Shown: positions 1 through 64,000 of the stretch, one piece after another | Numbering within the stretch: the stretch's first letter is position 1 | Layout: every line of letters starts with the position of its first letter | Assembly (NCBI GenBank): GCA_964632395.1 | Contig: CAZWES010000001.1 | Location: 25,287-89,286 of the forward strand | DNA from: an uncultured Candidatus Peribacteria bacterium | GTDB lineage: Bacteria > Patescibacteriota > Gracilibacteria > Peribacterales > Peribacteraceae | Reading direction: 5' to 3' | Length of the DNA stretch: 64,000 nt | The notes under the pieces: generated by a model | Databases searched by the model: none | The model's input: only the letters and a program-made list of their open reading frames with translations | What the model was told of the DNA's origin: nothing | Program-made: the position numbers and the translations under genes

Positions 1-1253
1 ACAAACCTTGATTCGACCTTCAGTTTTGTCTTGGCGCGCTCTAACGTTCTTTTTGAAATATTGGCGTCCTCAGCTGCTTTCGAAATTTCCTTCTGCTTTC
101 GTGTTCCATCAGACAGCTCTTCTCTTAAGAAATGCTCCGCATCATTCAGTGCACTTTTTGCCTCTCCCCCCTGTGCATTCAAAACATCATTGGCACCAAC
201 ATCGGTTTCACCTATCCAAAGGAATTTTCCATTATCAAGCTCAAAAGCGATGGGTACCGGAGTGTTTCCAATATTTGTTTTCACACAATCAATTATTCTC
301 TCCTGATAGTTCACGGGGTGCTCGCCAACAAAAAGCACCGTGCGTGCTACTCCTACGTAACCAATTGAACCCAATATCCTGTAAATTACATTTGCACCCT
401 GCGATTTGTTGAGATGCATTATGCAGATGATTGCCACATTGTGGCGCTCTGCCATTAGTGCAACCGGGGAAAGAACAGAGCGGATTTCTGAATCTTTGTA
501 GGAATCAATGCTTCCCCCAAGGTACGCATTAACGGGATCAAGAATAATTAACTTGTAGTTTCCTTTCCTTAGATGCTCCTCAATTAAATCGAGATCTGTT
601 TCAAGAGAAATGTGCTTATCTTTCCCGTTTTCCTTCTTCCCGGGAACAATATGGACTTTCGATGCGTTTGCTTCGACTATGTCCAGCCGTGGACGGATGG
701 TATCTGCAATACCATCTTCCACTGCAAACATTAGAACATCACCTTGCACAACATCACCCTCGTGACTTGGCAACTTGCCTCCACGAGTTATTGCAGCAGC
801 CAAGGCGCAAGAAGCGTAGGATTTTCCCTGACCCGGGTTTCCAACCATCAATGATAATTTTCCTAGCGCAAGACGTTCATGCCATAGCCACTGTATTTCT
901 TCTGGTTCAACATCAGATGCCTTGACGACAACCAATTGCCTATTATTGATATTGTTGCAATGAGAGTCCTTAACTACAGGAGCGTATCTTGCAATGCTAC
1001 TCGCAATCTTCTCCACCTCGCGATCAGAAAGAGAAGGCTTGCACTTCGATCGATTAACGCCGAGCAGGGTCTCGAGTATTGCACCTTGATCAAGTCCGCG
1101 ACGCCTCAAAGAGCCTCCGATGCTTGCGAGCGTGCTATTGCGTTCCCCTTTGCATATATCACCATCCACGGGCTTGGCAGTGCGTTTGGCACCAAGTTGT
1201 GCTTGGTATTTTTTGCCAAATGCCTGAACTAGTCGCATATCGAATTTACTCAT
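1..1253 (-). CDS. Mobile-element replicative helicase (PriCT-1-like N-terminus plus RecA/DnaB-like AAA_25/RepA-type ATPase); C-terminus runs off the window
   Basis: Not in the ORF track because no stop lies inside the window. Own reverse-strand translation from the ATG at 1253-1251 gives MSKFDMRLVQAFGKKYQ...GERNSTLASIGGSLRRRG...LMVGNPGQGKS (Walker A)...KLIILDPV (Walker B)...IICIMHLNK. Its start overlaps the stop of the upstream primase gene (TAATG). Confidence 0.75.
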   Translation of the reverse strand, partial: MSKFDMRLVQAFGKKYQAQLGAKRTAKPVDGDICKGERNSTLASIGGSLRRRGLDQGAILETLLGVNRSKCKPSLSDREVEKIASSIARYAPVVKDSHCNNINNRQLVVVKASDVEPEEIQWLWHERLALGKLSLMVGNPGQGKSYASCALAAAITRGGKLPSHEGDVVQGDVLMFAVEDGIADTIRPRLDIVEANASKVHIVPGKKENGKDKHISLETDLDLIEEHLRKGNYKLIILDPVNAYLGGSIDSYKDSEIRSVLSPVALMAERHNVAIICIMHLNKSQGANVIYRILGSIGYVGVARTVLFVGEHPVNYQERIIDCVKTNIGNTPVPIAFELDNGKFLWIGETDVGANDVLNAQGGEAKSALNDAEHFLREELSDGTRKQKEISKAAEDANISKRTLERAKTKLKVESRF

Positions 1254-2020
1254 TAGATTTCTGGGTAGAGGATGGTTACAAGTTTCCTTTGACCGTTTTT
1301 GACGTTGTATGTGCCCGGAATCCGGAATAGGCGTGATACGTTCACACATGACATATCAACTTCCTTATGCAGACCAGTGACACTCTTAAACTCCTCGAAG
1401 ATGTACCGTACGCCGTCCGCCCACAAGTCTTTATCCTCGATGGAGACAGGATCACCAACAAAATGAATATGGAATCCGTTACCAGTGAATACCGCCATGT
1501 AAAAATGTTTCAGATGACTGTGACTATTAAGCAGTTGCACTACCTCAATTGCACAATTGCGAATTTCGTTATCACTACATTCCGGGTGTGCATTCCTGTA
1601 GTCCACATCTATGCAATAGTGCGATTTGTAGACAATATCGCAATCACCAACCCGATTTTTGTGTTTCGCATTGTCACTTGCACCCTCTGTGAAGTATAGG
1701 TTTTTGTCCTCATTTTCTTTTAGAAATGCGCGAAATTCCCCAAGGGTATCCGTAAGTGGGCGCATGTGTGTTGCTTCTCCAATATGAACATGAGAACTTA
1801 GCTCACAGAACATTGTGTAAGCCTGTTCCGCAAAATCAGGGACAAAGACTTTTTGAATCTCTTCTGGAGACATCTCTCCAATGCTCTTATATTTGTCTTG
1901 CCAGCCTTGTTTGCTAGAATATTCCATAGGTTTGGGAGGTGGCCTCAGCTTTTGTGCGGGGTTGCCTTTCACTGTGCACAAGAAAGAAATGGCATCATGA
2001 AAAGACATCAGAAATATCAA
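1253..2020 (-). CDS. Archaeo-eukaryotic-type primase (AEP / prim-pol) of a mobile element
   Basis: The three AEP motifs occur in order: YCIDVDY (DxD), FTGNGFHIHF (sGxGxH), and VDMS...RLFRIPGTYNVK. Translationally coupled to the helicase gene. Confidence 0.7.
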   Translation of the reverse strand: MIFLMSFHDAISFLCTVKGNPAQKLRPPPKPMEYSSKQGWQDKYKSIGEMSPEEIQKVFVPDFAEQAYTMFCELSSHVHIGEATHMRPLTDTLGEFRAFLKENEDKNLYFTEGASDNAKHKNRVGDCDIVYKSHYCIDVDYRNAHPECSDNEIRNCAIEVVQLLNSHSHLKHFYMAVFTGNGFHIHFVGDPVSIEDKDLWADGVRYIFEEFKSVTGLHKEVDMSCVNVSRLFRIPGTYNVKNGQRKLVTILYPEI

Positions 2021-2204
2021 CCTGCAACGCTTGAGCGAGCCTTTTCATAGTGGGAAATGTTGGGATTCGCTTCCCTGTTTCGATGTAGCTGATTGCGGGG
2101 TGTTGCATGTCCGCCTTACGCGCGAGCTCGCGTTGACTCAAGCCTTGTAACACTCGTACTTCACGCAGATGGTTTTGGAGAACGGTAGAAGACATGATAT
2201 TCAC
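1995..2204 (-). CDS. XRE-family (Cro/cI-like) HTH regulator
   Basis: 69 aa; LSQRELARKADMQHPAISYIETGKRIPTFPTMKRLAQAL is a typical HTH_3 pattern. First gene of the primase-helicase transcription unit. Confidence 0.8.
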   Translation of the reverse strand: MNIMSSTVLQNHLREVRVLQGLSQRELARKADMQHPAISYIETGKRIPTFPTMKRLAQALQVDISDVFS

Positions 2205-2242
2205 TGTACCTCTTGTTTTTGGCTTTCTATAGCCCTGAAAGA

Positions 2243-2309
2243 AACTTAACCAAAAATAGGTGCAAACTGTGGTAACGTTTGCAGTACCACTTTCCGAACT
2301 TAACCAAAA
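2243..2309. promoter_or_regulatory. Candidate operator sites in the divergent HTH/HTH intergenic region
   Basis: The 13-mer AACTTAACCAAAA occurs twice (2243-2255 and 2297-2309), the second copy abutting the ATG at 2309. A palindrome TGCAAAC-N9-GTTTGCA lies at 2261-2283. Confidence 0.35.
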
Positions 2310-3022
2310 TGAATAATCAGGACATCGAAAGGGAAGTCCATCTACTCATTTTGAACCAGCTCCTAGCGAAAGCAGAGCAGAAAGGCCTCACTCAAAGAGT
2401 TCTCGCGGAAGCTGCTGGTATATCAGAGATCCAACTTTCACGGATCAAGAGGGGGCATGGCAAACAGCAGAGACCGCTATCACCGGATGTTGCACGGAAG
2501 CTCATGCAAGCATTGAACTACAAAGCTTCCCAAATACGGAGAATCGAGCTTGCCTTACGGCATCTCAAGGAAAAGAAGCACATTCGACGCCGAGCGTTGA
2601 AACTCAAGGGGATTGATCTACTGCATACTGAGTGTGATGCCTGCCTTGAGAAGAAGGGAAGTGAAGTGGTAGTGACGGTTCGGTGTACAAAAAAGGGTAA
2701 GAAGGCAGTCTGTGTTGTTATTGAGTGCAAGAAAAAGGATGTGCATTACTGTGCTCTTCCCACGAAAGAATTTGTCTCGCTGTCTGATACTCTCAAATAT
2801 CTTCTCCCCCACAAGAAGCATCGGTTGATTCACTTCGGGTTCTCTGTGCTTTTAGCTCTCCAGAGTGAATGGCTCAAGAAATGGGCTGGTGACATCGAGA
2901 ATCTCGATTCAGATCGCTCAGTGCGCATGATGGGGGTAAACCAGAGTTTGTATGGATTCAGCAGCGTTGATGAGATGGTGAAGGAGGCGCAGAGCATTTT
3001 TGAACACGCTTTGGGCTTATAG
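2309..3022 (+). CDS. HTH-domain protein with unknown C-terminal domain (cI-like position, divergent from the XRE gene)
   Basis: The ORF-track frame begins at a TTG at 2279; I prefer the ATG at 2309 (MNNQDIE...). LTQRVLAEAAGISEIQLSRIKRG is an HTH. The C-terminal ~150 aa are not recognisable. Confidence 0.55.
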   Translation: MNNQDIEREVHLLILNQLLAKAEQKGLTQRVLAEAAGISEIQLSRIKRGHGKQQRPLSPDVARKLMQALNYKASQIRRIELALRHLKEKKHIRRRALKLKGIDLLHTECDACLEKKGSEVVVTVRCTKKGKKAVCVVIECKKKDVHYCALPTKEFVSLSDTLKYLLPHKKHRLIHFGFSVLLALQSEWLKKWAGDIENLDSDRSVRMMGVNQSLYGFSSVDEMVKEAQSIFEHALGL

Positions 3023-3066
3023 TAGAGAGTCCCGTTTATTACTACGCAAGAACACAGCCCCAGTAT

Positions 3067-3339
3067 CTACTCGAACAACTCAGATATGCCCACGTCAAAA
3101 CCCTTAGCAATCTTCTCTAGTGTGCTCAGTCTCATATCCCGTGGAGTCTTGCTTTCATGCTCTTGGTAATACTTGTACTTGATACCACACTTCTTCGCAG
3201 CTTCCTCCTGCGTGAGTCCACGCTCCTTCCGAAGAGCCTGAATGCGCTTTGCCAGTTTCTTTGATGCGAGGAAGACCATCATGCCCATTGTCGATCTCTG
3301 TGTTTTTGATGGACACCCCGATATTTCGGGGTCTATCAT
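3067..3339 (-). CDS. XRE-family HTH regulator
   Basis: LAKRIQALRKERGLTQEEAAKKCGIKYKYYQEHESK...LSTLEKIAKGFDVGISELF. The true start may be the internal MGMM near 3288. Confidence 0.8.
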   Translation of the reverse strand: MIDPEISGCPSKTQRSTMGMMVFLASKKLAKRIQALRKERGLTQEEAAKKCGIKYKYYQEHESKTPRDMRLSTLEKIAKGFDVGISELFE

Positions 3340-3346
3340 TCAAGGC

Positions 3347-4795
3347 ATGATGCAACGTTATCTTCGTTTATGGATTGCTGCTTCTCTGATTGCTACATTC
3401 ATACCGCACACAACACAGGCGTACTACGACTACTATGCCCCTTATGGCTCATCAAACTGGCAACTACGTCAGGTCAATGAAAATCTGCAAGGCATTCGGC
3501 GCTCTCTGGATGAGGCTGAGACACACAGACTCCAAGATGAATTCAACCGGGTCATGCGAGAAGCGTCTGAGGTCATGAGCAATACTCCCTCCGACTATTG
3601 TCCAGAAGGATATAAGCAAGGAAATACTGAGGACATTGATTCTGAAATCAGACGTTTCAAGGAACAATTTCGTTCTGAGTTTTCCTCGGCAGGCAGAGAT
3701 CGTGTGAAGCAAGCTCAGAGAAGAAAAGAAGTATCAGATGAGATATACCAGCTACAGCAAGAGCGCAAATACAGATGTGTACCTGACACTGCTGATGCTC
3801 AACTTCTACGTGAGCTTACGACACAGTACGAACCTGTATCTGGCAATGAATGGTATGCAGATGCAGTAAAGCACTTCACCACAGCGGGATACCTTGATAA
3901 CACATTGCCATTCCGTGCTGGTGACGTTGCTACCCGTGGTGAATTCATTCGCCTTATCGTTGAACTCAATGGTGGAACACTACGCGAGACTCCGGCAACG
4001 CCGAGCTTCGATGATGCACCGAACTTCGAGTACTTCGAGGAAGCAGCAGCAGAGGGATGGGTGACAGGAAAGGGGAATTGCTATGGAAGCCACCCTTGCT
4101 ATGCTGCTCCCTATGGCTCCGTGAACCGTGCAGAGGCCGCCACGATCATCAATCGTGCTTTCGACCTCACGCGTACCGTAGCAGCACCACAATTCTCTGA
4201 TAACCCATCGGGGCAGTGGTTCACAGAAGCAGTGCAGATCGCTGCGGACAATTGCATTCTGCGTGGGGATGAGCGAACAGGGAAGGTACGTCCAGAGGGG
4301 ACTATGAATCGTGCGGAAATGGTGGTTATGTTGGATCGAGCAGCCATGCTCAAAGGGGGCTTGGCCTTGAACCTTGGTAGCGCATATCAAGAAGCGTTGC
4401 AGTATCCAACTTGTCTTCCTCCTTGCCTGCAAGTGGACTGTGATCAGGAGACGATAGCCCAACCTGTGGAGATTAGGGCTTCCTACCCAGATCCTAGCTA
4501 TTTCGAATTATTGGAGCTCCAAAACAATGTCACAGAGAGAATAGCTTCTGCCAGTGTTGTTATCAGCTTCTATGATGGAGGTATCAGACAAGATCTCGAT
4601 AAAATTCTCAAGGGATGGAGAGAGGCAAATTTTGAACTTGGGACATATATTGGTCTCGCAAAGCAACGAGTATTAACTGAGAACGAATTTCTTGAATTGA
4701 CCAGAGTGAGTCTAAAGCTTTCCGATGCACTAGAGGACTACATAATGGCAATGTGCATTTTGGAACCCAGTGCTGGCTATTGCTCATTTAGATGA
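3347..4795 (+). CDS. Secreted protein with three SLH-like (S-layer homology) repeats
   Basis: Signal peptide MMQRYLRLWIAASLIATFIPHTTQA. Three repeats follow the pattern F.D....W....V......G......P....[TN]R[AG]E (for example FSDNPSGQWFTEAVQIAADNCILRGDERTGKVRPEGTMNRAEMVVMLDRA). Confidence 0.7.
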   Translation: MMQRYLRLWIAASLIATFIPHTTQAYYDYYAPYGSSNWQLRQVNENLQGIRRSLDEAETHRLQDEFNRVMREASEVMSNTPSDYCPEGYKQGNTEDIDSEIRRFKEQFRSEFSSAGRDRVKQAQRRKEVSDEIYQLQQERKYRCVPDTADAQLLRELTTQYEPVSGNEWYADAVKHFTTAGYLDNTLPFRAGDVATRGEFIRLIVELNGGTLRETPATPSFDDAPNFEYFEEAAAEGWVTGKGNCYGSHPCYAAPYGSVNRAEAATIINRAFDLTRTVAAPQFSDNPSGQWFTEAVQIAADNCILRGDERTGKVRPEGTMNRAEMVVMLDRAAMLKGGLALNLGSAYQEALQYPTCLPPCLQVDCDQETIAQPVEIRASYPDPSYFELLELQNNVTERIASASVVISFYDGGIRQDLDKILKGWREANFELGTYIGLAKQRVLTENEFLELTRVSLKLSDALEDYIMAMCILEPSAGYCSFR

Positions 4796-5202
4796 GGATT
4801 GACGTAGATTTTTTTGAAATTTTTTTTGCATCTGGGACTCCAAAAGGTAGAGGGCATACACATCGACATGTAAACATGGAACGATCCACCCACGTCGAAA
4901 GCAGTACGGAATCGCTTTTCTCGTCTTTGTAATGCGAAAATGAGAACTCTAAGCATGCTTGTTTGTTTGGGCAGTGAATTGAAGAAGCACGCTGACTAAG
5001 GGAAGCCAAAAATCAGGCGCTCGAATGGTCTAATCACTTTTTCTGCAATACTCCTGTCAAGTCCGACTGTTCGTATTGCTCATGTACAAGCCAAACAACT
5101 TCATAACTGCGTGTAACCGCAACTTATACGAAGTTTTGAAAAAGGTGCGCACACGCACGATGCAAATGCATAAGCAAAGGATAGGCGTATACGAGAACAT
5201 AT

Positions 5203-5631
5203 TTATTGCCCGTCCTCTTTTTTCTTCTGCTCCTCGTATTCCTTTGTGATTTGAAGAATTTGCACTGTTGTGAGCCCCTGTGGTGCTTCCTCTTTCTTAA
5301 ACATGCCTTTGCTTTTCCCGATAAGCTCCAATGCCCTGAGCTTGTCCTTATGGGTAAGTGCTCCCACCGGCTCTCCAAACGCTGCTTCTCCGAGCTCCTC
5401 CTGGATGCGTTCAATAGTCATATCTCTCGCCCTTGTAGGAATTGTTAGAACCCTCTGTATCTTGGCAGTTCTCAGTAATTTGCTACCGCACGAAGAAGCT
5501 ACCTGTCTGCTCTTCACTTTGTACCCGGCGTCGATGTATGCCTGCGTTATATTGCCAGTAAGACGGTAGTTGTCTACAAATGCCAGTTCGCGGGTGGTGA
5601 GCTTGTTCCAGCTTCCAGTTAGTGGTGGCAT
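5203..5631 (-). CDS. terS: Phage terminase small subunit (Terminase_2-like)
   Basis: KLTTRELAFVDNYRLTGNITQAYIDAGYKVKSRQVASSCGSKLLRTAKIQ matches the LT.ke..F...Y...gN...A...AGY......a......LL pattern of small terminases. Start taken at the M of MPPLTGSW. Confidence 0.7.
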   Translation of the reverse strand: MPPLTGSWNKLTTRELAFVDNYRLTGNITQAYIDAGYKVKSRQVASSCGSKLLRTAKIQRVLTIPTRARDMTIERIQEELGEAAFGEPVGALTHKDKLRALELIGKSKGMFKKEEAPQGLTTVQILQITKEYEEQKKKEDGQ

Positions 5632-5693
5632 GGTGTTTGTCAACCTAGCAAATATCACTCACATCCGCACATGAAAAAAGCCACTCCGATAGC

Positions 5694-5879
5694 CTAACAG
5701 GAGGAGTCATCATTCTCATCAATGGGCGGTATATCTTCCCTGAACTGCTTATCGAGTTCGACGCGCCTCTCGATGTTTGCGAGAATGGTGAAGAACTCAA
5801 CGTAAGCCTCAATCTGTTTCTGAGTGAATTTCATGGCTTCTCTATGGCTGTCCTGTGATGATAGATTCCAGTGCTTCAT
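5694..5879 (-). CDS. Hypothetical small protein
   Basis: ORF only; co-oriented with and overlapping the end of the upstream ORF. Confidence 0.3.
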   Translation of the reverse strand: MKHWNLSSQDSHREAMKFTQKQIEAYVEFFTILANIERRVELDKQFREDIPPIDENDDSSC

Positions 5880-6666
5880 TGCTGAAACGCACCATGGTTT
5901 TTTTCTCCGTCAAAACGTCTACCAGTGAAACGATTAGTGCTCCTAGGCTAAATAGTGCTGTGAGCAGTAGGAGCTGCACTGTCCTCTTCCCGTACACATG
6001 TTCGCCGAACTTAAAGAAATCCTCCTTTAGTCGATTCAACGATTTTCTCGCTAGCACAATAGCTTCAGACCTTACATGTGCGTCCACTGATGCTATTTTC
6101 TTACAGTGTTCCTTCCCTTCTGGCCTTATGTTGTTTCTCACTCGAATGTCCGTAGCTTCTGAAATGTCCATCAAGCGCCCTGCATCCACCGCATCATTAA
6201 ATTCTTTCCTGATAGCTGCGAATCTCTTTCTGAATTTGTAGTACATCTTCTGCTGCTCTCCTACAGATTTGGGAGGTATATCCAAGTAGTCCTCAATTTC
6301 CGTATGAAGCTCCAGGGCTTTTTCCTTTATGTATTCCATCAAGTAGCCATACAGCATAAGCCAGCGATTGAACGTATCCACATGCGGCGTGTAGAGAAAT
6401 CCTTTCATGTATTTCTCGTCGTCACCCCCTGTCGGCCTGCGCGGAACGAAGTCGTCGATTTTCTTGTCGTATTTCCGAACCTTCTCCGCGAGGCGTTGTA
6501 TGGAACTCAAACCATGACGATCTTCAGAGTATGCTTCGATATAAAGATCAAGAACCTCCTCTACCAGAGGAGAAGCACGACTCAACAGATCATTACCGCT
6601 AGATAGCTTGCGTAATTTGCTGAGAACGGCCTCTCGGTGTTTTTTAAGTTGATCTGGTGGTTCCAT
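5842..6666 (-). CDS. Hypothetical protein with a C-terminal transmembrane helix
   Basis: 274-aa ORF. Hydrophobic stretch VQLLLLTALFSLGALIVSLV near the C-terminus. No recognisable domain. Confidence 0.45.
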   Translation of the reverse strand: MEPPDQLKKHREAVLSKLRKLSSGNDLLSRASPLVEEVLDLYIEAYSEDRHGLSSIQRLAEKVRKYDKKIDDFVPRRPTGGDDEKYMKGFLYTPHVDTFNRWLMLYGYLMEYIKEKALELHTEIEDYLDIPPKSVGEQQKMYYKFRKRFAAIRKEFNDAVDAGRLMDISEATDIRVRNNIRPEGKEHCKKIASVDAHVRSEAIVLARKSLNRLKEDFFKFGEHVYGKRTVQLLLLTALFSLGALIVSLVDVLTEKKTMVRFSNEALESIITGQP

Positions 6667-6753
6667 GAGCCCTATTGTACCGTGACGGATCGTCTACCAG
6701 AAATACGAATGATACCAAGTATCAAAACACCCTCGTGTTGCTACCATAGCATC

Positions 6754-7209
6754 ATGAAACGATCACTACTTCTCCTTTGTATTTTTTCTGTACTACTCCA
6801 TTCTTGTGGCAACCAACCAACTCAATATGATTTGCTTGTCGGAACATGGCGAAGTACAACGGGACAAGAAGAGTATCTGGTATTTGCAAAAGATGGAGTG
6901 TTTGACATGATGGATTCAAGCCGCGAATCGCTGCAAAGCAAAATGCAGAGTGAATACGATGGAGAACTACAGTGGAAATATGAGATAGTCACAGAGGTAG
7001 AACCACATCAGCTCTACAACGTACTTACTGTAGATGATAGAAGTGAGAAGATGCCGATGGGTATTTTTAAAGTCGAGGGTAACAAGCTCATCATCAGGCA
7101 ATCGACAGAAATACACCGAACACTGGGGGGCTTCGATATGGGTGTTTTACGATATGAGATACCAGAGGATTTTTCGGGGGTTCTTAATGTGTATGAGAAA
7201 GTCAGATGA
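6754..7209 (+). CDS. Lipoprotein, unknown function
   Basis: MKRSLLLLCIFSVLLHSCGNQ is a lipobox-type signal peptide. The ORF track extends upstream to 6637, but that part overlaps the divergent gene. Confidence 0.6.
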   Translation: MKRSLLLLCIFSVLLHSCGNQPTQYDLLVGTWRSTTGQEEYLVFAKDGVFDMMDSSRESLQSKMQSEYDGELQWKYEIVTEVEPHQLYNVLTVDDRSEKMPMGIFKVEGNKLIIRQSTEIHRTLGGFDMGVLRYEIPEDFSGVLNVYEKVR

Positions 7210-7218
7210 TGTAATCTG

Positions 7219-8328
7219 TTGCTTATGGGTAAGATATTTCTTGGTTTCGCAGGGAAAGGGATTGAGCAAGCAGAAAAAAGGCTCAGGATTAAAGACTCAT
7301 TCGAGTGTTGGAATCTCAAAAAAATGGGGTTCATAGAATTTGTAGTCGAAATTAAAAAAGAAATTAAACCTGTGAACAAAAACGTTACAGATGACAGCTA
7401 TGTAAAGGGATTTCTGAGAAATAAAAATACAAAAGCAGAAATACCAATGATATACGACCGATGTTCTTGGGGGCTTTTGTTGCCCCACAAGGAGAATAGG
7501 GATTATGTACAGGAAGAACGATTGGAGTTTTTGCTTAATCTTTATTCGCCGGAGTTTCTCTACCCTCTTTTTGTTGTAAGTGATCTTGGCATTGAAGATA
7601 AAACATTTCACTTGCCACGTTTTTGGCTCGATCAAGATCACACACAAAATCAATCAAAAATTTTCTCCACAGAACAATTTGTTGATTTTTATAAAAAACT
7701 ACTTCCGCAATCAAGATTATTTGCAAGCGATACAAAAGATATAGACAGATGGAGTAGTGAAATGGCTCTCATCGGAATGGCTTGTCATCTTTTCAATGAT
7801 CTTAAAAAATACCACACAAAAACACCAGTCACTTATCACAGTGAATACCTCGACATTTGTGTAATTTTGGAAACCATGTTGCTCATGGAGTATGAGGAGA
7901 AAAAGAAAAATATTGCTTGGCGTTCGCTTATGCTTCTGAGTAGTACTTTTCCTGATGCGCGTGGCTTATTCTCTAAAATTTACGATGAGCGTAGTAAATT
8001 TGTGCACGGCAAGACCTTTAAGGCTATGAAAAAATACTCTCTGGAGCGACAGCATTCAGGCGCAACCATCGCCTACAACAAAATGCACTTTGATCTTTCT
8101 GAGAAAGCAACAAAATATTTGCGATATCTATTGGCAGCTTACGTATACCTTCATAAAGTAAAAAAGGGAGACAGTATATTGCGTGGCGAAACAAACATCT
8201 CACTCATTTTAAAGGCAACGGGGAATCAGTATCTTCCTAATTCACAAAATACACCCTCCGATAACAGATTGAAAAAGAGGATCAAGAAGCATTGTAAAGA
8301 TATTCTTGAACTCATGCCGGAATGCTAA
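7219..8328 (+). CDS. AT-rich orphan protein with a possible HEPN-type Rx4H motif
   Basis: 369-aa ORF, visibly more AT-rich than the flanks. IYDERSKFVHGKTF contains R-x4-H followed by G, as in HEPN/Abi-type RNases. Nothing else is recognisable. Confidence 0.45.
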   Translation: MLMGKIFLGFAGKGIEQAEKRLRIKDSFECWNLKKMGFIEFVVEIKKEIKPVNKNVTDDSYVKGFLRNKNTKAEIPMIYDRCSWGLLLPHKENRDYVQEERLEFLLNLYSPEFLYPLFVVSDLGIEDKTFHLPRFWLDQDHTQNQSKIFSTEQFVDFYKKLLPQSRLFASDTKDIDRWSSEMALIGMACHLFNDLKKYHTKTPVTYHSEYLDICVILETMLLMEYEEKKKNIAWRSLMLLSSTFPDARGLFSKIYDERSKFVHGKTFKAMKKYSLERQHSGATIAYNKMHFDLSEKATKYLRYLLAAYVYLHKVKKGDSILRGETNISLILKATGNQYLPNSQNTPSDNRLKKRIKKHCKDILELMPEC

Positions 8329-8362
8329 AAACGTTGCATTGCGAAGAACTCATAGAATATGT

Positions 8363-8887
8363 TTAGTAATTAAAATTGAATCTAACTTGTTTGGATTTGT
8401 ATTGCCTACCAAGCGCATCATTGCAAAGAGCAGATAGCTTTCTTTGTCCGTGTTCCTCTAACGATTTTTTAATGATCTCATAGTCGTAGATTAACTGATG
8501 ACTTTTGCCCGGCTTCAATTTCAAAGGGAATTTTTCATATCCGAAAACATCACTTGGAGAAAAATAGATGAGATCATCTCCTGATCCAATATTCACGCTG
8601 GTAATAGTAACCGCCACATCTCGTGGATTCGCGAGATCAACAATAATATATTTTTGCGGTTTTTTCGAGGATGTGGCAAATCCATGTCTTACCCTTACCT
8701 TTATCTTTTTTCTTTTGCCAATCTTACGATCCAAAAAAATGAGAATGGATGTGATTGTTCCTACCCCCGCAATAATCAGAGTGACAAGCTCCATGTGCAC
8801 ATAGAATACCTCAAAATTATCTCCAGTTTTTGTGTGGCCATGGGACTCCTGCAAATTACTTGATATGATGAACATATGATTAAACAC
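8363..8887 (-). CDS. Hypothetical membrane-anchored protein
   Basis: ORF with a TM helix, LVTLIIAGVGTITSILIFL. The probable start is the internal M of MELVTL. Confidence 0.4.
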   Translation of the reverse strand: MFNHMFIISSNLQESHGHTKTGDNFEVFYVHMELVTLIIAGVGTITSILIFLDRKIGKRKKIKVRVRHGFATSSKKPQKYIIVDLANPRDVAVTITSVNIGSGDDLIYFSPSDVFGYEKFPLKLKPGKSHQLIYDYEIIKKSLEEHGQRKLSALCNDALGRQYKSKQVRFNFNY

Positions 8888-9200
8888 TTGCTTAACACAG
8901 AATGTGTGAGAATAGCAGGCTTTACTCTAATGACCGCCGGATTCATTGTTTCTCATTCCGATGTTGTACCGTTTTATAGAAATATCATGGCACCCGGACA
9001 CCCCCACCCCCCCTTACGCCATTCATAAAATCAAACTGTCTTACAAAATGGCTTTAACTGTTCACTCCAAGCAATCACAAGCTCTTTAAGGGTGTTCCAA
9101 TTATTTCTGATCATCTCCACCACACTCCGTCCCACCAAATAAGATCTCCCAAAGAAACACACAAGCTCTCGCATTGTGCGTTTCTTATATTTCAAAGTAA

Positions 9201-9395
9201 TTAAACCTTAGAAACCTTTTCGGCCTTGGGGCCTTTAGGACCGCTCCCAGCTGTAAACTGTACAGCATCGCCTTCGCTTAGTTCCTCAAAAGAAACACCA
9301 TCAAGGTCTGATGCATGGAAGAAGAGATCGTCACTGCCCTCGCGGGAAATGAATCCGTAGCCATTGGCTAGTCTTTTAATAGTGCCAGTATCCAT
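9201..9395 (-). CDS. cspA: Cold-shock domain protein
   Basis: 64 aa; GTIKRLANGYGFISREGSDDLFFHASDL carries the RNP1/RNP2-like motifs of CSD proteins. Confidence 0.9.
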   Translation of the reverse strand: MDTGTIKRLANGYGFISREGSDDLFFHASDLDGVSFEELSEGDAVQFTAGSGPKGPKAEKVSKV

Positions 9396-9453
9396 AAAAA
9401 TAGGATGAAAGAAATAATTACAAAACCAAGCTTACGATCCAATCATAGCAGAG

Positions 9454-9705
9454 TTATTGCTCTACAGACAGAAGATTCAATACTTTTCTTCCCTCTTCCC
9501 TATGCTGCAAATAAACAGCCTGATCTCTCATATCCTCAATTTTTCTGAGTAAGAAGAACGAAGTTAGTCGCTGTGTCTGTGCCTCCGGCTGCACAGAACC
9601 CGGTGAAAGGTTCGTCATGGAATCTGGCAATTGAACAGAAAAGAAGGTAGCGCCTCCTATCAAGATGATTGCAAGAATGCCGGCAGTGATGAAAAGGTTT
9701 TTCAT
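9454..9705 (-). CDS. Small membrane protein
   Basis: N-terminal TM helix NLFITAGILAIILIGGATFF. The stop of the upstream gene overlaps its start. Confidence 0.4.
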   Translation of the reverse strand: MKNLFITAGILAIILIGGATFFSVQLPDSMTNLSPGSVQPEAQTQRLTSFFLLRKIEDMRDQAVYLQHREEGRKVLNLLSVEQ

Positions 9706-10676
9706 TGTGAGGCTACGGGTTCGGAAATTTTGGTGAGCAATTCTTCTGTGCTGCTCACGAGCTCCTCGAACTCCTCGTCATCAAAAACATTTTCTTCTGC
9801 CAAAGAAAGCAGTTCCTCAGATTCTGTGAGCAGATCTTCTCCGTTTACTCCTTCCTCTTTAAGCGAAGAGAGGTAGGTGACCAGATTAGAAAGCAGAGCA
9901 CGGATATCTTTGATAACCGTCACACGCTCCGTGGGTACGGCGTATGTAAGGAACTTTCCGGCAAATGAGTCGAACAATGCGAGCCATGCGGTGAGCTGTT
10001 GGCTTCCATCTACGAAATTAAGTCGGGATTGCAAATCCACAAGTTCATGTGTGAGTTTTTCAACCTTTTTTTCTTTCACCAGTATTCCGATCGCATCAGC
10101 GGTATCCGAGAGCAGAAGAGCTACGCTGTTTCTAAAGTCAGAAAGATCGGCACCCTCACCCTCCGGAAATATTTTTTCGTAAACAGATTCAAATTCTGTG
10201 AAAAATTTCGTCCTGTCCTTCTCAAGTGCCACATGCCTTGAGAACCTCATGAGATTGTCAGTCAAAGCTTCAATTTCTGAGGCTGTAAGAGGACTTTCTT
10301 TTGCTATTCGATCTGAGTTTGCTTTTAGAGAGGAGAGGTAAAGACGGGTTCGCACCATCAGCGCCTCATCGGGATCCTGCAAAGATGCTGCATCACTGCT
10401 CAACCGCTCCTGCCAACCCAGGCCAAAATATTTTTCTGCAAGTGCATAAAAGGTATCTGCATCATCTTCAAGTTCAGTGAGTTCTAGGAGCTCCGGCGGA
10501 ACCGGCGCATTTTGCGATTCAAGCGAGGAGATAATTGCTTCTATTGCAGGCACGGCGGAGGATTCTATAAATTCATGCCGCAGATCTTCGGGCGGAATTT
10601 CCTGTAGTTCCTGAGCCGACAGATTTGTGCCAAATATCAGTAGCCCAAAGCCAATGACCAAAATTGTGCGATGCAT
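9702..10676 (-). CDS. Secreted acidic helical protein, unknown function
   Basis: Signal peptide MHRTILVIGFGLLIFGTNLSAQE; 324-aa ORF. Confidence 0.55.
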   Translation of the reverse strand: MHRTILVIGFGLLIFGTNLSAQELQEIPPEDLRHEFIESSAVPAIEAIISSLESQNAPVPPELLELTELEDDADTFYALAEKYFGLGWQERLSSDAASLQDPDEALMVRTRLYLSSLKANSDRIAKESPLTASEIEALTDNLMRFSRHVALEKDRTKFFTEFESVYEKIFPEGEGADLSDFRNSVALLLSDTADAIGILVKEKKVEKLTHELVDLQSRLNFVDGSQQLTAWLALFDSFAGKFLTYAVPTERVTVIKDIRALLSNLVTYLSSLKEEGVNGEDLLTESEELLSLAEENVFDDEEFEELVSSTEELLTKISEPVASQ

Positions 10677-11197
10677 GCCGAAGGAGCATAGCGATCAGGA
10701 TGTAATCTGTGTAGCAGAATATTAAGCCCAATATTACTTTTTGGTTTTATGAGGAGGTGTTGTTATGTTTTTTCCAGTGAATTGGAAGCATATCATCAGG
10801 GCATCTCATGATGGTCTGCCAAAACGCACGTCTAACACGATGAGGATCCGAACCTGTACGGCTCCACTGAAAAGCTTCCACCATAAAGGCGCCAACATCA
10901 CGGCTGCTTCTAGCCACATCCTTCAGGATTGCACTGGTGACTTCTCCAGGTTTCATGCCCAACAATGTATGCTTTTCCCGACACTTGGCAATCAAGTTCT
11001 CGGATATTGTTCTTTTGGCTATTTAAGGCCAATATTGCGGTTTATCAATAGATTTGACCGAAATTGTGGCTAGGCGTATCATGGAGGTACACCAGAGTAT
11101 GTCCCATGGTTCTACTGCGTAAGCGGTATGGTAATACTTCCGGACGGAACCAAATGGTCCATGAGCTCTGACCCACGGACGTTAGTGGGGGGGAGTT

Positions 11198-11566
11198 TCA
11201 CTTGAGCCGGAAACATGAAATAAAGAAAAGTTTTCTATCTTTTTTGTGTGTTTCTTCGCGCAAGTGTACTACTACTGTTTTCCCGCGAGCATCTTTTCCA
11301 TAAATCTCATAACAAGGCTCACCTCCAACGGTCTTTATGCGGAAATATGTATTATTTTTTAGAATGTCCAGTGCTACATCAAAGCATTGCAATCTTCTTT
11401 TTGCATCGTGGCGTTCCGTAATTGCCGCTGGAAGCCTGGATAGAAAAACGGAGCGTTTCAAGGTTTTGCAGTAAATCTTTCTCTTCTTCTTGATGATTGA
11501 ATTCAGGTTTGATTTGAGCTGCTGAAGACTGCCCGTAGACGAAATTCGCTTTTTGGATCGGAACAT
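11198..11566 (-). CDS. Hypothetical basic protein
   Basis: ORF. The start was moved to the internal M (MFRSKK) because the longest ORF would overlap the alaS start. Confidence 0.4.
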   Translation of the reverse strand: MFRSKKRISSTGSLQQLKSNLNSIIKKKRKIYCKTLKRSVFLSRLPAAITERHDAKRRLQCFDVALDILKNNTYFRIKTVGGEPCYEIYGKDARGKTVVVHLREETHKKDRKLFFISCFRLK

Positions 11567-11628
11567 ACGGGCATGATAACAAGTATTTAATGCGCCATCG
11601 CCAAATTTCGTGATAATCTTTCCTTGTA

Positions 11629-13485
11629 ATGCCCCCACGCTCTACGTCAGAAATCCGGCAGGCCTACCTCGATTTCTTCCGCGAGAAGCATGATCATGCA
11701 GTAATTCAGGGTGCGTCATTAATCCCGGAGAACGATCCGACAGTGCTTTTCACCACTGCGGGGATGCACCCCCTGGTGCCGTATTTGCTTGGTGAACCGC
11801 ACCCCTCCGGCAAACGCCTGGTTGATGTTCAGCGCTGCGTGCGAACGCAGGATATTGATGAAGTAGGGGATTCCTCACACCTCACATTTTTCGAAATGCT
11901 TGGCAACTGGAGTCTGGGCGACCCGTCCGCACCGGACGGGATCGGCCGGGCGGGTTACTTCAAAGAAGGTGCCATCAAAATGAGTTATGAATTTTTGACT
12001 GAGGTTTTGGAACTTCCTCACGAAAAATTGGCTGTCTCATGTTTTGAGGGGGATCAGGATGCACCGAAGGATGAGGAATCTGCAAAGATCTGGAAGTCAC
12101 TGGGTTTTTCTTCCGACCGAATTGTATTCCTGCCAAAATCTGAGAACTGGTGGGGGCCAGCGGGGAAGACGGGTCCGTGCGGGCCGGATACGGAGATGTT
12201 TTATTGGATAGGGGGGGGTAATGCTCCCGCAAAGTTTGATCCTGAGGATGACCGGTGGTTTGAGATCTGGAATGACGTTTTTATGCAGTACAACAAGAAA
12301 GATGACGGATCGTTCGAACCCTTGAGTCAGAAAAATGTTGATACGGGGATGGGGTTAGAGAGGACTGCGGCTGTAATGCAGGGGGTGGATAATGTTTATG
12401 AGGTTGATGTGATGAGGCCTGTTTATGATGAGGTTTTAGAAGTAGCAGAAGGGACAGAAGGGACAGAAGGGAAAGAGGTGTTGAAACGTCATTCCCGCAT
12501 CATTACAGATCACCTGCGAGCCGCTGTGTTCATCATGGCAGATGGAATAAGTCCCTCAAATGTTGACCAGGGATATGTCTTGAGGAAATTGATTCGCCGT
12601 GCGATCCGCTCGGGAAAACAAATCGGAATCGAAGAAGAGTTTTGTGCAGGAATCGCACAGGAAGTTATCAAGCAATACTCTGATGCCTACTCCAGTCTTC
12701 GTGAAAATGAGGGTCGCATCACCGAGGAGCTTAAGAAGGAAGAGGCGCAGTTTGGAAAAACTCTGCGCGAAGGTCTCAAACATTTTGAAAAGTCTGTTGA
12801 AAAATTGAAGGGATCAGAAATAGACGGAGTCACAGCTTTTCATTTGTACGACACATACGGTTTTCCACTGGAACTCACGAAGGAAATGGCTTCTGAAAAG
12901 GGTTTGAGTGTTGATGAAGATGGGTTTAAAAAAGCATTCGAAGAACATCAGGAGAAATCACGCGCAGGAGCATCACAACGCTTTTCCGGCGGCCTCGCAG
13001 ATCAAAGCTCGGAGACTACAAAGTTGCACACTGCTACCCATCTTTTACTTGCAGCGCTTCGGAAGGTTCTCGGGGATCACGTGTTTCAGAAAGGTAGCAA
13101 CATCACAGCAGAACGTCTCCGGTTTGATTTCAGTCACGGCGAGAAGGTCACGAAGGAGCAACTTCTTGAGGTTGAAAAGCTCGTTAGTGAAGTGGTCAAA
13201 TCCGATCTCCCGATCACATATCAAGTGATGAGTGTTGATGAGGCAAAAGCCTGCGGCGCTGTTGGTGTTTTTGATGAGAGATACGGTGACGAGGTCAAAG
13301 TTTACCAAGTTGGTGATGGGAGCTTTAGCAAAGAGATCTGCGGCGGACCGCATGTTGCGCGAACGGGGATGATTGGGGAATTTAAGATCAAAAAAGAGGA
13401 GAGCTCATCCGCAGGGGTTCGGAGAATAAAGGCGGTTGTTTTGGGTGGGGCTGAAAAGATTGAAGTTGCGGTTGAGTCGAAGTAA
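11629..13485 (+). CDS. alaS: Alanine--tRNA ligase, short form without the C-Ala domain
   Basis: IRQAYLDFFREKHDH...LFTTAGMHPLVPYLLG...RCVRTQDIDEVGD..HLTFFEMLGNWS is class II AlaRS. Editing-domain motifs HTATHLL and CGGPHV are present. The ORF ends right after the editing domain (618 aa). Confidence 0.9.
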   Translation: MPPRSTSEIRQAYLDFFREKHDHAVIQGASLIPENDPTVLFTTAGMHPLVPYLLGEPHPSGKRLVDVQRCVRTQDIDEVGDSSHLTFFEMLGNWSLGDPSAPDGIGRAGYFKEGAIKMSYEFLTEVLELPHEKLAVSCFEGDQDAPKDEESAKIWKSLGFSSDRIVFLPKSENWWGPAGKTGPCGPDTEMFYWIGGGNAPAKFDPEDDRWFEIWNDVFMQYNKKDDGSFEPLSQKNVDTGMGLERTAAVMQGVDNVYEVDVMRPVYDEVLEVAEGTEGTEGKEVLKRHSRIITDHLRAAVFIMADGISPSNVDQGYVLRKLIRRAIRSGKQIGIEEEFCAGIAQEVIKQYSDAYSSLRENEGRITEELKKEEAQFGKTLREGLKHFEKSVEKLKGSEIDGVTAFHLYDTYGFPLELTKEMASEKGLSVDEDGFKKAFEEHQEKSRAGASQRFSGGLADQSSETTKLHTATHLLLAALRKVLGDHVFQKGSNITAERLRFDFSHGEKVTKEQLLEVEKLVSEVVKSDLPITYQVMSVDEAKACGAVGVFDERYGDEVKVYQVGDGSFSKEICGGPHVARTGMIGEFKIKKEESSSAGVRRIKAVVLGGAEKIEVAVESK

Positions 13486-13779
13486 TTAAGCTCCAACCCC
13501 TGCAGCTTCCAGTCGATGCTCGATTTTTGTAATCCTGACTTCGTGATTGTCAGTTTTGTCTTGGAATTGGCTTGATTGGTCATCCATCGAAGACACAAAA
13601 TCTCGTTGTAGTTTACCGTTGTAAAACTTCATCTCATCTACTGTTTCTCGATGTTTCTTATCAATGTAGCTTGTAAGCTTTCTCTCCAATGCGTCAAACC
13701 TATCAAGTATTTCCCCTCTTTCCTTCATAAGAATCTCAATATCCTGCTTAGTTGCTGGTGCTGATTTGTCATCTGCCAT
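13486..13779 (-). CDS. Hypothetical coiled-coil protein
   Basis: ORF convergent with alaS. Start taken at MADDKSAP. Confidence 0.4.
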   Translation of the reverse strand: MADDKSAPATKQDIEILMKERGEILDRFDALERKLTSYIDKKHRETVDEMKFYNGKLQRDFVSSMDDQSSQFQDKTDNHEVRITKIEHRLEAAGVGA

Positions 13780-13838
13780 GGGAGGGAAACAGTACTCTTT
13801 GCGAGCATCAGAAGTCAAGTTTTGCTACTCTTAGCGTT

Positions 13839-15035
13839 GTGAAGCTCATCCTGGCAATCACCGCATTAACATTCCTTGCAACCCCGCTCCCTGCGCAGGC
13901 CGATTCTGGGCGCCTCTACGAAAAATGGGAATTCCGAACGGAAGAGGACATTAATGCGTGGAACTATGCGGGGCTTGATGAGGGAGGCCTTTCTGCTGAT
14001 GGGTTGAAGTTTGATGTTGATGAGAAAGCTGTGCTTTACAGGTCTCTGCCTGAAGGATTCCACAGTGAAGTCGATGCAATGCGGGTTCGCTATGACGCGC
14101 AGGATCTGGAGGAAGTCTCTCTGCTCTTTATCACATTAAATGACGATGGAAGTATAGGAAGGCACTACAGGATTGGCCATATAGTTGAGGATGAAGGAAC
14201 GGTCTCCAAATACGTTCCGCTTGCTCTGCATAGGTGGAATATACGCGGAATGGAAATGCTGGCTGTTAGTTTTAAGGGAGAGTCAAAAGATGTGTCACTC
14301 GATAGCGTAAGATTCCTGCATTACACATTTCCCGAGAAGATGATGGGCTTGTGGAGGAGCTTCTGGACTATGGAGACATTCGAGCCGTTTACAGTAAATA
14401 TCATGCATGGCCCCACAGTTGTAACGGATATTGGACCGTACAGAGAGGAGAACGCGCACTGGCAGATTCTTGCACGCTCGCTTAATGCGTATCTTCTGGT
14501 TGGGCTTTCCATATTTGGAGTGTGTTTGCTTTTCTGGGGCGCTCACATGAGGACTCATCGCGGATGGTCATGGCAAACCACAAGGAAGCGCATGATATTT
14601 TTATTTACCGGAGTTATCGCATCAGTCTGGGTTCTATACGACATGCGGATGGGAGCTGAATTTATCAGAAACGTTGCCCGCGACCACATACAGTACATTT
14701 CCGCTGAAAAACCAGATAGAACGTTTCGGGATCTTGGGAACTTCTATGATTTTGTGAACTTTGCAAAACCTTTACTTTCCGATTACGCTCAATACGAGTT
14801 ATTTTTGGATACCAAGTGGCCTTACGAGAGCATCTTGCGCTACGAAACTTACCCCTCACGTCCTAACCAGAAAGAAGAAATAGTGTCTGATGTTTGGGTG
14901 ATCTACGACCGTTCGGATGTAACAATTGGTGAAGATGGCAGTCTAATTCTAAATCAAGAACCTTTCACGGCGCCGGGCGAGCTTATCGGACGCTTTGATG
15001 AGAAATCATTTATTTATCGTGCTATCCATCTTTAA
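13839..15035 (+). CDS. Membrane protein with N-terminal secreted domain
   Basis: A GTG at 13839 gives the signal peptide KLILAITALTFLATPLPAQA. Several TM helices lie in the middle. Precedes the glycosyltransferase-like gene by 6 nt. Confidence 0.5.
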   Translation: MKLILAITALTFLATPLPAQADSGRLYEKWEFRTEEDINAWNYAGLDEGGLSADGLKFDVDEKAVLYRSLPEGFHSEVDAMRVRYDAQDLEEVSLLFITLNDDGSIGRHYRIGHIVEDEGTVSKYVPLALHRWNIRGMEMLAVSFKGESKDVSLDSVRFLHYTFPEKMMGLWRSFWTMETFEPFTVNIMHGPTVVTDIGPYREENAHWQILARSLNAYLLVGLSIFGVCLLFWGAHMRTHRGWSWQTTRKRMIFLFTGVIASVWVLYDMRMGAEFIRNVARDHIQYISAEKPDRTFRDLGNFYDFVNFAKPLLSDYAQYELFLDTKWPYESILRYETYPSRPNQKEEIVSDVWVIYDRSDVTIGEDGSLILNQEPFTAPGELIGRFDEKSFIYRAIHL

Positions 15036-15041
15036 GATCAT

Positions 15042-16481
15042 ATGGCTCTAATACCTTCCATCATCGCGCTCGCGTTTCCCTGCATACAGGGTGTGCTGCT
15101 TCTGAAAATTCTGGAAGGAAAACATCCAGTTCTCTTCAGGCTTGAAAGAATTTGTTGGGGATTTCTCGCAGGAGGAGCTGTATCCTCATATGTTCTATTT
15201 TGGATGTTTATGCTTGGAGTACCGATATCTTTCGTCGGATGTTTTGCGGTTCAGGTGATTCTTCTTCTCATCCTCATCCTGATTTATGGAATACAGCGCA
15301 GGAAAGGTTTGATTGCATCATCACCGCGGACCACTCCTGAAACGTTTAGAGGCTTGATAAATTCTCTCCCACGTTGGGGCAAATTTGTTATTGCATGGAT
15401 TCTTGTCTGGACTGTCGTGAAGGTTGCACTTGGAGGATATGATCTTCTTGCCACTCCAACTTATTACAACGATACGTACGCAAACTGGAACATGCGTACG
15501 AAAGTGTTTTACGAGAACCAGAGCTTAATGCTTGATCGTGAAGTAACAGATGAGTTTTATTTTGGAGGGCGCGTTCCGAGTTATCCGCTCACTGTCTACT
15601 TCACAAAATTATGGATGGTTCTTTCCGCCGGAGAGTGGTCAGAAATTTCTGTTAACAGCGTTCACTTTGTATGGTTTCTTGTGCTTATTGGAGCGCTTTT
15701 CTATGCAATCCGTCGGGAACAAAATCTTTTGATGGGAATTGTGGGAGTATTCATTCTTGTCAGCTTCCCACTTGTTTTAATCCATGGAATTAATGCATAT
15801 GCTGATGTTTTAATGGCAGCACATCTTTTATGTGTAATGTATGCCTTTTATCGTTGGGTGATTGAGAAGGGCGCGGGGCGCAGATCATGGCTTTTACTTT
15901 TTGGAGCAATGACCGCATCGATTATTTTTGTGAAGAACGAGGCATTGCTCATTTTTCTGCCTCCGCTTGCATTCATATTCTTTGCACTTTGCGAACGTTG
16001 GCGGATGCGAAAAGAATTCGCCACGTGGGCTGGTATGGTTGCTGCAGTTGCTGTTCCGTGGATGCTCTTTAAGCTGACGCATAGCCTGACGTTTGGCAAC
16101 GCATCAAAAGTGAGCGGGTTTGAACTTTCGCCGCACGACGGGGTTGCACATGCCATCGGGAATGATCTTATGTACACGGGGAGTTACCTCCTTTTCTTTC
16201 CGTTGTTTGTGCTTCTGCTTGCGATGACCTTCAGATTCTGGAGGCGGAATGCACTTGGTCTCCTGATCTTATATCTATTTATAGTCTTCATCGGTGAGTT
16301 TTGCATCTACTGGCTTACACCGCTTGCAACGGAAGCGATCCGGCATACGGGGTTTGGTCGGGGAATGGTGCACCTGCTGCCGGCTGCTGTATTTGTTTCA
16401 GTGATGCTTATGTGCAGGCTTTTTGTCGATGTGAAGCCGGCAGCAGGAAGCTCCAAGCTCCAAGCTCCAAAGAAAATTTAA
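15042..16481 (+). CDS. Polytopic membrane protein, GT-C/PMT-ArnT-like glycosyltransferase (tentative)
   Basis: 479 aa with more than 10 predicted TM helices and loop architecture reminiscent of GT39/GT83 enzymes. No motif was verified. Confidence 0.45.
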   Translation: MALIPSIIALAFPCIQGVLLLKILEGKHPVLFRLERICWGFLAGGAVSSYVLFWMFMLGVPISFVGCFAVQVILLLILILIYGIQRRKGLIASSPRTTPETFRGLINSLPRWGKFVIAWILVWTVVKVALGGYDLLATPTYYNDTYANWNMRTKVFYENQSLMLDREVTDEFYFGGRVPSYPLTVYFTKLWMVLSAGEWSEISVNSVHFVWFLVLIGALFYAIRREQNLLMGIVGVFILVSFPLVLIHGINAYADVLMAAHLLCVMYAFYRWVIEKGAGRRSWLLLFGAMTASIIFVKNEALLIFLPPLAFIFFALCERWRMRKEFATWAGMVAAVAVPWMLFKLTHSLTFGNASKVSGFELSPHDGVAHAIGNDLMYTGSYLLFFPLFVLLLAMTFRFWRRNALGLLILYLFIVFIGEFCIYWLTPLATEAIRHTGFGRGMVHLLPAAVFVSVMLMCRLFVDVKPAAGSSKLQAPKKI

Positions 16482-16561
16482 ATCCCAAATCCCAAGTGGA
16501 TCGTCTTTGATATTTGGAGTTTGGGATTCTTTTGGAATTTGGAGCTTGGAGCTTGGAGCTT
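16448..16561. repeat. Long imperfect palindrome H1 (arms built from CCAAGCT/CCAAAT-like units)
   Basis: Left arm AAGCTCCAAGCTCCAAGCTCCAAAGAAAATTTAAATCCCAAATCCCAA, right arm TTGGAGTTTGGGATTCTTTTGGAATTTGGAGCTTGGAGCTTGGAGCTT. The outer 23 nt are perfectly complementary. The left arm encodes the last codons of the upstream CDS. Confidence 0.85.
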
Positions 16562-16674
16562 TTGCCCCAACATACTCCCACACTCCGGCAACCCTTATTA
16601 CTTTTACAAACAAGCCGGATGCAATATCTTGTGCCAGTTCAACCTTTTTAGGTACAAGATATTGTGCATAACTC

Positions 16675-19600
16675 ATGAATCCGCAATCTGCCCCGATCGG
16701 CCAGAAAACAGAAAAAGCTCAGGATATTCCGATGGTTGAGGGAGTTTTAGGTGAGGGAGCTTCTCGAGTTGAATCCGCTCGTCTCTCGACTCCTCCGCAT
16801 CAGGCGCTACGCGCCCATGCGTCGTCGCTCGAGAAGAGCGGTGATCTCCCCGCAAGAAAAAAAGGTCTCAGAATCGAGCGCAGGTTTACAACTCCGGGAA
16901 CTGATCCGCTTAAATCTGTGCAGTACGAAAAGCGCACAAGCCGCATTACAAACACAGATGGGTCCGTTGTATTCGAGATGGAAGGTGCGGAGATTCCTTC
17001 AGGATGGTCACAGGTCGCAACGGATATTGTGGTTAGCAAATACTTCCGCAAGGCTGGTGTTCCTCAAACAGACGATCAGGGCAACATTAAAAAAGATCAG
17101 GAGGGGAAAGTTGTAACAGGACCGGAGAAATCAGTGAAACAAGTAATAAGGCGGCTTGTTTCCTGCTGGAGGCACTGGGGCGAGAAACATCATTATTTTG
17201 ATACCGTGCAGGATGCTCAGGCGTTTGAGGATGAGCTCGCACACATGCTCATACATCAGAAAGCAGCGCCGAACAGTCCTCAGTGGTTCAATACGGGTCT
17301 ATATCACTCATACGGAATCACAGGACCGGCGCAGGGGCATTACTATTCTGATCCTCTCACGGGAGTAGTCAGAGAAAGTACAGATGCATATACGCATCCT
17401 CAGCCTCACGCATGCTTCATCCAGTCCGTAAAAGATGACATGGTAAACCCCGGAGGAATAATGGATTTGTGGATGCGCGAGGCGAGGCTATTCAAATACG
17501 GATCCGGAACGGGAACCAACTTCAGCGAAGTGCGAGGATCTGGAGAGGCGCTTTCCGGCGGCGGGAAAAGCTCCGGACTCATGAGTTTCCTAAAAATCGG
17601 TGACCGTGCCGCGGGTGCAATCAAATCCGGAGGAACCACACGCCGTGCTGCAAAGATGGTGTGTCTGGATCTCGATCATCCGGATATCGAGGTATTCATC
17701 AACTGGAAGGTAAAGGAGGAAAAGAAAGTCGCAGCCATGCGCGATGCCGGCTACACAACCGACTTTAACGGAGAAGCCTACCAAACCGTTTCCGGACAAA
17801 ACTCAAACAATTCTGTCCGTATCCCACACACATTCTTCCAGGCACTTGAGAGTGACGCTGATTGGCATCTTTTGCATAGAACAGAGAGACGAAAGGCGGC
17901 ACAGGAAAATCGTCCCCCGAATCCATGCAAAACCATCAAAGCAAAGGATATCTGGAGCCAGATTGCAGATGCCGCATGGGCGTGTGCGGATCCCGGCATT
18001 CAGTTCGAAACCACAATAAACGACTGGCACACATGTAAGGCGGCGGGTCCAATTCGTGCAAGCAATCCGTGTAGTGAGTATATGTTTTTGGATGACACCG
18101 CCTGCAATCTGGCATCGCTCAATCTCCTTAAATTCTTCGATGGAGAAAAAGGCGCATTCCACATAGAAGATTTTCGCCACGCAGTCAGACTGTGGACGAT
18201 TGTTCTTGAAATCTCTGTGTTGATGGCGCAGTTTCCCAGTCGTGAAATTGCAAAACTCTCATATGAGTTTCGGACATTAGGTCTTGGATATGCAAACCTC
18301 GGCGCCATGCTCATGCGAATGGGGATTCCGTACGATTCACCAAAAGCGCGAGCAATATGCGGAGCACTCAATGCAATTTTGACCGGAGATGCGTATGCCG
18401 AATCTGCACGCATTGCGGAAATTATGGGAGCGTTCCAGAAGTATCCGGAAAACCGCGATCACATGCTTCGCGTAATTCGCAATCACCGGCGCGCTGCATA
18501 TAATTCACCTCCGCATGAGTTTGAAGATTTGCACGTCATTCCAGTTGGGATTGATCAGGATCTGTGTCCTTCAGATTTACTCAGGGCGGTGCACAATTCG
18601 TGGGATGAAGCGCTAAAACTCGGAGTGGAGCATGGATTCCGAAACGCACAGGTCACGGCCGTTGCGCCAACCGGAACAATTGGGCTTTTGATGGATTGCG
18701 ATACGACCGGAGTGGAACCGGACTTCGCTTTGGTCAAGTTCAAAAAGCTCGCAGGAGGCGGATACATGAAGATCGCAAACCAGTCCGTGCGCCCAGCTTT
18801 GATATCACTTGGATACACAGAAGAGCAGGTTGAAGAAATTATGCAGTACGTCCTCGGGAAACTTTCGTTTGAAGATTCTCCGCACGTAAATCGTGAGTCA
18901 TTGAAAGAAGCAGGATTCACAAGTGATGAAATTGCAAAGGTGGAAGCGGAGTTACCCAAAGTATTTGAACTTTCTTCCGCTTTCAATAAATGGGTGCTCG
19001 GGGAAGAAACCTTAAAACGCCTCGGTTTCTCATCTGAACAGTATGATGACTCTGCATTCAATATGCTCGCTTCGCTTGGATTCACACAAAAGCAGATTGA
19101 TGAAGCGAATGAAACGATCTGCGGCAAGATGACGATCGAGGGTGCGCCGTACGTTCGTGATGAGCACTTGCCAGTCTTTGATTGCGCGAACAGATGCGGA
19201 AAGAGCGGCGAACGCTTCATAGAGCCAGAGGGCCACATTCGCATGATGGCAGCTGCACAGCCCTTCATTACTGGTGCAATCAGCAAAACCATCAACCTTC
19301 CGCACGAAGCAACATCCGAAGACATCAAGAGTTGTTATCTTTTGAGCTGGAAGCTGGGTCTCAAAGCAAATGCCTTGTATCGTGATGGATGTAAGTTGAG
19401 CCAACCGCTTTCCACAAAGAGTGATACGGAAGAAGGGACGGGGACAGGGACGGAGGTTCAAAAGGTTGTGGAAAAGGTCATAGTCAAAGAGGTGCCGCGT
19501 CGTAGGAAATTGCCGGATGAGAGAACGAGTATTACGCATAAGTTTTCCGTTGTCGGGCACGAGGGGTACGTCACTGCTGGGTTGTATGAAGACGGGAAGC

Positions 19601-20193
19601 CCGGTGAGATATTCATAAAGATGGCAAAAGAGGGGAGCACGCTTTCGGGTGTGATGGACACATTGGCGCTATCACTCAGCATGAACCTCCAATACGGCGT
19701 TCCACTTGAGGTTCTCGTGCAAAAACTCGTTCACACACGCTTTGAACCTGCAGGCCGCACGGGCAACAAAGAAATCCCATTTGTAAAAAGCATGATGGAT
19801 TATCTGGGCCGCTGGCTTGCGCTCAAGTTTCTTACAAAAGAGAAGGCCATGTTGGTGCATACTGCTGAACTTGTTGAGCTGGCATATCGTGAAGGAACAA
19901 AGAGTAAAGATGCGTTTGTGGCGACGTTGCCGATCGTGGATGAGGGGAAGCCGATGGAGGTTCCCGAGGATGAAGAGGGTAGTGTCATGCTGAGCGGAGG
20001 CGAAACAAAGCGTAGCGAAGTTTCGCCGGAGTCGAAGTATGGCACGATCCAGAACGAAAAAGCGTCAGGCGCACCGTTGGCTTTCCAGGGCGCAGAAGAT
20101 GCACCAATGTGCTCGCAGTGCGGATCCACAATGGTCAGGAATGGTGCGTGCTATAAATGTCTCGATTGTGGGGAGACGGATGGGTGCTCATAA
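16675..20193 (+). CDS. nrdJ: Class II (adenosylcobalamin-dependent) ribonucleotide reductase
   Basis: [15 protein letters not shown]...; [44 protein letters not shown]; C-terminal CxxC...CxxC zinc ribbon. The first ~60 codons are non-conserved and contain a repeat element, so the true start is uncertain. Confidence 0.9.
   Translation: [1172 protein letters not shown]
16781..16838. repeat. X-hairpin-Y repeat element, solo copy
   Basis: GTCTCTCGACTC (X) - internal hairpin (CGCAT..GGCGC TAC GCGCC..ATGCG) - CGCTCGAGAAGAG (Y). The same end motifs occur at 24.0, 30.9 and 31.3 kb. Confidence 0.8.
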
Positions 20194-20207
20194 ACACGGA
20201 ATGGTCC

Positions 20208-20546
20208 TCAGACTTCAGAATCGTCTTCATTAGTCTCACCTATAGGATTTATTCCATCGAGTTCTGCGTTGTCGTAACCATATGTACTACCTACGCATGT
20301 TTGTGTAACACACAAGTGATAACACCCCTCCAAAGCTTCGCCTTGTAGATCATCAATCTTTCTGTGTGCAAGATCGGTTTCAACTGCTACCATATCCAAA
20401 TTAGTTTCATCAACTGCTGCATGCAATTCGGCACGCATTTCAGTCTCGCTTTCAGCGCTCATGACTGTAGTATCCTTTGTAGCTTCGGGATCTGGAGTAT
20501 ATTGCTTTTCTCCCGGCTCCATTTCCGTTTTGAATCGTGGACTCAT
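20208..20546 (-). CDS. Hypothetical acidic protein
   Basis: ORF only. Confidence 0.35.
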   Translation of the reverse strand: MSPRFKTEMEPGEKQYTPDPEATKDTTVMSAESETEMRAELHAAVDETNLDMVAVETDLAHRKIDDLQGEALEGCYHLCVTQTCVGSTYGYDNAELDGINPIGETNEDDSEV

Positions 20547-20692
20547 GATTAATGATGGGGAATTTATCCCATTATTCTCCTCTCACCCCCACAGTCAACA
20601 ACTTTCACGATGTTATTTTGCACCGGTACAGGATGCTGTTTTTGAGGTATCTGGCGGGTTCTCTGTGGGGTCGTATATGCTCATTTGGGTAA

Positions 20693-20810
20693 GAAAGCAC
20701 CAAATTCCAAGCACCAAAAGAATTCCAAATCTCAAATTCCAAAGCCATTTACTAGCATCTTTGAATTTTGGAATTTGAGATTCTTTTGGAATTTGGTGCT
20801 TGGAATTTTC
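20693..20810. repeat. Long imperfect palindrome H2, related to H1
   Basis: The arms are GAAAGCACCAAATTCCAAGCACCAAAAGAATTCCAAATCTCAAATTCCAAAG and CTTTGAATTTTGGAATTTGAGATTCTTTTGGAATTTGGTGCTTGGAATTTTC. It shares ATTCTTTTGGAATTTGG[A/T]GCTTGGA with H1. Confidence 0.85.
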
Positions 20811-20835
20811 TTATCGTGGTACAATCAATCCCAAG

Positions 20836-22149
20836 ATGACATTCCTACCTCTGAGTCCTCTCGATGGCCGCTACAAAAGGAAAGTGGCAGTTTTGGGGGA
20901 ATTTTTCAGCGAGGAGGCGCTTATGCAAGCCAGAGTGGAGGTGGAGATCCTGTACTTCATCGCACTTGGCGATGAGAAAAAGGTTAAAGAAGTCAGGCGC
21001 GTTACGAATGCAGATCGGGCGAAGTTGATGAGGATTGTTGAGAAATTTGGACCAAAAGATGTGACTATGATTCGGCAATTTGAGCGAAGGACAAATCATG
21101 ATGTTAAGGCAGTTGAGTATTATCTTAAGAAGAAATTCCAGTCGATCCCGTCACTCAGGAAATCTTTGAGCTTTATTCACTTTGGTTTGACTAGTGAAGA
21201 TGTGAACAATCTTGCGTACGGAATTTTGATAATGCGCGCGCTCAAAGATGTTCTGCGACCGGAGCTAAGGACTATTCTCAGCGATCTTGGCAGTATGGGT
21301 AGACGCTGGAGAAAAACTGAGATTTTGAGCCTGACTCATGGACAGCCCGCAACTCCAACAACGCTAGGCAAGGAATTCATGGTTTTCCATGAGCGCATGA
21401 ATCGCCAACTCAGCGACTTATATGACTTTAAAATGTGTGGGAAGCTTGGAGGTGCTGTTGGCAACTTCTCAGCACATCGTGCGGCATATCCAAAAGTCAA
21501 CTGGGAAGCATTTTCCCGTAAGTTCGTGCGATCGCTCGGCTTGAATCCACTCAGATACACCACGCAAATAAATCCGCATGATGATCTTGCAGAACTCTCT
21601 CACTTATTTGTCCGCCTGAACACTATCCTTTTGGGTCTCTCGCGGGATGTTTGGACGTACATTTCACGCGGAGTATTCAAACAAAAACGCGTGATGGGAG
21701 AAGTTGGCTCCTCCACAATGCCACATAAAGTGAATCCGATTGATTTTGAGAACGCTGAGGGGAATCTGGGAATCTCGTCCGCCTTGTTCAATCACTTTGC
21801 AGAAAAGTTGCCTGTCTCTCGCCTGCAACGCGATCTTTCTGATTCCACAGTTCAGAGAAACTTCGGAGTTTCATTCGGGCATCATTTGTTGGCTTTGAAG
21901 TCACTGAAAAAGGGCTTTGGTAAGTTGCAGCTTGATCAGAAGAAGATAAAGGACGAGCTAGATGCTCATCCGGAAGTTTTGGCTGAGGCGATTCAGACTG
22001 TGATGCGAAAGAATGGTGTTTCTGATGCTTATGAGAAGATGAAGAAGTTGACTCGGGGGGAAGCTGTGACGAGGGAGGTTTTGCGGGAGTTTGTGGAGGG
22101 GGTGGAGATGAGGAGGGAGGATAAGGGAAGATTGTTGGGGATGCTTTAG
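20836..22149 (+). CDS. purB: Adenylosuccinate lyase
   Basis: LSPLDGRYKRKV...; SSTMPHKVNPIDFENAEGN is the fumarate-lyase signature. Start taken at MTFLPLSPLDGRY. Confidence 0.9.
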   Translation: MTFLPLSPLDGRYKRKVAVLGEFFSEEALMQARVEVEILYFIALGDEKKVKEVRRVTNADRAKLMRIVEKFGPKDVTMIRQFERRTNHDVKAVEYYLKKKFQSIPSLRKSLSFIHFGLTSEDVNNLAYGILIMRALKDVLRPELRTILSDLGSMGRRWRKTEILSLTHGQPATPTTLGKEFMVFHERMNRQLSDLYDFKMCGKLGGAVGNFSAHRAAYPKVNWEAFSRKFVRSLGLNPLRYTTQINPHDDLAELSHLFVRLNTILLGLSRDVWTYISRGVFKQKRVMGEVGSSTMPHKVNPIDFENAEGNLGISSALFNHFAEKLPVSRLQRDLSDSTVQRNFGVSFGHHLLALKSLKKGFGKLQLDQKKIKDELDAHPEVLAEAIQTVMRKNGVSDAYEKMKKLTRGEAVTREVLREFVEGVEMRREDKGRLLGML

Positions 22150-22352
22150 GTGGCGCGGGCGCATCCGATTGTTTATGAGTAGCTGTCGATCGGGTCAGGA
22201 TAGAAAATAGTTGTCGAGAGAGTAGGATCGCTCGCGCGGGGTTAGAATTGCTTCCACTAATGTTTTTCTCAGCATGTTCTTGCCCCGCGCGAGCGGTTCG
22301 GCATTCCGGCTTCGCTAGGCTCAGCCTACATGCCGAACGCGCACGCGCCACC
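22149..22352. repeat. Nested inverted-repeat (REP/BIME-like) element, copy 1, immediately upstream of the RayT gene
   Basis: Outer IR GGTGGCGCGGGCGC / GCGCACGCGCCACC. Inner IR CGCTCGCGCGGGG..AGAA / TTCTTGCCCCGCGCGAGCG. A further stem GTTCGGCAT/ATGCCGAAC is present. Confidence 0.8.
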
Positions 22353-22389
22353 TTTGTGCAATCGCTTGTGATAAAAAGCCTCTCCTATC

Positions 22390-23022
22390 ATGTATGACCC
22401 CGATATACGCATTCGGCACGGAAACTTTCTTCCACACTGGACAAAAGATGGAGGCATATACCACGTTCGTATTCGTCTTGCCGACTCACTACCACAGCAA
22501 AAATTGGATGAGTGGAAGCATGAGCGCGAAGATCTCGTTCGGCGAGCGTCAAAAGATAAAAGAAAGCTGACACGAGCGGAGCAGGAAAGATTAGATTTTC
22601 TATTTTCGGATAAGGTCGAGAAGTTTTTAGATTCTGGATATGGTGCCTGCTGGCTAAAGATAGATGAAATTGCGGAAATAGTCGCAGATACACTCTGGAA
22701 ATTTAATGAAGACAGTTACAAGCTATTTGCATGGTGCATCATGCCGAACCATGTGCACATAATTTTGCAGCAGCTTACAAAAGAGCTTCAGAAAATCATG
22801 CATTCTTTGAAGTGGTATACCGGCTTGCACTCAAATAAGATTCTTGGAAGAAGTGGAGAGTTCTGGCAGCGGGAATACTTTGATCACTTGATCAGGAATC
22901 AAGAAAGCCTGGAGCGAGCTGTTGAGTATGTGTGGAGCAATCCTGATAAGGCTGGTCTGAAAGATTGGAAGTGGCGATGGAGAGCTGATAAGCACGTGCA
23001 AGAAACGTTGATTAAATGCTAA
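22390..23022 (+). CDS. rayT: REP-associated tyrosine transposase (RayT / IS200-like Y1 transposase family)
   Basis: LFAWCIMPNHVHIILQ is the HUH motif. REYFDHLIRNQESLERAVEYVWSNPDKAGL is the C-terminal catalytic Tyr region typical of TnpA-REP. Confidence 0.8.
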   Translation: MYDPDIRIRHGNFLPHWTKDGGIYHVRIRLADSLPQQKLDEWKHEREDLVRRASKDKRKLTRAEQERLDFLFSDKVEKFLDSGYGACWLKIDEIAEIVADTLWKFNEDSYKLFAWCIMPNHVHIILQQLTKELQKIMHSLKWYTGLHSNKILGRSGEFWQREYFDHLIRNQESLERAVEYVWSNPDKAGLKDWKWRWRADKHVQETLIKC

Positions 23023-23239
23023 CAAAGCGAGTTTCGCGCATTTTTTGCATCAATTGCTCGTTGGCCCTATCGAATTTGCCAGATTGTCTTGCTGCTTTTT
23101 TAAGGTCATCTCTTATTTGCGTCCTTAGTCTAAGCAAATTGCGAATTGCACCTGGAGTTGAAGCATCTTCGACTTTTTGAGAGAAAGAATCTATGCGGTT
23201 TTTTAGTAAGTCCATGATTGGTAGTATGAAGTTATACAA
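23012..23239 (-). CDS. Hypothetical small protein
   Basis: ORF only. Confidence 0.3.
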   Translation of the reverse strand: MYNFILPIMDLLKNRIDSFSQKVEDASTPGAIRNLLRLRTQIRDDLKKAARQSGKFDRANEQLMQKMRETRFVSI

Positions 23240-23412
23240 AAAACCTCCCTTTGCTTTTCGCGTGGGGGAGGGAATTTTATTCAGTTCAGCTCATCCGCCT
23301 CACGCGAAGCGCGAGATAATAATGATGCTGCGGATGATGATGGACTGGTTCTGCACTGTCGGGGGCAGTGTAGGTGGGAGAATGGGTGGAGGTCAAGCGA
23401 ATGGTCTAAATT

Positions 23413-23805
23413 CTACATTTGAGCAGAAATTGCCTCTCTTATCTCGTCTTCCACTACATCTAGCTTTGCAATAGCACCTATATCCTCTGTATCAAGAGAC
23501 GGGTTTGTGAGCCCAAATGTTCTTGCATCTTTTGCGAATTGAATAAGATCCAATATGGCTCGTTTGTCTTCACCATCAAGGAAGCGTACTGCTGCAGTTC
23601 TAGTATCAAAAATATCACCCAATATTGCCTCTACATCAGCTTCTTTTACACCGCATGCAGTGGCTACTATTTGCTTACCATTGGACGTATCACGACTAAG
23701 GTCATATGTACGCTCAATTTTTTGACCGTCTCTTTCTGAAATTGCACGAGCCTTGAATGCAATCCCTGCTGGGATGCTATCGAAGGGGGTGAGTTGGGTT
23801 TTCAT
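23413..23805 (-). CDS. Hypothetical protein
   Basis: 130-aa ORF preceded by a terminator-like hairpin belonging to the upstream operon. Confidence 0.45.
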   Translation of the reverse strand: MKTQLTPFDSIPAGIAFKARAISERDGQKIERTYDLSRDTSNGKQIVATACGVKEADVEAILGDIFDTRTAAVRFLDGEDKRAILDLIQFAKDARTFGLTNPSLDTEDIGAIAKLDVVEDEIREAISAQM

Positions 23806-23841
23806 GATTGGTGTGGGGAAAGAAAAAGGGAAACATTATAC

Positions 23842-23868
23842 AAAAAACCCGCCATCTCTTTGGCGGGG
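23842..23868 (-). terminator. Rho-independent terminator downstream of rpsB-tsf
   Basis: Minus strand reads CCCGCC AAAGAGAT GGCGGG TTTTTTG. Confidence 0.55.
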
Positions 23869-24025
23869 CAGTTAAATGAATACAGGCGTTTTTTACGCCC
23901 AAGAGCCCCGCCTCCTGCAGGAGGACATCTGTGGGGAGCAATTGAGGACGTAGGCAGTATTCATTGGCTGCATGATACGCGCCGGGTCTCTGCCGTCAAG
24001 ACAAGTAAAGGTGTCATGGAACTAC

Positions 24026-24123
24026 GTCTCTCGACTCGGCCGTGCTCTTCTCGAGCGAGAGAGCCCGTAGCGTAGCGGAGGGCGAACGAGTCGAGAGACG
24101 AGCACGGCCTCGCTCGAGAAGAG
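24026..24123. repeat. Composite X/Y repeat locus
   Basis: X 24026-24037, Y' (reverse complement of Y) 24045-24057, X' 24088-24099, Y 24111-24123. GCCGTGCTC / GAGCACGGC lie between them. Confidence 0.8.
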
Positions 24124-24128
24124 TGTGT

Positions 24129-24899
24129 CTAAACAGCCATCCTCACATACTCCACAACCTTTGCCCCTTCAAGGTACTTCTCGATCGTCATGGTCGGATC
24201 CTTTGCAAAAGGCTGCTTCATCAACGCCGATTCCTCGCGGAATTTCTTTTCTTTGCCCATCATGATCTTTTCCTGAATTTCGGCGGGCTTACCTTCTTTT
24301 GTTAGCTGCTCTTTCCAGATTTCCTTTTCATTCTCCACAACCTCTGCGGAAACATCCTCGGGGTTCACAAATTCCGGAGCCATTGCAGCTGCGTGCATTG
24401 CAACATCTCGTGCTTTGGTTTCATCGCCACCATCTAGTGTGATGACGACGCCGATTTTGCTGTTCGTGTGTACGTAAGTGCCAAGAGGAGAACCTTCAAC
24501 AACTTTAGCCTCGGCTAGTGAGATATTTTCCCCAAGCTTGTTTACAAGATCAGGCATCACGGATTCTGCATGAGTTTTTGCAGCATCAGTTCCTTCTGCA
24601 AGTGCTTTTGATGCGAATTCCTTTCCAGCATTCTGGAAATCATCGCCCTTTGCGACAAAATCCGTCTCACATGCTACTCGTACAAGTGCGGCTTTTCCTC
24701 CATCCTGTGCCATGAAGATGCACCCCTCGGATTGATCGCGAGCAGCCTTTTTGACGGCTTGAGCCTCGCCGCGCTTCCTCAAAATTTCGATTGCCTTCTC
24801 TTCATCACCACCTGCTTCATCAAGAGCTTTTTTAACTGCAAGCATTCCTACTCCGGTTCTTTGTCTAAGTGATGATACTTGTGCTGCTGTAACTGGCAT
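24129..24899 (-). CDS. tsf: Elongation factor Ts
   Basis: VSSLRQRTGVGMLAVKKALDEAGGDEEKAIEILRKRG is the EF-Ts N-terminal UBA-like signature. Confidence 0.9.
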   Translation of the reverse strand: MPVTAAQVSSLRQRTGVGMLAVKKALDEAGGDEEKAIEILRKRGEAQAVKKAARDQSEGCIFMAQDGGKAALVRVACETDFVAKGDDFQNAGKEFASKALAEGTDAAKTHAESVMPDLVNKLGENISLAEAKVVEGSPLGTYVHTNSKIGVVITLDGGDETKARDVAMHAAAMAPEFVNPEDVSAEVVENEKEIWKEQLTKEGKPAEIQEKIMMGKEKKFREESALMKQPFAKDPTMTIEKYLEGAKVVEYVRMAV

Positions 24900-24923
24900 G
24901 ATAAGTGTGGGGAAAATAGAAAT

Positions 24924-25685
24924 TTATGCGGCTTGAGCGGCTGGTTCGACTTCTTCTGACGGTTCTTTATTTTCTTTCTCAATTTTTTCTTCAGGCTCGG
25001 GAGGTGCGCTGGCTGCTTCCTGCAGAACATCCTGAACCGTTTTCAATATCAATTTGACTGAAGCTGAAGCATCGTCATTCGCAGGAACTGCCACAGTGAA
25101 GCTATCCGGATCTGACATTGAATCGCAAATACCAAAAACGGGAATACCTGCAACGTTTGCCTCTTTGACTGCAATTTTATCACGCAGTGCATCCACTACG
25201 AATATTGCGTCAGGCAACTTAGTCATCCCTGCAACTCCTGCAAGAGCGCGATCAAGCTGTGTGAGTTTCTTACGGAGATCCAATTGCTCTTTCTTCGTGT
25301 ACTTCTCCACTTCTCCGGTCTGGAACTGCTTTTGCAGATCAAGATAGTATTTAATTCTACGTGAGATTGTTTTCCAGTTTGTAATCAGCCCCGGGATCCA
25401 CTTTTTAGTTACTATCGGATGCCCCGTCTCTTTTCCAAGCTCTTCCAGAAGTGCCGTACTGAAAAGTTTTGTGGAAACAAAAAGGATTGCCTTGCCTTTC
25501 TTCTGCAAATCAGCGAGTTTATTGCAGCATTCCTCGAGCTGATTCTTGGTTTTGTTCAAATCAAAGATGTGCGTACCATTTTGAATGCCGTAAAGATACG
25601 GCTTCATTTTAGGGTTCCACTTGGCAGCGGGGTGCCCAATGTGGCACGCAGCCTCAAGTAATACTTCTTCTTTTGGAATATTCAT
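24924..25685 (-). CDS. rpsB: 30S ribosomal protein S2
   Basis: LLEAACHIGHPAAKWNPKMKPYLYGIQNGTHIFDLNKT. Start moved to MNIPKEE, because the longer ORF runs into the repeat element. Acidic C-terminal tail. Confidence 0.9.
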   Translation of the reverse strand: MNIPKEEVLLEAACHIGHPAAKWNPKMKPYLYGIQNGTHIFDLNKTKNQLEECCNKLADLQKKGKAILFVSTKLFSTALLEELGKETGHPIVTKKWIPGLITNWKTISRRIKYYLDLQKQFQTGEVEKYTKKEQLDLRKKLTQLDRALAGVAGMTKLPDAIFVVDALRDKIAVKEANVAGIPVFGICDSMSDPDSFTVAVPANDDASASVKLILKTVQDVLQEAASAPPEPEEKIEKENKEPSEEVEPAAQAA

Positions 25686-25829
25686 GAGATGTGGGGGGAG
25701 ATCCTTAAGGAACTTCTTAACGTCATCTCTTGCGCAGGACCCGTTAGGTCGGGCAGGAACGCGTGATCGGCGAAGAAGCAGGGACATCATAGGAGGTTGT
25801 TTGGTGTGTTGGCAAGCGAAATGGCAAGA

Positions 25830-26019
25830 ATAGTGGCGCGGGTATGTCACGAAATCGCGCAGCGATTGAGTGACTACCCGCGCGGGGCAAGAATGACAAG
25901 CCGAAATCCTGCGACAGGCGTTTGTAGCCCCGCGCGGGTAGTCCTTCCGTTTTACTAAAAAAATTTCAATTGAATTTGATGCTACTTTCGGTACATGACG
26001 GACATACCCGCGCCACTAT
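25830..26019. repeat. Nested inverted-repeat (REP/BIME-like) element, copy 2
   Basis: Perfect 19-bp outer IR ATAGTGGCGCGGGTATGTC / GACATACCCGCGCCACTAT. Perfect 17-bp inner IR GACTACCCGCGCGGGGC / GCCCCGCGCGGGTAGTC. It shares CGCGCGGGGCAAGAA with copy 1. Confidence 0.85.
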
Positions 26020-27344
26020 CTGAGTGCCACCACTTCCACAGGACTCGCATGTACAAGGTATCTCTGTTTGATACTATCCGGCGGCCAGCAGGTATACAAA
26101 ATAAGCTCCTCGCCGGTTCCATCATCATTAAACGGCGAGACATCTTTGGCATCAATCACCTGTTTCCTCGTCACCTCATAAACATGAAGCTTGCCCTCGT
26201 GGGTTATATAAACGCGTTCGCCAACCACCATCTTATTAATCTGACGGAAGATGCGCGTGTAATCGGAAATATCCCACGGGTAACTTGAGCTGTGCCCATA
26301 GATCATCGCTTTACCGGTGTTCCCGGGGTACGCAAACAGGTGACCGAGTCCTTTCTTCAATGGCGCAAGTATTCCTTCCTTACTGAACGGATCATCCGGA
26401 TGAACGATAGTCACATCCATCAAATTCAAACTTGGAATTGTAATTGCAAATTGTTTGCGTGATGCATACTCGTGCATTATCACAGGTTTTGCCGGAGGGC
26501 CGAAGGTTGTTGTTGGAGGGGGGAGGTTTAGGACGAAAGGATCTTGTGGGTTGAATGGGAGGGGGGTGATGTTTAGTGGAATTTGTTCGGAATCCGGGAT
26601 CCGGAATCCGGGATCCGGAATTTGGGAGTACCCGGATTCCGAATTCCGGTTTCCGGATTCCGTATTCGCAGCAATAAAAGTAGGATCATCCTTATATGCA
26701 TATTCTCCTTCCGATTCAATTGAGTGAAGTCTGTGGAGGATAGAGAAGAACTTGCCGCGGGTTATCGGATGTCCGAGTGTCAGCTTGTCATTCGGTGAAA
26801 TCAAATTCCGATCAATTGCCCAACTGACTGAGTCCGTGAACCATGTGCTTGGGATGTTTTGCAAATTTGCTGAAGTTTTGAATGCAATTGAGTTATCACC
26901 TGATGATTTTTTGAATGAGCGCTTAAGCATTACAAGTGCCTGTTCCGTAGTCAGTGGATCTGATGGATGAAGTGTTCCGTCACCGGCTCCGGAAATTACT
27001 CCCTCCAAAAATCCAACCTCAACATACGGCGCATACCACGCTGCTTGATCGGCGTCTTCAAACAATGCCATATCCGGAAGATTGGCTGTAAACCAAACAA
27101 CCTGCGGCGCGTATCGTTCCTGCATTCTAAGGACCGAGACAAGCCCCTCAACGCGCGAGAGATGTGCATTCGGTCGTGCTGTTCCATCTGAAAATCCTTT
27201 AACAACATTCTTGCTCTGAAGATACGCAAGTGTCTTCGCATAGTGCGAGTTTGAGGGTACATCCGTGAAGCCGACAGCCTGCACCGTTGCCACATTCAAT
27301 GCGACAACAAGAGCCAAAAGCCTCCAAATGGAGCGGTTTACCAT
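26016..27344 (-). CDS. SLH-repeat protein fused to a sortase-family transpeptidase domain
   Basis: Signal peptide MVNRSIWRLLALVVALNVATVQA followed by three SLH-like repeats. The C-terminus has GHSSSYPW...LILYTCWPP...RYLV, the sortase His / TxxTC-like Cys / Arg pattern. Confidence 0.75.
   Translation of the reverse strand: MVNRSIWRLLALVVALNVATVQAVGFTDVPSNSHYAKTLAYLQSKNVVKGFSDGTARPNAHLSRVEGLVSVLRMQERYAPQVVWFTANLPDMALFEDADQAAWYAPYVEVGFLEGVISGAGDGTLHPSDPLTTEQALVMLKRSFKKSSGDNSIAFKTSANLQNIPSTWFTDSVSWAIDRNLISPNDKLTLGHPITRGKFFSILHRLHSIESEGEYAYKDDPTFIAANTESGNRNSESGYSQIPDPGFRIPDSEQIPLNITPLPFNPQDPFVLNLPPPTTTFGPPAKPVIMHEYASRKQFAITIPSLNLMDVTIVHPDDPFSKEGILAPLKKGLGHLFAYPGNTGKAMIYGHSSSYPWDISDYTRIFRQINKMVVGERVYITHEGKLHVYEVTRKQVIDAKDVSPFNDDGTGEELILYTCWPPDSIKQRYLVHASPVEVVALR
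26588..26662. repeat. Imperfect palindrome H3 inside the SLH-sortase CDS (CCGGAAT/CCGGGAT units)
   Basis: CGGAATCCGGGATCCGGAATCCGGGATCCGGAATTTGGG AGTA CCCGGATTCCGAATTCCGGTTTCCGGATTCCG. On the minus strand it is translated in frame as ...ESGNRNSESGYSQIPDPGFRIPDSE... within the interdomain linker. Confidence 0.85.
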
Positions 27345-27402
27345 AGGGGGAGTATTTTCTGTGATTTGAGGAAAAATGTCAAGGTGTATGATACCTGCCC
27401 GT

Positions 27403-28491
27403 ATGGCCTTACAAATCGGAATCGTCGGCCTCCCGAATGTAGGAAAGTCTACATTGTTCAATGCCTTGATAAGGTCAAGATCCGCGGAAGCACAAAACTA
27501 TCCCTTCTGCACAATTGACCCAAATGTCGGTGTGGTGGAAGTTCCGGATGAGCGCCTGCACCGCATTGCAGAGATTGTGAAGCCAGAGAAGGTAGTTCCG
27601 GCCACAGTTGAGTTTGTTGATATTGCAGGACTTGTTGCAGGAGCGCATAAAGGTGAAGGACTTGGGAATAAATTCCTGAGTCACATCCGTGAGTGTGATG
27701 CCATTTGTGAAGTCGTAAGATATTTTGAAGACTCAAACGTCAGTCACGTCGTTGGATCAGTTGATCCAAAACGCGATGCGGAGACGATTGAGGCGGAGTT
27801 GATACTTGCTGATCTCCAAAGTCTTGAAAAGAGGAAGGTGAAATATGGAAACGCGGCGAAGACGGGTGATAGGGAAGCGAAGGATCGGATGTCTGTGATC
27901 GAGCCATTGATCAGCGTATTGAATGAGGGAAAGAGGGCATCATCAGTAGAAATTCCGGAAGAGGGTCAGGTGCTTTTAAAAGAGATGCAACTTTTGACGA
28001 TGAAGCCGCTTTTGTATGCAGTGAATGTTTCGGAGGATCAATTGAAATCGGTTTCTGCGGATGAGATTAAAAAATCATTTGGAGTTGATCACGGAGTTTT
28101 GGTTGTTTGTGCAAAAGTTGAGGAGGATTTAATGGATCTTTCTACAGAAGAAGCTCGTGAGTATCTGGAAGGACTCGGTGTCACATCGTCAGGTCTCGAT
28201 AAATTGGCACATGCTGCATACGACTTGCTTGGTTTGCAGACATTTTTCACAGCCGGCCCCAAAGAAGCGCATGCGTGGACCATCCGAAAAGGTGTAACTG
28301 CTCCGGAGGCTGCAGGCGCCGTCCACACCGATTTCCAAAAGGGCTTCATCCGTGCGGAGACCATAAGCTACTCAGATTTCATCGAGTACGGCGGAGAGCA
28401 GGGGGCGAGGGATGCGGGGAAAATGCGAAGTGAAGGCAAAGAATATGTGGTGCATGATGGGGATGTGATGTTGTTCCGTTTCAACGTATGA
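27403..28491 (+). CDS. ychF: Ribosome-binding ATPase YchF
   Basis: [22 protein letters not shown] is the P-loop. The C-terminal TGS-like end ...[14 protein letters not shown] is present. Confidence 0.9.
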
Positions 28492-28766
28492 CCTTCACTC
28501 CCCGCCAGGAACCCTTCACGTGCGAGAACTGCAACCATCAAGTGGAGCCACTTGAGCACGGCACCTGCCGCAGCCATTGTCCAAAGTGCTTGTGGAGCAA
28601 GCATGTTGATAATGATCCGGGTGATCGGGCATCAACTTGCTATGGGATGATGGAGCCTGTAGGGATTGATAAGGATGGGAAAAAAGGATTTATGATCGTC
28701 CATCTCTGCGAAAAATGTGGCATTAAGAAGCGTAATAAAGCAGCTCCAGATGATAATCTTGTGTGA
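28488..28766 (+). CDS. RNHCP-domain zinc-ribbon protein
   Basis: [50 protein letters not shown] matches the RNHCP family pattern. Confidence 0.7.
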
Positions 28767-28809
28767 CGGTGGTCAGAGAAAATTTTCTGCGATTAACTTT
28801 GTGCAACCA

Positions 28810-29262
28810 TCATCCGTGATCAGTAGCTTTCATGATCAACGCTTCCTGCAACGACTGATTAAGCTGCACTTTTTCTGTCACATTCCCTTCGGGCATCTCA
28901 ACATTCATAGAAATTGTCGGATGACCTTCCTCTGCTTGCTCCACTTGCAGGTCGAAGCGCCCCTCGCCGAAGGCTTGTTGTAGTTGCCCCCATTGCTTTG
29001 AGTCGTAACTTCCAAAGTCCTGCACCACGTCTTTTAAATCCTCTTCCTGAAACTTCTCCTTAAGTTCTTCTTCTTCCATCTCGATGTAAAAAAGCACTTC
29101 GGCTGCAACGTCACTCAACTTTGAGCGTTCTTTTGCGTCTTTAACTCCTTCCTTAACTTTCTCACGCGATTCGGCGTACTCCTCCGCGGAGCGCTCGCGG
29201 TCTTCTTTTGCCTTTTCCCGCACCATGGAGGGCAGGAGATCGAGGTTTTGCCAGAAGGGCAT
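28810..29262 (-). CDS. Hypothetical acidic protein
   Basis: ORF co-oriented with purE, with a 2-nt gap. Confidence 0.45.
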   Translation of the reverse strand: MPFWQNLDLLPSMVREKAKEDRERSAEEYAESREKVKEGVKDAKERSKLSDVAAEVLFYIEMEEEELKEKFQEEDLKDVVQDFGSYDSKQWGQLQQAFGEGRFDLQVEQAEEGHPTISMNVEMPEGNVTEKVQLNQSLQEALIMKATDHG

Positions 29263-29264
29263 GA

Positions 29265-29714
29265 TTAGTACTTATCCTTAACCCCCTTTATCCGCTCTGC
29301 GACTTTTTTCTGCAACCCCTCATCACCCTCTGCCAAAATCTTAATTGCTGCAAGTGCTGCGTTCTTTGGATTCACCACTGTCATCACTGGAACTTCGCTT
29401 GGCATTTGGAGGGTTGAGTGGATGTTTATCAAATAGTCGCCTTCATCATGAAATACAGGACAAGCAATTACGGGGTGCACAGATGACGCGGCAACAACTC
29501 CGGAGAGTCCGTTGGAAAGTCCTACACAGGTGATGATAACCGTCGGTTCATCCGATTTGTTCAGCTCCTCAATTTTCTCAACAACCTTCTCTGGCACTTT
29601 GTGCGCGGAGGCAACAGTAACATCGGCCTCCAGGTCAAATTCCTTAAGCACGCCCTGGATTTTCTCGGCGTAGGGCTGATCGGAGTCGGAGGCGAGGAAA
29701 AGTGATATCTTCAT
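29265..29714 (-). CDS. purE: PurE-family AIR carboxylase / N5-CAIR mutase
   Basis: ASDSDQPYAEKIQGVLKEFDLEADVTVASAHKVPEKV follows the SDSD...SAH+.P pattern. Confidence 0.8.
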   Translation of the reverse strand: MKISLFLASDSDQPYAEKIQGVLKEFDLEADVTVASAHKVPEKVVEKIEELNKSDEPTVIITCVGLSNGLSGVVAASSVHPVIACPVFHDEGDYLINIHSTLQMPSEVPVMTVVNPKNAALAAIKILAEGDEGLQKKVAERIKGVKDKY

Positions 29715-29740
29715 GGTGGGTAGATCATAGCATTTGTCGG

Positions 29741-29901
29741 CAAATTGCTAAATGGTTAAATTGCTAAATTGTTCGCAAGAGCGATCCTTGGCTGCTTTGC
29801 GGGCATTGGGGTTGGTAGGCTGATAGAGCGATCATTAACTCGCTCTGCCCGCCCGATGGTCGGACGGGCGAACAATTTAACAGTTTAGCAATTTAACCAA
29901 T
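29741..29901. repeat. Long imperfect palindrome H4 in the purE/purC divergent intergenic region
   Basis: Outer arms CAAATTGCTAAATGGTTAAATTGCTAAATTGTTCGC and GCGAACAATTTAACAGTTTAGCAATTTAACCAAT. The interior contains AGAGCGATC twice and the stem GCCCGCCCGA TGG TCGGACGGGC. Confidence 0.85.
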
Positions 29902-29917
29902 CTGATATAGTAGACAC

Positions 29918-30910
29918 ATGATCCCAACTACCTCCATCCAACCCTTCCTCAATAACACTGTCGATGCGACCGACTTCAAAGATCTTGGCGAGCGCTACCA
30001 GGGCAAAGTGCGCGATGTATACAAAAAGGATGATCGCGTAATCCTAATCTCCACGGATCGCCAGTCGGCATTTGATTATGATTGGTGCAGTATTCCGCTC
30101 AAAGGCCAGGCGCTTAATCAATTGAGTGCGTGGTGGTTTGAGAAAGTAAAGGACGTTATGCCCACGCATGTGATTGCCGTGCCGGATCCAAACATCACAG
30201 TTGCAAAGAGGTTAGAGATGGTGAAAGTAGAAGTGGTTGTGCGTGCATATCTAACGGGATCTACTTCCACGTCCGCATGGGTCAATTACAAGGACGGTGT
30301 GAGAAACTTCTGCGGAAACGAATTGCCGGATGGTATGGTCAAGAACCAATCCTTCGCCTCCGTCCTGGATGATGACATCATCTTCACTCCATCTACTAAG
30401 CCCGAGACCGGCCACGATGTTTCAGCAAGTTCTGAGGAGCTAATCGAAATGGGAGTAACAACGCCTGAAGAGATAGAAAAGCTCAAGGAATATGCGTTTG
30501 CACTCTTCCGTCGTGGGCAGCAAGTGGCAGCGGAGCATGGCCTAATCCTCGTCGATACCAAGTACGAGATGGGTTATGACAGTGACGGAGTTTTGACTGT
30601 TGGCGACGAAGTACACACTCCGGATTCATCCAGGTATTGGGTTGCAGAGTCCTACCAGGAGCGATTTGAGCGCGGAGAGGAACCTGAATATTTGGATAAA
30701 GAATTCTTCCGCTTGTGGCTACGTGAACAGGGCTTCGAGTACGACAAGCCAAAGCCAGAAGTCACAGATGATGCAAGGGTCATGTTAGCCCAGCGTTATG
30801 TGGATTTGTATGAGAGGATGACGGGGGAGGGGTTTAAGATAGAGGAGGGGAATGTGATTGAGAGGATGGAGAGGAATTTGGAGGGGTATAGAGTGGGAGT
30901 AAGCGTATAA
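29918..30910 (+). CDS. purC: SAICAR synthase
   Basis: YQGKVRDVYKKDDRVILISTDRQSAFD...LILVDTKYEMG is typical of PurC. Confidence 0.85.
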   Translation: MIPTTSIQPFLNNTVDATDFKDLGERYQGKVRDVYKKDDRVILISTDRQSAFDYDWCSIPLKGQALNQLSAWWFEKVKDVMPTHVIAVPDPNITVAKRLEMVKVEVVVRAYLTGSTSTSAWVNYKDGVRNFCGNELPDGMVKNQSFASVLDDDIIFTPSTKPETGHDVSASSEELIEMGVTTPEEIEKLKEYAFALFRRGQQVAAEHGLILVDTKYEMGYDSDGVLTVGDEVHTPDSSRYWVAESYQERFERGEEPEYLDKEFFRLWLREQGFEYDKPKPEVTDDARVMLAQRYVDLYERMTGEGFKIEEGNVIERMERNLEGYRVGVSV

Positions 30911-30916
30911 AAGTTA

Positions 30917-31344
30917 CTCTTCTCGAGCGGTCCACTTCTCATCTGATAGAGCGGTTGATAGAAAAATGAGCTGCAAAGCGGGTAGTCGAGAGACTTATCA
31001 GTGCTATCATTTTCACCCTATGTCTACAGGTCCATTTTATCTATACATCATAGAGTGTAGTAATGGTAAGTATTACACGGGCACAACTTCCAACATTGAA
31101 AAACGTTGGAAAGAACACTGTGAAGGAGGAGGGTGCAAATATACCCGTCGATATCCTCCAAAGAAGCTAGTTTTTGTTAAAGAATTTCAAAGTATTATGC
31201 AAGCACGAGAGAAAGAGCATCAGGTAAAGGATTGGAGCCAGAAAAAGAAAAGGAAGCTGATTTCTGGTGAGTGGGAGTAAGTCTCTCGACTCCCCCCCGA
31301 CTCGCCATGCTTCGCATGGCTCGCTCGGGGTCGCTCGAGAAGAG
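30917..31344. mobile_element. GIY-YIG gene bracketed by inverted copies of the X-Y repeat
   Basis: Left flank: Y' CTCTTCTCGAGCG 30917-30929 and X' AGTCGAGAGAC 30984-30994. Right flank: X GTCTCTCGACTC 31281-31292, hairpin GCCATGC TTC GCATGGC, and Y CGCTCGAGAAGAG 31332-31344. Confidence 0.55.
31020..31280 (+). CDS. GIY-YIG nuclease family protein (UPF0213/YhbQ-like)
   Basis: FYLYIIECSNGKYYTGTTSNIEKRWKEHCEGGGCKYTRRYPPKKLVFVKEF...REKEHQVKDWSQKKK. Confidence 0.8.
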   Translation: MSTGPFYLYIIECSNGKYYTGTTSNIEKRWKEHCEGGGCKYTRRYPPKKLVFVKEFQSIMQAREKEHQVKDWSQKKKRKLISGEWE

Positions 31345-31377
31345 TAGCGTTTTGTGCTATAATGCAGGGAATTCCTA

Positions 31378-32364
31378 ATGCCCACAAACTCTCACTTTAA
31401 GGCGGAATATGATGCGGATGGGAATATTGTCCTGACGAGTGTTGGGGGCGGTGGGGGTGTGGAGGAGTGTGTCATGCTGAACGGAGGGCTGGCCGCTCGT
31501 GCTTCGTCTCCGCCCTCCGCTTCGCTCCGGGCTCCGCTCAGCATGACACGGCCAGTCCGTAGCCGAAGCATGCTTAGCCGCTTTGCGAACCCCCTCCGCT
31601 TCGCCGGCACCTTCGCAGGAGTATTCCTCTTGCTCTTCATAACTCTAAACTTTTCAAGTTACTTTCAGGTTTTCAAGGCAAAGCTGTTGCCGGATGCAGG
31701 GCAGGAAGATCGCCAGGCGCTCCACCTCATAACAAATCCAATTGAAAGGAATAAGTTGCTTGCAGTGCCGCATCTCCCACGTGCAGGAGTGGAGGATGCG
31801 TTGCCTATTGCGCCTTCCGTTGCCCCTCCGGATGATCGCCTGATAATCCCAAAGCTTGGCAAAAATATTCCGGTTGTAGCAGCTTCCGATGCTGCGCTTA
31901 ATCGCGGAGACTGGAAAATGTTCGAATCAGACATTCAAAACGCGTTGCTCTTCGGCGTTGTGCATTACCCTGGAACCGCGGAGCCCGGTCAGGTTGGAAA
32001 CGTCTTCATAACAGGCCACAGCAGTAACTATCCGTGGATAAGGAGCAGATACAATGCCGTGTTTGCTTTGCTTCCTCAATTACAGGTCGGGGATGAGTAC
32101 TCTTTGTTTTTTGAAGGAGAATTGCACAGGTATCGCATCACGGGTCGGAAGGAAGTCTCCCCGCGGGATGTAACAGTTTTGGATCAGCCACATAACAGAT
32201 ACATGAGTACGCTGATGACCTGTACTCCGGTTGGGACGACTTTGAAGAGGTTGATTTTGGAGGCGGATGAAGTGGATCCGGAAACGGGGGAATTGCTTGC
32301 GGTGGGCGGGATCGATGAGGTTGTGACGGGAATTGAGGATTGGGGGGAGGAGTTGCCGATGTAG
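31378..32364 (+). CDS. Sortase-family transpeptidase, membrane anchored
   Basis: TM helix FAGTFAGVFLLLFITLNF; VFITGHSSNYPW...STLMTCTPVGTTLKRLIL. The start is uncertain (alternative ATG at 31570) because the 5' region is GC-rich repeat sequence. Confidence 0.7.
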   Translation: MPTNSHFKAEYDADGNIVLTSVGGGGGVEECVMLNGGLAARASSPPSASLRAPLSMTRPVRSRSMLSRFANPLRFAGTFAGVFLLLFITLNFSSYFQVFKAKLLPDAGQEDRQALHLITNPIERNKLLAVPHLPRAGVEDALPIAPSVAPPDDRLIIPKLGKNIPVVAASDAALNRGDWKMFESDIQNALLFGVVHYPGTAEPGQVGNVFITGHSSNYPWIRSRYNAVFALLPQLQVGDEYSLFFEGELHRYRITGRKEVSPRDVTVLDQPHNRYMSTLMTCTPVGTTLKRLILEADEVDPETGELLAVGGIDEVVTGIEDWGEELPM

Positions 32365-32496
32365 GCTATTGCATTATATCTCTTAGTATGAGAGAATGGT
32401 GGTACAAATGACCTCAGGCGATGCTCGACGGAGCGTTGGTTACCCCGGGGTCCCCGAGGCACGAGGAAAGCCGGATGGGTGTCGTCCACGAGGCGG

Positions 32497-32682
32497 CTAC
32501 CTAATTTCCTCCTGCCGGAAGAACAGCCTTTGGCTCTTGCGGATCAGTTTCTTGAAGGTTGCAGAGTCCACCTCGCCAATTTTTCGCTTAAGCCGTTTGC
32601 TATCAACCAACCGAACCTGCGACAGAATTGCAGTTATTTCTCTATCATCAAATGTGAAGTTGAGGCAACTAAACCTGAGCAA
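32497..32682 (-). pseudogene. C-terminal remnant of a MazF/PemK/EndoA-type toxin
   Basis: REITAILSQVRLVDSKRLKRKIGEVDSATFKKLIRK parallels the [IL]L.Q[IV]R..D..RL..KI pattern of the EndoA/MazF C-terminal half. A TAA stop lies immediately upstream and the N-terminal half is absent. Confidence 0.5.
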
Positions 32683-34258
32683 TTATCCTCTGAAACACTT
32701 CTGATCCCTTCTGATGTCCGAGAACGTCAACTAACTCAGAAAGCAGGTATCTAATTACATCACTTCTATCGCCTTTGCTTGGTGCAAGAGCTTCGGCATC
32801 CCATACCTTCCTGAGAAGTTCGACATACTCCTTGTACTCTTGTGGACCTTCTTGAGCTAAGCCATATGCTTCTATCTGTCTTCGTACATCCTGCTTCACG
32901 AAGTTGTACATCATGTCTCGTCTTTCGTTGAGATACTGTTCCTCGGAAGCTGTCACAACTTGTTCATTTGGTTTCGGTTTTAGTGGGGGGTTCGGTTTCA
33001 TCAATTGGTTTCCAGCGATAAGTGCTGCAATTCCTGCAGCAGTACCTGCGATAAAATCCAATGCGCGCCTCCACTTTTTTGGTTCCTTTCTCGCAAGTTG
33101 CACAATTTCTTCTTCCACAAGTTGAGCAATTTCTTCTTTTTCAAACCCCAAAACCTTTGAAACCCCTTCTGCTATAAGTTCTTTGCTAATGCCCTTGAAT
33201 TCACTGTTAAACGGACTATCGAAATCTGCTTCAGCAAAGGTCTTCCCCTCAGCATCTCTATCTTTCATTGGGCATATTTCCGAAACACCCATGCCGTCGA
33301 AGTCGCAGTACTTCTCAATAAAGTTGAAAAGATCATGCATGTGGTATTTAGATAGTCCACGACCTATTTCTACTCCACTCTCATCAAATTTCTTTTCATT
33401 ACCCATTACTGAAGCTGGCATATCTTGTGTGTCAACAGCGTCCGCATCCAGCTCGCACCACATTCTCCCTCCTACCTCTTTCACTCTATCATGCACTTCT
33501 TTTATAGCTTCTTTTGCTTTTGGTGGAATCACACTTCTGCTGTTTGCATTTATCTCTTGTGATGTGAAACACCTTACACCTTTTTCTTTTAGTTTTTGGA
33601 AGCAATGCGCTTCAGTTCCTTCATCGTAATGCACTTTACCATCTTCATCGACCGTCTTTGTTTCATGTCCATCCATCTGATCCTCTCTTGGTCCGATATA
33701 TATGATGTTGTTGGGATCAACAAAAGGACATTCTTCCAATAATGCCAGAAGATCTTTTGCTCCCCGTCCCTGCAATACCGCTGACACCATTCCATGGATG
33801 TTTCCTGTTTCAGTTGTGTCAGGTGTATTAAAATCCAAATGCTGATCAATCCAAATCAACCCAAAAGGAATCCCTAGTTCATGGCATGCTTTCATTGCAC
33901 CGATGACATCTAAAGCTCGAACATGATTACCACCAAGCGAAAGAACTTTGTGTCCTGCCTTAAAGGCTTTATAAACACGATTAATTCCTTCAGGTGAATG
34001 TTTTACGATTCTATTGAGGTACTTAGCCTTCGGATTTTGTGGTGCTTTTGTAGTGTCCATTTTGATTACATCTAGTTCCTCAATCTCAAATCTAGTTTGG
34101 TCTATCCTGTCACGAATCGCTGGCATAACATATTCGCCACCTTCGTGAGATTCATAAATTCCCCCTTTATCGTCTAGGGCAAAATTTGAGACTACCAGCT
34201 TTCGCTTCGGCTTTTCTGTATTGCCGCCAGAAGGCACATCATTTTGTGATGTTGACAT
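32669..34258 (-). CDS. Arginase/agmatinase-fold (ureohydrolase) protein with C-terminal TM helix and extra helical domain
   Basis: LGGNHV, WIDQHLD and CELDADAVD correspond to the GGDHS / DAHxD / SxDxDxxD motifs, and all six Mn ligands (H; D,H,D; D,D) are retained. TM helix ALDFIAGTAAGIAALIAGNQL. 529 aa. Confidence 0.7.
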   Translation of the reverse strand: MSTSQNDVPSGGNTEKPKRKLVVSNFALDDKGGIYESHEGGEYVMPAIRDRIDQTRFEIEELDVIKMDTTKAPQNPKAKYLNRIVKHSPEGINRVYKAFKAGHKVLSLGGNHVRALDVIGAMKACHELGIPFGLIWIDQHLDFNTPDTTETGNIHGMVSAVLQGRGAKDLLALLEECPFVDPNNIIYIGPREDQMDGHETKTVDEDGKVHYDEGTEAHCFQKLKEKGVRCFTSQEINANSRSVIPPKAKEAIKEVHDRVKEVGGRMWCELDADAVDTQDMPASVMGNEKKFDESGVEIGRGLSKYHMHDLFNFIEKYCDFDGMGVSEICPMKDRDAEGKTFAEADFDSPFNSEFKGISKELIAEGVSKVLGFEKEEIAQLVEEEIVQLARKEPKKWRRALDFIAGTAAGIAALIAGNQLMKPNPPLKPKPNEQVVTASEEQYLNERRDMMYNFVKQDVRRQIEAYGLAQEGPQEYKEYVELLRKVWDAEALAPSKGDRSDVIRYLLSELVDVLGHQKGSEVFQRIIAQV

Positions 34259-34309
34259 ATCAGCATATTATAGCTTTTTTCTAAACTTGTGTCTATTTTC
34301 TGAGGCAAT

Positions 34310-36493
34310 TTATTTACTATCCAATTCCTCCTCCGAAGGATGTTTCGCATCTGGATCATCAGATTTTTCATCATCCGGAGGCGCTTCGAAGAGGCCATCG
34401 GTTTGGGGTTCTTGTTTTGGTTTTGTGGGTTTGTCTTTGGCGCTGGACGGGGTTGTGGTTGCCGATTCCTCCGGCGGAGACGCCCTCCCCTCTGCTTTTG
34501 GTTCTACGTCGCTCTGTTCAGTTGGTGTTGTGTCGGATAGGTCGGGCGTCTCTACGCCGTCGGGCGTATCAACGGCATCCGAAATTGCCTCTTCTCGCTT
34601 CTCGGCTTCACGCTTTGCCAATTCCTCTGGGTTCGTTGTAATAATTTCATGCTCCTTTGGCGAGGCGACGATTTGGATTGCGACGTGTTTGCGGCCGGCG
34701 AAGAATACTCCTTGTCCGACTGATGCATTCAGAAGCAGATACCTCTCACCTTCTGTCAGATTAAATGCCTTCTGCAACGAGTCGACTGCGGAGGGGGCCT
34801 GCTTCAGCAAAATCTGCATCGCGGCATTGGTCACAATTGGTTTTCCAAATGGCGAGCGCATGAAGTCCTCCACGTCCTGCGTGATTGTTGTGATTCCAAG
34901 GTAATACTTTCTTGCACGCTTGATTAGGCCGTAGAGGAATCTTGCGGAATCTTCATATTGCATGATGTTCCATGCCTCATCAATTACAACCAGCCTCTTT
35001 TTGAGCGAGCTACGGACTTCATTCCAAAGGAAATTAAGGACGATATAAATCGCCATCGGGCGAAGTGATTCCTCAAGGTCACGAGTCTGGAAAACCATTA
35101 GCTGGCTACCCACATCAACATTTGTTTGCTGGTTAAAGAGGCCGGCAAAGCTTCCTTCGGTGTACTTTTTAAGAATCTTTGCCATCTCCTCTCCGCCTTC
35201 AGTCGTCATCAAAACATCAACAAGATCATGTAGGGTCGGAGGTTCCATTTTCCCCGGGTCAGGGGTTTCCATAGTGATTCCCTTTAGCGCATATGTATCC
35301 AGAATTGCTTTATCCAAAGTTGCTTCCCTTTCCGAGCCAACATCCCCGATCATTAGCTTAAATAAGCCATGGAGGTTGATTACGGCACTCCTCAAAAGCT
35401 GCCCGGGCTTCGAGTCTTCATCATCACCACTTGAGGAAATTGCCTTGGGGAGATCGAATGGATTGATTCTTGCATTTCCCTGAACAGAAAGCGGAACAAC
35501 CGCACCGCCCATCACATTTGCAAGTTCGGTGTATTCGTTTTCCGGATCAATTATGTAAACGTCCGTATCCATCATCAAATATCTGATGACTTCGAGTTTT
35601 ACTGCATAAGATTTACCGGCGCCGGATGTTGCAAACACAGTTTCGTTCGCGTTCGGAAGTTTGAACCTGTCAAAAATTACGAGGGACTCGTTGTGGCGGT
35701 TTATGCCGTAAAGCACTCCTTGGTCGCTCGTAAGATCCGAACTTGAGAACGGAAAAGCAGTCGAGAGTGGGGCGGTATTCATATTCCGATTGATTTCCAG
35801 TTCATCAAGGCAAAAAGGAAGAGTGGAATTCCACGCATGCTCCATCTGGAAATCTGCAGGCTTCATCAACACAAGCTTTCCTCCAAGAATGGATTCAATG
35901 TCTGCCTGAATCTTCTTAAGTTTCTCATCACTCTCCGCATAAATTGTGATGTAGAAGCCAAGTTGGAAGAGTTTCTCGAATCCGCGTGCGAGCATATCCC
36001 TGAGTTGTTCCGCATCTTCCAGTGCAGCTTCAAGTTGCGGGTCACGGGAGAGGCCCTTCTCACGTCTCAAGTTTATGGACGAACGCATCTCCGTAACTTT
36101 GCGTTTTAACATCTTCATCACCGCAGCACTTGAGCTTGGATAAATGAACTGGGAGATATCCATTGCAGCTTCGTAGTTCACAATTTGTGCCATCCAGTTT
36201 GGATGGATCTGGCTTGGCCAGTTAAATGCAAAGAAAGTGCGTGCAATAGTTCCATCCCCAATCGTGATGGATTTAACTCCAACATCGAGCGCGGAAGGCG
36301 AAACAACATCCAGAACTTTCTGCAGACCCTCCTCGTAAAGTTGCTCTGCCGTCCTCTCTTCCTCCTGGCTTATGCCGTCATCTCCCTCGGCTTTTTTGGG
36401 TTCCTTCTCTTTTTTTGGCGCGGGAGCACCAAGCAGCAGATCGAGCAGAGAGCCTCCACTCTTTTTTGCCGTTGTTTGTTTATTTTCTGCCAT
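34310..36493 (-). CDS. virB4: VirB4/TraC-like type IV secretion ATPase
   Basis: VFATSGAGKSYAV is Walker A and RLVVIDEAWNIM is the Walker B DEAW motif. ARKYYLGITTITQDVEDF is also present. Acidic low-complexity C-terminus. Confidence 0.8.
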   Translation of the reverse strand: MAENKQTTAKKSGGSLLDLLLGAPAPKKEKEPKKAEGDDGISQEEERTAEQLYEEGLQKVLDVVSPSALDVGVKSITIGDGTIARTFFAFNWPSQIHPNWMAQIVNYEAAMDISQFIYPSSSAAVMKMLKRKVTEMRSSINLRREKGLSRDPQLEAALEDAEQLRDMLARGFEKLFQLGFYITIYAESDEKLKKIQADIESILGGKLVLMKPADFQMEHAWNSTLPFCLDELEINRNMNTAPLSTAFPFSSSDLTSDQGVLYGINRHNESLVIFDRFKLPNANETVFATSGAGKSYAVKLEVIRYLMMDTDVYIIDPENEYTELANVMGGAVVPLSVQGNARINPFDLPKAISSSGDDEDSKPGQLLRSAVINLHGLFKLMIGDVGSEREATLDKAILDTYALKGITMETPDPGKMEPPTLHDLVDVLMTTEGGEEMAKILKKYTEGSFAGLFNQQTNVDVGSQLMVFQTRDLEESLRPMAIYIVLNFLWNEVRSSLKKRLVVIDEAWNIMQYEDSARFLYGLIKRARKYYLGITTITQDVEDFMRSPFGKPIVTNAAMQILLKQAPSAVDSLQKAFNLTEGERYLLLNASVGQGVFFAGRKHVAIQIVASPKEHEIITTNPEELAKREAEKREEAISDAVDTPDGVETPDLSDTTPTEQSDVEPKAEGRASPPEESATTTPSSAKDKPTKPKQEPQTDGLFEAPPDDEKSDDPDAKHPSEEELDSK

Positions 36494-36715
36494 TAATTTG
36501 GGTTCAGAGTAATCGCTTGATTATAGCAGAAAATGGGGGGTGGGGGTAGGGGGGAGAATGGGATTCGTATGTGGCAAAAACACCATCACGTGGTCAATTT
36601 TGGGGTAATTCCTCTTGCCAATAAGGAATACGTGGAGTACCGTGGTGACAGCAAGTAATTCCTTCCGCGTGGGGCTCCGTATAGGTTCCTCGTAAATAGC
36701 GCGGCGGGTTTTGCT

Positions 36716-37366
36716 CTATGGAAACAAAAACCGTTCCTCTGCTATCCGCGTTTTGATAATGTCAGCATAAAAAGGATCGTTGTGTTCATGCTTACGGAAT
36801 AGAGACCACGAAATGCAGTCTGCAACCTGCAGACATTTTTCTTCAGATGTCGTTTTGATGCTGACATCCAGAGAAACCAGATGGTTGCCCTTTGCCTGCC
36901 TTTGAAGGTACTGCTGGAAGTTGAGATTTAAGAATACGTTAGTTTCACGTTTGGAAGCAACAAGTTTAATTAGTCTATCCAGTGGAATTAGCCTTCGCGT
37001 GAAAATACGATCGAGGAGAATGTTCGTCACGTAATTGTATAGCACCTGTTTCTCATTCTGCATATTTGTGTACACCTTCTTTTTGTTCAGGATGATCGAG
37101 AGAATGGAAACATCGTGCTTTTTGAGTTCTTCTAATAGCCGTTTTCTCGTTACGGGTTTTTCCTTGAATGCGTGCAACACTCCGGGGTGATGCTTTAGTT
37201 CATGCTTAGTAAATCCACGGAATATCTTTTTCACAATTTTTCTGATTGCACGCATCGTTCGTTCATCTGGAACAAATAGGAACGTCACTACAAAGTGTTT
37301 TGAGGTTTTCTGTTTTGTGAAATCAAATCCCAAGTCGCCACTTTCGTCCATGAAGATATAGGCCAT
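36716..37366 (-). CDS. DUF3800-family protein
   Basis: The N-terminal MAYIFMDESGDLGFDF is the hallmark DESG motif. Confidence 0.7.
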   Translation of the reverse strand: MAYIFMDESGDLGFDFTKQKTSKHFVVTFLFVPDERTMRAIRKIVKKIFRGFTKHELKHHPGVLHAFKEKPVTRKRLLEELKKHDVSILSIILNKKKVYTNMQNEKQVLYNYVTNILLDRIFTRRLIPLDRLIKLVASKRETNVFLNLNFQQYLQRQAKGNHLVSLDVSIKTTSEEKCLQVADCISWSLFRKHEHNDPFYADIIKTRIAEERFLFP

Positions 37367-37408
37367 ATCATATATCTTACATGTAACAGATATTTCGAAT
37401 TAGGCTCC

Positions 37409-39973
37409 TCAAACTGGTGCCCCCCCAATCGGAGGCATTCCTGCAGCCCCTCCCGGTGGCGTTGATGGAATGTACGCACCGATCCTCCTTTCAATCTCAC
37501 GACTCACAAACGCCTTATCTCGTCCGTACGTCAAACGGCTTAATTGTTTGAAGGCCTCGGCTGCCTGGTCATCGCCTTTGATTGCGTATGGGTTTTCCGG
37601 GATGATTGAGAAAGGAGCAGAGGGTTGCGTATCCACGCTCAACTTCATCACCGCTTTGTATTTATCCAGATTGATCAGGTCACTTTCAGAAAAGGCAGGT
37701 GCCATTTCTTTTGCGCAGTACTCGGCATCCTGTGCACCGATTTTGTAGAACATCATTGTTCCGATGTTTCCAAAGACTGCGCCCTTCAAATTCACGTTCG
37801 CGGAAAGTTTGCTCTCCTTCTCCAGCTGATCGAGATACTGGTGTGCCATGCAGAGGCCGAGCTTGTATTTCCTGGCTTCAGAAAGTATCGACTCAATTGA
37901 TTCTGTTACATAGTTCTGGAACTCATCAATATAGAGGAAAAACGGCACGCGCTCCTCATCACTTTGCTTTTGGCGACGCATGGCGGCGACCTGAACCTTG
38001 TTCACGATTATCATTCCCATGAGCTGCGAGTTGATGTCACCTACAAGTCCTTTACTCAGATTCATGATCAGAAGCTTCTTCTGGCTCATCACATCATGAA
38101 AGTCGAATGCGCTCTTTACTTGTCCGACTATGTTTCTTATCAGTGTGTTTGTTGTGAATTGCCCGAATTTGGCTGCAAAGTAGGGGATCATTTCCTGCTT
38201 TTCGCGCTGCCCGGTTTGTGCCATCTGTTTCTCCCAGAAAGAACGCACGATGGGATTTGCGACTTTTGTAACTTTGTACTTCTGCCATTCATCATCAGTG
38301 AAAAGTCTGACAAGATCCGTGATGGCGCCACCTTCATCCTCATCCGCCATCAGCGTCAAACAACCGTTCCTGAAGTAATCCTGAATCCTCGGCCCGAAAA
38401 TCTCTTCACCAAACATCTTTACCATCATGTTCATTGCATCAAGAGCGATCAGATCTTTTTCTTCCTCCGATTTTCCTTCCAGCATATTCAGGCCGATCGG
38501 ACGCTCGGTATCTGCCGGGTTAAAGTAGATGACATCATTCGCCCTCTCGCGCGGGATGCGCGGAAGAAGCGCTTCCGCAAGCGATCCGTGCGGGTCCACA
38601 ACGCAGCATCCATTTCCATTGAGGAAGTCCTGCACCGCAAGATTAATCATCATTGTGGATTTTCCTGTTCCCGTTTGCCCGACGATGTAAAAATGACGGA
38701 AGCGGTCATTAAATTTCATGTAAACATCCTTCTTTGCTCCGCGATAAACATTTGTCCCAAGCTTCACAGAATTTTCTCCTGCCTCCTCAGAATCTGATGG
38801 AACATTCTTTGGTGAGGGGACTATCTTGTAGTTCTGCCACTTAATGGTCGTCACCTTGTTATAAACGATGCTTGGAAAGTGGAAAAGCCCGGCAAGTTCA
38901 AGCGAACAAAGCAGTAGTCTTGGATGCCTAATGCGCCTGATGATGGGTATCTTTGGAGCGCGTCTTATAAAATCCGCAACAAGCCGGCGGTGATTGTGAT
39001 AGCGAGTTCTAAAGAGAATATTGCCTGCGATCTCGGAAAACTGGTTGAAACCTCCAATCACATTTTCAAGCTGCTCATCTGATTTCTTCTTTGAACTCGC
39101 AGAGGTCACAATTCTAATTGCAGCATGATATCCCGGTGAGCCTGCTTTCATATCCATTGTTTTACTCAGCTCTTCTGTCATCTGTGAAACCCTTTCACCC
39201 GTTTGGCGCTCCTCTCCACTTTCCAGTTTAAAGAGCGCGGTTCCATACGTCATCGTCGTAAACATTGCAGAGAACCACGTAATCGGGTTCCAGATTACGA
39301 TTCCTTTCTTTTTGGGATTGAGTAACTTCTGTGCTTCCTTTCGTGCTTTTTTGTGCCATCCGGATTTGGCAGGCCTGAGCATTATCTGCACTGCAGCACC
39401 TTCATCTTTTGCGAGCTTGCTGAACGCATTCGTGATTGCATTAAGCGGATCGCTCTTCATAGTCTCGTAAGTCTTAAGCGGCTTGAAGTATCTCTGTGAA
39501 GTAAGCAAATATGTTGAGGATGTGTGTGATTCTTTTGTGAAGATGTTGTAATCCTGAACTTCATCAATCACGGCATCGGGGTAAAAGGATGTTATCTGTT
39601 TTTCAACGAAGGAAACGAGGGATCGCGGAACTACTACGTAGAAAAGAATCTCACCTTCCAGTGCGGCATATTCAACCGAGAAAAATGGCTGTCTCCTAAA
39701 AAACCTGCGGATCTTGTGCGAGTCGTAAATTCCGTAGAGCGACTGGAAAAGGTGGTCCATCACTCCGGTTACCTCCTTAAAGGATTTACCGGTCGAGAAT
39801 TCCTCCGAAACTTTCTCCTTATCCTCTTTGCTTTCCTTTTTGGGCATTAGGATTTGCAGGAAAACAAGGCTGCGCGAGCGCAGGCGGTCGGTGAGGATTC
39901 TTGATGCCCAGACAATTGCTGTGAGGAGGGCAGCGGTGAGTAGGGCGATCAGGATGATCAGGGTTGGGGTCAT
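37409..39973 (-). CDS. virD4: VirD4/TraG/TraD-like type IV coupling protein
   Basis: N-terminal TM helix. HFYIVGQTGTGKSTMMINL is Walker A and FFLYIDEFQNY is Walker B. 854 aa. Confidence 0.75.
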   Translation of the reverse strand: MTPTLIILIALLTAALLTAIVWASRILTDRLRSRSLVFLQILMPKKESKEDKEKVSEEFSTGKSFKEVTGVMDHLFQSLYGIYDSHKIRRFFRRQPFFSVEYAALEGEILFYVVVPRSLVSFVEKQITSFYPDAVIDEVQDYNIFTKESHTSSTYLLTSQRYFKPLKTYETMKSDPLNAITNAFSKLAKDEGAAVQIMLRPAKSGWHKKARKEAQKLLNPKKKGIVIWNPITWFSAMFTTMTYGTALFKLESGEERQTGERVSQMTEELSKTMDMKAGSPGYHAAIRIVTSASSKKKSDEQLENVIGGFNQFSEIAGNILFRTRYHNHRRLVADFIRRAPKIPIIRRIRHPRLLLCSLELAGLFHFPSIVYNKVTTIKWQNYKIVPSPKNVPSDSEEAGENSVKLGTNVYRGAKKDVYMKFNDRFRHFYIVGQTGTGKSTMMINLAVQDFLNGNGCCVVDPHGSLAEALLPRIPRERANDVIYFNPADTERPIGLNMLEGKSEEEKDLIALDAMNMMVKMFGEEIFGPRIQDYFRNGCLTLMADEDEGGAITDLVRLFTDDEWQKYKVTKVANPIVRSFWEKQMAQTGQREKQEMIPYFAAKFGQFTTNTLIRNIVGQVKSAFDFHDVMSQKKLLIMNLSKGLVGDINSQLMGMIIVNKVQVAAMRRQKQSDEERVPFFLYIDEFQNYVTESIESILSEARKYKLGLCMAHQYLDQLEKESKLSANVNLKGAVFGNIGTMMFYKIGAQDAEYCAKEMAPAFSESDLINLDKYKAVMKLSVDTQPSAPFSIIPENPYAIKGDDQAAEAFKQLSRLTYGRDKAFVSREIERRIGAYIPSTPPGGAAGMPPIGGAPV

Positions 39974-40040
39974 TGGGGAGAATAGTAGCGGATTTTAGTC
40001 AATTGTGCTTGCCTTTGTAGTTCTATGGATCTGGCCGTAT

Positions 40041-40183
40041 CGGAGAAAATTTTCAATTTTCAGGTACCAATTTTCAAACAATTATCAATTTTCAAGGTTC
40101 AAACTGTAGATGTTTGGTCAATTGAAAATTGAACCTTGAAAATTTTTTGAAAATTGAAAATTGATACTTGTAAATTTTCTCCG
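40041..40183. repeat. Long imperfect palindrome H5 (CAATTTTCA-type units) between the pilin and coupling-protein genes
   Basis: The outer ends CGGAGAAAATTT.../...AAATTTTCTCCG are complementary. The inner TTTTCAAGGTTCAA / TTGAACCTTGAAAA also pair. The arms consist of repeated (C)AATTTTCA(A) units. Confidence 0.85.
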
Positions 40184-40280
40184 ACAAAGTACGAGCTTGC
40201 AAAGTCAGCACAAAACTTCGTGTTGCCAACAAAAGACCCCGCTCCCGCGAGGTCTTCATTTTCAAGTTGATGAACCGATC

Positions 40281-40661
40281 TCAAGTGAACTGACCTGCAA
40301 TCTCCCCTGTGAAGAATCCGACGATTACGCGGGCAAAGAAAATAACAACCAGACCGATTATTGCGTAGATTATGGTCTTCCTTCCCTTTGTTACGTTTTC
40401 TTCGTTTCCACCTGCCATCATGATGCGGAAACCTCCAACGATCACGAAGATGACTGCGATAAGAGCGAGGAAGCCAAGTACAAAGTTAATAACTTTTACG
40501 ACAGATTCCCGTGTCTGATCCGCACCGCCATCCGGCGTTCCTTCTATTTCCGGCATCTCGCCTCCGAATTCGGCAAGTGCCTGCTTTACTGCAAAGAACT
40601 GAAGGTAAATTGCGGTGATGCCATACGATAGGGCTGTGCTGAGAGATGTAATGTGCTTCAT
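40281..40661 (-). CDS. VirB2/TrbC-like T4SS pilin (tentative)
   Basis: 126 aa with a signal-like N-terminus and two C-terminal hydrophobic helices (VINFVLGFLALIAVIFVIVGGF; IIYAIIGLVVIFFARVIVGFF). This architecture is typical of small T4SS pilins. Confidence 0.55.
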   Translation of the reverse strand: MKHITSLSTALSYGITAIYLQFFAVKQALAEFGGEMPEIEGTPDGGADQTRESVVKVINFVLGFLALIAVIFVIVGGFRIMMAGGNEENVTKGRKTIIYAIIGLVVIFFARVIVGFFTGEIAGQFT

Positions 40662-40863
40662 TGTGATTGGGAGGGGAAAGATAACTTCAGAGGCAATACT
40701 ACGGAGAAATGTGAAGCGCGTCTATTGCCCCCTAAGCCTCAAAAACCCAAAAAGAATTGACAAGAAGCCAATAGATTGGCATTATATTCACGTGGCAACA
40801 CATAAGAACAACGCAGAGCAAAAAAAAGATCGGAAGGAAAGTGCAGCTTCATCTTCGGATGTC

Positions 40864-41304
40864 ATGAGTCTTGCTGTAAAACAGCCGCCAAAATTAGAAG
40901 GATTGATGACGCTTTTGGATACACTTTCCGGTTTAGAAAGAGTTGCAGAGGTTGTTCGCGAGGATTCGTCGCAGGATATGGGCGGTGCAGGAGCAACTGC
41001 CGGTGCCGCAGCTCAGGCTTCATCCGGAGCTTCTATTCGTGCACAGGCAATCAAGTCACTTCCATCAACTGCCGTTATGCGAAAGCGTTTGACGAGTCAT
41101 CTTCAGCGTGAGATGCGGCAATTAGAAAGAAAGGCGAGAAGCATGGCACGATCTGCAAAAAAAGGTAGCGCATATCTGCTCAACGAACTCTACGCAAAAA
41201 TCCGCCGCATTCAGTCACTAATCGCGGAACTAATTGATGCAGCAGCAGAGGTGGTTCGTCAGTTATACATAAGGCTGTTTATTGATCATCAGCAGTTGGT
41301 GTAG
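40864..41304 (+). CDS. Hypothetical protein
   Basis: ORF with start placed at MSLAVKQ. The longer ORF overlaps the pilin gene. Confidence 0.35.
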   Translation: MSLAVKQPPKLEGLMTLLDTLSGLERVAEVVREDSSQDMGGAGATAGAAAQASSGASIRAQAIKSLPSTAVMRKRLTSHLQREMRQLERKARSMARSAKKGSAYLLNELYAKIRRIQSLIAELIDAAAEVVRQLYIRLFIDHQQLV

Positions 41305-41312
41305 AAGGCGCG

Positions 41313-42221
41313 TCACTCGATGCCAAGAACCTCCATCAACTCTTCCATATCAATATCCTCCAGCGCTGCCTGCATATCCGGATCATTCAGCATTTCCTTA
41401 GTTTTTGGATGATTCATAATTCCGATGATGTTTCCCTCAGTTGCCATTGCTTTTATTTCCTCGTCTTCCATAAGCCCTTGGGTTATCTGACCGCGCAGCA
41501 CCTCCGCGACCGGTTCATATTCCACAAGCTTCTGCATCTTTTCCGGATCTTTAAGAATTTCTCCTGCAACATCCAATCCCTTATCCACCGATTCCGGCAC
41601 GGGACTTGTTTCCTCTGCAACCTCTCCAAGTGTGGATTCCTCAAGTCCTTTCCTGTGTGCATCCACCATTCTTGCAGGCAGCGTGATCAAACTTTCTTCC
41701 TGAACTTGTTCCACTCCTTCCTGAGCCGGCGGGTTAAATGCAGGTATCTGCGCTGTGAGTTTGCCCATCAAAAGAACGAACCAACTCACAATCATCACGA
41801 TGAGCAGCCCGAACGCCCCGCCGAGAATTGCGCCGCCGAATCTGATCAGACCTTTTTTCCATCCGGTTTGTTTCTTTTTCAATTTGAAAAGGATGCTGAT
41901 CAGGAAGAACTCAAAACGCGCAGTCACATATGCAAGAACTCCTCCGCATGCCATCGCAATTGGTTCGATAACCATTTCCGGTAAGCCATAGGTTGGGATG
42001 AATGGTGCAAGAAAAAATCCGAAGGGCTTGGCAAGCAGATACGCAGCCGCAAGGCTCAAAATCCCAAAGAGTTCTTTAAAGAAACCGCGGAACATTCCAC
42101 GTAATGCAAAGAGGGCGACTATGCTGGCTCCTATCAGCGTGTAGGCGTAGGGGGGGAGGGGGGTGGTGAGGATGGAGAGCATGATTTTCTGCGTGTGGAT
42201 GGTGGGTTGTCGTGCAAACAC
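41313..42221 (-). CDS. cvpA: CvpA-family membrane protein with C-terminal soluble extension
   Basis: Four N-terminal TM helices with the spacing seen in colicin V production (CvpA) proteins. Confidence 0.5.
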   Translation of the reverse strand: MFARQPTIHTQKIMLSILTTPLPPYAYTLIGASIVALFALRGMFRGFFKELFGILSLAAAYLLAKPFGFFLAPFIPTYGLPEMVIEPIAMACGGVLAYVTARFEFFLISILFKLKKKQTGWKKGLIRFGGAILGGAFGLLIVMIVSWFVLLMGKLTAQIPAFNPPAQEGVEQVQEESLITLPARMVDAHRKGLEESTLGEVAEETSPVPESVDKGLDVAGEILKDPEKMQKLVEYEPVAEVLRGQITQGLMEDEEIKAMATEGNIIGIMNHPKTKEMLNDPDMQAALEDIDMEELMEVLGIE

Positions 42222-42229
42222 TAAAAAGC

Positions 42230-42886
42230 TTACTCCTTCAAAAGTACTTCTAAATATTTCTCAAAACAATGTGACAGTGGCTCCTGAAATTCAGGAAAGG
42301 TATCCAGAATAGGTATGATGTCGGACTCAGTGTGATAAGGGAAAATGCCCATAATTTTTTCATTTTTGTTAGAAACAACAACTATCGAAGCTATACCCTG
42401 CTTGACAAGGTCATGATCTAATCCAACCTCATAAGATCCTTCATGCTGATCGCTCCCGGCCAGCCATCCATTCATACATTTAACGACCTTTCCTTCCAAA
42501 GGAGCACAGCTCTCATTGTTACACATCCCAAACCCCATTCTATGATAATAGACGTAAAACTGAACATCGCTCGGTATTTTGTTGGGATGTAAAACTATGC
42601 CAATGGGGGCTTTACCACCAATGCGTAGCGGACCAAAGTTATCTACGGATTTTAGGAATTCATTTTCAGGGTATTTTTTTAGCGCTCTTAATAATTCTTC
42701 GTGGATTTTCTCACCTGCCCAAAAAACTTCCTTTTCTCCTGTTCTAGGATTTACTTCAATGGTTTTACTGTATACCCAGTTCATGTCTATTTCCCAGAGT
42801 AATTCATATGTGGCCATTACAAATAACCAAAAGCAGATTGTTCCGATAAAGATAGTTCCCAAAATAATATTTCTTTTTATTCTCAT
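42230..42886 (-). CDS. Membrane-anchored extracytoplasmic protein, candidate immunity partner (copy 1)
   Basis: N-terminal TM helix NIILGTIFIGTICFWLFVMA. The domain has FGPLRIGGK...FYVYYHRMGFGMCNNESC...IVVVSNKNEKIMGIFP. Its ATG is 4 nt after the stop of the upstream gene. Paralogous to 51465-52376. Confidence 0.6.
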   Translation of the reverse strand: MRIKRNIILGTIFIGTICFWLFVMATYELLWEIDMNWVYSKTIEVNPRTGEKEVFWAGEKIHEELLRALKKYPENEFLKSVDNFGPLRIGGKAPIGIVLHPNKIPSDVQFYVYYHRMGFGMCNNESCAPLEGKVVKCMNGWLAGSDQHEGSYEVGLDHDLVKQGIASIVVVSNKNEKIMGIFPYHTESDIIPILDTFPEFQEPLSHCFEKYLEVLLKE

Positions 42887-42890
42887 ATAG

Positions 42891-43868
42891 TTAGTCGGTA
42901 ATTTCTAAAATGCCAATGCTCTTGGAGTCACCCAGCCTGGCTCTAATGAAAACTTTATAAACTTCATTCCACCTTTTCAGCTCCGTAAGGGTGATGCAAC
43001 CTAAAGTAGCCTGACCGGTGTGAATGTACTTTTCTTTATCTTTACCCGGTCGGTGCTCATGCCCGATATGAAACCAGACCTTCGCCTTGGGAGCCTTTTT
43101 GGCATGAGGAATGCCGCCTTCATGCGGATGATCTGCTATTTCAATGTCATAAAAGCCTTTTTTCCATCTTTCTCCCTGATATTCAATAACCTTGTAGGAT
43201 TTCCTTTTGATTTTGAGTCGTTTTGCTGATCTAGAGTAAGTTACTTTTACTGGGCCTGTGTAAGGATTTCCCGATATTAAATAGGATTTTCCATTCTTTT
43301 TGGTCTTAACAGAACCTGTTTCACCCTGCCTCCATCCCTCCATAATCGTAAAGTAATCTCTCCTGCCTTCGCGTTTATCGAGTCTAACCCTCAAAAAAGC
43401 GGGTATTGCCTGAACTTTTTTGTATCCATCTATTTTTACCCATAAAAAGCCATCCTTCTGCTCCTCAATGTAGTGCATTACCTCCATTACCTGGATATCA
43501 AAGTCAACTTTAAATTCAGCTTCTGGCCTGACAAATGGCCACCTTATTTCTTTTACTTTAACCAAAACTGACTTCTTTTGAATACGCGATTCATTGAGAT
43601 TCACTTTAAACTTTATCTCTGAAACCCCAACGTCATTTAATACCTTATCTCTCTCAATTATTCTGGTTAAAATTGGCAGGCTGAAAGAGCTTTGATCTAT
43701 TTTGAAAACCCCAATCTCCTCTCCAATTTTTCTAGTGGATCCACAACGTAATTTCAAATTTTTCTGAAAGCTTTCTCCAATTGCTTCAATCTCAATTCGG
43801 ATGTCATCCCCTATGGATTTCCCTGAGTATTTTATGCTTGATAGTGTCAGAAAGATATTCTTTATCAT
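42891..43868 (-). CDS. Candidate cell-wall-targeting effector with YkuD/Tlde1-like His...Gly-Cys motif (copy 1)
   Basis: 325 aa with no signal peptide. The C-terminus has GFYDIEIADHPH...KVWFHIGHEH...KYIHTGQATLGCITLTELKRW. The N-terminal two thirds are unrecognised. Paralog at 50410-51459. Confidence 0.55.
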   Translation of the reverse strand: MIKNIFLTLSSIKYSGKSIGDDIRIEIEAIGESFQKNLKLRCGSTRKIGEEIGVFKIDQSSFSLPILTRIIERDKVLNDVGVSEIKFKVNLNESRIQKKSVLVKVKEIRWPFVRPEAEFKVDFDIQVMEVMHYIEEQKDGFLWVKIDGYKKVQAIPAFLRVRLDKREGRRDYFTIMEGWRQGETGSVKTKKNGKSYLISGNPYTGPVKVTYSRSAKRLKIKRKSYKVIEYQGERWKKGFYDIEIADHPHEGGIPHAKKAPKAKVWFHIGHEHRPGKDKEKYIHTGQATLGCITLTELKRWNEVYKVFIRARLGDSKSIGILEITD

Positions 43869-43913
43869 GAGTAAACGGGGTTATGATTAACTGTGATCAT
43901 AGCAGATTGTGAT

Positions 43914-43990
43914 TGGTGGAGCTGGAGGGATTCGAACCCTCGACCTTCTGATTGCGAACCAGACGCTCTGACCGACTGAGCTACAGCCCC
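43914..43990 (-). tRNA. tRNA-Ala (anticodon CGC)
   Basis: Reverse complement: GGGGCTGTAGCTCAGTCGGTCAGAGCGTCTGGTTCGCAATCAGAAGGTCGAGGGTTCGAATCCCTCCAGCTCCACCA. It folds as a cloverleaf with a G3:U70 pair, the T-loop GGTTCGAATCC and an encoded CCA. Confidence 0.9.
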
Positions 43991-44115
43991 ACGAAGTTGA
44001 AGTCTACTCATAAAGAGATATGTAGCAAATGACATGATCTGAATAAATTTTGTATTCACCATTTCACCCCACCCCATCTCGCCGGTATACTCTCCGCGTA
44101 CCATCCATTTTTGTT

Positions 44116-45261
44116 ATGCATAGAATTCTTGTAGGACTCTCGGTTTTTCTTGTGCCACTCATCTTGTTTGCGTGCGTACAGCTAGGTCAGGAAACTGAGG
44201 AAACTCCCGCAGTCATCGAGGAGCAACAGGAAGAAGCGGTTGAGCCGCCTCCACCTCCGCTTGAGGAGGAAGACCTCGTCACGCGCAACGTAACTTACAC
44301 TGGGATTTTGGAGGAGGGTGGCGTGACGATTTATCAGGAGGGCAGCCACAGGCTGATGCTTTCGGATGGGAAGATGGTTCTGCTTGAGCCTGCGGAGGGC
44401 GAAGTAATACCACTCAGTTTATATGTCTCCAAGCTTGTCCGTGTGCAGGGCGATGTATCTCCAACCGTGGAGGCGGGCGGAACGATCATGGAGGTTAAAG
44501 AGATTCACTGGATCCGCCGTGAGGTTGATGAGGAAGGTGATGAGGAAGAAGTTCTGCGAGTTTTGTGCGGTGGTGATGAGGGTGCTGTGTGTCCGGAGGG
44601 GTTTGTTTGTGAGCTTGGTGAGGAGGAAGGGGTGTGTGTACGTAGCGCGGACGCTTCGACAGGCTCAGCAGAGTCCGTATCCGATTTTGAAGATGAAGTA
44701 ACCGATGAGTCTGAGGAAGAAGAGGTTGTAGAGGACGAAGGATCGTCCGCGGAAGAGGAAGAACAAACATCCGAAGCATCAAGTGAAACAGATGAAGCCG
44801 CGGATGGTACTGATCAGGAGTCTGAAGATGAAGAGGAACAAAAGGAAGAACTCGCCCCCACAAACGGCCGCCACGCAAAATCACTCGAACTCATGATGGA
44901 TGAGGACTATGCGGCTGAGCGCTGGACACAGGAATACTGCAGTGAGCATGTTGGCTTTTGTATTCCTGTTCACAAAAACTGGTACTACAAATCTTTTGGT
45001 GCGATGACATCCATCCTCTGGCATGTAGAAATGGGTGCTCAGCCTGTGGAGGTTATGGGCGATGGCCCGCTCCTCGTTGAACTCAAATCCGGCGATCTTG
45101 CGTCAATCGGCGTTACGGATGGAGAAGTAAAAACTGTTGGAAGCAAAGTGATCGGTTATCGTGCGTGGAGCGAGGGCAGGCACTTTGAGGTTACTGCACC
45201 TTCCGGAGTGGAGGAGGCGGTGCGGTTTGTGACTAGTGGGTTGAGGAGTTCGGAGGAATAA
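44116..45261 (+). CDS. Acidic lipoprotein, unknown function
   Basis: MHRILVGLSVFLVPLILFACVQ has a lipobox. Long Glu/Asp-rich linkers are present. Confidence 0.55.
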   Translation: MHRILVGLSVFLVPLILFACVQLGQETEETPAVIEEQQEEAVEPPPPPLEEEDLVTRNVTYTGILEEGGVTIYQEGSHRLMLSDGKMVLLEPAEGEVIPLSLYVSKLVRVQGDVSPTVEAGGTIMEVKEIHWIRREVDEEGDEEEVLRVLCGGDEGAVCPEGFVCELGEEEGVCVRSADASTGSAESVSDFEDEVTDESEEEEVVEDEGSSAEEEEQTSEASSETDEAADGTDQESEDEEEQKEELAPTNGRHAKSLELMMDEDYAAERWTQEYCSEHVGFCIPVHKNWYYKSFGAMTSILWHVEMGAQPVEVMGDGPLLVELKSGDLASIGVTDGEVKTVGSKVIGYRAWSEGRHFEVTAPSGVEEAVRFVTSGLRSSEE

Positions 45262-45315
45262 GAGCAACTTTAGAGAGGGTTTTGCTGATTATTAATTCAG
45301 TGATACAATTTTTGT

Positions 45316-45597
45316 GTGATCAGCACGAAGCCAGAACCGGAGTTTATAGAAAAATATATGTCATTGGCAGGTTTGCCGGGAATCGATGTAAATCGTGATA
45401 AGTGGAGGGTGGCATTGGTACAGTTGTGGTCCAATAGCAGTATGGGGCAATGGCCTGATTTAAGGGATGGCGAGGATTTGAACCCTGATGAGCGATTACG
45501 AGTACAACAAGCAGCGGTTCAACAGTTGTTGAGGGTGATGAAAGCGACGACAGATGGTATATCACATATGAGAGAAATTTCAGCGTCTGCTGCATAA
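45316..45597 (+). CDS. Hypothetical protein
   Basis: ORF only. Confidence 0.35.
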   Translation: MISTKPEPEFIEKYMSLAGLPGIDVNRDKWRVALVQLWSNSSMGQWPDLRDGEDLNPDERLRVQQAAVQQLLRVMKATTDGISHMREISASAA

Positions 45598-45611
45598 TAA
45601 TGCCTGTGAGA

Positions 45612-46865
45612 TCACATCCAGCACCTACTAACATCAACCTCCCCAACCATCACAACAGATCCATCTGATGCTCCGTTTTTTTCCAACGCATCCTTCAATC
45701 CTATCCTCTTAATAATGTCACGAAACCGATGAATTGCACTCGCATTACTCCAATCCGTCATCTTTGCAATCTGTTCAATTCTTTTTCCGCGTATTGTAAA
45801 AGTGCCGTCCGGATCCTCCTTGATCGTAAAGTCATCTGTTCGGACAGATTCAAGATGCGGTCGGAGAACCGGAATAACTTCTTCGCGTTCTTCTTCTCTT
45901 TTTTTGCGTTCTTCCAAAACAACCGGGAGGAGTTTTTTGATGAATTCATCAACTCCTTTTCTTGTTGCAGCGGAGATTTCGGCAAAGATCTCAACTGAAA
46001 CTTCAGGGACATTTTCCACAAGATCAATTTTGTTCAAAGCTACGAGCTCACGTTTTTTGGAAAGGGTTGGGGAGAAGGCCTCCAGTTCTTTTCGAATTGT
46101 CTGGTAATCCTCATCCAAGTTTTCACGGCTCACATCAAGCATGTGTACGAGCACGCCACAGCGCTCAATATGTCTGAGGAATTGATCACCGAGACCTTTT
46201 CCTTCGCTCGCCCCCTCGATGAGTCCCGGAACATCACATACAACAAAGCCTCGGTCATGGACTTTAACTACTCCGAGGTTTGGTATCAAAGTCGTGAAGG
46301 GATAATCCGCAATCTTTGGTTTTGCAGCAGAGATCACAGAAATCAAAGTTGACTTTCCAACGCTTGGCAAGCCGATGATTCCGACATCTGCAACAAGCTT
46401 CAACTCAAGCTTCAACTGTTTTTCTTCTCCGGGTTCTCCCATTTCTGCAAAATCCGGTGCTTGCCGTACCGATGATGCAAAGTGTGCGTTGCCGTATCCG
46501 CCACGTCCTCCTTTTGCAACGATCACCTCATCACCATCTTTGATGAGGTCGGCGACAACTTCATCAGTTCCCGCTTTTGTTATCACGGTACCGGGTGGTA
46601 CTGTGAGAATCGTGTCTTCCCCACCTCTTCCGCGCTTATTAGATTTACCTCCTTTTATGCCATCCTCCGCTGCAAAGTTTTTGCGTTCCGCAAAGTGAGA
46701 AAGAGTATCCACATCCTTCGCAGCGCGGAAGATGATATTTCCACCATTCCCGCCATCACCACCCCACGGGCCACCGCGCGGTACGTATTTCTCCTTTCGC
46801 CAGGAAACGAGTCCGTCTCCGCCTTTTCCTCCCTGCACGGTGATGGTGGCTTCATCAAGAAACAT
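45612..46865 (-). CDS. obg: GTPase Obg/CgtA
   Basis: MFLDEATITVQGGKGGDGLVSWRKEKYVPRGGPWGGDGGNGGNIIF is the Obg fold. GLPSVGKSTL is G1, and a C-terminal OCT-like domain is present. Confidence 0.9.
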   Translation of the reverse strand: MFLDEATITVQGGKGGDGLVSWRKEKYVPRGGPWGGDGGNGGNIIFRAAKDVDTLSHFAERKNFAAEDGIKGGKSNKRGRGGEDTILTVPPGTVITKAGTDEVVADLIKDGDEVIVAKGGRGGYGNAHFASSVRQAPDFAEMGEPGEEKQLKLELKLVADVGIIGLPSVGKSTLISVISAAKPKIADYPFTTLIPNLGVVKVHDRGFVVCDVPGLIEGASEGKGLGDQFLRHIERCGVLVHMLDVSRENLDEDYQTIRKELEAFSPTLSKKRELVALNKIDLVENVPEVSVEIFAEISAATRKGVDEFIKKLLPVVLEERKKREEEREEVIPVLRPHLESVRTDDFTIKEDPDGTFTIRGKRIEQIAKMTDWSNASAIHRFRDIIKRIGLKDALEKNGASDGSVVMVGEVDVSRCWM

Positions 46866-46886
46866 GCGTAAATGGTAGCAGGTTGT

Positions 46887-47144
46887 TTATTTTTTGACCC
46901 ACAATCTTTTTATAAAAGGCAGGGATTGCATTGATAATACATATCCAATCGTCGGGACGAATGCGTTCAGGAAGGGGTGAGGGAGCTGAGTGGATATCAA
47001 AAAAATTGAAGCAATTACATATGTCATCAATGCGATTATGAATACACGCATTTTGCTGATTTCCCAGGCTTTATCTGACTCTACTCGGCTGTTGCGTTGC
47101 TCGATGATATCGAGGCGCTTGGAGAAGTCATTGTTGTTACTCAT
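46887..47144 (-). CDS. Small membrane protein
   Basis: Start at MSNNNDFSK. The longer ORF-track N-terminus is read through tRNA-Leu and the palindrome, so it is rejected. Confidence 0.45.
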   Translation of the reverse strand: MSNNNDFSKRLDIIEQRNSRVESDKAWEISKMRVFIIALMTYVIASIFLISTQLPHPFLNAFVPTIGYVLSMQSLPFIKRLWVKK

Positions 47145-47176
47145 GGAACGATAATAAAAGAAAACTGGCTTGCCAG

Positions 47177-47288
47177 CCATCCTTCGCGCTTGATGGCCTG
47201 CCATCCGTAGCGCAGCGATTTTGTGGAAGAAAAAACTTCCACAACGCTCAAGCGCTACGGACGGCATCCTCCGCTGCGCGAAGGATGG
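47177..47288. repeat. Long imperfect palindrome H6 abutting the 3' end of tRNA-Leu
   Basis: CCATCCTTCGCGC...CCATCCGTAGCGC...GTGGAAG AAAAAA CTTCCAC...GCGCTACGGACGG...GCGCGAAGGATGG. The last 3 nt overlap the tRNA CCA end. Confidence 0.85.
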
Positions 47289-47372
47289 TGCCGAGGGAGG
47301 GAATCGAACCCTCACTCCCTTGCGGGAACACGATTTTGAGTCGTGCGCGTCTGCCAATTCCGCCACCTCGGC
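47286..47372 (-). tRNA. tRNA-Leu (anticodon CAA)
   Basis: Reverse complement: GCCGAGGTGGCGGAATTGGCAGACGCGCACGACTCAAAATCGTGTTCCCGCAAGGGAGTGAGGGTTCGATTCCCTCCCTCGGCACCA. It has a long variable arm and an encoded CCA. Confidence 0.9.
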
Positions 47373-47398
47373 AACGCATTACATTCTATCACTTTCTT

Positions 47399-47641
47399 CT
47401 ATTGGTGATCACTGATTTTAAACACAGTCAGAACGTCTCCGTTCTTGCGCGCGAATGCCCTGTATTTTTTAGTTATGCGAAATTGCCAAACCTGATCGGA
47501 GTGGGGATTGCGCTTTTTAAGGTCTACACCTCTGTTGTCGCCTTTTTTGAGTTTATGAAGTGCTTTCAGAAAGTGTTTAACAAGCCGATGCCGTTTCAAG
47601 TATGAATCGGCACGGCGAGAGACGAGGATATGTCGTATCAT
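47399..47641 (-). CDS. relE: RelE/ParE-superfamily toxin
   Basis: 80 aa. VWQFRITKKYRAFARKNGDVLTVFKISDH follows the RelE-like W.fR....yRa......l.v..i..H pattern. A 4-nt overlap links it to the upstream antitoxin gene. Confidence 0.7.
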   Translation of the reverse strand: MIRHILVSRRADSYLKRHRLVKHFLKALHKLKKGDNRGVDLKKRNPHSDQVWQFRITKKYRAFARKNGDVLTVFKISDHQ

Positions 47642-47943
47642 TTGTATTCGATGAGTAGGCCCTTTCGTTCATCATCCAGCATTGCGTCATAATCATCACC
47701 CATTTCTTTGGCAAAATTAGAATCTTCTCCCTCTGAAAGAAGGATCTTTTCCAGTTTTTTCCCAGTGAGATTGTCGGGTGTATCTTTGCTGTGATCCAGT
47801 GCAAATTCGATGCGCCCTGTGCGTACGAAATGCATGAGGTATGCTCGCAATATACTACTCAGGGAGAATCCTAGCTGTCGCGCCAGTCTGTCTGCCAGCA
47901 TTTTAAATTTGTCATCCAGTTTAATGTTTACCTGTGTAGTCAT
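47638..47943 (-). CDS. RelB/DinJ-family antitoxin
   Basis: VNIKLDDKFKMLADRLARQLGFSLSSILRAYLMHFVRTGRIEFAL is the ribbon-helix-helix DinJ pattern. Confidence 0.7.
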   Translation of the reverse strand: MTTQVNIKLDDKFKMLADRLARQLGFSLSSILRAYLMHFVRTGRIEFALDHSKDTPDNLTGKKLEKILLSEGEDSNFAKEMGDDYDAMLDDERKGLLIEYK

Positions 47944-48008
47944 GATAGTTGGGGTAGCGAATTCTATACATAGTATAGCTTTTTCTATACACGTTGCAAG
48001 TACTATTT

Positions 48009-49754
48009 CTATGCAGTTTTTCGTGCAGAAAGCACCTTTTTGAGCTCCATCGCATTCACCGCATCCGATTTATCCAACCACCCCCTCTTTGCCACACTTA
48101 CTCCAAGATCAAGGAAAGAAAACTCTTTCACCGCATGTGCATCAGAAGCTATGAGGAATTTGCATCCTGCATCTTTAGCTTTGCGTACCATACTTGCAGG
48201 CAAATCCATTCTCGTCGGCTGTCCATTTATCTCGAGCCACGTTCCGCTTTCCGCAGCTTTTTTGTAGAGGAGTTCCTCATTCAGATCGTATGACTTGCGT
48301 GAGCCTATCATTCTGCCCGTTGGATGTGCGATTGCATGAACGAGTGGATGCTCGATTGCAGCTATCAGTCGTTCAGTGTTATCCGAGCTGAAGCCCGAGT
48401 GGATCGCGGCAATCACAATGTCAAAAAGTTTTAGGATGTCATCGGAGTAATCAAGGCTGCCATCAGCTTTAATATCAACTTCCGTCCCACAAAGAATCTT
48501 CACTTTCACTTTCTTCTGAACCTCTTCGATTTCCTTTTTCTTTTTTAAGACATCCGCTTTTGTTTTTGGGCCACCTGCCACAGAAAGTCCCGGAGAATGA
48601 TCGCTGATGCAGATGTATTCGAGACCGAGTTTATCCGCAGCTTTAGCCATTTCTTCAATCGTTGCGTGGCCGTCTGACCATGTGGAGTGGACATGCAAAT
48701 CTCCGCGGATATCATCAAGCTTTATTAAATCCGGAAGCTTGTGATTTAGCGCTGCATCAATTTCTCCGCTTGATTGTCTGAGTTCCGGTGGAATCAGGTC
48801 CATTCCGAGGGATTTGTAGACTTCAGCTTCGGTTTTTCCGGCGATTTGTTTTTTATCGTGAACCGCGCGGGTAACCGAACCCGCGCTACGCGTTTCAAAA
48901 ACACCATACTCACTTACTTTCAATCCCTTCTCCTTCGCATACGACCTCATTTCAATATTATGCTGTTTGCTGCCTGTAAAGTACTGCAAAGATGCGCCCC
49001 AGTGATCTTCCTCAATCATGCGGAAATCAACCTGCAAACCCGATTCAAGTCGGACTGAAATTTTCGTGTCACCTTTTCCAATAACTTCAGAAACTTCCGG
49101 CAACTCCGTCACAAAGTCTGCAAACTTTGATCTGTTTTTTGCGATGACCAGAATATCCACATCACCAATTGAATCCTCGCGCCTGCGGAAGGATCCTGCC
49201 ACCTCCATCTTTTTAATCTCCTTGCATTTTTTGAGCTCTTTCAAAAGATCTTCAACAATCGGTATTGATAACCCAAGTAGTGTCCGCCCCTGGATTTTTT
49301 CCATGATCTTTAAGCCCTCTTCAAACTTTTCCACAGTCTTCTTCCCAAACCCTGGCAACTTCTCAATCTTTCCGCTTTTGATGGCCTTCTTCAAACTTGG
49401 GATATCTTTTACCTTCAATTCTTTGAAGAGAACTGCTGCCTTTTTGGGTCCGAGAAATGGGACTTTAAGAACATCAAGAATTGATTCCGGGATTTTCTTT
49501 GTGAGTTTTACGTAATCCTCAACCTTTCCGTTTTCAACGAGTTCCCGGGCACGATCCTCAATCCCTTTTCCAATTCCATGCAGTGTGTGGAGCTTCCCCT
49601 CATGTATCAGGGTAAGAATATCTCCCTCGTGATCGCGCAGCGTTTCCGCAGCCCTGCGGTATGCGATTATCGGGAACGAGTCTTCCTCATTTCCCTGGAT
49701 CTCCAGGAGGTTTGCAAAATTCTCGAAGAATTGGGCGAGGTCGGAGGAGTGCAT
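48009..49754 (-). CDS. polX: Family X DNA polymerase with C-terminal PHP domain
   Basis: HhH motifs are present. GSFRRREDSIGDVDILV is the PolX catalytic Asp region, and GDLHVHSTWSDGHATIEEMA is PHP. Confidence 0.9.
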   Translation of the reverse strand: MHSSDLAQFFENFANLLEIQGNEEDSFPIIAYRRAAETLRDHEGDILTLIHEGKLHTLHGIGKGIEDRARELVENGKVEDYVKLTKKIPESILDVLKVPFLGPKKAAVLFKELKVKDIPSLKKAIKSGKIEKLPGFGKKTVEKFEEGLKIMEKIQGRTLLGLSIPIVEDLLKELKKCKEIKKMEVAGSFRRREDSIGDVDILVIAKNRSKFADFVTELPEVSEVIGKGDTKISVRLESGLQVDFRMIEEDHWGASLQYFTGSKQHNIEMRSYAKEKGLKVSEYGVFETRSAGSVTRAVHDKKQIAGKTEAEVYKSLGMDLIPPELRQSSGEIDAALNHKLPDLIKLDDIRGDLHVHSTWSDGHATIEEMAKAADKLGLEYICISDHSPGLSVAGGPKTKADVLKKKKEIEEVQKKVKVKILCGTEVDIKADGSLDYSDDILKLFDIVIAAIHSGFSSDNTERLIAAIEHPLVHAIAHPTGRMIGSRKSYDLNEELLYKKAAESGTWLEINGQPTRMDLPASMVRKAKDAGCKFLIASDAHAVKEFSFLDLGVSVAKRGWLDKSDAVNAMELKKVLSARKTA

Positions 49755-49848
49755 GGTGTAATTATATCGTGGTGAGAGGATTCTGATACAGCAAATAACA
49801 TTTAAACACTTGCATATATGTTTATATGTCTGCTAAACTGTTTCAGGA

Positions 49849-50124
49849 ATGCCCTCAGAAAAGATTTACAGGCAGGCCTCGGAACTGAAGGCGCTTGGGA
49901 GCGTAAGGCGGCTGGAAATTCTCTCATTCCTAAAAAAGAAAAAATCTGCCGTGGTGGGGGATATTGCAGAGGCAATTAGAATTTCGCAGGAATCCGCATC
50001 ACAGCACCTCAGAATTTTGCGGCTTGTGGGGATCGTAACCTCAGTTCGGAGAGGAAAGAATGTTTCTTATCGCATCAGGATGGGGATTGCGGAGCCGGCG
50101 AGGGGGGTTGTAAGGGATTTGTGA
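49849..50124 (+). CDS. arsR: ArsR/SmtB-family transcriptional regulator
   Basis: LKALGSVRRLEILSFLKKKKSAVVGDIAEAIRISQESASQHLRILRLVGIVTSVRRGKNVSYRI. Confidence 0.8.
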   Translation: MPSEKIYRQASELKALGSVRRLEILSFLKKKKSAVVGDIAEAIRISQESASQHLRILRLVGIVTSVRRGKNVSYRIRMGIAEPARGVVRDL

Positions 50125-50170
50125 TTTGAGTTGAGCTGCAGTTTGTTTTTGTGCGCACGGAGGTTTTCAT

Positions 50171-50188
50171 GTTTTAATACGTTGAAAC
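50171..50188. repeat. 18-nt palindrome, degenerate solo copy (3' half of an E-type element)
   Basis: GTTTTAATACGTTGAAAC preceded by GGTTTTCAT and followed by CAAGCAG, as at the right end of E1. Confidence 0.7.
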
Positions 50189-50264
50189 CAAGCAGCAGTT
50201 CTACATTTGATGACTTGTGAGTAGCGTCGGTCGATTGTGTTCGTACACACACGTTTGTATTGTT

Positions 50265-50355
50265 GTTTTAAAACGTTAAAACAAACACGCCTGCGTACAA
50301 AATGCAAAAAAGCCCCGATTCCGTGGTCTGCTATTCGAGGTGGAAAGCAGAAAAG
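50265..50355. repeat. F-element, left copy (18-nt palindrome plus about 70-nt conserved tail)
   Basis: GTTTTAAAACGTTAAAACAAACACGCCTGCGTACAAAATGCAAAAAAGCCCCGATTCCGTGGTCTGCTATTCGAGGTGGAAAGCAG... A near-identical direct repeat lies at 52429-52517. Confidence 0.85.
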
Positions 50356-50409
50356 CGAGACCAATCATGCCAAATTTGTTCTACTATTGGTTTGTTTCGA
50401 TGTTTTTAC

Positions 50410-51459
50410 ATGGCAGGCTTGCATTGGACAAAGTTGAAATCGTGCATCAAACTATTAGCCGAATTAACCTTAACCAGCTCGAAAGTGCCAAAAGAGATCT
50501 TTCTTAAATTGGGCAGTGTCAAATATTCAGGAAAGTCCATAGGCGATGATATACGGGTTGAAATCGAAACAATGGGAGAACGCGTTGTAGTTGATAAGCA
50601 AATTAAAAGAGGAACGACAAAACGGATTAATAAAGACATTGTAAGATTTACCGTTGATCAAAATTCACTCACTCTGCCAATTACAGTCAGAATAATTGAG
50701 AAAGATATTGTGTTCAATGATGTCGGAGCCAAAAAAGTGAAGATAAAGGTGGATTTGTCGAATCAAGGGTCACAAAAAAGCACTCATCGAGTGGAAGTAT
50801 TTGAAAAACGCTGGAAGTATAAAAAACCAAAAGCTTTGTTTGATGTCACTTTTGAAGTGTTGGCTTCAGATATATTTCGATACATCGAAGAAATGGATGA
50901 AGGATTTTTGTTGGTAAAAAACGAAGCTGATAAGAAGAAGTCTTTGCCAGCGTTTCTTAAAGTCAAATACAATCGACGTGAAAATGAGCGTGAATATTTT
51001 ACCCTTCTCGAAGGGGTTTTGCAGGGGAAGACATTTTCCGTAAAAGCGAAGAGTGGTGGAAGCTCTCGTCTTATTGAGGGAAATCCTTACACCGGGCCGG
51101 TTCATATGACTTATTCAAAGTCTGCAAAGAAATTAACTGTTAAGGGCAGAAAATATAAAATCATTGAGGATCCGGCAAATTCTTGGAGAAAAGGTGTCTA
51201 TGATGTTGAAATCCCTGATCATCCACACATGATGCCAGAGGATTATTTGAACAAATCTTCGAAAGCAAAAGTTTGGTTTCATATAGGTCATGATCATAGG
51301 GATGAAGTGGCGAAGGAGAGGTACTTGCATACTGGTACGATGACTGCAGGATGTATGACGATGATTGAGTTGGAAAAATGGGATGAGATTTATAAAATTC
51401 TTATCAAAGCGCGGAAGGGCGATTCGATGAGTGTTGGTACTGTTGAGATCATAGATTGA
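50410..51459 (+). CDS. Candidate cell-wall-targeting effector with YkuD/Tlde1-like motif (copy 2)
   Basis: ...GVYDVEIPDHPH...KVWFHIGHDH...RYLHTGTMTAGCMTMIELEKW. Collinear with 42891-43868, with roughly half the aligned residues identical by eye. The start is uncertain: ATG at 50410, or GTG at 50484, which would mirror the copy-1 N-terminus. The ORF-track start at 50302 lies inside the F repeat. Confidence 0.55.
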   Translation: MAGLHWTKLKSCIKLLAELTLTSSKVPKEIFLKLGSVKYSGKSIGDDIRVEIETMGERVVVDKQIKRGTTKRINKDIVRFTVDQNSLTLPITVRIIEKDIVFNDVGAKKVKIKVDLSNQGSQKSTHRVEVFEKRWKYKKPKALFDVTFEVLASDIFRYIEEMDEGFLLVKNEADKKKSLPAFLKVKYNRRENEREYFTLLEGVLQGKTFSVKAKSGGSSRLIEGNPYTGPVHMTYSKSAKKLTVKGRKYKIIEDPANSWRKGVYDVEIPDHPHMMPEDYLNKSSKAKVWFHIGHDHRDEVAKERYLHTGTMTAGCMTMIELEKWDEIYKILIKARKGDSMSVGTVEIID

Positions 51460-51464
51460 TAATC

Positions 51465-52376
51465 ATGAAACGTACTTTGTTTGTCATATCCGGCATTATC
51501 CTTATTGGAGTAATGGTTTGTATCGCATTAATCTTTTTTGCCAATGGAGGAACATCAGGAAAAGATGGAAGACTCCGCGCTATAGGCGAGTTTGGCAACC
51601 TCAAAATCGGAGACAAATATTTCTATAAGGCTGGTGGTGATGTTGGTAATGCTTACGAAAAAATTCCTCCATCGAGATTTTATATTTATGTTCTACGGAA
51701 TGACTATAATTATAATGATATCTGTACTTATGAGTCATGTGGAATTATTGGTGGTACGGTCTCTCTTTTAAGGGGGTGGCTAATGGGCTACAAGCTTTCT
51801 CCTTATGAAGAGGAATTTGGTCTTGAATTAAACGACGCCGGAGAATTTCCGACTGGAGAATCGTCTCTGATTGTTGTCGCAGACGGCGATTCTAAAATTA
51901 GAGGAATACATCCAAACGCAAAAATGGATAATTTAATTAACATTTTAAAACTATATCCCGACCTGGTAGATTTTGATCTTCTGAGAGGGATGACGGAATT
52001 TGGACCGCTTGAAGTCGGCGCAGATTTTCCGGCCCATCTTATTCAGGAATTTGACGACCATATTTTTGCAGGGGAACCACAAAAGAAATTCACAGTGTAT
52101 TACATATGGAATAAACCGCGGGGACCCGGATGTAATTACTTTGAGTGCGGGTATCATCTCGATCTCATTTATTCATACGGAGGAGATTATTTAGATATCT
52201 GCCCCGATCGCGATGACGTGCTTCTGGAGCTTGGCATTAGCCCTTCACAGGTATCGCGCGGTGAGGCGACTCTTATGGTGATAACCGATTCCAAAAACAA
52301 AATAACAGGTATTCACCCCAATGTTTTGCTTAGAGATGTGGCTGGGATTTTGTTGCAATACGCTTTGGTGCGGTGA
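51465..52376 (+). CDS. Membrane-anchored protein with two tandem copies of the candidate immunity domain (copy 2)
   Basis: MKRTLFVISGIILIGVMVCIALIFF is a TM helix. Two repeats follow: FGNLKIGDK...CTYESC...LIVVADGDSKIRGIHP and FGPLEVGAD...CNYFEC...LMVITDSKNKITGIHP. The ATG is 5 nt after the upstream stop. Confidence 0.6.
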   Translation: MKRTLFVISGIILIGVMVCIALIFFANGGTSGKDGRLRAIGEFGNLKIGDKYFYKAGGDVGNAYEKIPPSRFYIYVLRNDYNYNDICTYESCGIIGGTVSLLRGWLMGYKLSPYEEEFGLELNDAGEFPTGESSLIVVADGDSKIRGIHPNAKMDNLINILKLYPDLVDFDLLRGMTEFGPLEVGADFPAHLIQEFDDHIFAGEPQKKFTVYYIWNKPRGPGCNYFECGYHLDLIYSYGGDYLDICPDRDDVLLELGISPSQVSRGEATLMVITDSKNKITGIHPNVLLRDVAGILLQYALVR

Positions 52377-52428
52377 AGCACTGGAAGAATTTTGTTTGGT
52401 CATCTTTAGCGTTAGTATTTGTTTCCAT

Positions 52429-52530
52429 GTATTAATACGTTAAAACAAGCGCGCCTGCGTACAAAATACAAAAAGCCCCGATTCCGTGGTCTGCTATCCG
52501 AGGTGGAAAGCAGAGAGGTGGAATCGGGGC
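52429..52530. repeat. F-element, right copy, extended into a terminator hairpin
   Basis: GTATTAATACGTTAAAACAAGCGCGCCTGCGTACAAAATACAAAAAGCCCCGATTCCGTGGTCTGCTATCCGAGGTGGAAAGCAGAGAGGTGGAATCGGGGC. Confidence 0.85.
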
Positions 52531-52533
52531 GGG
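52470..52533 (-). terminator. Rho-independent terminator of the his operon (inside the right F-element)
   Basis: Minus strand: GCCCCGATTCC - 34-nt structured loop - GGAATCGGGGC followed by TTTTTGTATTTTG. It lies 15 nt after the hisIE stop. Confidence 0.6.
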
Positions 52534-52547
52534 TGTGATGAGCATAC

Positions 52548-53153
52548 TCAGCGTTTTCTGCTCTTCAATTCTTCTGCTACTTCAAAAAGATCAATTTGGG
52601 AACTCTGTAGAAAAACCAGTGCGTGATACAGTAAATCAGCAGCTTCTTCCCTAGTTCTCAGGTTCCCCTCGCTTTTAGTGGCACAAATAAGTTCTTTTGC
52701 CTCCTCAATTACCTTTGCTCCGCACACTTCGATCCCGCCATCAAGCAGTCGTTTTGTGTACGAACTCTTTTGATCTGCATTTCTGCGCTGCCGGATTGTT
52801 TCAATTAGTTCCCCGATTGTTTCGAGTGGGAGTTCAGGAGCGTCAAAGCATGAAATATTGTTTTTGTGACAAGTTGGACCCTTTGGGATTGCCCGAATAA
52901 GGAGAGTATCGCCATCGCAGTCTAAGTAAATGGAATCGAACCTTAGAGTGTTTCCCGATTTCTCCCCCTTCTCCCACAGTCTTTTCTTCGATCTGCTGTA
53001 AAAGGTCACATTACTCGAATCAATGGTCTTTTTCAGTGCTTCCTCGTTCATATAGCCGAGCATAAGGATGTGACCTGTTCTAGCATCCTGAATGATTGCA
53101 GGAACGAGCCCATCAGGGTTTTTTTGCCAGTTAATGGCATCAAGATCAATCAT
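52548..53153 (-). CDS. hisI: Bifunctional phosphoribosyl-AMP cyclohydrolase / phosphoribosyl-ATP pyrophosphatase
   Basis: GLVPAIIQDARTGHILMLGYMNEEAL...YLDCDGDTLLIRA is the HisI part. The C-terminal EEAKELI...EEAADLLYHALVFL is HisE. Confidence 0.85.
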   Translation of the reverse strand: MIDLDAINWQKNPDGLVPAIIQDARTGHILMLGYMNEEALKKTIDSSNVTFYSRSKKRLWEKGEKSGNTLRFDSIYLDCDGDTLLIRAIPKGPTCHKNNISCFDAPELPLETIGELIETIRQRRNADQKSSYTKRLLDGGIEVCGAKVIEEAKELICATKSEGNLRTREEAADLLYHALVFLQSSQIDLFEVAEELKSRKR

Positions 53154-54631
53154 AATCTGACGGGGAAAGAGGCTTTTTGTAGCGCTTCCTTCACGTCCCG
53201 GATGCGAAATGTTTCAAAGTGAAACACGCTCGCAGCAAGTACAGCATCAGCTTTCCCCTCCTGAACTGCATTGACAAATGTTTGTAGAGACCCTGCTCCA
53301 CCGGAGGCAATGATTGGAACACGAACGTGCTTTTTAATCTCTCGCAGAAGCTCCGTGTCGAATCCTTCACCGGTTCCATCACGATCATAAGATGTTACAA
53401 GCAATTCTCCTGCTCCTCGTTCAACAGCTTCCTGTGCCCATTCAATTGCATCAAGCCCCGTATCTTCACGACCTCCTCGAACAAGCACAGTCCAGTTTTT
53501 TCCTTTGCGTTTCGCATCAATTGCGCAAACCGTATTTGCACTTCCAAGCTGTTCCGCCATTTTCGAAAGAAGTTCTGGTCTTTTCACGGCGGCAGAGTTT
53601 ACAGAAACTTTATCTGCCCCTGCTTCGAGTAGTCGTCTGGCGTCGTCAACGGAGCGAATGCCTCCACCAATTGTAAGTGGTATATTCACGCTGTCTGCAA
53701 CACTGGATGCAAGATCATATACGGCTTCCCGATTATCAAGTGTTGCGGTGATATCGAGAAATACCAGTTCGTCTGCACCTTCATCGCAGTATCGTTTGGC
53801 AAGCTCCACGGGATCACCGGCATCGCGTAGATTCTGAAACGATGCGCCTTTCACAACACGGCCATTCGTCACATCCAAACAAGGAATAATGCGAATAGCA
53901 GGATCAGAGCTTGCGGAGATGAAAAGTTCTGAGAGTGATGTTGCATCATTCAGTAGCGACTTACCGACGACAGCCGCAGCGCAGCCTTGTGATCGAAGTG
54001 TACGGATATCACTTCCACCTCGTATTCCGCCACTCGCAATAACTCTGACTGATGGAAACTTTGACTGCACATTCTTGTACAAGCGGAGACTTGGACCTGA
54101 TTCCATTCCGTCATACTCGATATCTGTGATGAGCACAGTGTCAATGTCCATTTGTACGATACGCCGCAAGGCATCATTGAGACTCACATTTGTTCCATCA
54201 CGCCAACCCCGAATTTTCACTTCATCTCCCCATACATCGAGTGCAGCAATGAAGCGATTTCTACCAAAAAGCGTAACGGCATTTCGCAACACATCAGGGC
54301 TCGTGAAGATGAGCGTTCCGATAACAATTTGTTCTGCGCCCGCATCGAGAAGCATCTGAATATCTTTGAGAGAGCGAATGCCACCACCCGTCTGAACCGA
54401 TAATCCTGTCTCTGCGACAATGTTTTGTATAAGCTGCAAAAAGGCAGAACCAACCTTCCCTTTTTTCGCTCCTGAAAGATTCACAAGGTGAATTCGTTCT
54501 GCACCTTCCTCTTTGTATCGCTTGGCAATCGTGAGTGGATCATCTTTCCACGTTGTTTTGCGCGTGAAGTCACCCTGTGCAAGTCGCACAGTTTTTCCAG
54601 CCAGCACGTCAATGGCGGGGATTACTTGCAT
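53150..54631 (-). CDS. hisAF: Fused HisA-HisF protein (ProFAR isomerase plus IGP synthase cyclase subunit)
   Basis: N-terminal half: MQVIPAIDVLAGKTVRLAQGDF...VQTGGGIRS...ASGGIRG (HisA). C-terminal half: RIIPCLDVTNGRVVKG...IGGGIRS...IASGGAG (HisF). It is one uninterrupted 493-aa ORF. Confidence 0.85.
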   Translation of the reverse strand: MQVIPAIDVLAGKTVRLAQGDFTRKTTWKDDPLTIAKRYKEEGAERIHLVNLSGAKKGKVGSAFLQLIQNIVAETGLSVQTGGGIRSLKDIQMLLDAGAEQIVIGTLIFTSPDVLRNAVTLFGRNRFIAALDVWGDEVKIRGWRDGTNVSLNDALRRIVQMDIDTVLITDIEYDGMESGPSLRLYKNVQSKFPSVRVIASGGIRGGSDIRTLRSQGCAAAVVGKSLLNDATSLSELFISASSDPAIRIIPCLDVTNGRVVKGASFQNLRDAGDPVELAKRYCDEGADELVFLDITATLDNREAVYDLASSVADSVNIPLTIGGGIRSVDDARRLLEAGADKVSVNSAAVKRPELLSKMAEQLGSANTVCAIDAKRKGKNWTVLVRGGREDTGLDAIEWAQEAVERGAGELLVTSYDRDGTGEGFDTELLREIKKHVRVPIIASGGAGSLQTFVNAVQEGKADAVLAASVFHFETFRIRDVKEALQKASFPVRL

Positions 54632-55179
54632 AATTTAGCGAAAGAAAGAAGATAACGGTCTCCAATCTCTCCCGATTTCTCCGGGTGCCACTGCACACCG
54701 AAGAAGTTTTCTTGTCGAACACCAGCGCATAACGATTCACCGTACTGCACAGTCATTGTGATGATATTCGGATCATCCGGTACACAGGTATAACCGTGTA
54801 CAAAATACGCATAGTCGCCCGTTGAGAGCTTGTTCCATCCCATGTGTGGCTTGGTTATGGTGTTTGGAAGTTCCTGTACTTCTCCTTTGATAATTCCCAG
54901 ACATTCGGTGGGACCCTCCTCCGATTTTTCAAAAAGAAGTTGCATACCGAGGCAGAGGCCAAGAAATGGTTTTTTGAACTTGCGGAGCGGCTCGACCAAT
55001 CCTCGATCTTGTAAACGATTCATTGCTGCTTTTGCTGCACCTGCTCCAGGCACGATCAGCCCTGAAAGCTCTTTAAGCTCTCCTGCCTTTTCAACAATTC
55101 GTGAAGAGATATCAAGGCGGGTGAGCGCACGTTGTACGCTTCCTACGTTGCCTGCGCTGTAACGGAGAATGCCTATCAT
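54622..55179 (-). CDS. hisH: IGP synthase glutamine amidotransferase subunit
   Basis: MIGILRYSAGNVGSV...PFLGLCLGMQLL...GVQWHPEKS is the triad pattern. The start is adjacent to the hisB stop. Confidence 0.85.
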   Translation of the reverse strand: MIGILRYSAGNVGSVQRALTRLDISSRIVEKAGELKELSGLIVPGAGAAKAAMNRLQDRGLVEPLRKFKKPFLGLCLGMQLLFEKSEEGPTECLGIIKGEVQELPNTITKPHMGWNKLSTGDYAYFVHGYTCVPDDPNIITMTVQYGESLCAGVRQENFFGVQWHPEKSGEIGDRYLLSFAKLCK

Positions 55180-56216
55180 AGTGAGCCTTTGGTAGAAGGA
55201 ATGCCCTGCTCGTGCGGGCATGAGCGAAAAGCAGATCGCAGAGCGCGACCTAACCCCTTAAAAAGAGCTTCAATTTTGTGGTGCTCGTTCTCACCTCTGC
55301 GCAGTGTCATGTGCAAATTACATTTAAGCGTCTGTGCAAGTGACTCGAAGAAGTGTGCTACGAGTTCTGTTGGAAGTTCCCCCACGTATTCACGCTTGAA
55401 TTTGCCATCGAAAATGAAGTAGGGACGGCCAGAGAGATCAACAACAATTTCTGCGAGTACTTCATCCATAGGCACCCAAAAGCCATATCGTTCAATCCTG
55501 CGTTTGTCACCCAGAGCTTTTGAAAGCACCAAGCCAAGCACAATACCAATATCTTCCACAGTGTGGTGTTCATCCACTTGCAGGTCTCCGTCTGCTTTTA
55601 GTGTGAGATCAATGAGAGAGTGCTTTGTAAAGAGTTCGATCATGTGATCGAGAAACCCAATGCCTGTGCTTACATCGGATTTTCCTGACCCATCGAGGTT
55701 CACAAATGATTCGATCTTCGTTTCTTTCGTTTCACGCTTCACAGAAGCGAACCGAGGAAACTGCGTATTTGTTTGCATCTTCACAAAGCACACACCTATG
55801 TTTTCTGCAAACTCACGATCAGTCTTACGATCTCCAATCGTCAGTGATTGTCCGAGATCAATATCATTCTCATCGAGGAATTGTTTCACCAAACCAATCT
55901 TTGGCTTCCGACATTCACAATTATTACTCTGCGTGTGCGGACAGATGAAAATTTGATCAAAAACGATTCCTTCCTCCAATAATTCTGAAAGGAGCCCGCC
56001 TTGTGGAGGCTCAAAGTCTTCCCGTGGGAAGCTCTCGGCACCTAAACCATCTTGATTACTGACCATCACAAGAGAAAACCCTTGTTCTTTGAGTGCCTGT
56101 AATCCTTCAATGACGTTGGGAAGAACACGAAATTTCTCCATAGAATCAACCTGTTTTGTCTCTGGCGGCTCCCAGATCAGAACGCCGTCACGGTCAATGA
56201 ATGCTACTTTTTTCAT
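55176..56216 (-). CDS. hisB: Bifunctional histidinol-phosphatase / imidazoleglycerol-phosphate dehydratase
   Basis: N-terminal HAD motif VAFIDRDGVLI and C-terminal IGPD motifs (IGFLDHM, HHTVEDIGI, ENEHHKIEA). Confidence 0.85.
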   Translation of the reverse strand: MKKVAFIDRDGVLIWEPPETKQVDSMEKFRVLPNVIEGLQALKEQGFSLVMVSNQDGLGAESFPREDFEPPQGGLLSELLEEGIVFDQIFICPHTQSNNCECRKPKIGLVKQFLDENDIDLGQSLTIGDRKTDREFAENIGVCFVKMQTNTQFPRFASVKRETKETKIESFVNLDGSGKSDVSTGIGFLDHMIELFTKHSLIDLTLKADGDLQVDEHHTVEDIGIVLGLVLSKALGDKRRIERYGFWVPMDEVLAEIVVDLSGRPYFIFDGKFKREYVGELPTELVAHFFESLAQTLKCNLHMTLRRGENEHHKIEALFKGLGRALRSAFRSCPHEQGIPSTKGSL

Positions 56217-57286
56217 GAAAGTAATGAGGAAAGAGAAGCAATAAGAAGATCGTTTTCTTTCTGTGTTCCGGTAGAAATGCGGAGGCAGTTTTCAAGTTGT
56301 GGCTTTGACCCGAAATTTCGCACAATGATTTTCTTCTCATTGCGCAATCTCTCGTACATATCATTGCTGCTTATTTTTTCGGGGAGGCGCATAAGAAAGA
56401 AATTTGCATCGCTCGGATATACAGTACATCCGAGCCCCATACAGGCTTCTTCCACACGTTTTCTTTTTTTGAGGAGTAGCCGTACATTTTTTTCCATTTG
56501 CTCTCTTTTTCCCCACAATACCACCCCCATTCTCTGAGTGAGCAGATTTACGTTGTACGGTGGCTTAGTTTTGAATAGCTGCTCTGTGACACGTGAGTCT
56601 GCAATGCCATAGCCAAGACGTATTCCCGCAGCGCCAAAAGCCTTGCTGAATGTACGCATAACGAGTAGGTTTTTCGCCCCATTCTTCACAAGCTCGATGG
56701 CAGATGGAATACCATTGGCATCTGCAAATTCTCCGTACGCTTCGTCTATTACGATGAGACCTTTAAATTCATTTACAATCTTATCGAGCATCTCTATGGG
56801 GATACTGTTGCCTGTAGGATTGTTGGGGCTACAGAGGAAGAGAATATCTGCCTCAGAAAATCTGGCGGAGAGTTGTTCTTCATTAATCCCGAATGAAGAT
56901 GTGAGCGGAATGCTCACGTATGGTGATCCACATATATCTGCGCAGACTCTATACATTCCATAGGTTGGAGCAACACTAAGAACGCTATTCTTTGGTCGTA
57001 CGAATGTGCGTATAGCAAGGTCAATCAATTCATCTGTTCCATTGGTCATAATGATTTGCTCTCTTCGAATGCCATAGAATGCTGCGATCTCATCACGAAG
57101 AACATCAGTCGTTGGATCAGAGTAGCGATTGATGCCTTTTATTGAAGGGGGAGGGATATCAATTGTGAATGGAGACTCATTTGCATCAAGGTATATCCAT
57201 CCTTCATCCTTGCAGATGTGGCGTGCACAAACGTAAGGTCGAATCGCCTGAGTGGAAGCCGGTATTGGTGGAGATTGAAATGTCAT
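56213..57286 (-). CDS. hisC: Histidinol-phosphate aminotransferase
   Basis: YLDANESPF...LRTFSKAFGAAGIRLGY carries the PLP lysine. Confidence 0.85.
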   Translation of the reverse strand: MTFQSPPIPASTQAIRPYVCARHICKDEGWIYLDANESPFTIDIPPPSIKGINRYSDPTTDVLRDEIAAFYGIRREQIIMTNGTDELIDLAIRTFVRPKNSVLSVAPTYGMYRVCADICGSPYVSIPLTSSFGINEEQLSARFSEADILFLCSPNNPTGNSIPIEMLDKIVNEFKGLIVIDEAYGEFADANGIPSAIELVKNGAKNLLVMRTFSKAFGAAGIRLGYGIADSRVTEQLFKTKPPYNVNLLTQRMGVVLWGKREQMEKNVRLLLKKRKRVEEACMGLGCTVYPSDANFFLMRLPEKISSNDMYERLRNEKKIIVRNFGSKPQLENCLRISTGTQKENDLLIASLSSLLS

Positions 57287-58575
57287 GGCTTGGCAAAGCG
57301 AATTTCCACTGCTCTTGCGTGGGCTTCGAGGCCCTCGGCGCGGGCAAGGATGGTAGCTGCGATTTTGAGATTGTTCAGTCCGATTTCATTGAGTTTCTGA
57401 ATGGAGAGCTGTTTCTGAAATATGCGCACAGAAACACCGCTCTGTGTCCGCGCTGTTCCAGATGTAGGCAGTACGTGGTTTGTTCCAGAACAGTAATCAC
57501 CTACAGTTTCAGGAGTGTATGGACCAACGAATACCGATCCGGCATTCTGGATGCTTTCTAAAACAGTGTCGGTGTTATTCGTCTGTAGACTCAGGTGTTC
57601 TGGCGCGTAGGAGTTACTCAGGTCAATTGCCTGCTCAAGCGTTTCCGTAATGATTATGCAACTTCGCTCAAGTGACTCAGAGGCAATGTCTTTTCGCGGC
57701 AGTGTGAGAAGCTGCTCTCGTAGTTCTTGCAGAACCGACTTTGCAATTGCTTCGGATGTTGTAAGCAGAACTACCTGTGCACCCATACCGTGTTCTGCTT
57801 GAGAGAGCATATCAGCAGCGATACAGCGAGGGTTTGCAGATGTATCTGCAATGATGAGTAGTTCCGAAGGACCAGCGAGCATCTCAATATCCGCGCCGCC
57901 CGGATCAATACTTACTAATGCTTTTGCGGCTGTCACATAGGCGTTTCCGGGTCCGGCAATCTTATCCACCTTCGGTATCGTTTCCGTACCGTACGCGAGT
58001 GCAGCTATTGCCTGCGCTCCACCAACTGAATAGATTTCATCCAGCCCCAGAAGGTTGGCAGCGGCGTAAATGACATTTGCATCCTTCTGTTCCTTCTGTG
58101 GTGGTGTGCAGAGGGCAATGCTCTTCACTCCTGCAAGCTGCGCCGGTACTGCCAACATGAGGAGCGTTGAGAAAAGCGGTGCCGTTCCCCCCGGTATGTA
58201 TAAGCCTACCCGTTCAATGGGACGAATGAGATATTTACAGGAAACACCGGCAGTCGTTTCAACCTCTTTCATTTCTGATTGGGACTGCCCATGAAACGTG
58301 CGTATATTTTCGATGGAAAATCGCATACTTTCTATTAGCTCCTCAGACACACGACTTGCCGATGCACGGATCACTTCCTCGGGCACACGAAGTTTTCCAG
58401 GTTCAAAATCGTCAAATTTCTTCGAGTACGTGCGGATTGCTTCATCTCCTTCTTTTTGCACTGCTTCAATGATTGGACGCACTGTATCAATGTATTGTGA
58501 AAGGTCGCGCGTAGGACGTTTCAGTGATTCCAATACAACTTCTATTCCCGTCGTTGATAGTGAAAGCATTTTCAT
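57283..58575 (-). CDS. hisD: Histidinol dehydrogenase
   Basis: ...AGPSELLIIAD...QAEHG...NHVLPTSGTAR. Start at MKMLSLS, 7 nt after the hisG stop. Confidence 0.9.
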   Translation of the reverse strand: MKMLSLSTTGIEVVLESLKRPTRDLSQYIDTVRPIIEAVQKEGDEAIRTYSKKFDDFEPGKLRVPEEVIRASASRVSEELIESMRFSIENIRTFHGQSQSEMKEVETTAGVSCKYLIRPIERVGLYIPGGTAPLFSTLLMLAVPAQLAGVKSIALCTPPQKEQKDANVIYAAANLLGLDEIYSVGGAQAIAALAYGTETIPKVDKIAGPGNAYVTAAKALVSIDPGGADIEMLAGPSELLIIADTSANPRCIAADMLSQAEHGMGAQVVLLTTSEAIAKSVLQELREQLLTLPRKDIASESLERSCIIITETLEQAIDLSNSYAPEHLSLQTNNTDTVLESIQNAGSVFVGPYTPETVGDYCSGTNHVLPTSGTARTQSGVSVRIFQKQLSIQKLNEIGLNNLKIAATILARAEGLEAHARAVEIRFAKP

Positions 58576-58582
58576 AATCACT

Positions 58583-59449
58583 TTATTGGATAAGTTTTTC
58601 AATTGGAGATACAAGAATGCCCGTTGCACCGCATTTCTTGAGCTTTTCGACTACATCCCAGAAATCCTCTTCAAGAACGACCGAGTGAACAGCGATCATT
58701 TCCGGCTTTGCAAGTTTCATCGTGGTGGGACTGTCAAAACCCGGCACAAGTTTCATAACCTTTTTTAGAGATTTTTCCGGCAGATTGAACATGATGTATT
58801 TATATTTTCGTGCATCCTGTATACCTCTTGCGCGTAAGAGCAATTTATCAATCAATTGTTTCTTCCTTTCCGGTGCACTTTTGCTGCCAATGAGTATAGC
58901 CTTACATTCCATCACATTCTCGATGATGCGCAGCCTGTTTGTACGGAGTGTACTGCCTGTGGAAACGAGATCGCAGATTGCATCTGCCACTTTCAAAGCA
59001 GGTGCGATCTCCACGCACCCCTTGAGAACAATCACATCTGCGTCAATCTTCTTTTGTTTGAGATATTTCCTGAGTAATTGAGGATATGATGTTGCAATCT
59101 TTCCTCCTTTGAGGTCAGATAAGACATCGTAGGATGAGGTCTCTGGTACTGCAATAGATAGCGAACAATAACCGAAATCAAGGGGTATAAGTCGTTCTGT
59201 CTTTGCGCCATTTTCTTCAAGCAGGTTGCTTCCAACGATTCCGAGGTCGGCAACTCCATCCTGCACGTATTCCGGTATGTCGTCATCCCGCAGGAATAAA
59301 ATATCAACATCAATGTTGCGACAACGCGTAAAGAGCCTGTTCTGATATGTTTCAAATTCAAGCCCCATTGATTTTAGGAGCGCAATTGACCCCTCGGACA
59401 GTCGTCCTGATTGTTGTACTGCTATGCGTAGGTTTCCATTTAATTGCAT
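58583..59449 (-). CDS. hisG: ATP phosphoribosyltransferase, long form
   Basis: LRIAVQQSGRLSEGS...DLVSTGSTLRTN..., plus a C-terminal regulatory domain. 288 aa. Confidence 0.85.
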   Translation of the reverse strand: MQLNGNLRIAVQQSGRLSEGSIALLKSMGLEFETYQNRLFTRCRNIDVDILFLRDDDIPEYVQDGVADLGIVGSNLLEENGAKTERLIPLDFGYCSLSIAVPETSSYDVLSDLKGGKIATSYPQLLRKYLKQKKIDADVIVLKGCVEIAPALKVADAICDLVSTGSTLRTNRLRIIENVMECKAILIGSKSAPERKKQLIDKLLLRARGIQDARKYKYIMFNLPEKSLKKVMKLVPGFDSPTTMKLAKPEMIAVHSVVLEEDFWDVVEKLKKCGATGILVSPIEKLIQ

Positions 59450-59468
59450 GGTAATTTGTGGGAAATAT

Positions 59469-59496
59469 AAAAAAACCTCCTCACCGCGAGGAGGGG
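59469..59496 (-). terminator. Terminator-like hairpin between the YerC-like gene and hisG
   Basis: Minus strand: CCTCCTC GCGGT GAGGAGG followed by TTTTTTT. It lies 16 nt after the yerC-like stop and 20 nt before the hisG ATG. Confidence 0.55.
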
Positions 59497-59511
59497 ATGA
59501 TGTGGCAATTG

Positions 59512-59865
59512 TTATTTTTTCGAACCACGCCGTCCTCTCCCCGCGGGAGTACTTGCGTGGTGGCGATGATCCTTACCCAGCGCTTTACGATATCCACCTT
59601 CCCCGTTATTCAAAAACCCAGCTATGCGAGTTATCGTGGCAGTGCTTGCTCCGGTTTTCCGTGCAACCTCGCGATAGGGGAGTCCGCTTAGAAGTAGTCC
59701 TGCAACTTCCAGTCTTTCGCTCAAGGCCTGCATTTCGCTCAATGTTGCAACATCCCGCAGGAAATTTGCTGTTTCCCTTATTGTGCGGCATCTGACAAAA
59801 GCTGCGCACAGCGCACGTAGTTCAGGACTTTTTCGCCAGGTGTTTTCGCGGAAGCTGCGTTTCAT
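59512..59865 (-). CDS. yerC: YerC/YecD-family TrpR-like DNA-binding protein
   Basis: ...LRDVATLSEMQALSERLEVAGLLLSGLPYREVARKTGASTATITRIAGFLNNGEGGY matches the TrpR-related YerC/YecD pattern. Confidence 0.75.
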   Translation of the reverse strand: MKRSFRENTWRKSPELRALCAAFVRCRTIRETANFLRDVATLSEMQALSERLEVAGLLLSGLPYREVARKTGASTATITRIAGFLNNGEGGYRKALGKDHRHHASTPAGRGRRGSKK

Positions 59866-59900
59866 GGGGGCAATATATAGTGGGCGGGGGTGTGTGTCAA
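59866..59900 (-). promoter_or_regulatory. Sigma-70-like promoter positioned for a leaderless yerC-his transcript
   Basis: Minus strand: TTGACA (59900-59895), 17-nt spacer, TATATT (59877-59872), 6 nt, ATG (59865). The -35 lies 1 nt from an 18-nt palindrome. Confidence 0.5.
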
Positions 59901-59901
59901 T

Positions 59902-59986
59902 GTTTTAATACGTTAAAACAAGAGGCAAGGAAAAGCAGCCTTAACGTGGAGTTTAGGCTTGTTTTGGTGTTTTAATACGCTAAAAC
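59902..59986. repeat. E-element copy 1 (two 18-nt palindromes flanking a conserved imperfect hairpin)
   Basis: GTTTTAATACGTTAAAAC AAGAGGCAAGGAAAAGCAGCCTTAACGTGGAGTTTAGGCTTGTTTTGGT GTTTTAATACGCTAAAAC. Confidence 0.9.
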
Positions 59987-60164
59987 CAAGCAGATTTAAT
60001 CAAGATTCACAGAACTTTCTCCATCCATACTGTTTCCAGTCCTCCAAGCTCCCCGCGTTTATATTCGCGATAGCCCCTGATGATTATTGATGACTCTGTA
60101 GCTCAAGGATAATATTTCTTATATTTCTTGCAATGATTTTCTTAGAGGAATGTGGGGTAAGAAT

Positions 60165-60250
60165 GTTTTAATACGTTAAAACTAGGGGCGAGGAAAAGCA
60201 TCTGTAAAGTGGGATTTTGAGCTTGTTTTCGTGTTTTAATACGCTAAAAC
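60165..60250. repeat. E-element copy 2
   Basis: GTTTTAATACGTTAAAAC TAGGGGCGAGGAAAAGCATCTGTAAAGTGGGATTTTGAGCTTGTTTTCGT GTTTTAATACGCTAAAAC. Confidence 0.9.
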
Positions 60251-60285
60251 TACACAGCTGTGCAAAACTTCAGAGTAGAAGCCTC

Positions 60286-61431
60286 CTATTCAATCTTCAG
60301 TATTTTACAGTCCACAAGATATGGCGAATTAAATGCGGTCGTTTCACCTGCCTTTTTGCCGGGCACTGGGAATAAGCGGGCAGACAGTGGTTTGTCCAAT
60401 TTGATTGCCAAAGTCGCTATGTCCAGAAGTGTTGCTTCAATCTTTTCTGTCGGTGTATCTCCTGGGATCGGGACAGTATCCAGTCCGCAACCGCAAACCG
60501 CTGAATATAAGAGCAGGTTAGAGATGTTATAAGTTTCCTCATTTGCCCCTGCTGCAAGCCCTCGATCTTCACAGACTGGAAGCATAAGACCGGAGTAACC
60601 GCATTGTTTTACTGATAGTCTCTTTAGTACACGTGTGATCAAGGCAGAAATTGTAAGCGTCCCCTGGTTTCCGAATTTGCCAAATCCTAGCTTTTCATAG
60701 GCAAAAGCAACACTTTCCTGCTCTTCAAGGCCTGGATTTAGTGAAACATCTATTCCGTTATATTTAATATTGGAGTCCTTTGAGATTTGCTGAGATAGGT
60801 CTGCTATCTTTTTGGTTTCTTCCTCGAATATTTGTTTTAGGTTTTGTTCGGCCTCTGTGAGATTATTGGATTTTGAAAATGCTTTCATGGCCAAATCTCC
60901 ACATTCCAGGCCAATACTGAAAGCGTCTTCACCTTCATGAAATCCTGTGGGAAAGAAGGGGATGCCTGCTTTGCAGTTTGCAGAAGCGCAAAACCTGAAA
61001 TTCCCGTAACCGTTTTCTGTTTCTTCGGCGATTCTTTTAATAACCTGCGCAGCAACTTTGGCATTTTCAAAGTTTATTCCGCTGTCTTTATCACCTATTT
61101 TCGCTGAGCACGAAATTCGGGAAGTTACCTTATTGAATTCTGGTACAAGTTTTATTCTCTCAGGAGTGTCTGCAAATCCAACATTAAAGAAACTCACATC
61201 GAGTTCTTCACATACATGTTCTATTTTTTGAATTGCACTGACGATTTCTGCATCAGGGAGACTGCCAAGATATTCTTCCCAGGAATTTGTAGATATCCTT
61301 GTCGTCTGAACTTCGTAGCTTGATTTTTCGAAAACATTTTTTGCTACCTGGTTAAAATCAGCAGCTTTCCTGATTCTATCTTCTTCATGCGATTTTAGAG
61401 ATATGCCTGTTGTTATGGTTCTGATTTTCAT
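60286..61431 (-). CDS. UPF0210/DUF711-family protein
   Basis: The N-terminal MKIRTITTGISL is characteristic of DUF711. 381 aa. Confidence 0.55.
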   Translation of the reverse strand: MKIRTITTGISLKSHEEDRIRKAADFNQVAKNVFEKSSYEVQTTRISTNSWEEYLGSLPDAEIVSAIQKIEHVCEELDVSFFNVGFADTPERIKLVPEFNKVTSRISCSAKIGDKDSGINFENAKVAAQVIKRIAEETENGYGNFRFCASANCKAGIPFFPTGFHEGEDAFSIGLECGDLAMKAFSKSNNLTEAEQNLKQIFEEETKKIADLSQQISKDSNIKYNGIDVSLNPGLEEQESVAFAYEKLGFGKFGNQGTLTISALITRVLKRLSVKQCGYSGLMLPVCEDRGLAAGANEETYNISNLLLYSAVCGCGLDTVPIPGDTPTEKIEATLLDIATLAIKLDKPLSARLFPVPGKKAGETTAFNSPYLVDCKILKIE

Positions 61432-61524
61432 ATTTTATCCGGGTAGGTTCTAGATCATAGTACCAAATAAGGTGGGACACGTGAAATTTTTGTGCTGTAT
61501 GTAAAAGAGCATGCTTGTTTTCAT

Positions 61525-61610
61525 GTTTTAATACGTTAAAACAAAGGGCAAGGAAAAGCAGCTTTAAAGTGAAGTTTGGAGCTTGTTTTGGTGTTTTAAT
61601 ACGTTAAAAC
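61525..61610. repeat. E-element copy 3
   Basis: GTTTTAATACGTTAAAAC AAAGGGCAAGGAAAAGCAGCTTTAAAGTGAAGTTTGGAGCTTGTTTTGGT GTTTTAATACGTTAAAAC, preceded by GCTTGTTTTCAT. Confidence 0.9.
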
Positions 61611-61679
61611 TAAGCCAAGCTGCATGAAAACAAAAAGATAGCTCCACTCCTATATCCGGTTTGACGCTATAATTCCAAC

Positions 61680-62570
61680 ATGCTTGATACTAGTTTGGTA
61701 CACAGCATTCTCACAGAGTCCTTTCCTTCACTTGAGGTTGCAGAAATTGTCGCGCTGGGGGAAGGGTGGCACATTGATGCGTTTGCTGTGAATGAGGAAT
61801 ACGTCTTTCGGTTTCCGAAGACGGAGGAAGCCGTTGTACATCTTCGAAAGGAAATATGCATGCTTCCAAAACTCCGTTCCGCCCTACCACTCGCCATTCC
61901 TGATTTTACATTCGTCGGCAAACCATCTCAGTCATTCCCGCGACCGTTTGTAGGATACAAAATGATCGATGGGGAGATTCTGACGAAAGAATCATTTGCC
62001 AGTCTCTCCGACGCAGCAAAGAAAAGCATCGCCAAGCAGGTCGCGGATTTTGTGATGGCAATGCACAGCTTTCCTTCCCCTGAGGCAAAGAAGTGCGGCA
62101 TAGAAACATTGGATGCGCGTGACGACTACACGGAATTCCTGCGAGAAATAAGGGAGAAGGCGCTTCCGAAGCTTTCAGGTGCAGAGCAGGAAGAAGTTGT
62201 CTGTCTTTTTGAATGGTTCCTCGAGGAAGAGAAAAATTTTGCATATGAACCAATTCTTCGCCACGCGGATTTGGGGCTCTGCCATCTGCTTAGTGACGGG
62301 CAAAAACTGATAGGTGTAATCGACTTCGGAGATATGACAATCGGCGATCCGGAGTATGAGCTTCATTTCCTTTATGAGGGCTGTGGAAGAGTTTTCATCG
62401 AGCTCATCCTGCAGTATCTGAATCATCCTGACCCCGATCGTCTATTGCAAAAGCTGCAGTTCTATTCCAAGATGAATTTTCTGGATGACGCACTGCATGG
62501 GCCAACTGATGGGTGGAAAGAGTGGGGATGGAAAGAGTTCAGAAGAGCATTGGAATCTCCCACTGAGTAG
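61680..62570 (+). CDS. Aminoglycoside-phosphotransferase-fold (APH/choline-kinase family) kinase
   Basis: ILRHADLGLCHLL is the catalytic-loop HxD and VIDFGDMTIGDP is DFG-like. Confidence 0.75.
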   Translation: MLDTSLVHSILTESFPSLEVAEIVALGEGWHIDAFAVNEEYVFRFPKTEEAVVHLRKEICMLPKLRSALPLAIPDFTFVGKPSQSFPRPFVGYKMIDGEILTKESFASLSDAAKKSIAKQVADFVMAMHSFPSPEAKKCGIETLDARDDYTEFLREIREKALPKLSGAEQEEVVCLFEWFLEEEKNFAYEPILRHADLGLCHLLSDGQKLIGVIDFGDMTIGDPEYELHFLYEGCGRVFIELILQYLNHPDPDRLLQKLQFYSKMNFLDDALHGPTDGWKEWGWKEFRRALESPTE

Positions 62571-62590
62571 TTGTTGGCATAAGTACTGGT

Positions 62591-62677
62591 GTTTTAATAC
62601 GTTAAAACAGTGGGGCAAGGAAAAGCAGCTTTAAAGTGGGGTTTGGAGCTTGTTTTCGTATTTTAATACGTTAAAAC
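62591..62677. repeat. E-element copy 4
   Basis: GTTTTAATACGTTAAAAC AGTGGGGCAAGGAAAAGCAGCTTTAAAGTGGGGTTTGGAGCTTGTTTTCGT ATTTTAATACGTTAAAAC. Confidence 0.9.
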
Positions 62678-62724
62678 AGACCAAAGTCTCTAAAAGCTCA
62701 GAAAAATACAGAGATGGAGCCTCG

Positions 62725-63840
62725 TCACGTAACAACCTCCTCCAATCTTCCATCATCGACCGTCTTTTTTATCTCCCCCGCAATCCTCTCCCCATAACTC
62801 ACTGGCTCCCCATGCAAGTACATCGAGTAGGGAGTGAACTTTGTTCCCGGCGACCCCGGAATCCTCAAACTAACATCAAAAATAACAATATCCTCTTTGC
62901 CCTCTTCTGCAACAACTGCGCCCTGCAAAGCGAATGGGCCGATGATGCCTTTGTCATCATGTTTTTTAGTTGCAGCCACAAACTTTTCACCCAGGTCAAA
63001 TGCTTTTTCCAGAATGGATTCTTTTACGGTGACGGCGATGTGACCAGTCTCAATCATCTTCAGGTCAACGTGCTTGAGTGCCTTAGCTTGTTCGGCTGCA
63101 GTCATTTTCAAAAACCCATCAAGATTAGTTTGTCTTCTTGTATCTGTTCCCATCAACTCAAGTTCGTTTGAAAGAGGGGAGTAGAAGAAGTTGAAGTTAA
63201 CCGGAGCGCCGACTACAAATTCCTCAATCACGGCATCACGCCAACTTGAATCCACTTTTCCATCTGCCTCAAGTTTTGATCCTTCTTCTTCATATTCATC
63301 TTTACTTGAGACAACAAAGAAGGCGCGCTCATAACTTCGTGCTTTCTCACTTGCCTTGACAATTATCGGCCTGTCGATCTCTTCCGGCTTTTCAAAAATC
63401 TTTGGAGCTCTGATGCCAGCGTCATGCAACAAATGATACTGGTTGTAAGGCTGGTCGCGTTCCTCCAGTTTTATGTACGAGCGGTTGCCGAAGATCGGTA
63501 CATTGAAATCATTTTCAACTCGTGAATAATCGCTGAAGTAAACCCAAAAGTAGCGATTGTGGATAAAAATTGTATTCAGAGATCTTAAGTTTTCCTGAAC
63601 TTCATCATCAAGAACGTTTTCGAATGTTTCAACTGGTATCACTTCATCAACACACCCTTTCCCGTCACGAGCCTTGTAATACGTATCGTAAGTTTTGTTT
63701 CTGCCTTTTCGCGCTACGCATACAGTCTTAAAGTCAAACTTCTTTGCGCCATGGCAAACATCAAGTGCGCTGTGTCCGCCAAGGACGCCAATTGAGATCT
63801 TATTTGTGTCGTAGCCTTTGAGGAGTTCTTGGGGGGTCAT
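62725..63840 (-). CDS. purP: FAICAR synthetase PurP (archaeal-type, ATP-grasp)
   Basis: ISIGVLGGHSALDVCHGAKKFDFKTVCVARKGRNKTY parallels the PurP N-terminus (I.t.GSHSAL.i..GAK.eGF.T). 371 aa. Confidence 0.75.
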   Translation of the reverse strand: MTPQELLKGYDTNKISIGVLGGHSALDVCHGAKKFDFKTVCVARKGRNKTYDTYYKARDGKGCVDEVIPVETFENVLDDEVQENLRSLNTIFIHNRYFWVYFSDYSRVENDFNVPIFGNRSYIKLEERDQPYNQYHLLHDAGIRAPKIFEKPEEIDRPIIVKASEKARSYERAFFVVSSKDEYEEEGSKLEADGKVDSSWRDAVIEEFVVGAPVNFNFFYSPLSNELELMGTDTRRQTNLDGFLKMTAAEQAKALKHVDLKMIETGHIAVTVKESILEKAFDLGEKFVAATKKHDDKGIIGPFALQGAVVAEEGKEDIVIFDVSLRIPGSPGTKFTPYSMYLHGEPVSYGERIAGEIKKTVDDGRLEEVVT

Positions 63841-64000
63841 GGTTGATCAGGGATGATAGAGCAGGAATTGAGATGATTAGCTTTTATTCGTGAGTGGAAA
63901 TCGGCAACTTGTCGCAATTGATTTGTACGTACTTTACCTGGTGGGAAGATTACTCCAATCCGCTTTTCCGGGAAATATTGTTTTACAGTATGAATTGCGG
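63837..64000 (-). CDS. Partial CDS (C-terminal 54 codons), unknown function
   Basis: Own translation of the minus strand: ...AIHTVKQYFPEKRIGVIFPPGKVRTNQLRQVADFHSRIKANHLNSCSIIPDQP. Its stop overlaps the purP start (ATGA). Not in the ORF track because the start lies outside the window. Confidence 0.35.
   Translation of the reverse strand, partial: AIHTVKQYFPEKRIGVIFPPGKVRTNQLRQVADFHSRIKANHLNSCSIIPDQP

Follow-up and report, generated by a model that had tools for sequence, protein, structure and literature searches.

A small UPF0213-like GIY-YIG nuclease gene framed by inverted repeat modules, and its probable part in their spread

The stretch of DNA analyzed here, which we call the window, is 64,000 nt long; positions are given in window coordinates, and the genome from which it derives, that of an uncultured ultra-small bacterium, is labeled G000. 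Between purC, which encodes SAICAR synthetase, and a sortase gene lies a cassette in which an 86-codon GIY-YIG gene is flanked by inverted modules. We define box X as GTCTCTCGACTC and box Y as CGCTCGAGAAGAG and refer to the two boxes, with the variable core between them, as one module. The cassette is ordered as box Y (inverted), core, box X (inverted), gene, box X, hairpin, and box Y, and its parts are as follows.

30917..31344, plus strand: whole cassette (inverted module, predicted promoter, GIY-YIG gene, direct module), 428 bp; missing from the same junction in G059, the nearest genus.
30917..30929, minus strand: box Y of the left module, outer terminal inverted repeat; the plus strand is CTCTTCTCGAGCG, and the minus strand reads CGCTCGAGAAGAG.
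30930..30983, minus strand: core of the left module, 54 nt, AT-rich and without a hairpin (a "class 2" core); folding z = +0.3 to +0.8 relative to shuffles.
30984..30994, minus strand: box X of the left module, inner inverted repeat (AGTCGAGAGAC; 11 of 12 bases).
31002..31010, plus strand: extended -10-like element TGcTATCAT, read from the sequence, 9 nt 5' of the start codon.
31020..31280, plus strand: GIY-YIG nuclease gene, single-domain and UPF0213/YhbQ-like, 86 codons, with the stop codon inside these coordinates.
31281..31292, plus strand: box X of the right module (GTCTCTCGACTC), abutting the stop codon.
31293..31331, plus strand: hairpin core of the right module, including a perfect 7-bp stem with a TTC loop at 31304-31320.
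31332..31344, plus strand: box Y of the right module, outer terminal inverted repeat (CGCTCGAGAAGAG); its TCGAGA doubles as the -35 hexamer of the predicted sortase promoter.

An earlier note on this DNA had listed the four boxes and the 7-bp hairpin together with a perfect 13-bp terminal inverted repeat, and every one of these motifs lies where it had been placed. A repeat search returned an outer inverted pair of 21 nt (30909-30929 and 31332-31352; 90% complementary, with a 13-nt perfect core) and an inner pair of 18 nt (30980-30997 and 31278-31295; 94%). Folded as single-stranded DNA, the right module with its GCCATGC-TTC-GCATGGC hairpin (31304-31320) reached -17.4 kcal/mol (z = -2.95), and the core by itself gave a z of -4.8. 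Cores in the length class of the hairpin-free left arm were also found in G059, in the cassette L196 and in the gene-less doublets L289, L292, and L297 (see below). The GIY-YIG gene probably has its own promoter, as predicted from the TGcTATCAT element, and its mRNA would be nearly leaderless. A promoter-like site with a 17-nt spacer and a TG-TATAAT element (31335-31363) precedes the sortase gene and starts in the right box Y. No RNA family was returned at E ≤ 1 by an Rfam scan of 30000-32500, and the cassette contained no site scored as terminator-like.

The open reading frame at 31020-31280 matched the Pfam GIY-YIG profile PF01541 with an E value of 6.3e-20 (71.7 bits, cut-off 22.6) over positions 2 to 77 of the 78 in the profile; the domain spans residues 6 to 78 of the 86-amino-acid protein, which contains no extra DNA-binding domain. 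Its closest solved structures are those of BH0048 (PDB 1zg2; E = 2e-16) and EF2693 (1ywl), both UPF0213 proteins, so the earlier label "YhbQ-like" was correct. The 86-codon frame is also the one called in the public annotation of five metagenome contigs. A 104-codon reading from the ATG at 30966 was rejected, since no gene call is recorded for it and both the public calls and the homologs favor the 86-codon start. No population polymorphism was seen, as the five metagenome contigs with the gene are 100% identical to the window. In an alignment that took in BH0048, YhbQ, and one NTS-flanked Ssn-type protein (the Ssn system is taken up below), the catalytic columns Y9, Y20, R29, H33, and E65 are kept in the G000 protein and in all four orthologs. 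Purifying selection acts on the protein across this ortholog lineage: pN was 0.08 to 0.31 and pS was 0.73 to 1.0, a comparison that, since synonymous sites are saturated, is read as pN lying far below pS rather than as a dN/dS ratio.

G000 encodes nine small stand-alone GIY-YIG proteins in addition to UvrC. All-against-all scores divide the nine into two groups, with the window protein falling alongside three others and UPF0213. Two of these group-mates are likewise framed by long inverted hairpin repeats, each of its own family (C4:19707-20286 and a locus on C6). Exact flanking inverted repeats of at least 13 nt were found around 15 of the 1040 ORF-called genes in G000, and these 15 include three of the nine small GIY-YIG genes, each with its own repeat family. 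Such framing is not universal among small GIY-YIG genes: of 19 more distant homologs in related genomes, one has a flanking inverted repeat of 25 nt and three have repeats of 11 nt.

Boxes X and Y each occur five times in the window at ≤1 mismatch, relative to expectations of 0.23 and 0.09, respectively, and for neither box did any of 100 shuffles reach five. Genome-wide abundance of the motifs, which the earlier note had named as a point against its own proposal, is not observed: X and Y were found at about 12 loci in the 1.07 Mb of the G000 assembly (32 contigs, 46% GC). The modules take two forms, a simple one (X, core, Y) and a compound one (X, stem, inverted module, complementary stem, Y) that occurs in both orientations. 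Both forms are found as solo copies in the window.

16781..16838, plus strand: solo simple module (X-core-Y), in frame in the N-terminal region of an nrdJ-like gene.
24026..24123, plus strand: solo compound element (X, stem, inverted module, stem, Y), directly after the EF-Ts stop codon.

Gene-less copies had been described at both places, and both are indeed present; the first, however, is not intergenic, since it falls in frame inside an open frame of 1173 codons, that of the nrdJ-like gene for a ribonucleotide reductase. It is one of five G000 copies that sit in frame in long conserved genes (nrdJ-like, der, thyA, fumarase/aspartase-like, and pilB/gspE-like), and these in-frame copies make up about half of the solo copies. 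The insert in the pilB/gspE-like ATPase lies between its two Cys-x-x-Cys motifs.

Across a set of 47 modules drawn from G000 and G059 loci, the boxes are nearly invariant, whereas the cores vary from copy to copy in both sequence and length. Simple-module cores are 13 to 40 nt long and usually self-complementary, and the folds of 28 of the 47 are more stable than those of shuffles, with z < -2 (median z of -3.4). A second class of core, ~51 nt long, AT-rich, and devoid of a hairpin, forms the left arm of the window cassette. Modules leave a mean of 4.5 of the six reading frames open, relative to 3.1 of six for random genome segments of the same length, and this paucity of stop codons helps explain how they survive inside genes.

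We searched 121 genomes of the family for the gene, using a cut-off of E ≤ 1e-22 for the orthologous lineage. This lineage comprises five genes in four of the 121 genomes (G000, G059 with two, G100, and G116), and all five have X/Y modules on both sides. Identity to the window protein is 85% for the gene on contig C4 of G059, 65% for its paralog on C7, 77% for G100, and 61% for G116. The two G059 genes and the G100 gene have the inverted layout of the window cassette, while the G116 gene lies between direct arrays, with three upstream modules and two downstream ones that all point the same way. A TGnTAnnnT extended -10-like element lies 7 to 15 nt before the start codon in all five cassettes.

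The distribution of the boxes largely follows that of the gene. Box Y was counted 42 times in G059 (relative to 5 for the control) and 17 times in G000 (7 for the control), with G059 being a clear outlier among the 121 genomes, and it was at background level in the five other closest genera. Enrichment was weak in G100 (10 versus 5) and absent from G116, which carries the gene (8 versus 8); in the same 121-genome count, box Y was moderately raised in G003 (17 versus 4), G020 (15 versus 4), and G016 (14 versus 4). The boxes are also linked to each other, since position 2 of X and position 9 of Y are paired as T:A in 35 and as C:G in 12 of the 47 modules, with no mixed pairs (P = 2e-11, Fisher's exact test). 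In G059, the C4 gene is flanked by T:A boxes and its C7 paralog by C:G boxes, and the change is symmetrical in both arms. The boxes beside the gene are almost unchanged between genera even though synonymous sites are saturated, which indicates that the boxes are either constrained or homogenized. Taken together, these results establish an exclusive physical and phyletic link between the gene lineage and the X/Y modules, in which the box subfamily covaries with the nuclease paralog. The tie between this gene and X/Y is specific, as seen from the flanks of all five lineage genes and from the matching box variants of the paralogs, and the earlier suggestion of a nuclease tied to these hairpins is supported as far as comparison of sequences can take it, since every gene of the lineage is flanked by X/Y.

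The purC-sortase junction itself differs between the two sister genera. The purE-purC-sortase synteny is kept in G059, and the PurC proteins are 81% identical, but no GIY-YIG gene is present between purC and the sortase gene. Instead, the junction contains only an X/Y hairpin, consisting of CTTTTCTTGAGCGAG, a 19-nt loop with GTCGAGAC inside, and CTCGCTCGAGAAAAG, followed by a further Y-like box that forms the -35 element of the sortase promoter. The question whether relatives carry the gene at this locus without repeats is therefore answered the other way around for the nearest relative, which has the repeats without the gene. Since the box-plus-promoter arrangement is common to the window and G059, X/Y elements at this junction predate the split between the genera, such that the gene represents an insertion or a deletion within X/Y elements. 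Conversely, the site of the C7 cassette of G059 is empty in G000; the genes flanking the C4 cassette have no homolog in G000.

Gene-less copies differ between the genera as well. Neither G059 nor any of four other genera has the in-frame inserts seen in ThyA, PilB, NrdJ, and Der, whereas the insert in the fumarase-like gene (FumC) is found at the same codon in G000 and G059, albeit with a different core in each. G059 additionally contains at least six gene-less doublets (L289, L290, L292, L293, L296, and L303), each composed of an inverted module, a spacer of 11 to 26 nt, and a module; they have the layout and the ends of a cassette without its gene. Fully open frames run through at least three of them (L290, L293, and L296) and through several other copies. 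A codon-level comparison of the four recent in-frame inserts with G059 revealed no consistent target-site duplication, and no clean excision footprint was definable at these four insertions, whose flanks are too diverged for the junctions to be placed to the base. The junction without the gene, the cassettes at other sites, the doublets, and the in-frame inserts missing from relatives show that the X/Y family has moved recently and that the four essential-gene inserts are younger than the genus split. Mobility with MITE-like derivatives, as the earlier note had envisaged, is accordingly supported at the level of sequence, by doublets that share the cassette ends and by positions that differ between the two genera.

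Given these data, we consider it likely that the cassette is a selfish or domesticated unit that follows the logic of the Ssn/SRM and RAYT/REP systems, with a single-domain GIY-YIG nuclease that is paired with a cognate repeat and spreads it. Binding or cutting of the modules by the nuclease is suggested by analogy with the biochemistry of SsnA, and we infer a requirement for single-stranded DNA and a copying or transposition mechanism. In such a scheme, the 86-amino-acid nuclease would recognize the boxes and the hairpin in single-stranded DNA, such as that exposed at replication forks, in the course of transcription, or in DNA entering the cell. The enzyme would nick near the recognized module, and repair or copying from another copy would then carry modules, doublets without a gene, and now and then the gene itself to sites that are new or already hold a copy.

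A more far-reaching version, which we offer tentatively and hold to be doubtful, is that domain-only GIY-YIG nucleases of the UPF0213/YhbQ type act as transposase-like drivers of "box-hairpin-box" miniature elements. The enzyme would read only the two short boxes, and the hairpin core would be replaced or regenerated at each copying event. Regeneration of this kind would account for cores that pair perfectly although they vary between copies, and for the occurrence of modules of one family in the loops of another; being largely stop-free, the elements could colonize essential genes in frame.

Part of the same evidence could also be produced by a homing-type passenger, i.e., a nuclease gene that uses existing X/Y elements as safe landing sites, cutting them and being copied into them by repair, while the X/Y family spreads by other means. 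This scenario, which we regard as unlikely, is in keeping with several observations: the purC-sortase site has X/Y in both G000 and G059 and the gene in G000 only, the box Y associated with the sortase promoter is ancestral at this site, and cassettes are bounded by the same boxes as solo copies. The shared FumC insert, with its genome-specific core in each genus, is what conversion between copies would give, and G000 holds C:G-type modules without a C:G-type gene. Nevertheless, a homing nuclease would still have to recognize X/Y, so this scenario overlaps with the one that we favor, and the match between box subfamilies and paralogs is expected under either model. It also leaves the spread of solo modules into new sites (ThyA, PilB, NrdJ, and Der) without an enzyme.

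An enzyme of a different fold could in principle fill this role, since HUH enzymes act on DNA hairpins (discussed in PMC11893778). If so, X/Y modules would be REP-like substrates of an HUH/Y1 (RAYT-like) transposase domain, and the GIY-YIG gene would be a neighbor that does not act on them. Six Y1_Tnp matches were found in G000, and two of these domains lie within ~1 to 2.5 kb of X/Y copies, relative to ~0.3 such pairs expected by chance (the window gene at 22390-23022 with the copy at 24026-24123, and the leuS-embedded domain at C4:14446 with the Der insert at C4:16844). However, none of the six is flanked by X/Y, and the HUH gene in the window is accompanied by another hairpin family at 22229-22338. 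The occurrence of HUH domains across genomes does not follow that of the X/Y-linked gene lineage: they are present in seven of the eight tested genomes that lack the orthologous GIY-YIG gene, and G100, which has an X/Y-flanked gene, has no HUH match. Five of the seven were at background level for box Y in the comparison of the closest genera, although G003, G020, and G016 were moderately raised in the 121-genome count. The boxes also covary with the GIY-YIG paralog, and we judge a role for HUH enzymes to be improbable. It is more improbable still that the modules are ordinary, immobile host cis-elements with a regulatory function (terminators, parts of promoters, or operator sites): box Y does supply a -35-like TCGAGA to the sortase promoter that is conserved in G059, a compound copy directly follows the EF-Ts stop codon, and the G059 hairpin lies 3' of purC before a T-rich stretch, but about half of the copies are in frame in conserved enzymes that have nothing there in relatives, neither a terminator-like site nor an Rfam match was obtained at the cassette, and both copy number and positions differ between sister genera.

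The cassette bears on two matters that the 2025 work on Ssn left open, namely, whether the gene-plus-repeat unit moves and what role it has outside Neisseria. This locus and its relatives provide comparative evidence of movement in the form of cassettes whose loci differ between sister genera, doublets that have cassette ends but no gene, and four essential-gene inserts that are younger than the genus split. They also provide, within a single genome (G059), two repeat subfamilies that are matched one-to-one to two nuclease paralogs. Because the protein has more in common with UPF0213/YhbQ than with the sampled Ssn-type proteins, the findings suggest a testable activity for a poorly understood family, and they suggest a candidate type of enzyme for in-frame palindromic elements of the kind known from Rickettsia. 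Were UPF0213/YhbQ-type nucleases truly transposase-like drivers, they would constitute an enzyme for RPE-like palindromes in coding regions and a GIY-YIG-based route of DNA transposition in bacteria. For the annotation of the genomes of ultra-small bacteria, the X/Y family would account for odd low-complexity loops in housekeeping proteins and for contig breaks beside such genes.

With respect to known families, the window protein resembles the UPF0213/YhbQ proteins (E. coli YhbQ, BH0048 [1zg2], and EF2693 [1ywl]) in its domain-only size and its G-x-G-x-K-Y-T-R-like motif. Its surroundings set it apart from the seven sampled homologs in relatives that are closest to canonical, of the "GKGAKYTRSRRPV" type, which have no long flanking inverted repeat (11 nt in one case and 9 nt or none in the others).

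The arrangement is also reminiscent of REP/REPIN-RAYT systems, where, as here, a short palindromic repeat brackets one gene in inverted orientation, inverted doublets that lack the gene are dispersed over the genome, and repeat subfamilies correspond to enzyme paralogs. The enzyme fold, in contrast, is GIY-YIG here and HUH (Y1) there, and REPs are extragenic, whereas X/Y modules are often inside genes. In this last respect they are more similar to the Rickettsia palindromic elements (RPEs), short palindromes that occur in frame in conserved protein-coding genes, where they are apparently tolerated (PMC3184786). The X/Y modules are low in stop codons and lie in frame in ThyA, PilB, Der, NrdJ, and the fumarase-like gene. 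We know of no mobilizing enzyme that has been assigned to RPEs. The X/Y family differs in that it comes with a candidate enzyme gene bearing the same termini, and the likeness to RPEs drawn here is one of layout.

The closest known system, judging from sequence and layout, is Ssn/SRM. SsnA of Neisseria meningitidis is a 94-amino-acid GIY-YIG protein of CDD family cd10448 that binds and cuts single-stranded DNA beside the NTS hairpin repeat (Chenal et al. 2025, Nat Commun, PMC11893778). Cleavage by Ssn is site specific on single-stranded DNA, with no activity on double-stranded DNA or RNA, and ssn genes across phyla are flanked by SRM repeats that are also dispersed in the genome; the same authors liken the NTS-ssnA-NTS layout to that of an IS and draw a parallel to RAYT/REP (PMC11893778). 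The X/Y system shares with Ssn/SRM a single-domain GIY-YIG protein of ~90 amino acids (86 in the window), a gene framed 5' and 3' by inverted hairpin-forming repeats that are also dispersed in the genome, and the co-occurrence of gene and repeat across genomes, with different nuclease lineages having different cognate repeats. The residues mutated in SsnA (Y6, Y17, and E64) match Tyr, Tyr, and Glu columns of our alignment.

For comparison at the protein level, public genomes were scanned for exact NTS, and the GIY-YIG proteins encoded at two of the resulting loci, L110 and L111, served as Ssn-type references. The L111 gene is directly framed by NTS-type hairpins, while at L110 NTS-like hairpins lie beside the gene and the exact NTS is about 5 kb away; in both proteins, a Tyr-Tyr spacing of 11 and the Tyr-to-Glu distance fit Y6, Y17, and E64 of SsnA. 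A third locus, L036, is an NTS cluster without a gene, and the sole small GIY-YIG gene found in an N. lactamica record is of the UPF0213 type with no NTS nearby. The window protein is nearer to UPF0213/YhbQ (62 bits with BH0048) than to the Ssn-type proteins (30 to 31 bits), and its Tyr-Tyr spacing is 10, as in UPF0213, rather than the 11 of NTS-flanked proteins. Carrying over the activity of SsnA to this protein thus means extrapolating across subfamilies. The system would be Ssn-like by its layout, and the available proxies for membership of cd10448 (bit scores and Tyr-Tyr spacing) point away from that family.

The repeats differ as well. The published SRM motif, HGTCWYN(0-2)YYVSBRHN(0-5)WNVSBRGN(0-2)RNCYNB, had two hits in the genome, relative to 1 to 7 (mean, ~4) in ten first-order Markov simulations of it, and no hits within 400 nt of the nine small GIY-YIG genes. 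Since the motif is not enriched, we rejected the classification of X/Y repeats as SRMs. The idea of a shared "GTC tag" was also dropped: box X starts with GTCTC (GTCWY in the SRM motif), yet X adjoins the gene, whereas the NTS tag is at the outer ends. X/Y modules are built as two conserved boxes around a hypervariable core rather than around a conserved stem, they occupy ~12 to ~40 loci rather than hundreds, and many of their copies are in frame in genes, relative to the 2% of NTS copies that lie inside genes (PMC11893778). Finally, the X/Y family comes with comparative evidence of recent movement, while PMC11893778 does not show any. What sets this system apart from Ssn/SRM, as judged by these comparisons, is thus a nuclease that is UPF0213/YhbQ-like, repeats composed of bipartite boxes with hypervariable cores, recent movement as seen by comparison of genomes, and copies that often sit in frame in essential genes.

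The window cassette, in which an 86-codon GIY-YIG gene (31020-31280) lies between inverted X/Y modules (30917-31344), differs in the order of its arms from the cassette on contig C4 of the nearest genus, G059 (L196 1425-1843). The "class 2" arm, with its long AT-rich core devoid of a hairpin, is upstream of the gene in the window and downstream of it in L196. Judged against these two unlike arms, the gene segment is inverted, an arrangement that a flip between the inverted X boxes would produce. A perfect 13-nt direct repeat, GAGTGGGAGTAAG, is also present: at 30891-30903 it spans the final codons of purC, and at 31269-31281 the final codons and stop of the GIY-YIG gene. The purC end in G059 resembles GAGTGGGAGTAAG without being identical to it. 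This repeat may be due to chance, or it may reflect microhomology used in integration.

On the sortase side of the cassette, the TCGAGA of box Y forms the -35-like hexamer of a promoter whose TG-extended TATAAT lies 15 nt upstream of the sortase start (31335-31363). Since the same box-plus-promoter arrangement was observed in G059 (L167 2548-2585), part of a mobile repeat has therefore been retained as a promoter element.

Other GIY-YIG genes of the same genome, G000, lie outside the window. A small gene at the end of contig C31 (10008-10333) lies between a hairpin-interrupted copy of a tRNA 5' half (anticodon-loop sequence CTGATAATG) and the intact tRNA; this locus is a tRNA-nested cassette. 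At C6:9233-9973, a GIY-YIG domain and a Nudix hydrolase domain are fused in one open frame, and a GTCATCCCGAGTAGCGCCGAGTAGCCC-type repeat, present in more than 20 copies in G000, flanks the entire fusion in inverted orientation. Yet another repeat family is represented by two hairpins (22229-22295 and 22296-22338) upstream of a 210-amino-acid RAYT-like HUH/Y1 transposase ORF in the window (22390-23022), one of six Y1_Tnp matches in G000.

The exact NTS motif, the hairpin repeat of the Neisseria Ssn nuclease system, was detected in L087 of genome G043, a record titled uncultured Candidatus Peribacteria bacterium. All seven GIY-YIG matches in G043 contain in-frame TGA codons, which suggests either that the genetic code is recoded or that the bin is mislabelled.

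The sortase gene carries an in-frame 81-nt palindrome (GTGTCATGCTGAACGGAGG...CCGCTCAGCATGACAC) in its N-terminal region (31469-31549). At its GTCATGCTGAG end, the palindrome matches the terminal repeats of another GIY-YIG cassette in G000 (C4:19707-20286) and of that cassette's G059 counterpart, L207. A 42-nt exact inverted repeat of the GTCATGCTGAG family also encloses a 426-codon ORF at G000 C4:62239-63519. In four G059 loci (L300, L302, L305, and L306), the loops of GTCATGCTGAG-family elements contain inverted X/Y modules; the modules of one family therefore nest in the hairpin of another. This cross-family nesting resembles the compound X/Y elements, in which an inverted module sits within the element's own loop.

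Follow-up and report, generated by a model that had tools for sequence, protein, structure and literature searches.

Two loci in a 64,000-nucleotide stretch of DNA from an uncultured Candidatus Peribacteria bacterium (the whole stretch analysed, hereafter the window) each probably constitute an antibacterial effector-immunity module, in which a toxin gene is followed closely by the gene for a partner protein. Profile comparison and structural modelling indicate that the catalytic domain of the toxin has the L,D-transpeptidase fold and is a distant relative of Tlde1, and the sequence features and linkage of the downstream partner make it probably the immunity protein of that toxin.

The copy 1 toxin gene (42891-43868, minus strand) encodes 325 aa from an ATG start. 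It lies in a stop-to-stop segment at 42894-43880 and is not extendable because of an in-frame stop 12 nt 5' of the ATG. The highest 19-residue Kyte-Doolittle (KD19) hydropathy of the protein is 0.78, and it therefore has neither a signal peptide nor a transmembrane (TM) helix, in full agreement with the coordinates and sequence features of the preliminary description. Its homologs form a family of proteins ~320 aa long, and the AF2 model of the full toxin (pLDDT 91.7) is divided into three parts, all encoded on the minus strand: a C2-like eight-stranded beta-sandwich (residues 1-129, 43482-43868) defined by Foldseek, a strand map and conservation; a small beta-rich domain (residues 130-205, 43254-43481) that forms a single transferable module together with the catalytic domain; and the Tlde1-like L,D-transpeptidase-fold catalytic domain (residues 206-325, 42894-43253) defined by hhalign and Foldseek. 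The transferable toxin module thus starts at about residue 130. The protein ends in GFYDIEIADHPH...KVWFHIGHEH...KYIHTGQATLGCITLTELKRW, and its predicted catalytic residues are His283 (codon CAC, 43020-43022, minus strand) and Cys291 (codon TGC, 42996-42998, minus strand), the latter within T288-L-G-C291-I-T. The Tlde1-like assignment of the C-terminus made at the outset holds, with an extent of ~120 aa rather than the ~90 aa proposed.

Homology of the toxin to Tlde1 is visible solely via intermediates, profile-profile comparison and structure. Aligned by hhalign with 16 published Tlde1 sequences (Alignment_S1 of PMC9638812), the toxin module gives 97.4% probability and P=1.5e-11 over 111 columns, with reversed and shuffled controls at <=0.2%. 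H283 and C291 are in register with the catalytic His of the Tlde1 'RLHPG' block and the catalytic Cys of 'S-x-G-C-I-T', and W265-F266 pairs with the Tlde1 'WF'. H283, G285, G290 and C291 are invariant in the toxin family alignments, and the segment H283...T288-L-G-C291-I, likewise invariant across the family, fits the His...[S/T]-x-G-C-h block. The AF2 model of residues 130-325 (pLDDT 94.1) recovers the L,D-transpeptidase fold: the best 31 Foldseek matches in the PDB are all L,D-transpeptidases or DpaA, with modest TM-scores of 0.36-0.40 and E-values of 1e-4 to 1e-3, and the small beta domain and catalytic domain together give multi-domain alignments to LdtMt2. Tlde1a is absent from the best 50 Foldseek matches of the module. 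Neither the full copy 1 toxin nor three sub-fragments match Pfam or NCBIfam, and PDB sequences searched by phmmer/hmmsearch, the toxin and two profiles serving as query, returned no match. Of the two Pfam profiles against which the domain was to be checked, PF03734 has no match to the copy 1 toxin and matches 1/27 relatives (E 0.012), while PF10908, even with the limit at E<=10, matches neither the toxin nor the C-terminal domain alone and is found below threshold in 14/27 relatives (best E 1.3e-6), ten inspected examples scoring 13.6-20.1 bits against a gathering score of 30.1 bits. The initial reading of a YkuD/Tlde1-like domain is accordingly backed by three independent tests that agree, namely hhalign, the Foldseek fold and the recurrent sub-threshold PF10908 matches.

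The Tlde1 proteins (Tae5/DUF2778, PF10908) are type VI L,D-carboxypeptidase/transpeptidase effectors with Tldi1 immunity proteins, Salmonella Tlde1a being an example (PMC9638812, bioRxiv 10.1101/2020.02.18.954545). The window toxin shares with them a remote but significant profile homology over ~110 residues that includes the G-x-Y-x-I, WF, (R/F)-x-H-x-G and S/T-x-G-C-I-T blocks, a His-Cys spacing of 8 residues, the lack of a capping insert, a neighbouring gene for an extracytoplasmic protein, and divergent copies, several to a genome. In the SHGC motif the second His, which is Leu or Ala in the toxin family and is present in Tlde1a, is missing from the published alignment's Tlde1b/c-type sequences too. 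Unlike Tlde1, the window toxin falls below the Pfam cutoff and carries ~205 additional N-terminal residues (the C2-like and small beta domains), and its partner, encoded after the toxin, lies outside DUF2195 and belongs to one of at least three unrelated families. Reports of Tlde1 concern alpha-, beta- and gamma-proteobacteria, mostly with T6SS genes close by, whereas the hosts of the window toxin are Patescibacteria. T6SS families are absent from the neighbours annotated with Pfam at the window locus and in two other locus groups, and to our knowledge the T6SS is not known in Patescibacteria.

The best structural matches of the toxin, the YkuD L,D-transpeptidases (LdtMt2, LdtMab2, Ldt_fm) and the amidase DpaA/LdtF, have in common with it a Cys/His active site (predicted in the toxin), and the mycobacterial L,D-transpeptidases likewise have beta-sandwich domains before the catalytic domain. 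They differ in the HXX14-17-[S/T]HGC motif, as against a His-Cys spacing of 8 without SHGC, and in that the toxin has no PF03734 match, export signal or membrane anchor; unlike housekeeping YkuD enzymes, it is accessory, multi-copy and island-borne.

The partner gene of copy 1 (42230-42886, minus strand) lies 4 nt downstream of the toxin gene and encodes 218 aa with the open reading frame, single N-terminal TM helix and CNNESC motif described for it initially. The TM anchor (residues 7-25, 42812-42868, minus strand; hydropathy 2.41) is preceded by R2/K4/R5, which predicts an N-in topology, and is followed by an extracytoplasmic domain of type 1 (approximately residues 78-200, 42287-42655, minus strand), delimited by alignment conservation and all-vs-all BLAST of partner proteins. 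Near-invariant in this domain are FGPL, C122, C127, C137, GWL and KI.GI.P, and CNNESC (residues 122-127, 42506-42523, minus strand) holds the near-invariant pair C122...C127. A thioredoxin/TlpA-like idea for the partner, based on inspection by eye only, was dropped as unsupported.

A survey of homolog neighbourhoods found the two-gene linkage kept: a co-oriented downstream partner gene is present in 110/111 testable loci (51/51 genome, 59/60 metagenome), and the pair is thus more than chance. The two genes are tightly coupled (median gap -1 to +2 nt), and in the same 110/111 loci the partner product is membrane- or lipid-anchored and extracytoplasmic. A partner has one to three ectodomains in tandem, and there are at least three mutually unrelated partner families; remote kinship among three of these families was ruled out by hhalign (<4%). 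The anchor is a TM helix in Patescibacteria partners and a lipobox in the Deltaproteobacteria TL4 partner. The partner families are absent from Pfam and NCBIfam, partner proteins having no Pfam match at E<=1, and they do not belong to Tldi1/DUF2195. The immunity logic put forward at the outset thus gains comparative support, in that partner linkage is near-obligate, the partner is extracytoplasmic, and it is swapped among at least three families.

The toxin family is rare and patchy, with 69 loci among 185,579 species genomes scanned with the full-length toxin alignment, and genomes carry from 2 to at least 6 copies that are divergent paralogs; a ubiquitous, single-copy housekeeping gene unlinked to the partner, the pattern that would have spoken against the proposal, is contradicted. 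The 'Gammaproteobacteria' labels on 16 MAG loci are judged unreliable because the genes on either side share 75-90% identity with Falkowbacteria/Patescibacteria loci. The module is reused: approximately residues 130-319 also stand alone as ~200-aa proteins and occur in fusions, and homologs of residues 130-325 are C-terminal to eCIS_core/DUF4157 in 7 proteins, such fusions occurring in Bacteroidota, Cyanobacteria and metagenomes, while other fusions join them to Peptidase_C70 or Amidase_3. At the N-terminus of a protein, DUF4157 is an accepted mark of an eCIS toxin (PMC8213781), and the C-terminal cargo is in these cases homologous to the window module; unlike the eCIS toxins, the window toxins have the C2-like domain where eCIS_core would be, and contractile-injection genes were not seen near them. 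Some stand-alone relatives (P0139, P0161) have a hydrophobic, signal-like extension at the N-terminus, consistent with a site of action outside the cytoplasm. Two traits of polymorphic toxins are therefore found here: one toxin domain with varied N-terminal domains (eCIS_core, Peptidase_C70, Amidase_3, C2-like), and an adjacent variable partner gene whose product is placed where the toxin would act.

The second pair implied by the initial labelling of the first as copy 1 exists on the plus strand of the window. Its toxin gene (50485-51459; tblastn, HMM) encodes ~324 aa that are 51% identical to copy 1, the start being GTG 50485 as inferred from the family's conserved N-terminus (M-x-K-x-I-x-L), and its partner gene (51456-52376), which overlaps the toxin gene by 4 nt, encodes 306 aa with a TM anchor and two tandem type-1 domains. 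Both copies are in low-GC islands (0.386 and 0.397 for the two pairs vs 0.459 for the window), and a RelB/ParE-like pair is situated between them. Scarcity, copy number, this atypical base composition and the toxin-antitoxin (TA) genes and transposases that neighbour homologs elsewhere give the family an accessory and mobile character, in line with the effector-immunity reading. Counts from a promoter/terminator scan equal the shuffled expectation. A tRNA-Ala(CGC) gene (43914-43990, minus strand), 45 nt upstream of the copy 1 toxin and not a functional part of the pair, is possibly an island boundary, and tRNA genes also border the toxin-partner pair in several other loci. The remaining neighbours of copy 1, all on the minus strand, are as first described: a CvpA-like gene (PF02674, 41313-42221), a T4SS pilin gene (PF18895, 40281-40661), a VirD4-like gene (37409-39973) and a VirB4/TraG-like gene (34310-36493), co-oriented with the pair. 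The statement that T6SS and T7SS genes are not visible holds within the Pfam-annotated 21 kb around the copy 1 pair.

This setting invites the proposal, made speculatively in the preliminary description, that the toxin of the effector-immunity module is delivered by the Patescibacteria T4SS-like machine encoded next to it. Copy 1 is indeed close to and co-oriented with the genes for the pilin and for the VirD4-like and VirB4-like proteins, Patescibacteria widely possess a T4SS, the substrates of which are unknown (PMC12102498), and Xanthomonas has bactericidal T4SS effectors (PMC10933484). These X-Tfes resemble the window toxin in having no Sec signal and in targeting peptidoglycan, as proposed here, and the X-Tfi lipoproteins resemble its candidate immunity partner in being extracytoplasmic (PMC10933484). 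The window toxin differs from X-Tfes in fold and phylum, however, and in lacking both a conserved T4SS linkage and a T4SS recognition or targeting domain recognisable by Pfam. A conserved linkage to T4SS or CvpA genes is ruled out, since within 5 kb of the toxin a VirD4-like gene is found in 3/73 loci, a pilin gene in 1/73 and CvpA in 0/73; copy 2 and the Deltaproteobacteria TL4 copies are located elsewhere, and in other phyla the same toxin module is joined to other trafficking domains. Delivery by the neighbouring apparatus has thus found no support and is considered improbable.

About equally improbable is self-directed wall remodelling, in which the enzyme would edit the producer's own peptidoglycan and the partner would recruit or regulate it, for instance in 3-3 cross-linking or in a VirB1-like local opening of the wall for the T4SS-like apparatus. 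The L,D-transpeptidase fold is mostly a housekeeping one, the layout of beta-domains followed by a catalytic domain resembles LdtMt2, copy 1 is only 1.6 kb from the pilin, VirD4-like and VirB4-like genes, and peptidoglycan hydrolases are frequent in T4SS loci (PMC12102498). Against this idea stand the scarcity of T4SS genes just noted (at most 3/73 loci), with none adjoining copy 2, the lack of a signal peptide or anchor on the enzyme, its rare, patchy, multi-copy family with divergent paralogs, the location of both copies in low-GC islands, the exchange of partner families, and the use of the module in eCIS toxin architectures.

The low-GC islands and adjoining tRNA genes are also what a phage or mobile-element lysis cassette might show, with the enzyme as endolysin and the single-TM partner as a holin-like or spanin-like releaser. 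Endolysins can be without signal peptides and sit beside small membrane proteins, and the holin T of phage T4, with one TMD and a large periplasmic domain, has a comparable topology. A search of PHROGs gave no match, however, nor did tblastn against 50,697 phage genomes; the 1 match in 2.9 million IMG/VR contigs is beside a primase and a resolvase rather than lysis or structural genes, BFVD contains no significant structural match, and the annotated neighbourhoods are without phage genes. The homologous TL4 partner, moreover, is a lipoprotein with no TM helix and is hence unable to form a membrane hole, and one to three tandem ectodomains from unrelated families are ill suited to such a cassette. 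We regard a lysis cassette as very unlikely and, on the phage-database results, reject it.

An addiction or defence module, whose enzyme would lyse its own cell under stress or phage attack with the partner as sensor or brake, is suggested by the surroundings of the genes: homologs elsewhere are neighboured by classical TA genes (PhdYeFM/PIN, HTH/SocA_Panacea), the RelB/ParE-like pair lies between the window copies, and the distribution is accessory and island-like. Against this, no PADLOC match was obtained, the other architectures of the module are exported toxins, and toxin and partner are predicted in different compartments, a poor fit to direct antitoxin control. This alternative too has very little probability.

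The N-terminal ~230 aa were initially considered beta-rich and to match nothing recognisable. The beta-rich character and the lack of a Pfam match stand, residues 1-129 having no match to a C2 family in Pfam at E<=10, but the region is recognisable as a C2-like domain followed by the small beta domain. C2 domains are the best Foldseek PDB matches of residues 1-129 (E ~1e-4, TM normalised to target ~0.5), and eight strands were mapped in the model of the copy 1 toxin. Conserved residues are G16, S18, G20, D22, G43, E72, D74, D79 and E107, the acidic ones of which appear, from the strand map, to be grouped at one tip. Wide reuse of the domain as a trafficking module was ruled out, as 72/72 complete metagenome genes join it to the Tlde1-like module; L071 is the sole exception to the pairing, and a lytic-transglycosylase reading by eye of its middle region (AYQES...VMQVG) is backed neither by Pfam at E<=10 nor by the PDB.

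These features would allow a more far-reaching reading, that the proteins combining C2-like and Tlde1-like domains are a Patescibacteria-specific weapon or host-wall-opening tool that operates without known injection machines. On this view the C2-like domain would use its conserved acidic tip for binding to the target envelope (Ca2+/lipid), thereby bringing the L,D-peptidase to host or rival peptidoglycan at the epibiont contact site, while swappable membrane-anchored partners would shield the producer's own wall. We hold this to be rather unlikely, if somewhat less so than T4SS delivery or remodelling; if true, no effector-immunity system of the epibiotic lifestyle would have been defined before this one, and a new trafficking domain would come with it.

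In the favoured effector-immunity reading, the toxin would be synthesised in the cytoplasm without a signal peptide, and His283 and Cys291 would attack peptidoglycan stem peptides, by L,D-carboxypeptidase activity and/or D-amino-acid exchange, the activities demonstrated for Tlde1a. The partner would be displayed outside the producer's membrane, on the side of the peptidoglycan, binding and blocking toxin that arrives from sister cells or is leaked by the producer, and the C2-like domain may target the toxin or aid its delivery. We infer enzymatic activity, toxicity, neutralisation by the partner and the role of the N-terminal domain from this combined evidence. Counting against the effector-immunity reading are the lack of an export signal in the window toxin and of a conserved secretion apparatus nearby, as well as the absence of a direct Pfam, NCBIfam or PDB-sequence match, the modest TM-scores and the missing second His of SHGC.

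Patescibacteria are ultra-small, host-dependent bacteria whose tools for interaction with hosts and rivals are largely unknown. It appears that the Tlde1 superfamily, so far T6SS cargo of proteobacteria, now reaches these organisms, with a new three-domain toxin architecture and at least three uncharacterised immunity-type families. The pairs described here are consequently concrete candidates for the means by which Patescibacteria may attack, or remodel, the walls of neighbouring cells.

The first toxin gene, at 42891-43868(-), encodes a 325-residue protein whose C-terminal part reads ...GFYDIEIADHPH...KVWFHIGHEH...KYIHTGQATLGCITLTELKRW, as in the preliminary description, and the proposed absence of a signal peptide or TM helix was borne out by the lack of any hydrophobic segment (maximum Kyte-Doolittle hydropathy over 19 residues, 0.78). 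A hidden N-terminal extension is excluded because an in-frame stop lies 12 nt 5' of the ATG. Four nt downstream, the candidate immunity partner (42230-42886(-), 218 aa) carries CNNESC at residues 122-127 and, as claimed, a single N-terminal TM helix (residues 7-25) preceded by basic residues. The reported neighbours are also present: a tRNA-Ala(CGC) 45 nt upstream of the toxin, and, after the pair, CvpA-like, T4SS-pilin, VirD4-like and VirB4/TraG-like genes on the same strand, with a DUF3800 protein gene (36716-37366(-), E 8.6e-12) between the last two. Divergent from the tRNA-Ala/toxin locus, 44050-45261(+) encodes a 403-aa protein having an N-terminal hydrophobic segment, a long low-complexity stretch that is extremely acidic (E/D-rich), and no significant Pfam match.

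The window contains exactly two toxins and two partners, and no orphan partners were found within it. The second toxin (~50485-51459(+)) is 51% identical to the first and overlaps by 4 nt its partner (51456-52376(+)), in which the partner domain occurs twice. The longest ORF for this toxin begins at ATG 50302 (50302-51459(+), 385 aa; the JGI gene call is 349 aa), but the part 5' of the shorter start is unlikely to be translated, since homology and the family-conserved N-terminus (M-x-K-x-I-x-L-K-L) begin at GTG 50485. Between both toxin loci, next to a tRNA-Leu gene (47286-47372), lie two short ORFs that overlap (47399-47943(-)); one resembles a RelB/RHH antitoxin (101 aa; PF04221, E 0.002) and the other a ParE-like toxin (80 aa; PF24732, E 6e-5), each just under the Pfam cutoff.

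Searches of Pfam, NCBIfam and PDB sequences with the whole toxin and with fragments gave zero matches. Word-indexed searching recovered 48 homologs of full length (~320 aa), mostly from Patescibacteria together with several paralogs in "Deltaproteobacteria bacterium TL4"; none has a Pfam domain, and H249, W265, Y281, H283, G285, G290, C291, W300 and R311 are invariant in their alignment. When 1.84 billion representatives were searched exhaustively with a profile, 782 relatives emerged, and profile positions ~130-319 proved to form an independent module, which stands alone in ~200-aa proteins and is C-terminal in proteins of 412-715 aa. Structural evidence on the toxin comes throughout from predicted models (AF2 pLDDT 91.7 for the full-length protein; pLDDT 94.1 and pTM 0.89 for the module). 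Foldseek with the full model identifies a C2-like eight-stranded beta-sandwich at residues 1-129; the predicted architecture is a C2-like domain (1-129), a small beta domain (130-205) and a Tlde1-like catalytic domain (206-325). The top 31 matches of the module model are exclusively L,D-transpeptidases (LdtMab2, LdtMt2, LdtMt1, LdtMt3) and DpaA, with E from 1e-4 upward and modest TM-scores of 0.36-0.40; Tlde1a is absent from the top 50.

A link to Tlde1 emerges from profile comparison. Fourteen of 27 stand-alone relatives individually match PF10908 (Tlde1_dom), always over the His-Cys region, and all ten matches inspected fall below the 30.1-bit cutoff. Aligned by hhalign with 16 real family sequences, Tlde1a included, from the supplementary alignment of PMC9638812, the module gave 97.4% probability over 111 columns (P=1.5e-11, a single-template P-value), while reversed or column-shuffled templates gave at most 0.2%. 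In this alignment H283 falls on the His of the Tlde1 "RLHPG", C291 on the Cys of "S-x-G-C-I-T" and W265-F266 on "WF". The toxin and Tlde1b/c-type sequences share an 8-residue His-Cys spacing, and neither has the second His that Tlde1a carries in its SHGC motif; the window lineage does not reach the Pfam cutoff of the Tlde1 family.

The module is reused in other proteins. It is fused to eCIS_core/DUF4157, which is established as marking the N-terminus of eCIS toxins whose toxin domain is C-terminal (PMC8213781), in five proteins and in two more from Roseivirga and Microcoleus, and elsewhere to Peptidase_C70 or Amidase_3. In P0129 (452 aa) Peptidase_C70 precedes the module, whereas in P0162 (567 aa) the module is followed by Amidase_3, placing two wall enzymes in a single protein. 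P0109 (465 aa) has a HepT-like RNase domain ahead of a complete C2-plus-Tlde1-like protein, a fusion that gene calling may have created. The N-terminal domain accompanies the Tlde1-like module in 72 of 72 complete metagenome genes. Its conserved residues (G16, S18, G20, D22, G43, E72, D74, D79, E107) map in the model to loops after strands 1, 3, 5 and 7, which would lie at one tip like the Ca2+-binding region of C2 domains. One exception to the pairing is a 535-aa protein (L071:5001-6608(+)) joining the N-terminal domain to an unrelated region that contains AYQES...VMQVG, after which come a TM segment and a C-terminal domain with weak FG-GAP matches; a lytic-transglycosylase reading of the unrelated region by eye was unsupported by Pfam or PDB.

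Linkage to an anchored partner is nearly invariant. A survey took in 69 genome loci plus 80 independent ones from metagenomes; among those whose toxin gene is complete and followed by 450 nt of contig or more, a co-oriented gene for an N-terminally anchored protein comes next in 51 of 51 and 59 of 60 cases, respectively, with gaps that range from -44 to +24 nt and have a median of -1 to +2. The partners themselves are swapped: type 1 (69 occurrences, one to three tandem domains), type 2 (~215 aa; 14) and type 3 (~245 aa; 25) are mutually unrelated (hhalign <4%) and without Pfam matches, and two others are TM-anchored. Only seven homologs of the copy 1 partner are detectable by sequence; a ~125-aa domain common to genes downstream of toxin homologs, FGPL.xG...CxxxxC...GWL.G...KI.GI.P, has three near-invariant cysteines. 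Patescibacteria use a TM helix as the anchor, whereas in the diderm TL4 a lipoprotein-type signal (FLSIGC and similar) precedes the homologous domain. What is retained throughout is an anchored ectodomain on the outer side of the membrane, the arrangement seen in proteins that confer immunity to toxins acting on the wall. TL4, a large-genome bacterium with PKS/NRPS genes on the contig of one toxin copy, bears at least six paralogous toxin-lipoprotein pairs (JBBCAX01; L011, L012, L014, L016, L019, L043), one adjoining PhdYeFM/PIN genes and a DDE transposase fragment.

The family is rare, with 69 loci in 185,579 species genomes, and a genome that carries it often has several copies. The GC contents of the window pairs are 0.386 and 0.397, compared with 0.459 across the window, and fall within the lowest 2-4% of same-size windows; neighbours at homologous loci elsewhere include PhdYeFM/PIN, HTH/SocA_Panacea and a transposase. 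In roughly 7 of the 36 loci inspected (L034, L037, L038, L048, L060, L066 and window 43914-43990), a tRNA gene of one specificity or another is found no more than about 300 nt from the pair; in a small genome this seems more frequent than chance would give, and it suggests that the pairs reside in tRNA-proximal islands. Sixteen loci come from MAGs titled "uncultured Gammaproteobacteria" (L023, L025, L033, L037, L038, L040, L044, L048, L051, L052, L054, L055, L057, L061, L065, L066); their flanking genes are 75-90% identical to Falkowbacteria or other Patescibacteria loci (GC 0.32-0.48), and the labels are probably wrong. That the toxin is a housekeeping enzyme is disfavoured because it lacks an export signal, its family is patchy, multi-copy and island-borne, its partners are swapped and its module occurs in toxin-type fusions. 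The T4SS-like neighbourhood, earlier mentioned as a conceivable but purely speculative delivery route, is an association specific to the window genome: VirD4-like genes lie 5 kb or less away in 3 of 73 loci, a pilin in 1 and CvpA in none. Substrates of Patescibacteria T4SSs are unknown (PMC12102498).

A phage lysis cassette would likewise join a wall enzyme to a membrane protein, but this reading has no support: neither PHROG nor 50,697 phage genomes gave any match, no significant BFVD structural match was found, and a lipoprotein partner cannot act as a holin. The single match in 2.9 million IMG/VR contigs is module-only, a stand-alone 203-aa protein (L076:8001-8612, IMGVR_UViG_2541047519_000001) beside DUF927 primase-like, CapR/DUF4379 and resolvase genes, then 99-aa and 1164-aa ORFs without Pfam matches; the region looks like an integrative element rather than a phage lysis region. 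A defence system is also unsupported, with no PADLOC match.

The analysis directly supports the topology of both proteins, the modelled toxin fold, its distant homology, the linkage of the two genes, the exchange of partners and the reuse of the toxin module. The proposed chemistry and logic are of a known kind, the Tlde1-type effector-immunity pair, in a phylum not known to have the established delivery system; new in the window lineage are the three-domain architecture and the partner families. In the most likely view, we infer an active toxin that would leave the producer cell by some delivery route, its N-terminal domain possibly helping to target or deliver it, and would exert toxicity by attacking the stem peptides of peptidoglycan. 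C291 and H283 would carry out this attack, with the L,D-carboxypeptidase or exchange chemistry demonstrated for Tlde1a (PMC9638812). The partner, anchored in the membrane, would neutralise the toxin and so shield the producer's own wall.

Follow-up and report, generated by a model that had tools for sequence, protein, structure and literature searches.

An 18-base palindrome, GTTTTAATACGTTAAAAC, recurs along 12.5 kb of the 64-kb stretch of DNA analysed here (the window), which comes from an uncultured Peribacteraceae bacterium. On comparative association, its pattern GTTTTA-N6-TAAAAC appears to be the operator of HisR (YerC), the histidine repressor of the TrpR family. The repeat is thus a site of known kind whose form here is unusual: it is specific to the lineage, amplified locally and placed at indel junctions.

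Distribution of the palindrome

A scan allowing up to three mismatches gave exactly 11 matches in the window, at the very starts listed in the original prediction (Table 1). They carry 0-1 mismatches each, a narrower range than the 0-2 first reported, and all 11 are on the plus strand. The chance expectation is 0.01 copies, and none of 100 shuffles reached 11. As had been claimed from scanning by eye, the same scan found no copy in positions 1-50170; there is also none in the 8.7 kb past the window end (L001, same metagenome contig). When only the arms were searched (GTTTTA-N6-TAAAAC, at most two arm mismatches), 18 matches fell within 50.1-62.7 kb and three outside, the latter being at chance level. 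The copies form seven independent units, which all fall into a 12.5-kb part of the 71.4 kb examined (random placement would give this with a probability of about 3e-5, which bears out the suspected clustering) and all have the same orientation (by chance 1 in 64). Every intergenic gap between 50124 and 62725 has a site, and no gap outside has one. Because the eleven-copy arrangement was assembled independently in five samples, it is no artefact. The TTGTTTT[CG][AG]T extension noticed upstream of several copies is real: at 7 of the 11 copies, a second site overlaps the first with an offset of 8 bp. With these partners, the sites total 18 within 12.5 kb. The central six bases are ATACGT or close to it in all 11 copies and vary between species, which indicates that the window copies share common descent.

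Table 1. Features of the palindrome-bearing region (window positions).
Feature	Position	Strand	Remark
Palindrome copy starts	50171, 50265, 52429, 59902, 59969, 60165, 60233, 61525, 61593, 62591, 62660	+	
PolX-PHP polymerase gene	48009-49754	-	conserved flank
arsR-family regulator gene	49849-50124	+	
siteB	50163-50188	+	putative HisR site 50171-50188 and 8-bp-offset partner
Resident ~95-nt repeat	50265-50360	+	siteA (50265-50282) and distal half of his terminator
Inserted segment	50361-52414	+	orfA (about 50410-51459), orfB (51456-52376)
His-side ~95-nt repeat	52415-52539	+	site 52429-52446 and complete his-operon terminator hairpin
his operon hisG-D-C-B-H-AF-IE	52548-59449	-	Pfam for HisG, HisIE
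yerC (HisR)	59512-59865	-	heads his operon; mid-cluster
yerC promoter	59872-59900	-	TTGACA-17-TATATT; ends 6 nt before ATG, near-leaderless
Proximal (canonical) operator, putative	59902-59919	+	abuts -35 box of yerC promoter
Composite c1	59902-59986	+	proximal operator, 49-nt core, distal operator 59969-59986; 8-bp-offset partner at 59961
GNAT acetyltransferase relic	60004-60078	-	last ~24 codons
Composite c2	60165-60250	+	36 nt 3' of DUF711 stop codon
DUF711 gene	60286-61431	-	native yerC neighbour
Composite c3	61525-61610	+	between divergent DUF711 (ATG 61431) and APH-fold kinase (ATG 61680)
APH(2'')-like kinase-fold gene	61680-62570	+	
Composite c4	62591-62677	+	between convergent kinase (stop 62570) and purP (stop 62725)
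purP (formate-dependent FAICAR synthetase)	62725-63840	-	conserved flank
RAYT-like Y1 transposase gene	22390-23022		

The palindromes are parts of larger repeats. Eight of them make four 86-nt composites, in each of which two palindromes enclose a conserved core of 49/50 nt. All four composites end at the exact outer palindrome edges, with no homology beyond, and their two sites lie 67-69 bp apart, about 6.5 helical turns. Variable columns number 2/36 in the palindromes versus 16/51 in the core (p = 0.003). Besides the four window copies, only L078/L079 have the core, against 0 of about 70 other loci; it appears to be private to this lineage. The copies at 50265 and 52429 each head one ~95-nt direct repeat, and in this duplicated pair the palindrome is no better conserved than its flank. 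The terminator hairpin in the his-side repeat (GCCCCGATTCC...GGAATCGGGGC, about 52465-52530) has its T-run on the minus strand.

The palindrome as a probable HisR operator

We searched the bare 18-mer in 185,579 genomes and obtained 55 matches, at least 23 of which adjoin yerC or hisS genes, a spread counted as four phyla. Twenty-one have a yerC homolog no more than about 110 nt away, in most cases with hisG after it, and these yerC-adjoining matches come from Patescibacteria, Bdellovibrionota, Alphaproteobacteria and Gammaproteobacteria; two more precede a truncated yerC (L037) and hisS (L049). The sole metagenome match likewise has a yerC gene 30 nt away. The window motif fits the published HisR consensus, cacTTTA-N6-TAAAgtg, for which binding was validated in vitro with histidine as co-repressor (PMC9413887). 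The HisR operators of Firmicutes, Actinobacteria and Synergistetes (Ashniev et al. 2022, PMC9413887) share with ours the palindrome and the TTTA-N6-TAAA core directly upstream of hisR, a position that implies autoregulation. They differ in their flanks (cac...gtg there, gT...Ac here) and in their hosts, since our organism is a CPR bacterium (Peribacteraceae), a group that this study does not cover. They also occur in roughly 1-3 operator-bearing operons per genome, against 11 sites (18 with partners) in 12.5 kb here, and the window sites, unlike them, are embedded in repeated modules of 86-95 nt.

The window's YerC matches Pfam Trp_repressor (E 1e-19) and NCBIfam TIGR02531 YerC/YecD (64.9 bits, cutoff 42.2). 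Among PDB structures it matches 3G1C best, the E. eligens protein that PMC9413887 cites as HisR, and the two have the same DNA-reading helix, KTGASTATI(T/S)R. The yerC promoter is the best promoter match in 49.7-63 kb (11/12). The regulon that the original prediction had offered as its alternative was right to this extent: the site is, as far as comparison can tell, a HisR/YerC operator, and the regulator gene lies inside the cluster. HisR probably binds the window sites.

E. coli TrpR operators are bound by tandem dimers at 8-bp spacing. Here, overlapping sites are likewise offset by exactly 8 bp, as GTTTTSRT-GTTTTAAT-ACGTTAAAAC, at seven window copies and in L060, L017 and L059; the half-site sequence, however, is not that of TrpR, and tandem HisR binding is putative. 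In alphaproteobacterial and Bdellovibrionales loci, GTTTCAGC directly precedes the site. The TrpR spacing is also mentioned in PMC9413887.

Relatives and conservation of the sites

The ancestral state is a single-copy site: at the his locus, seven more distant Peribacteraceae carry a single site or, in L060 and L063, a single tandem pair offset by 8 bp. The architecture site-(A/G)TTGACAC is common to L060, L064, L066, L068, L070, L075, L077 and L078, and in L063 the -35 box overlaps the site. The closest relative, L078 (YerC 89% identical), has five sites versus eleven in the window. Its yerC promoter carries the same 86-nt module, orthologous to c1 (L078 2137-2222), including a perfect copy of the proximal operator (2205-2222). 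It also keeps the siteA/siteB pair after the his terminator at orthologous places: siteB corresponds to 4763-4780, and the resident ~95-nt repeat aligns to 4590-4700, with siteA at 4668-4685. Between the two genomes, 68/72 palindrome positions are identical, versus 194/263 other non-coding positions (Fisher p = 8e-5). The four shared sites are thus under purifying selection, which makes it most likely that HisR binds them.

L078 carries a different insertion of ~135 nt at the yerC start codon, with 6-nt inverted ends (TACGGC/GCCGTA). In L060 and L064, hisS shares the yerC control region; in L049, it has its own site.

Gene blocks and junctions

The partition of the region into blocks by the palindromes was correct, except that the supposed 178-bp orphan segment (59987-60164) contains the relic of a GNAT gene (tblastn with residues 67-90 of the L060 GNAT, 79% identity, E 4e-8; blastn, 81% over 54 nt). 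The intact gene is still present in L060; at c2, its 5' part was replaced, not simply interrupted. The blocks had been read as a recombination-assembled island, and as worded this fails. The his operon, in which the middle genes were assigned via database Pfam matches of identical L001 genes, is native rather than horizontally acquired: its GC content (0.463) equals the background, and it is kept in similar form in all relatives. DUF711 (Pfam E 3e-106) is not an acquisition either, since L060 has an 88%-identical ortholog upstream of yerC. What survives is that the repeats do lie where synteny breaks and indels occur in comparison with relatives: orfA/orfB, the GNAT relic, arsR, the APH gene and one ABC gene vary at them.

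The conserved flanks are PolX-PHP, which in L078 comes straight after siteB (90% protein identity), and purP (92% at its 3' end). Between them, the presence of arsR, APH and one ABC gene differs between the window and L078, with arsR absent at the orthologous position there; the kinase has no close homolog (next best 41% identity), and HisS and tRNA_SAD were lost from the yerC side. The GC contents of orfA and orfB are 0.385 and 0.412, and neither matched a family in Pfam or NCBIfam. L078 lacks their segment and has the two flanks joined (an empty site), and in the window the ~95-nt site-bearing segment is duplicated around it. The block came in by a single insertion, which duplicated the target.

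No tyrosine or serine recombinase was found in the 71 kb examined. The window does encode a RAYT-like Y1 transposase (Pfam Y1_Tnp; NF047646 72 bits, below the family cutoff of 80), whose gene is not flanked by the palindrome. A separate family of GC-rich repeats is dispersed in the window as well; one inverted pair of them lies about 1 kb downstream of this gene.

Origin of the repeats

We regard it as reasonably probable that the whole arrangement consists of HisR operators, locally copied by recombination, repair or insertion in a gene-flux hotspot at the his operon. The ancestor had one operator directly upstream of the -35 box of a near-leaderless yerC-his promoter, often with a second overlapping site at 8-bp offset. 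In the sub-lineage of the window organism and L078, a double operator would have formed as the 86-nt module, whose two sites have a 68-bp spacing, and a further site pair would have arisen after the his terminator; on these four shared sites, HisR most likely represses yerC-his when histidine is plentiful. In the window organism only, site-bearing segments would have been copied again, each time to a nearby place and without a change of orientation. DUF711, the kinase gene and the GNAT relic are now bracketed by three additional 86-nt modules, and one ~95-nt duplication flanks the inserted two-gene block. The operator repeats may then act as portable homology. We infer this mode of spread, as we would any regulatory effect of the extra copies; we do not invoke a dedicated cassette system.

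A less likely possibility is that the extra operator pairs were kept because HisR bound there does useful work. They might place DUF711, the kinase, purP or orfA/B under histidine control, act as a roadblock to transcription or an insulator where genes are tightly packed, or form a local sink that buffers HisR near its own gene. Such an adaptive expansion would fit the occupation of every gap within the region and of none outside, the much better conservation of palindromes than core in the composites and at orthologous sites across species, and the sites associated with hisS in L049, L060 and L064. PurP recycles AICAR, a by-product of histidine synthesis, and its co-control would make sense. 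Against this, c2, c4 and the copy at 52429 lie at gene 3' ends without an obvious regulatory target, c3 is about 58 nt upstream of the kinase -10 box and 94 nt from the DUF711 ATG and overlaps neither core promoter, the L060 ortholog of DUF711 has no site, and known HisR regulons comprise 1-3 operons. The lac (O1-O3), gal and deo systems have several operators per operon, some downstream of or far from the promoter, as are siteA and siteB after the his terminator; those operators arose separately, whereas the window sites are copies of one module. Looping by TrpR-type dimers is putative, and about 6.5 turns is poor phasing for a small loop. Composites that end exactly at palindrome edges are better predicted by a discrete element or site-directed process than by random segmental duplication, and the single orientation of all units also fits a strand-specific mobile element. 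The module could then be a non-autonomous element (REPIN-, PATE- or MITE-like), copied in one strand orientation by a single-strand (HUH/Y1) transposase, with hairpin ends that are HisR operators by coincidence. We consider this improbable, even if the module folds as three hairpins, a RAYT-like gene is at hand, and the L078 insertion shows that small insertions occur in the lineage. REP/BIME, REPIN (with RAYT transposases) and Neisseria Correia repeats are similarly short (~100 nt), palindromic and intergenic, and can carry protein-binding sites; they are, however, scattered over whole genomes, with tens to hundreds of copies, and a RAYT gene has its own REPs on either side. Within the 71.4 kb examined, the copies are confined to the 12.5 kb beside hisR, and the RAYT-like gene scores below its cutoff, lacks flanking palindromes and has one pair of the GC-rich repeats nearby. 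The composite ends show neither a conserved target sequence nor a target duplication, and replacement of the GNAT 5' part is not what a simple insertion leaves. The palindrome hairpin is weak (-3.1 kcal/mol as DNA), which also counts against the structure-forming junction site proposed originally, and a cross-phylum HisR operator is an unlikely coincidence for a transposase recognition site.

Two further readings seem very unlikely to us. The repeats could be recombination sites of an integron-like array, an attC cluster without integrase whose blocks are mobile cassettes: same-orientation repeats punctuate gene blocks, one of them a short non-coding "cassette", the content between them varies among relatives, and the inner palindrome halves (TTAAAAC...GTTTTAA) share the AAC/GTT triplets of attC core sites. 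These core sites do not fit RYYYAAC/GTTRRRY, however, the 71 kb examined contain no integrase, a native 7-kb operon and genes of either orientation are among the blocks, the "empty cassette" proves to be what is left of a native gene, DUF711 is a native neighbour, and HisR already explains the site. Hardly more plausible is a multi-copy small RNA, riboswitch-like leader or intrinsic terminator: folding is modest (some copies reach z-scores of -2 to -2.8), nothing in Rfam matches even at E <= 1, the copies keep to one strand with neighbouring genes on both, the central hairpin is broken in c2, and no T-run follows the hairpins, in line with a terminator scan that finds none at the copies.

Palindrome copies and the units they form

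A search with GTTTTAATACGTTAAAAC allowing up to 3 mismatches recovered just 11 copies of the 18-nt palindrome (GTTTTA-N6-TAAAAC), at exactly the positions of the original prediction. All 11 are on the + strand (chance expectation 0.01), and none was found in 1-50170, in line with the absence noted for the first 50 kb. The near-identity of the copies was also borne out, but the range is narrower than the 0-2 mismatches proposed, with 0-1 per copy. The locus was also recovered on a JGI metagenome contig, L001, which extends 7.4 kb beyond the end of the window, or 8.7 kb beyond the last copy, without a further copy; all 11 are confined to 12.5 kb of the 71 kb examined. Scanning for the arms only, with up to 2 arm mismatches, gave 18 matches within 50.1-62.7 kb and 3, at chance level, elsewhere. 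The 7 extra matches within the cluster account for the TTGTTTT[CG][AG]T extension that had been noticed before several copies: each is a second site displaced by exactly 8 bp. The arrangement of the locus is identical in assemblies from five independent samples, all carrying the same strain. Because these five assemblies agree and the copies differ from one another, an assembly artefact is ruled out. Several short metagenome contigs of the window species and of the closest species end at or within ~100-300 nt of a palindrome or composite (L070 at position 1-22, and the ends of L003 and L074). These breaks are consistent with the repeats fragmenting assemblies, and further copies may be hidden.

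Eight copies pair into four 86-nt composites (c1-c4), each made of a palindrome, a conserved core of 49/50 nt, and a second palindrome. The homology between composites is bounded exactly by the outer palindrome edges, and their flanks are unrelated. The copies at 50265 and 52429 are the heads of ~95-nt direct repeats (the site and part of the his-operon terminator), which flank two low-GC ORFs, orfA and orfB. The copy at 50171 is a solo site with its 8-bp partner. The palindrome stem is A/T-rich (-3.1 kcal/mol). As to the origin of the 49-nt core, comparison with the 5' region of hisS in relatives gave no significant similarity; the core has an 11-mer, TTTGGAGCTTG, in common with a hairpin repeat at 16.5 kb, a match that is not significant (nhmmer E = 6.7).

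Features of the locus and of the rest of the window (window coordinates)
Feature	Position	Strand	Remarks
Terminase small-subunit ORF	5203-5658
Hairpin elements of ~110 nt	16448-16561; 20695-20805		TTGGAGC / TTTGGAAT repeats
Inverted boxes GCAATATCTTGTGC and ACAAGATATTGTGC	16610-16670		~31 nt apart
Dispersed GC-rich repeat GCTCTTCTCGAGCGAG	16824; 24044; 24109; 30916; 31330; 34994
GC-rich hairpin-forming sequences	22228-22297; 24020-24130		around the RAYT-like ORF
RAYT-like Y1/HUH transposase ORF	22390-23022	+	Pfam Y1_Tnp; NF047646 (REP-associated tyrosine transposase) 72 bits, cutoff 80
VirB4/TraC-like and VirD4-like ATPase pair	34310-39973		DUF3800 gene between
PolX	48009-49754	-
arsR	49849-50124	+
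orfA, orfB	50302/50410-52376	+	no Pfam or NCBIfam family
hisIE through hisG	52548-59449	-	middle his genes identified via database Pfam hits on L001
Intrinsic-terminator-like hairpin	59476-59494	-	CCTCCTCGCGGTGAGGAGG then TTTTTTT
yerC	59512-59865	-	Pfam Trp_repressor; NCBIfam TIGR02531 above cutoff; best PDB match 3G1C
Composite c1	59902-59986
Composite c2	60165-60250
DUF711	60286-61431	-
Composite c3	61525-61610
APH-fold kinase	61680-62570	+
Composite c4	62591-62677
purP	62725-63840	-

Identification of the palindrome as a predicted HisR operator

The cluster of copies includes yerC, which encodes HisR. TrpR has tandem sites at 8-bp spacing, and the 8-bp-offset partners in the window match this arrangement. 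HisR, a repressor of the TrpR family, uses histidine as co-repressor, and its gene often comes first in the his operon and is autoregulated (PMC9413887); that paper also mentions the 8-bp tandem spacing. Its consensus is cacTTTA-N6-TAAAgtg, with in vitro binding validated for Ruminococcus gnavus, the only HisR for which histidine-dependent binding was demonstrated (PMC9413887). The window palindrome, gTTTTA-ATACGT-TAAAAc, carries this published core: all 11 copies have the GTTTTA-ATACGT-TAAAAC form, with TTTA-N6-TAAA inside a palindrome of the expected ~18-20 bp. The window YerC has the same KTGASTATI(T/S)R helix as 3G1C, the E. eligens HisR of PMC9413887. The yerC promoter, TTGACA-17-TATATT, is the best in the region and lies 6 nt before the yerC ATG; its -35 box is touched by the copy at 59902. 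The same layout of site and promoter is found at nine related Peribacteraceae loci.

The association between site and gene extends across genomes. Exact matches to the bare 18-mer in a genome collection gave 55 hits, all single-copy, of which 21 have a YerC homolog (37-49% identity) no more than ~110 nt away, in most cases with hisG next. Their hosts are Peregrinibacteria/Peribacteria, Gracilibacteria, Magasanikbacteria, Paceibacterota, Steroidobacteraceae and other Gammaproteobacteria, Puniceispirillum, and Bdellovibrionota. Two more hits precede a truncated yerC (L037) and hisS (L049), so that at least 23 of the 55 adjoin yerC or hisS. In metagenomes, the 28-nt extended form gave a single hit, 30 nt from a yerC gene at an unrelated locus. 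The loci of Steroidobacteraceae and other Gammaproteobacteria (L009, L015, L018, L028, L039, L057) and of Puniceispirillum (L004, L019, L021) have the exact GTTTTAATACGYTAAAAC site at yerC-hisG, adjoined in the gammaproteobacterial loci by a second box, GTTTAACGTAsTAAy. These sites differ from the published proteobacterial HisR consensus, TGTAnTArnnnnyTnTTACA (PMC9413887).

The position in the promoter region and the association across genomes establish the identity of the site as far as comparative data allow, and on this evidence we identify the palindrome as a predicted HisR operator; every feature of this class that can be read from sequence is present in the window site. HisR would bind the sites and repress yerC-his when histidine is abundant.

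Ancestry of the sites and selection on them

Genes for EF-Ts, ribosomal protein S2, sortases, and type IV secretion ATPases mark the window as bacterial, and the relatives of its HisG assign it to Candidatus Peribacteraceae (Peregrinibacteria, CPR). Seven Peribacteraceae his loci (L060, L063, L064, L066, L068, L075, L077), retrieved via HisG homologs that are 67-84% identical, each have one site or one tandem pair. The order is site-(A/G)TTGACAC, -10 box, and ATG, except in L063, where the -35 overlaps the site. Across these species, the arms are invariant and the central six bases vary (ACACGA, GTACGA, TTGTGA, TCGTGA, and others). In all 11 window copies the centre is ATACGT or differs from it at one base, so these are copies of one another and not independent inventions. 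Comparison between loci thereby demonstrates that the single site is the ancestral state and that the window copies are of common descent. One of the seven loci, L077, from a Peribacteraceae MAG, has two Trp_repressor (yerC-like) genes, at its positions 7441-7857 and 9555-9938, around hisS, and one recognisable operator.

L078, the closest relative, and L079 have the frame purP ... yerC-his ... PolX in common with the window, with YerC, purP, and PolX 89%, 92%, and 90% identical. Their yerC promoter has the same composite, with both palindromes perfect, and an additional solo site 36 nt upstream of it. Past their his terminator lies a pair of sites 95 nt apart, orthologous to those at 50265 and 50171. 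These features, the composite, the solo site, and the pair past the terminator, are common to both lineages and therefore predate the split of the species; c2, c3, c4, and the copy at 52429 are specific to the window. In orthologous non-coding DNA, palindrome positions are identical between the window and L078 at 68/72, versus 194/263 elsewhere (Fisher p = 8e-5), and across the four window composites 2/36 palindrome columns vary, versus 16/51 core columns (p = 0.003). Since palindromes are better conserved than other positions, these patterns of substitution show that selection maintains the four orthologous sites (the double operator plus the pair downstream), as would be expected of sites bound by a protein. 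In L078, an insertion of ~135 nt (2226-2389) lies precisely at the start codon of yerC; it has inverted ends of 6 nt (TACGGC...GCCGTA), an internal hairpin, and an apparent (A)TGA duplication, and it gives the near-leaderless yerC a leader of ~140 nt.

Gene gain and loss at the repeats

L078 preserves the empty site of the orfA/orfB block: window 52415-52539 and 50163-50355 both align to its continuous stretch 4569-4790. About 95 nt, from the terminator loop through the site at 50265-50282, are duplicated around an insert of 2.05 kb (GC 0.39-0.41), and the alignments establish one insertion with a long target duplication. A crossover inside the palindrome is not established, as the homology may extend ~15 nt past the site and its other end is in the terminator loop. 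orfA ends in a motif (...HPH...WFHIGHD...HTGTMTAGCMTM) that we take to be reminiscent of L,D-transpeptidase-type toxins, and orfB starts with a membrane-anchor-like stretch.

The 178-bp segment at 59987-60164, listed as an orphan in the original prediction, retains the final ~24 codons of a GNAT gene. The corresponding gene of L060 lies between yerC and a DUF711 gene 88% identical to that of the window, and by this gene order DUF711 and GNAT are native neighbours. The 5' part of the window gene has been replaced, not interrupted, by c2; the remainder is, by alignment, the relic of a gene. Distal c1 stands in place of two genes that flank yerC in L060, tRNA_SAD and hisS; in L064, L075, and L077 only hisS is found there. 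L078 is without arsR at this locus, has an ABC exporter where the window has kinase-DUF711-GNAT, and, from yerC to the terminator, carries a distant hisI/hisG pair in place of the his genes. In the homolog search for an empty site of the kinase, the next-best relative is only 41% identical, and since the kinase is without a close relative such a site was not located.

Judged from these alignments and gene orders, the region is a gene-flux hotspot with operator-bearing repeats at its junctions. This retains one part of the recombination-assembled island of the original prediction, the repeats at junctions of gene gain and loss, and not its foreign cassettes: in composition the his operon matches the background (GC 0.463), and DUF711 and GNAT are native. 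The recombinase sought beside such an island was absent, with no tyrosine or serine recombinase in the scanned window ORFs or the 7.4 kb beyond, and the search for an HUH enzyme returned one only, the RAYT-like ORF.

Comparison with known classes of repeats

Integron attC sites, CRISPR repeats, terminators, and known RNAs are all excluded as identities of the palindrome, and by the tests available it is probably neither a REP/RAYT nor a MITE element. The candidate attC halves, TTAAAAC/GTTTTAA, share just the AAC/GTT triplets with the core sites RYYYAAC (R'') and GTTRRRY (R'). Integron cassettes are short, mostly single promoterless ORFs in one orientation; the blocks here include a 7-kb native operon and the native DUF711/GNAT synteny, and use both strands. 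No Phage_integrase or recombinase domain was found in genes past the window end or in the Pfam-scanned ORFs of at least 150 aa, a scan that covered all but the middle his-operon genes and three ORFs overlapped by longer genes (34221-34904, 49018-49515, 62650-63171). REP sequences flank their own RAYT gene and occur in many intergenic copies across a genome. Near the RAYT-like ORF there is no palindrome even at up to 2 arm mismatches, the family score of this ORF is below the cutoff, and in the 71 kb available all copies lie within 12.5 kb. For a MITE, c1-c4 lack a target duplication and c2 replaces the 5' part of GNAT; the terminal inverted repeats of the composites are trivial because their ends are palindromes. 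All four units have one and the same 49-nt "spacer", which excludes a CRISPR array or mini-arrays, and no Cas domain appeared in any Pfam scan. Intrinsic terminators have a GC-rich stem and a T-run; terminator-like sites fall on no palindrome copy. Rfam at the gathering threshold gave two tRNAs only, and zero matches at E <= 1 in 49.7-63 kb. The 18-mer had no match in viral contigs, nor composite c3 in plasmid or phage records, and a literature search for operator-carrying repeat elements in bacteria found nothing relevant.

Origin and possible role of the extra copies

The extra copies probably arose by local recombination, repair, or insertion events in which the operator repeats would act as portable homology. 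Random duplication leaves two features unexplained, the composite ends exactly at palindrome edges and the single orientation of all seven independent units (1 in 64 by chance). Both would follow from a discrete element, either a hairpin-ended unit moved by a single-strand transposase or a product of break repair templated on two operator ends, and we keep this reading alive. A classical mobile element fits less well: in the 71 kb examined the copies occur only in the 12.5 kb beside hisR, c1-c4 have neither a target duplication nor a conserved target sequence, c2 replaces rather than inserts, and the hairpins are weak. The RAYT-like gene has no flanking palindrome, and a separate family, the dispersed GC-rich repeat, has an inverted pair ~1 kb downstream of it.

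The extra copies may also have a regulatory role on neighbouring genes. Their palindromes are conserved, and purP is metabolically tied to histidine synthesis via AICAR, which speak for such a role; several copies are at 3' ends of genes, and the yerC core promoter is the only recognisable one overlapped, which speak against it. A bolder reading, which we consider improbable, joins the two: the 86-nt module would be self-propagating, copied nearby by operator-end-templated break repair or a single-strand transposase, planting pairs of HisR sites at gene boundaries, reshaping local gene order, and wiring DUF711, the orphan kinase, and purP to histidine control. If true, it would be a bacterial counterpart of transposable-element-driven regulon growth, in a reduced CPR genome.

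Implications

New here are the host group, CPR together with Bdellovibrionota and some Proteobacteria with the exact site, and the local amplification of the operator pair as an 86-nt module. The first would widen the reach of the HisR system to Patescibacteria/CPR and Bdellovibrionota, and an 18-bp site identical in four phyla (where exact matches only were collected) is useful in the regulon annotation of uncultured lineages. The second is a concrete example of a repressor operator multiplied within a larger copied module, in one place only. The orfA/orfB insertion was caught in the act, as a relative keeps the empty site. If the extra copies bind HisR, they offer a natural experiment on the rewiring or insulation of genes by duplicated operators in a very compact genome, and could show whether protein-bound palindromes are hotspots of gene gain and loss. 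If they are inert, they caution against calling boundary palindromes integron or mobile-element sites before looking for a neighbouring regulator.

Other repeats and genes

None of the GC-rich hairpin-forming sequences around the RAYT-like ORF is related to the HisR palindrome. The dispersed GCTCTTCTCGAGCGAG repeat, with 6 matches (up to 3 mismatches) versus 0.57 expected, looks like a candidate REP family of the RAYT-like gene. The two near-perfect hairpin elements of ~110 nt (47 nt at 89% identity), which carry the 11-mer of the composite core, are directly upstream of the class II ribonucleotide reductase and purB genes. The inverted boxes directly upstream of the ribonucleotide reductase ATG resemble NrdR boxes. 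The strong terminator-like hairpin in the gap from the yerC stop to the hisG start may serve the yerC-his operon as an internal attenuator or partial terminator. Beyond the window end (L001 5794-8707), a second purP paralog (33% identical) and an NYN-domain gene adjoin purP, and a PRPP synthetase follows further on, past an M26-like peptidase gene, giving a small purine/PRPP cluster beside the his locus. The terminase ORF and the VirB4/TraC-like and VirD4-like pair suggest that other parts of the window contain remnants of prophage or conjugative origin.
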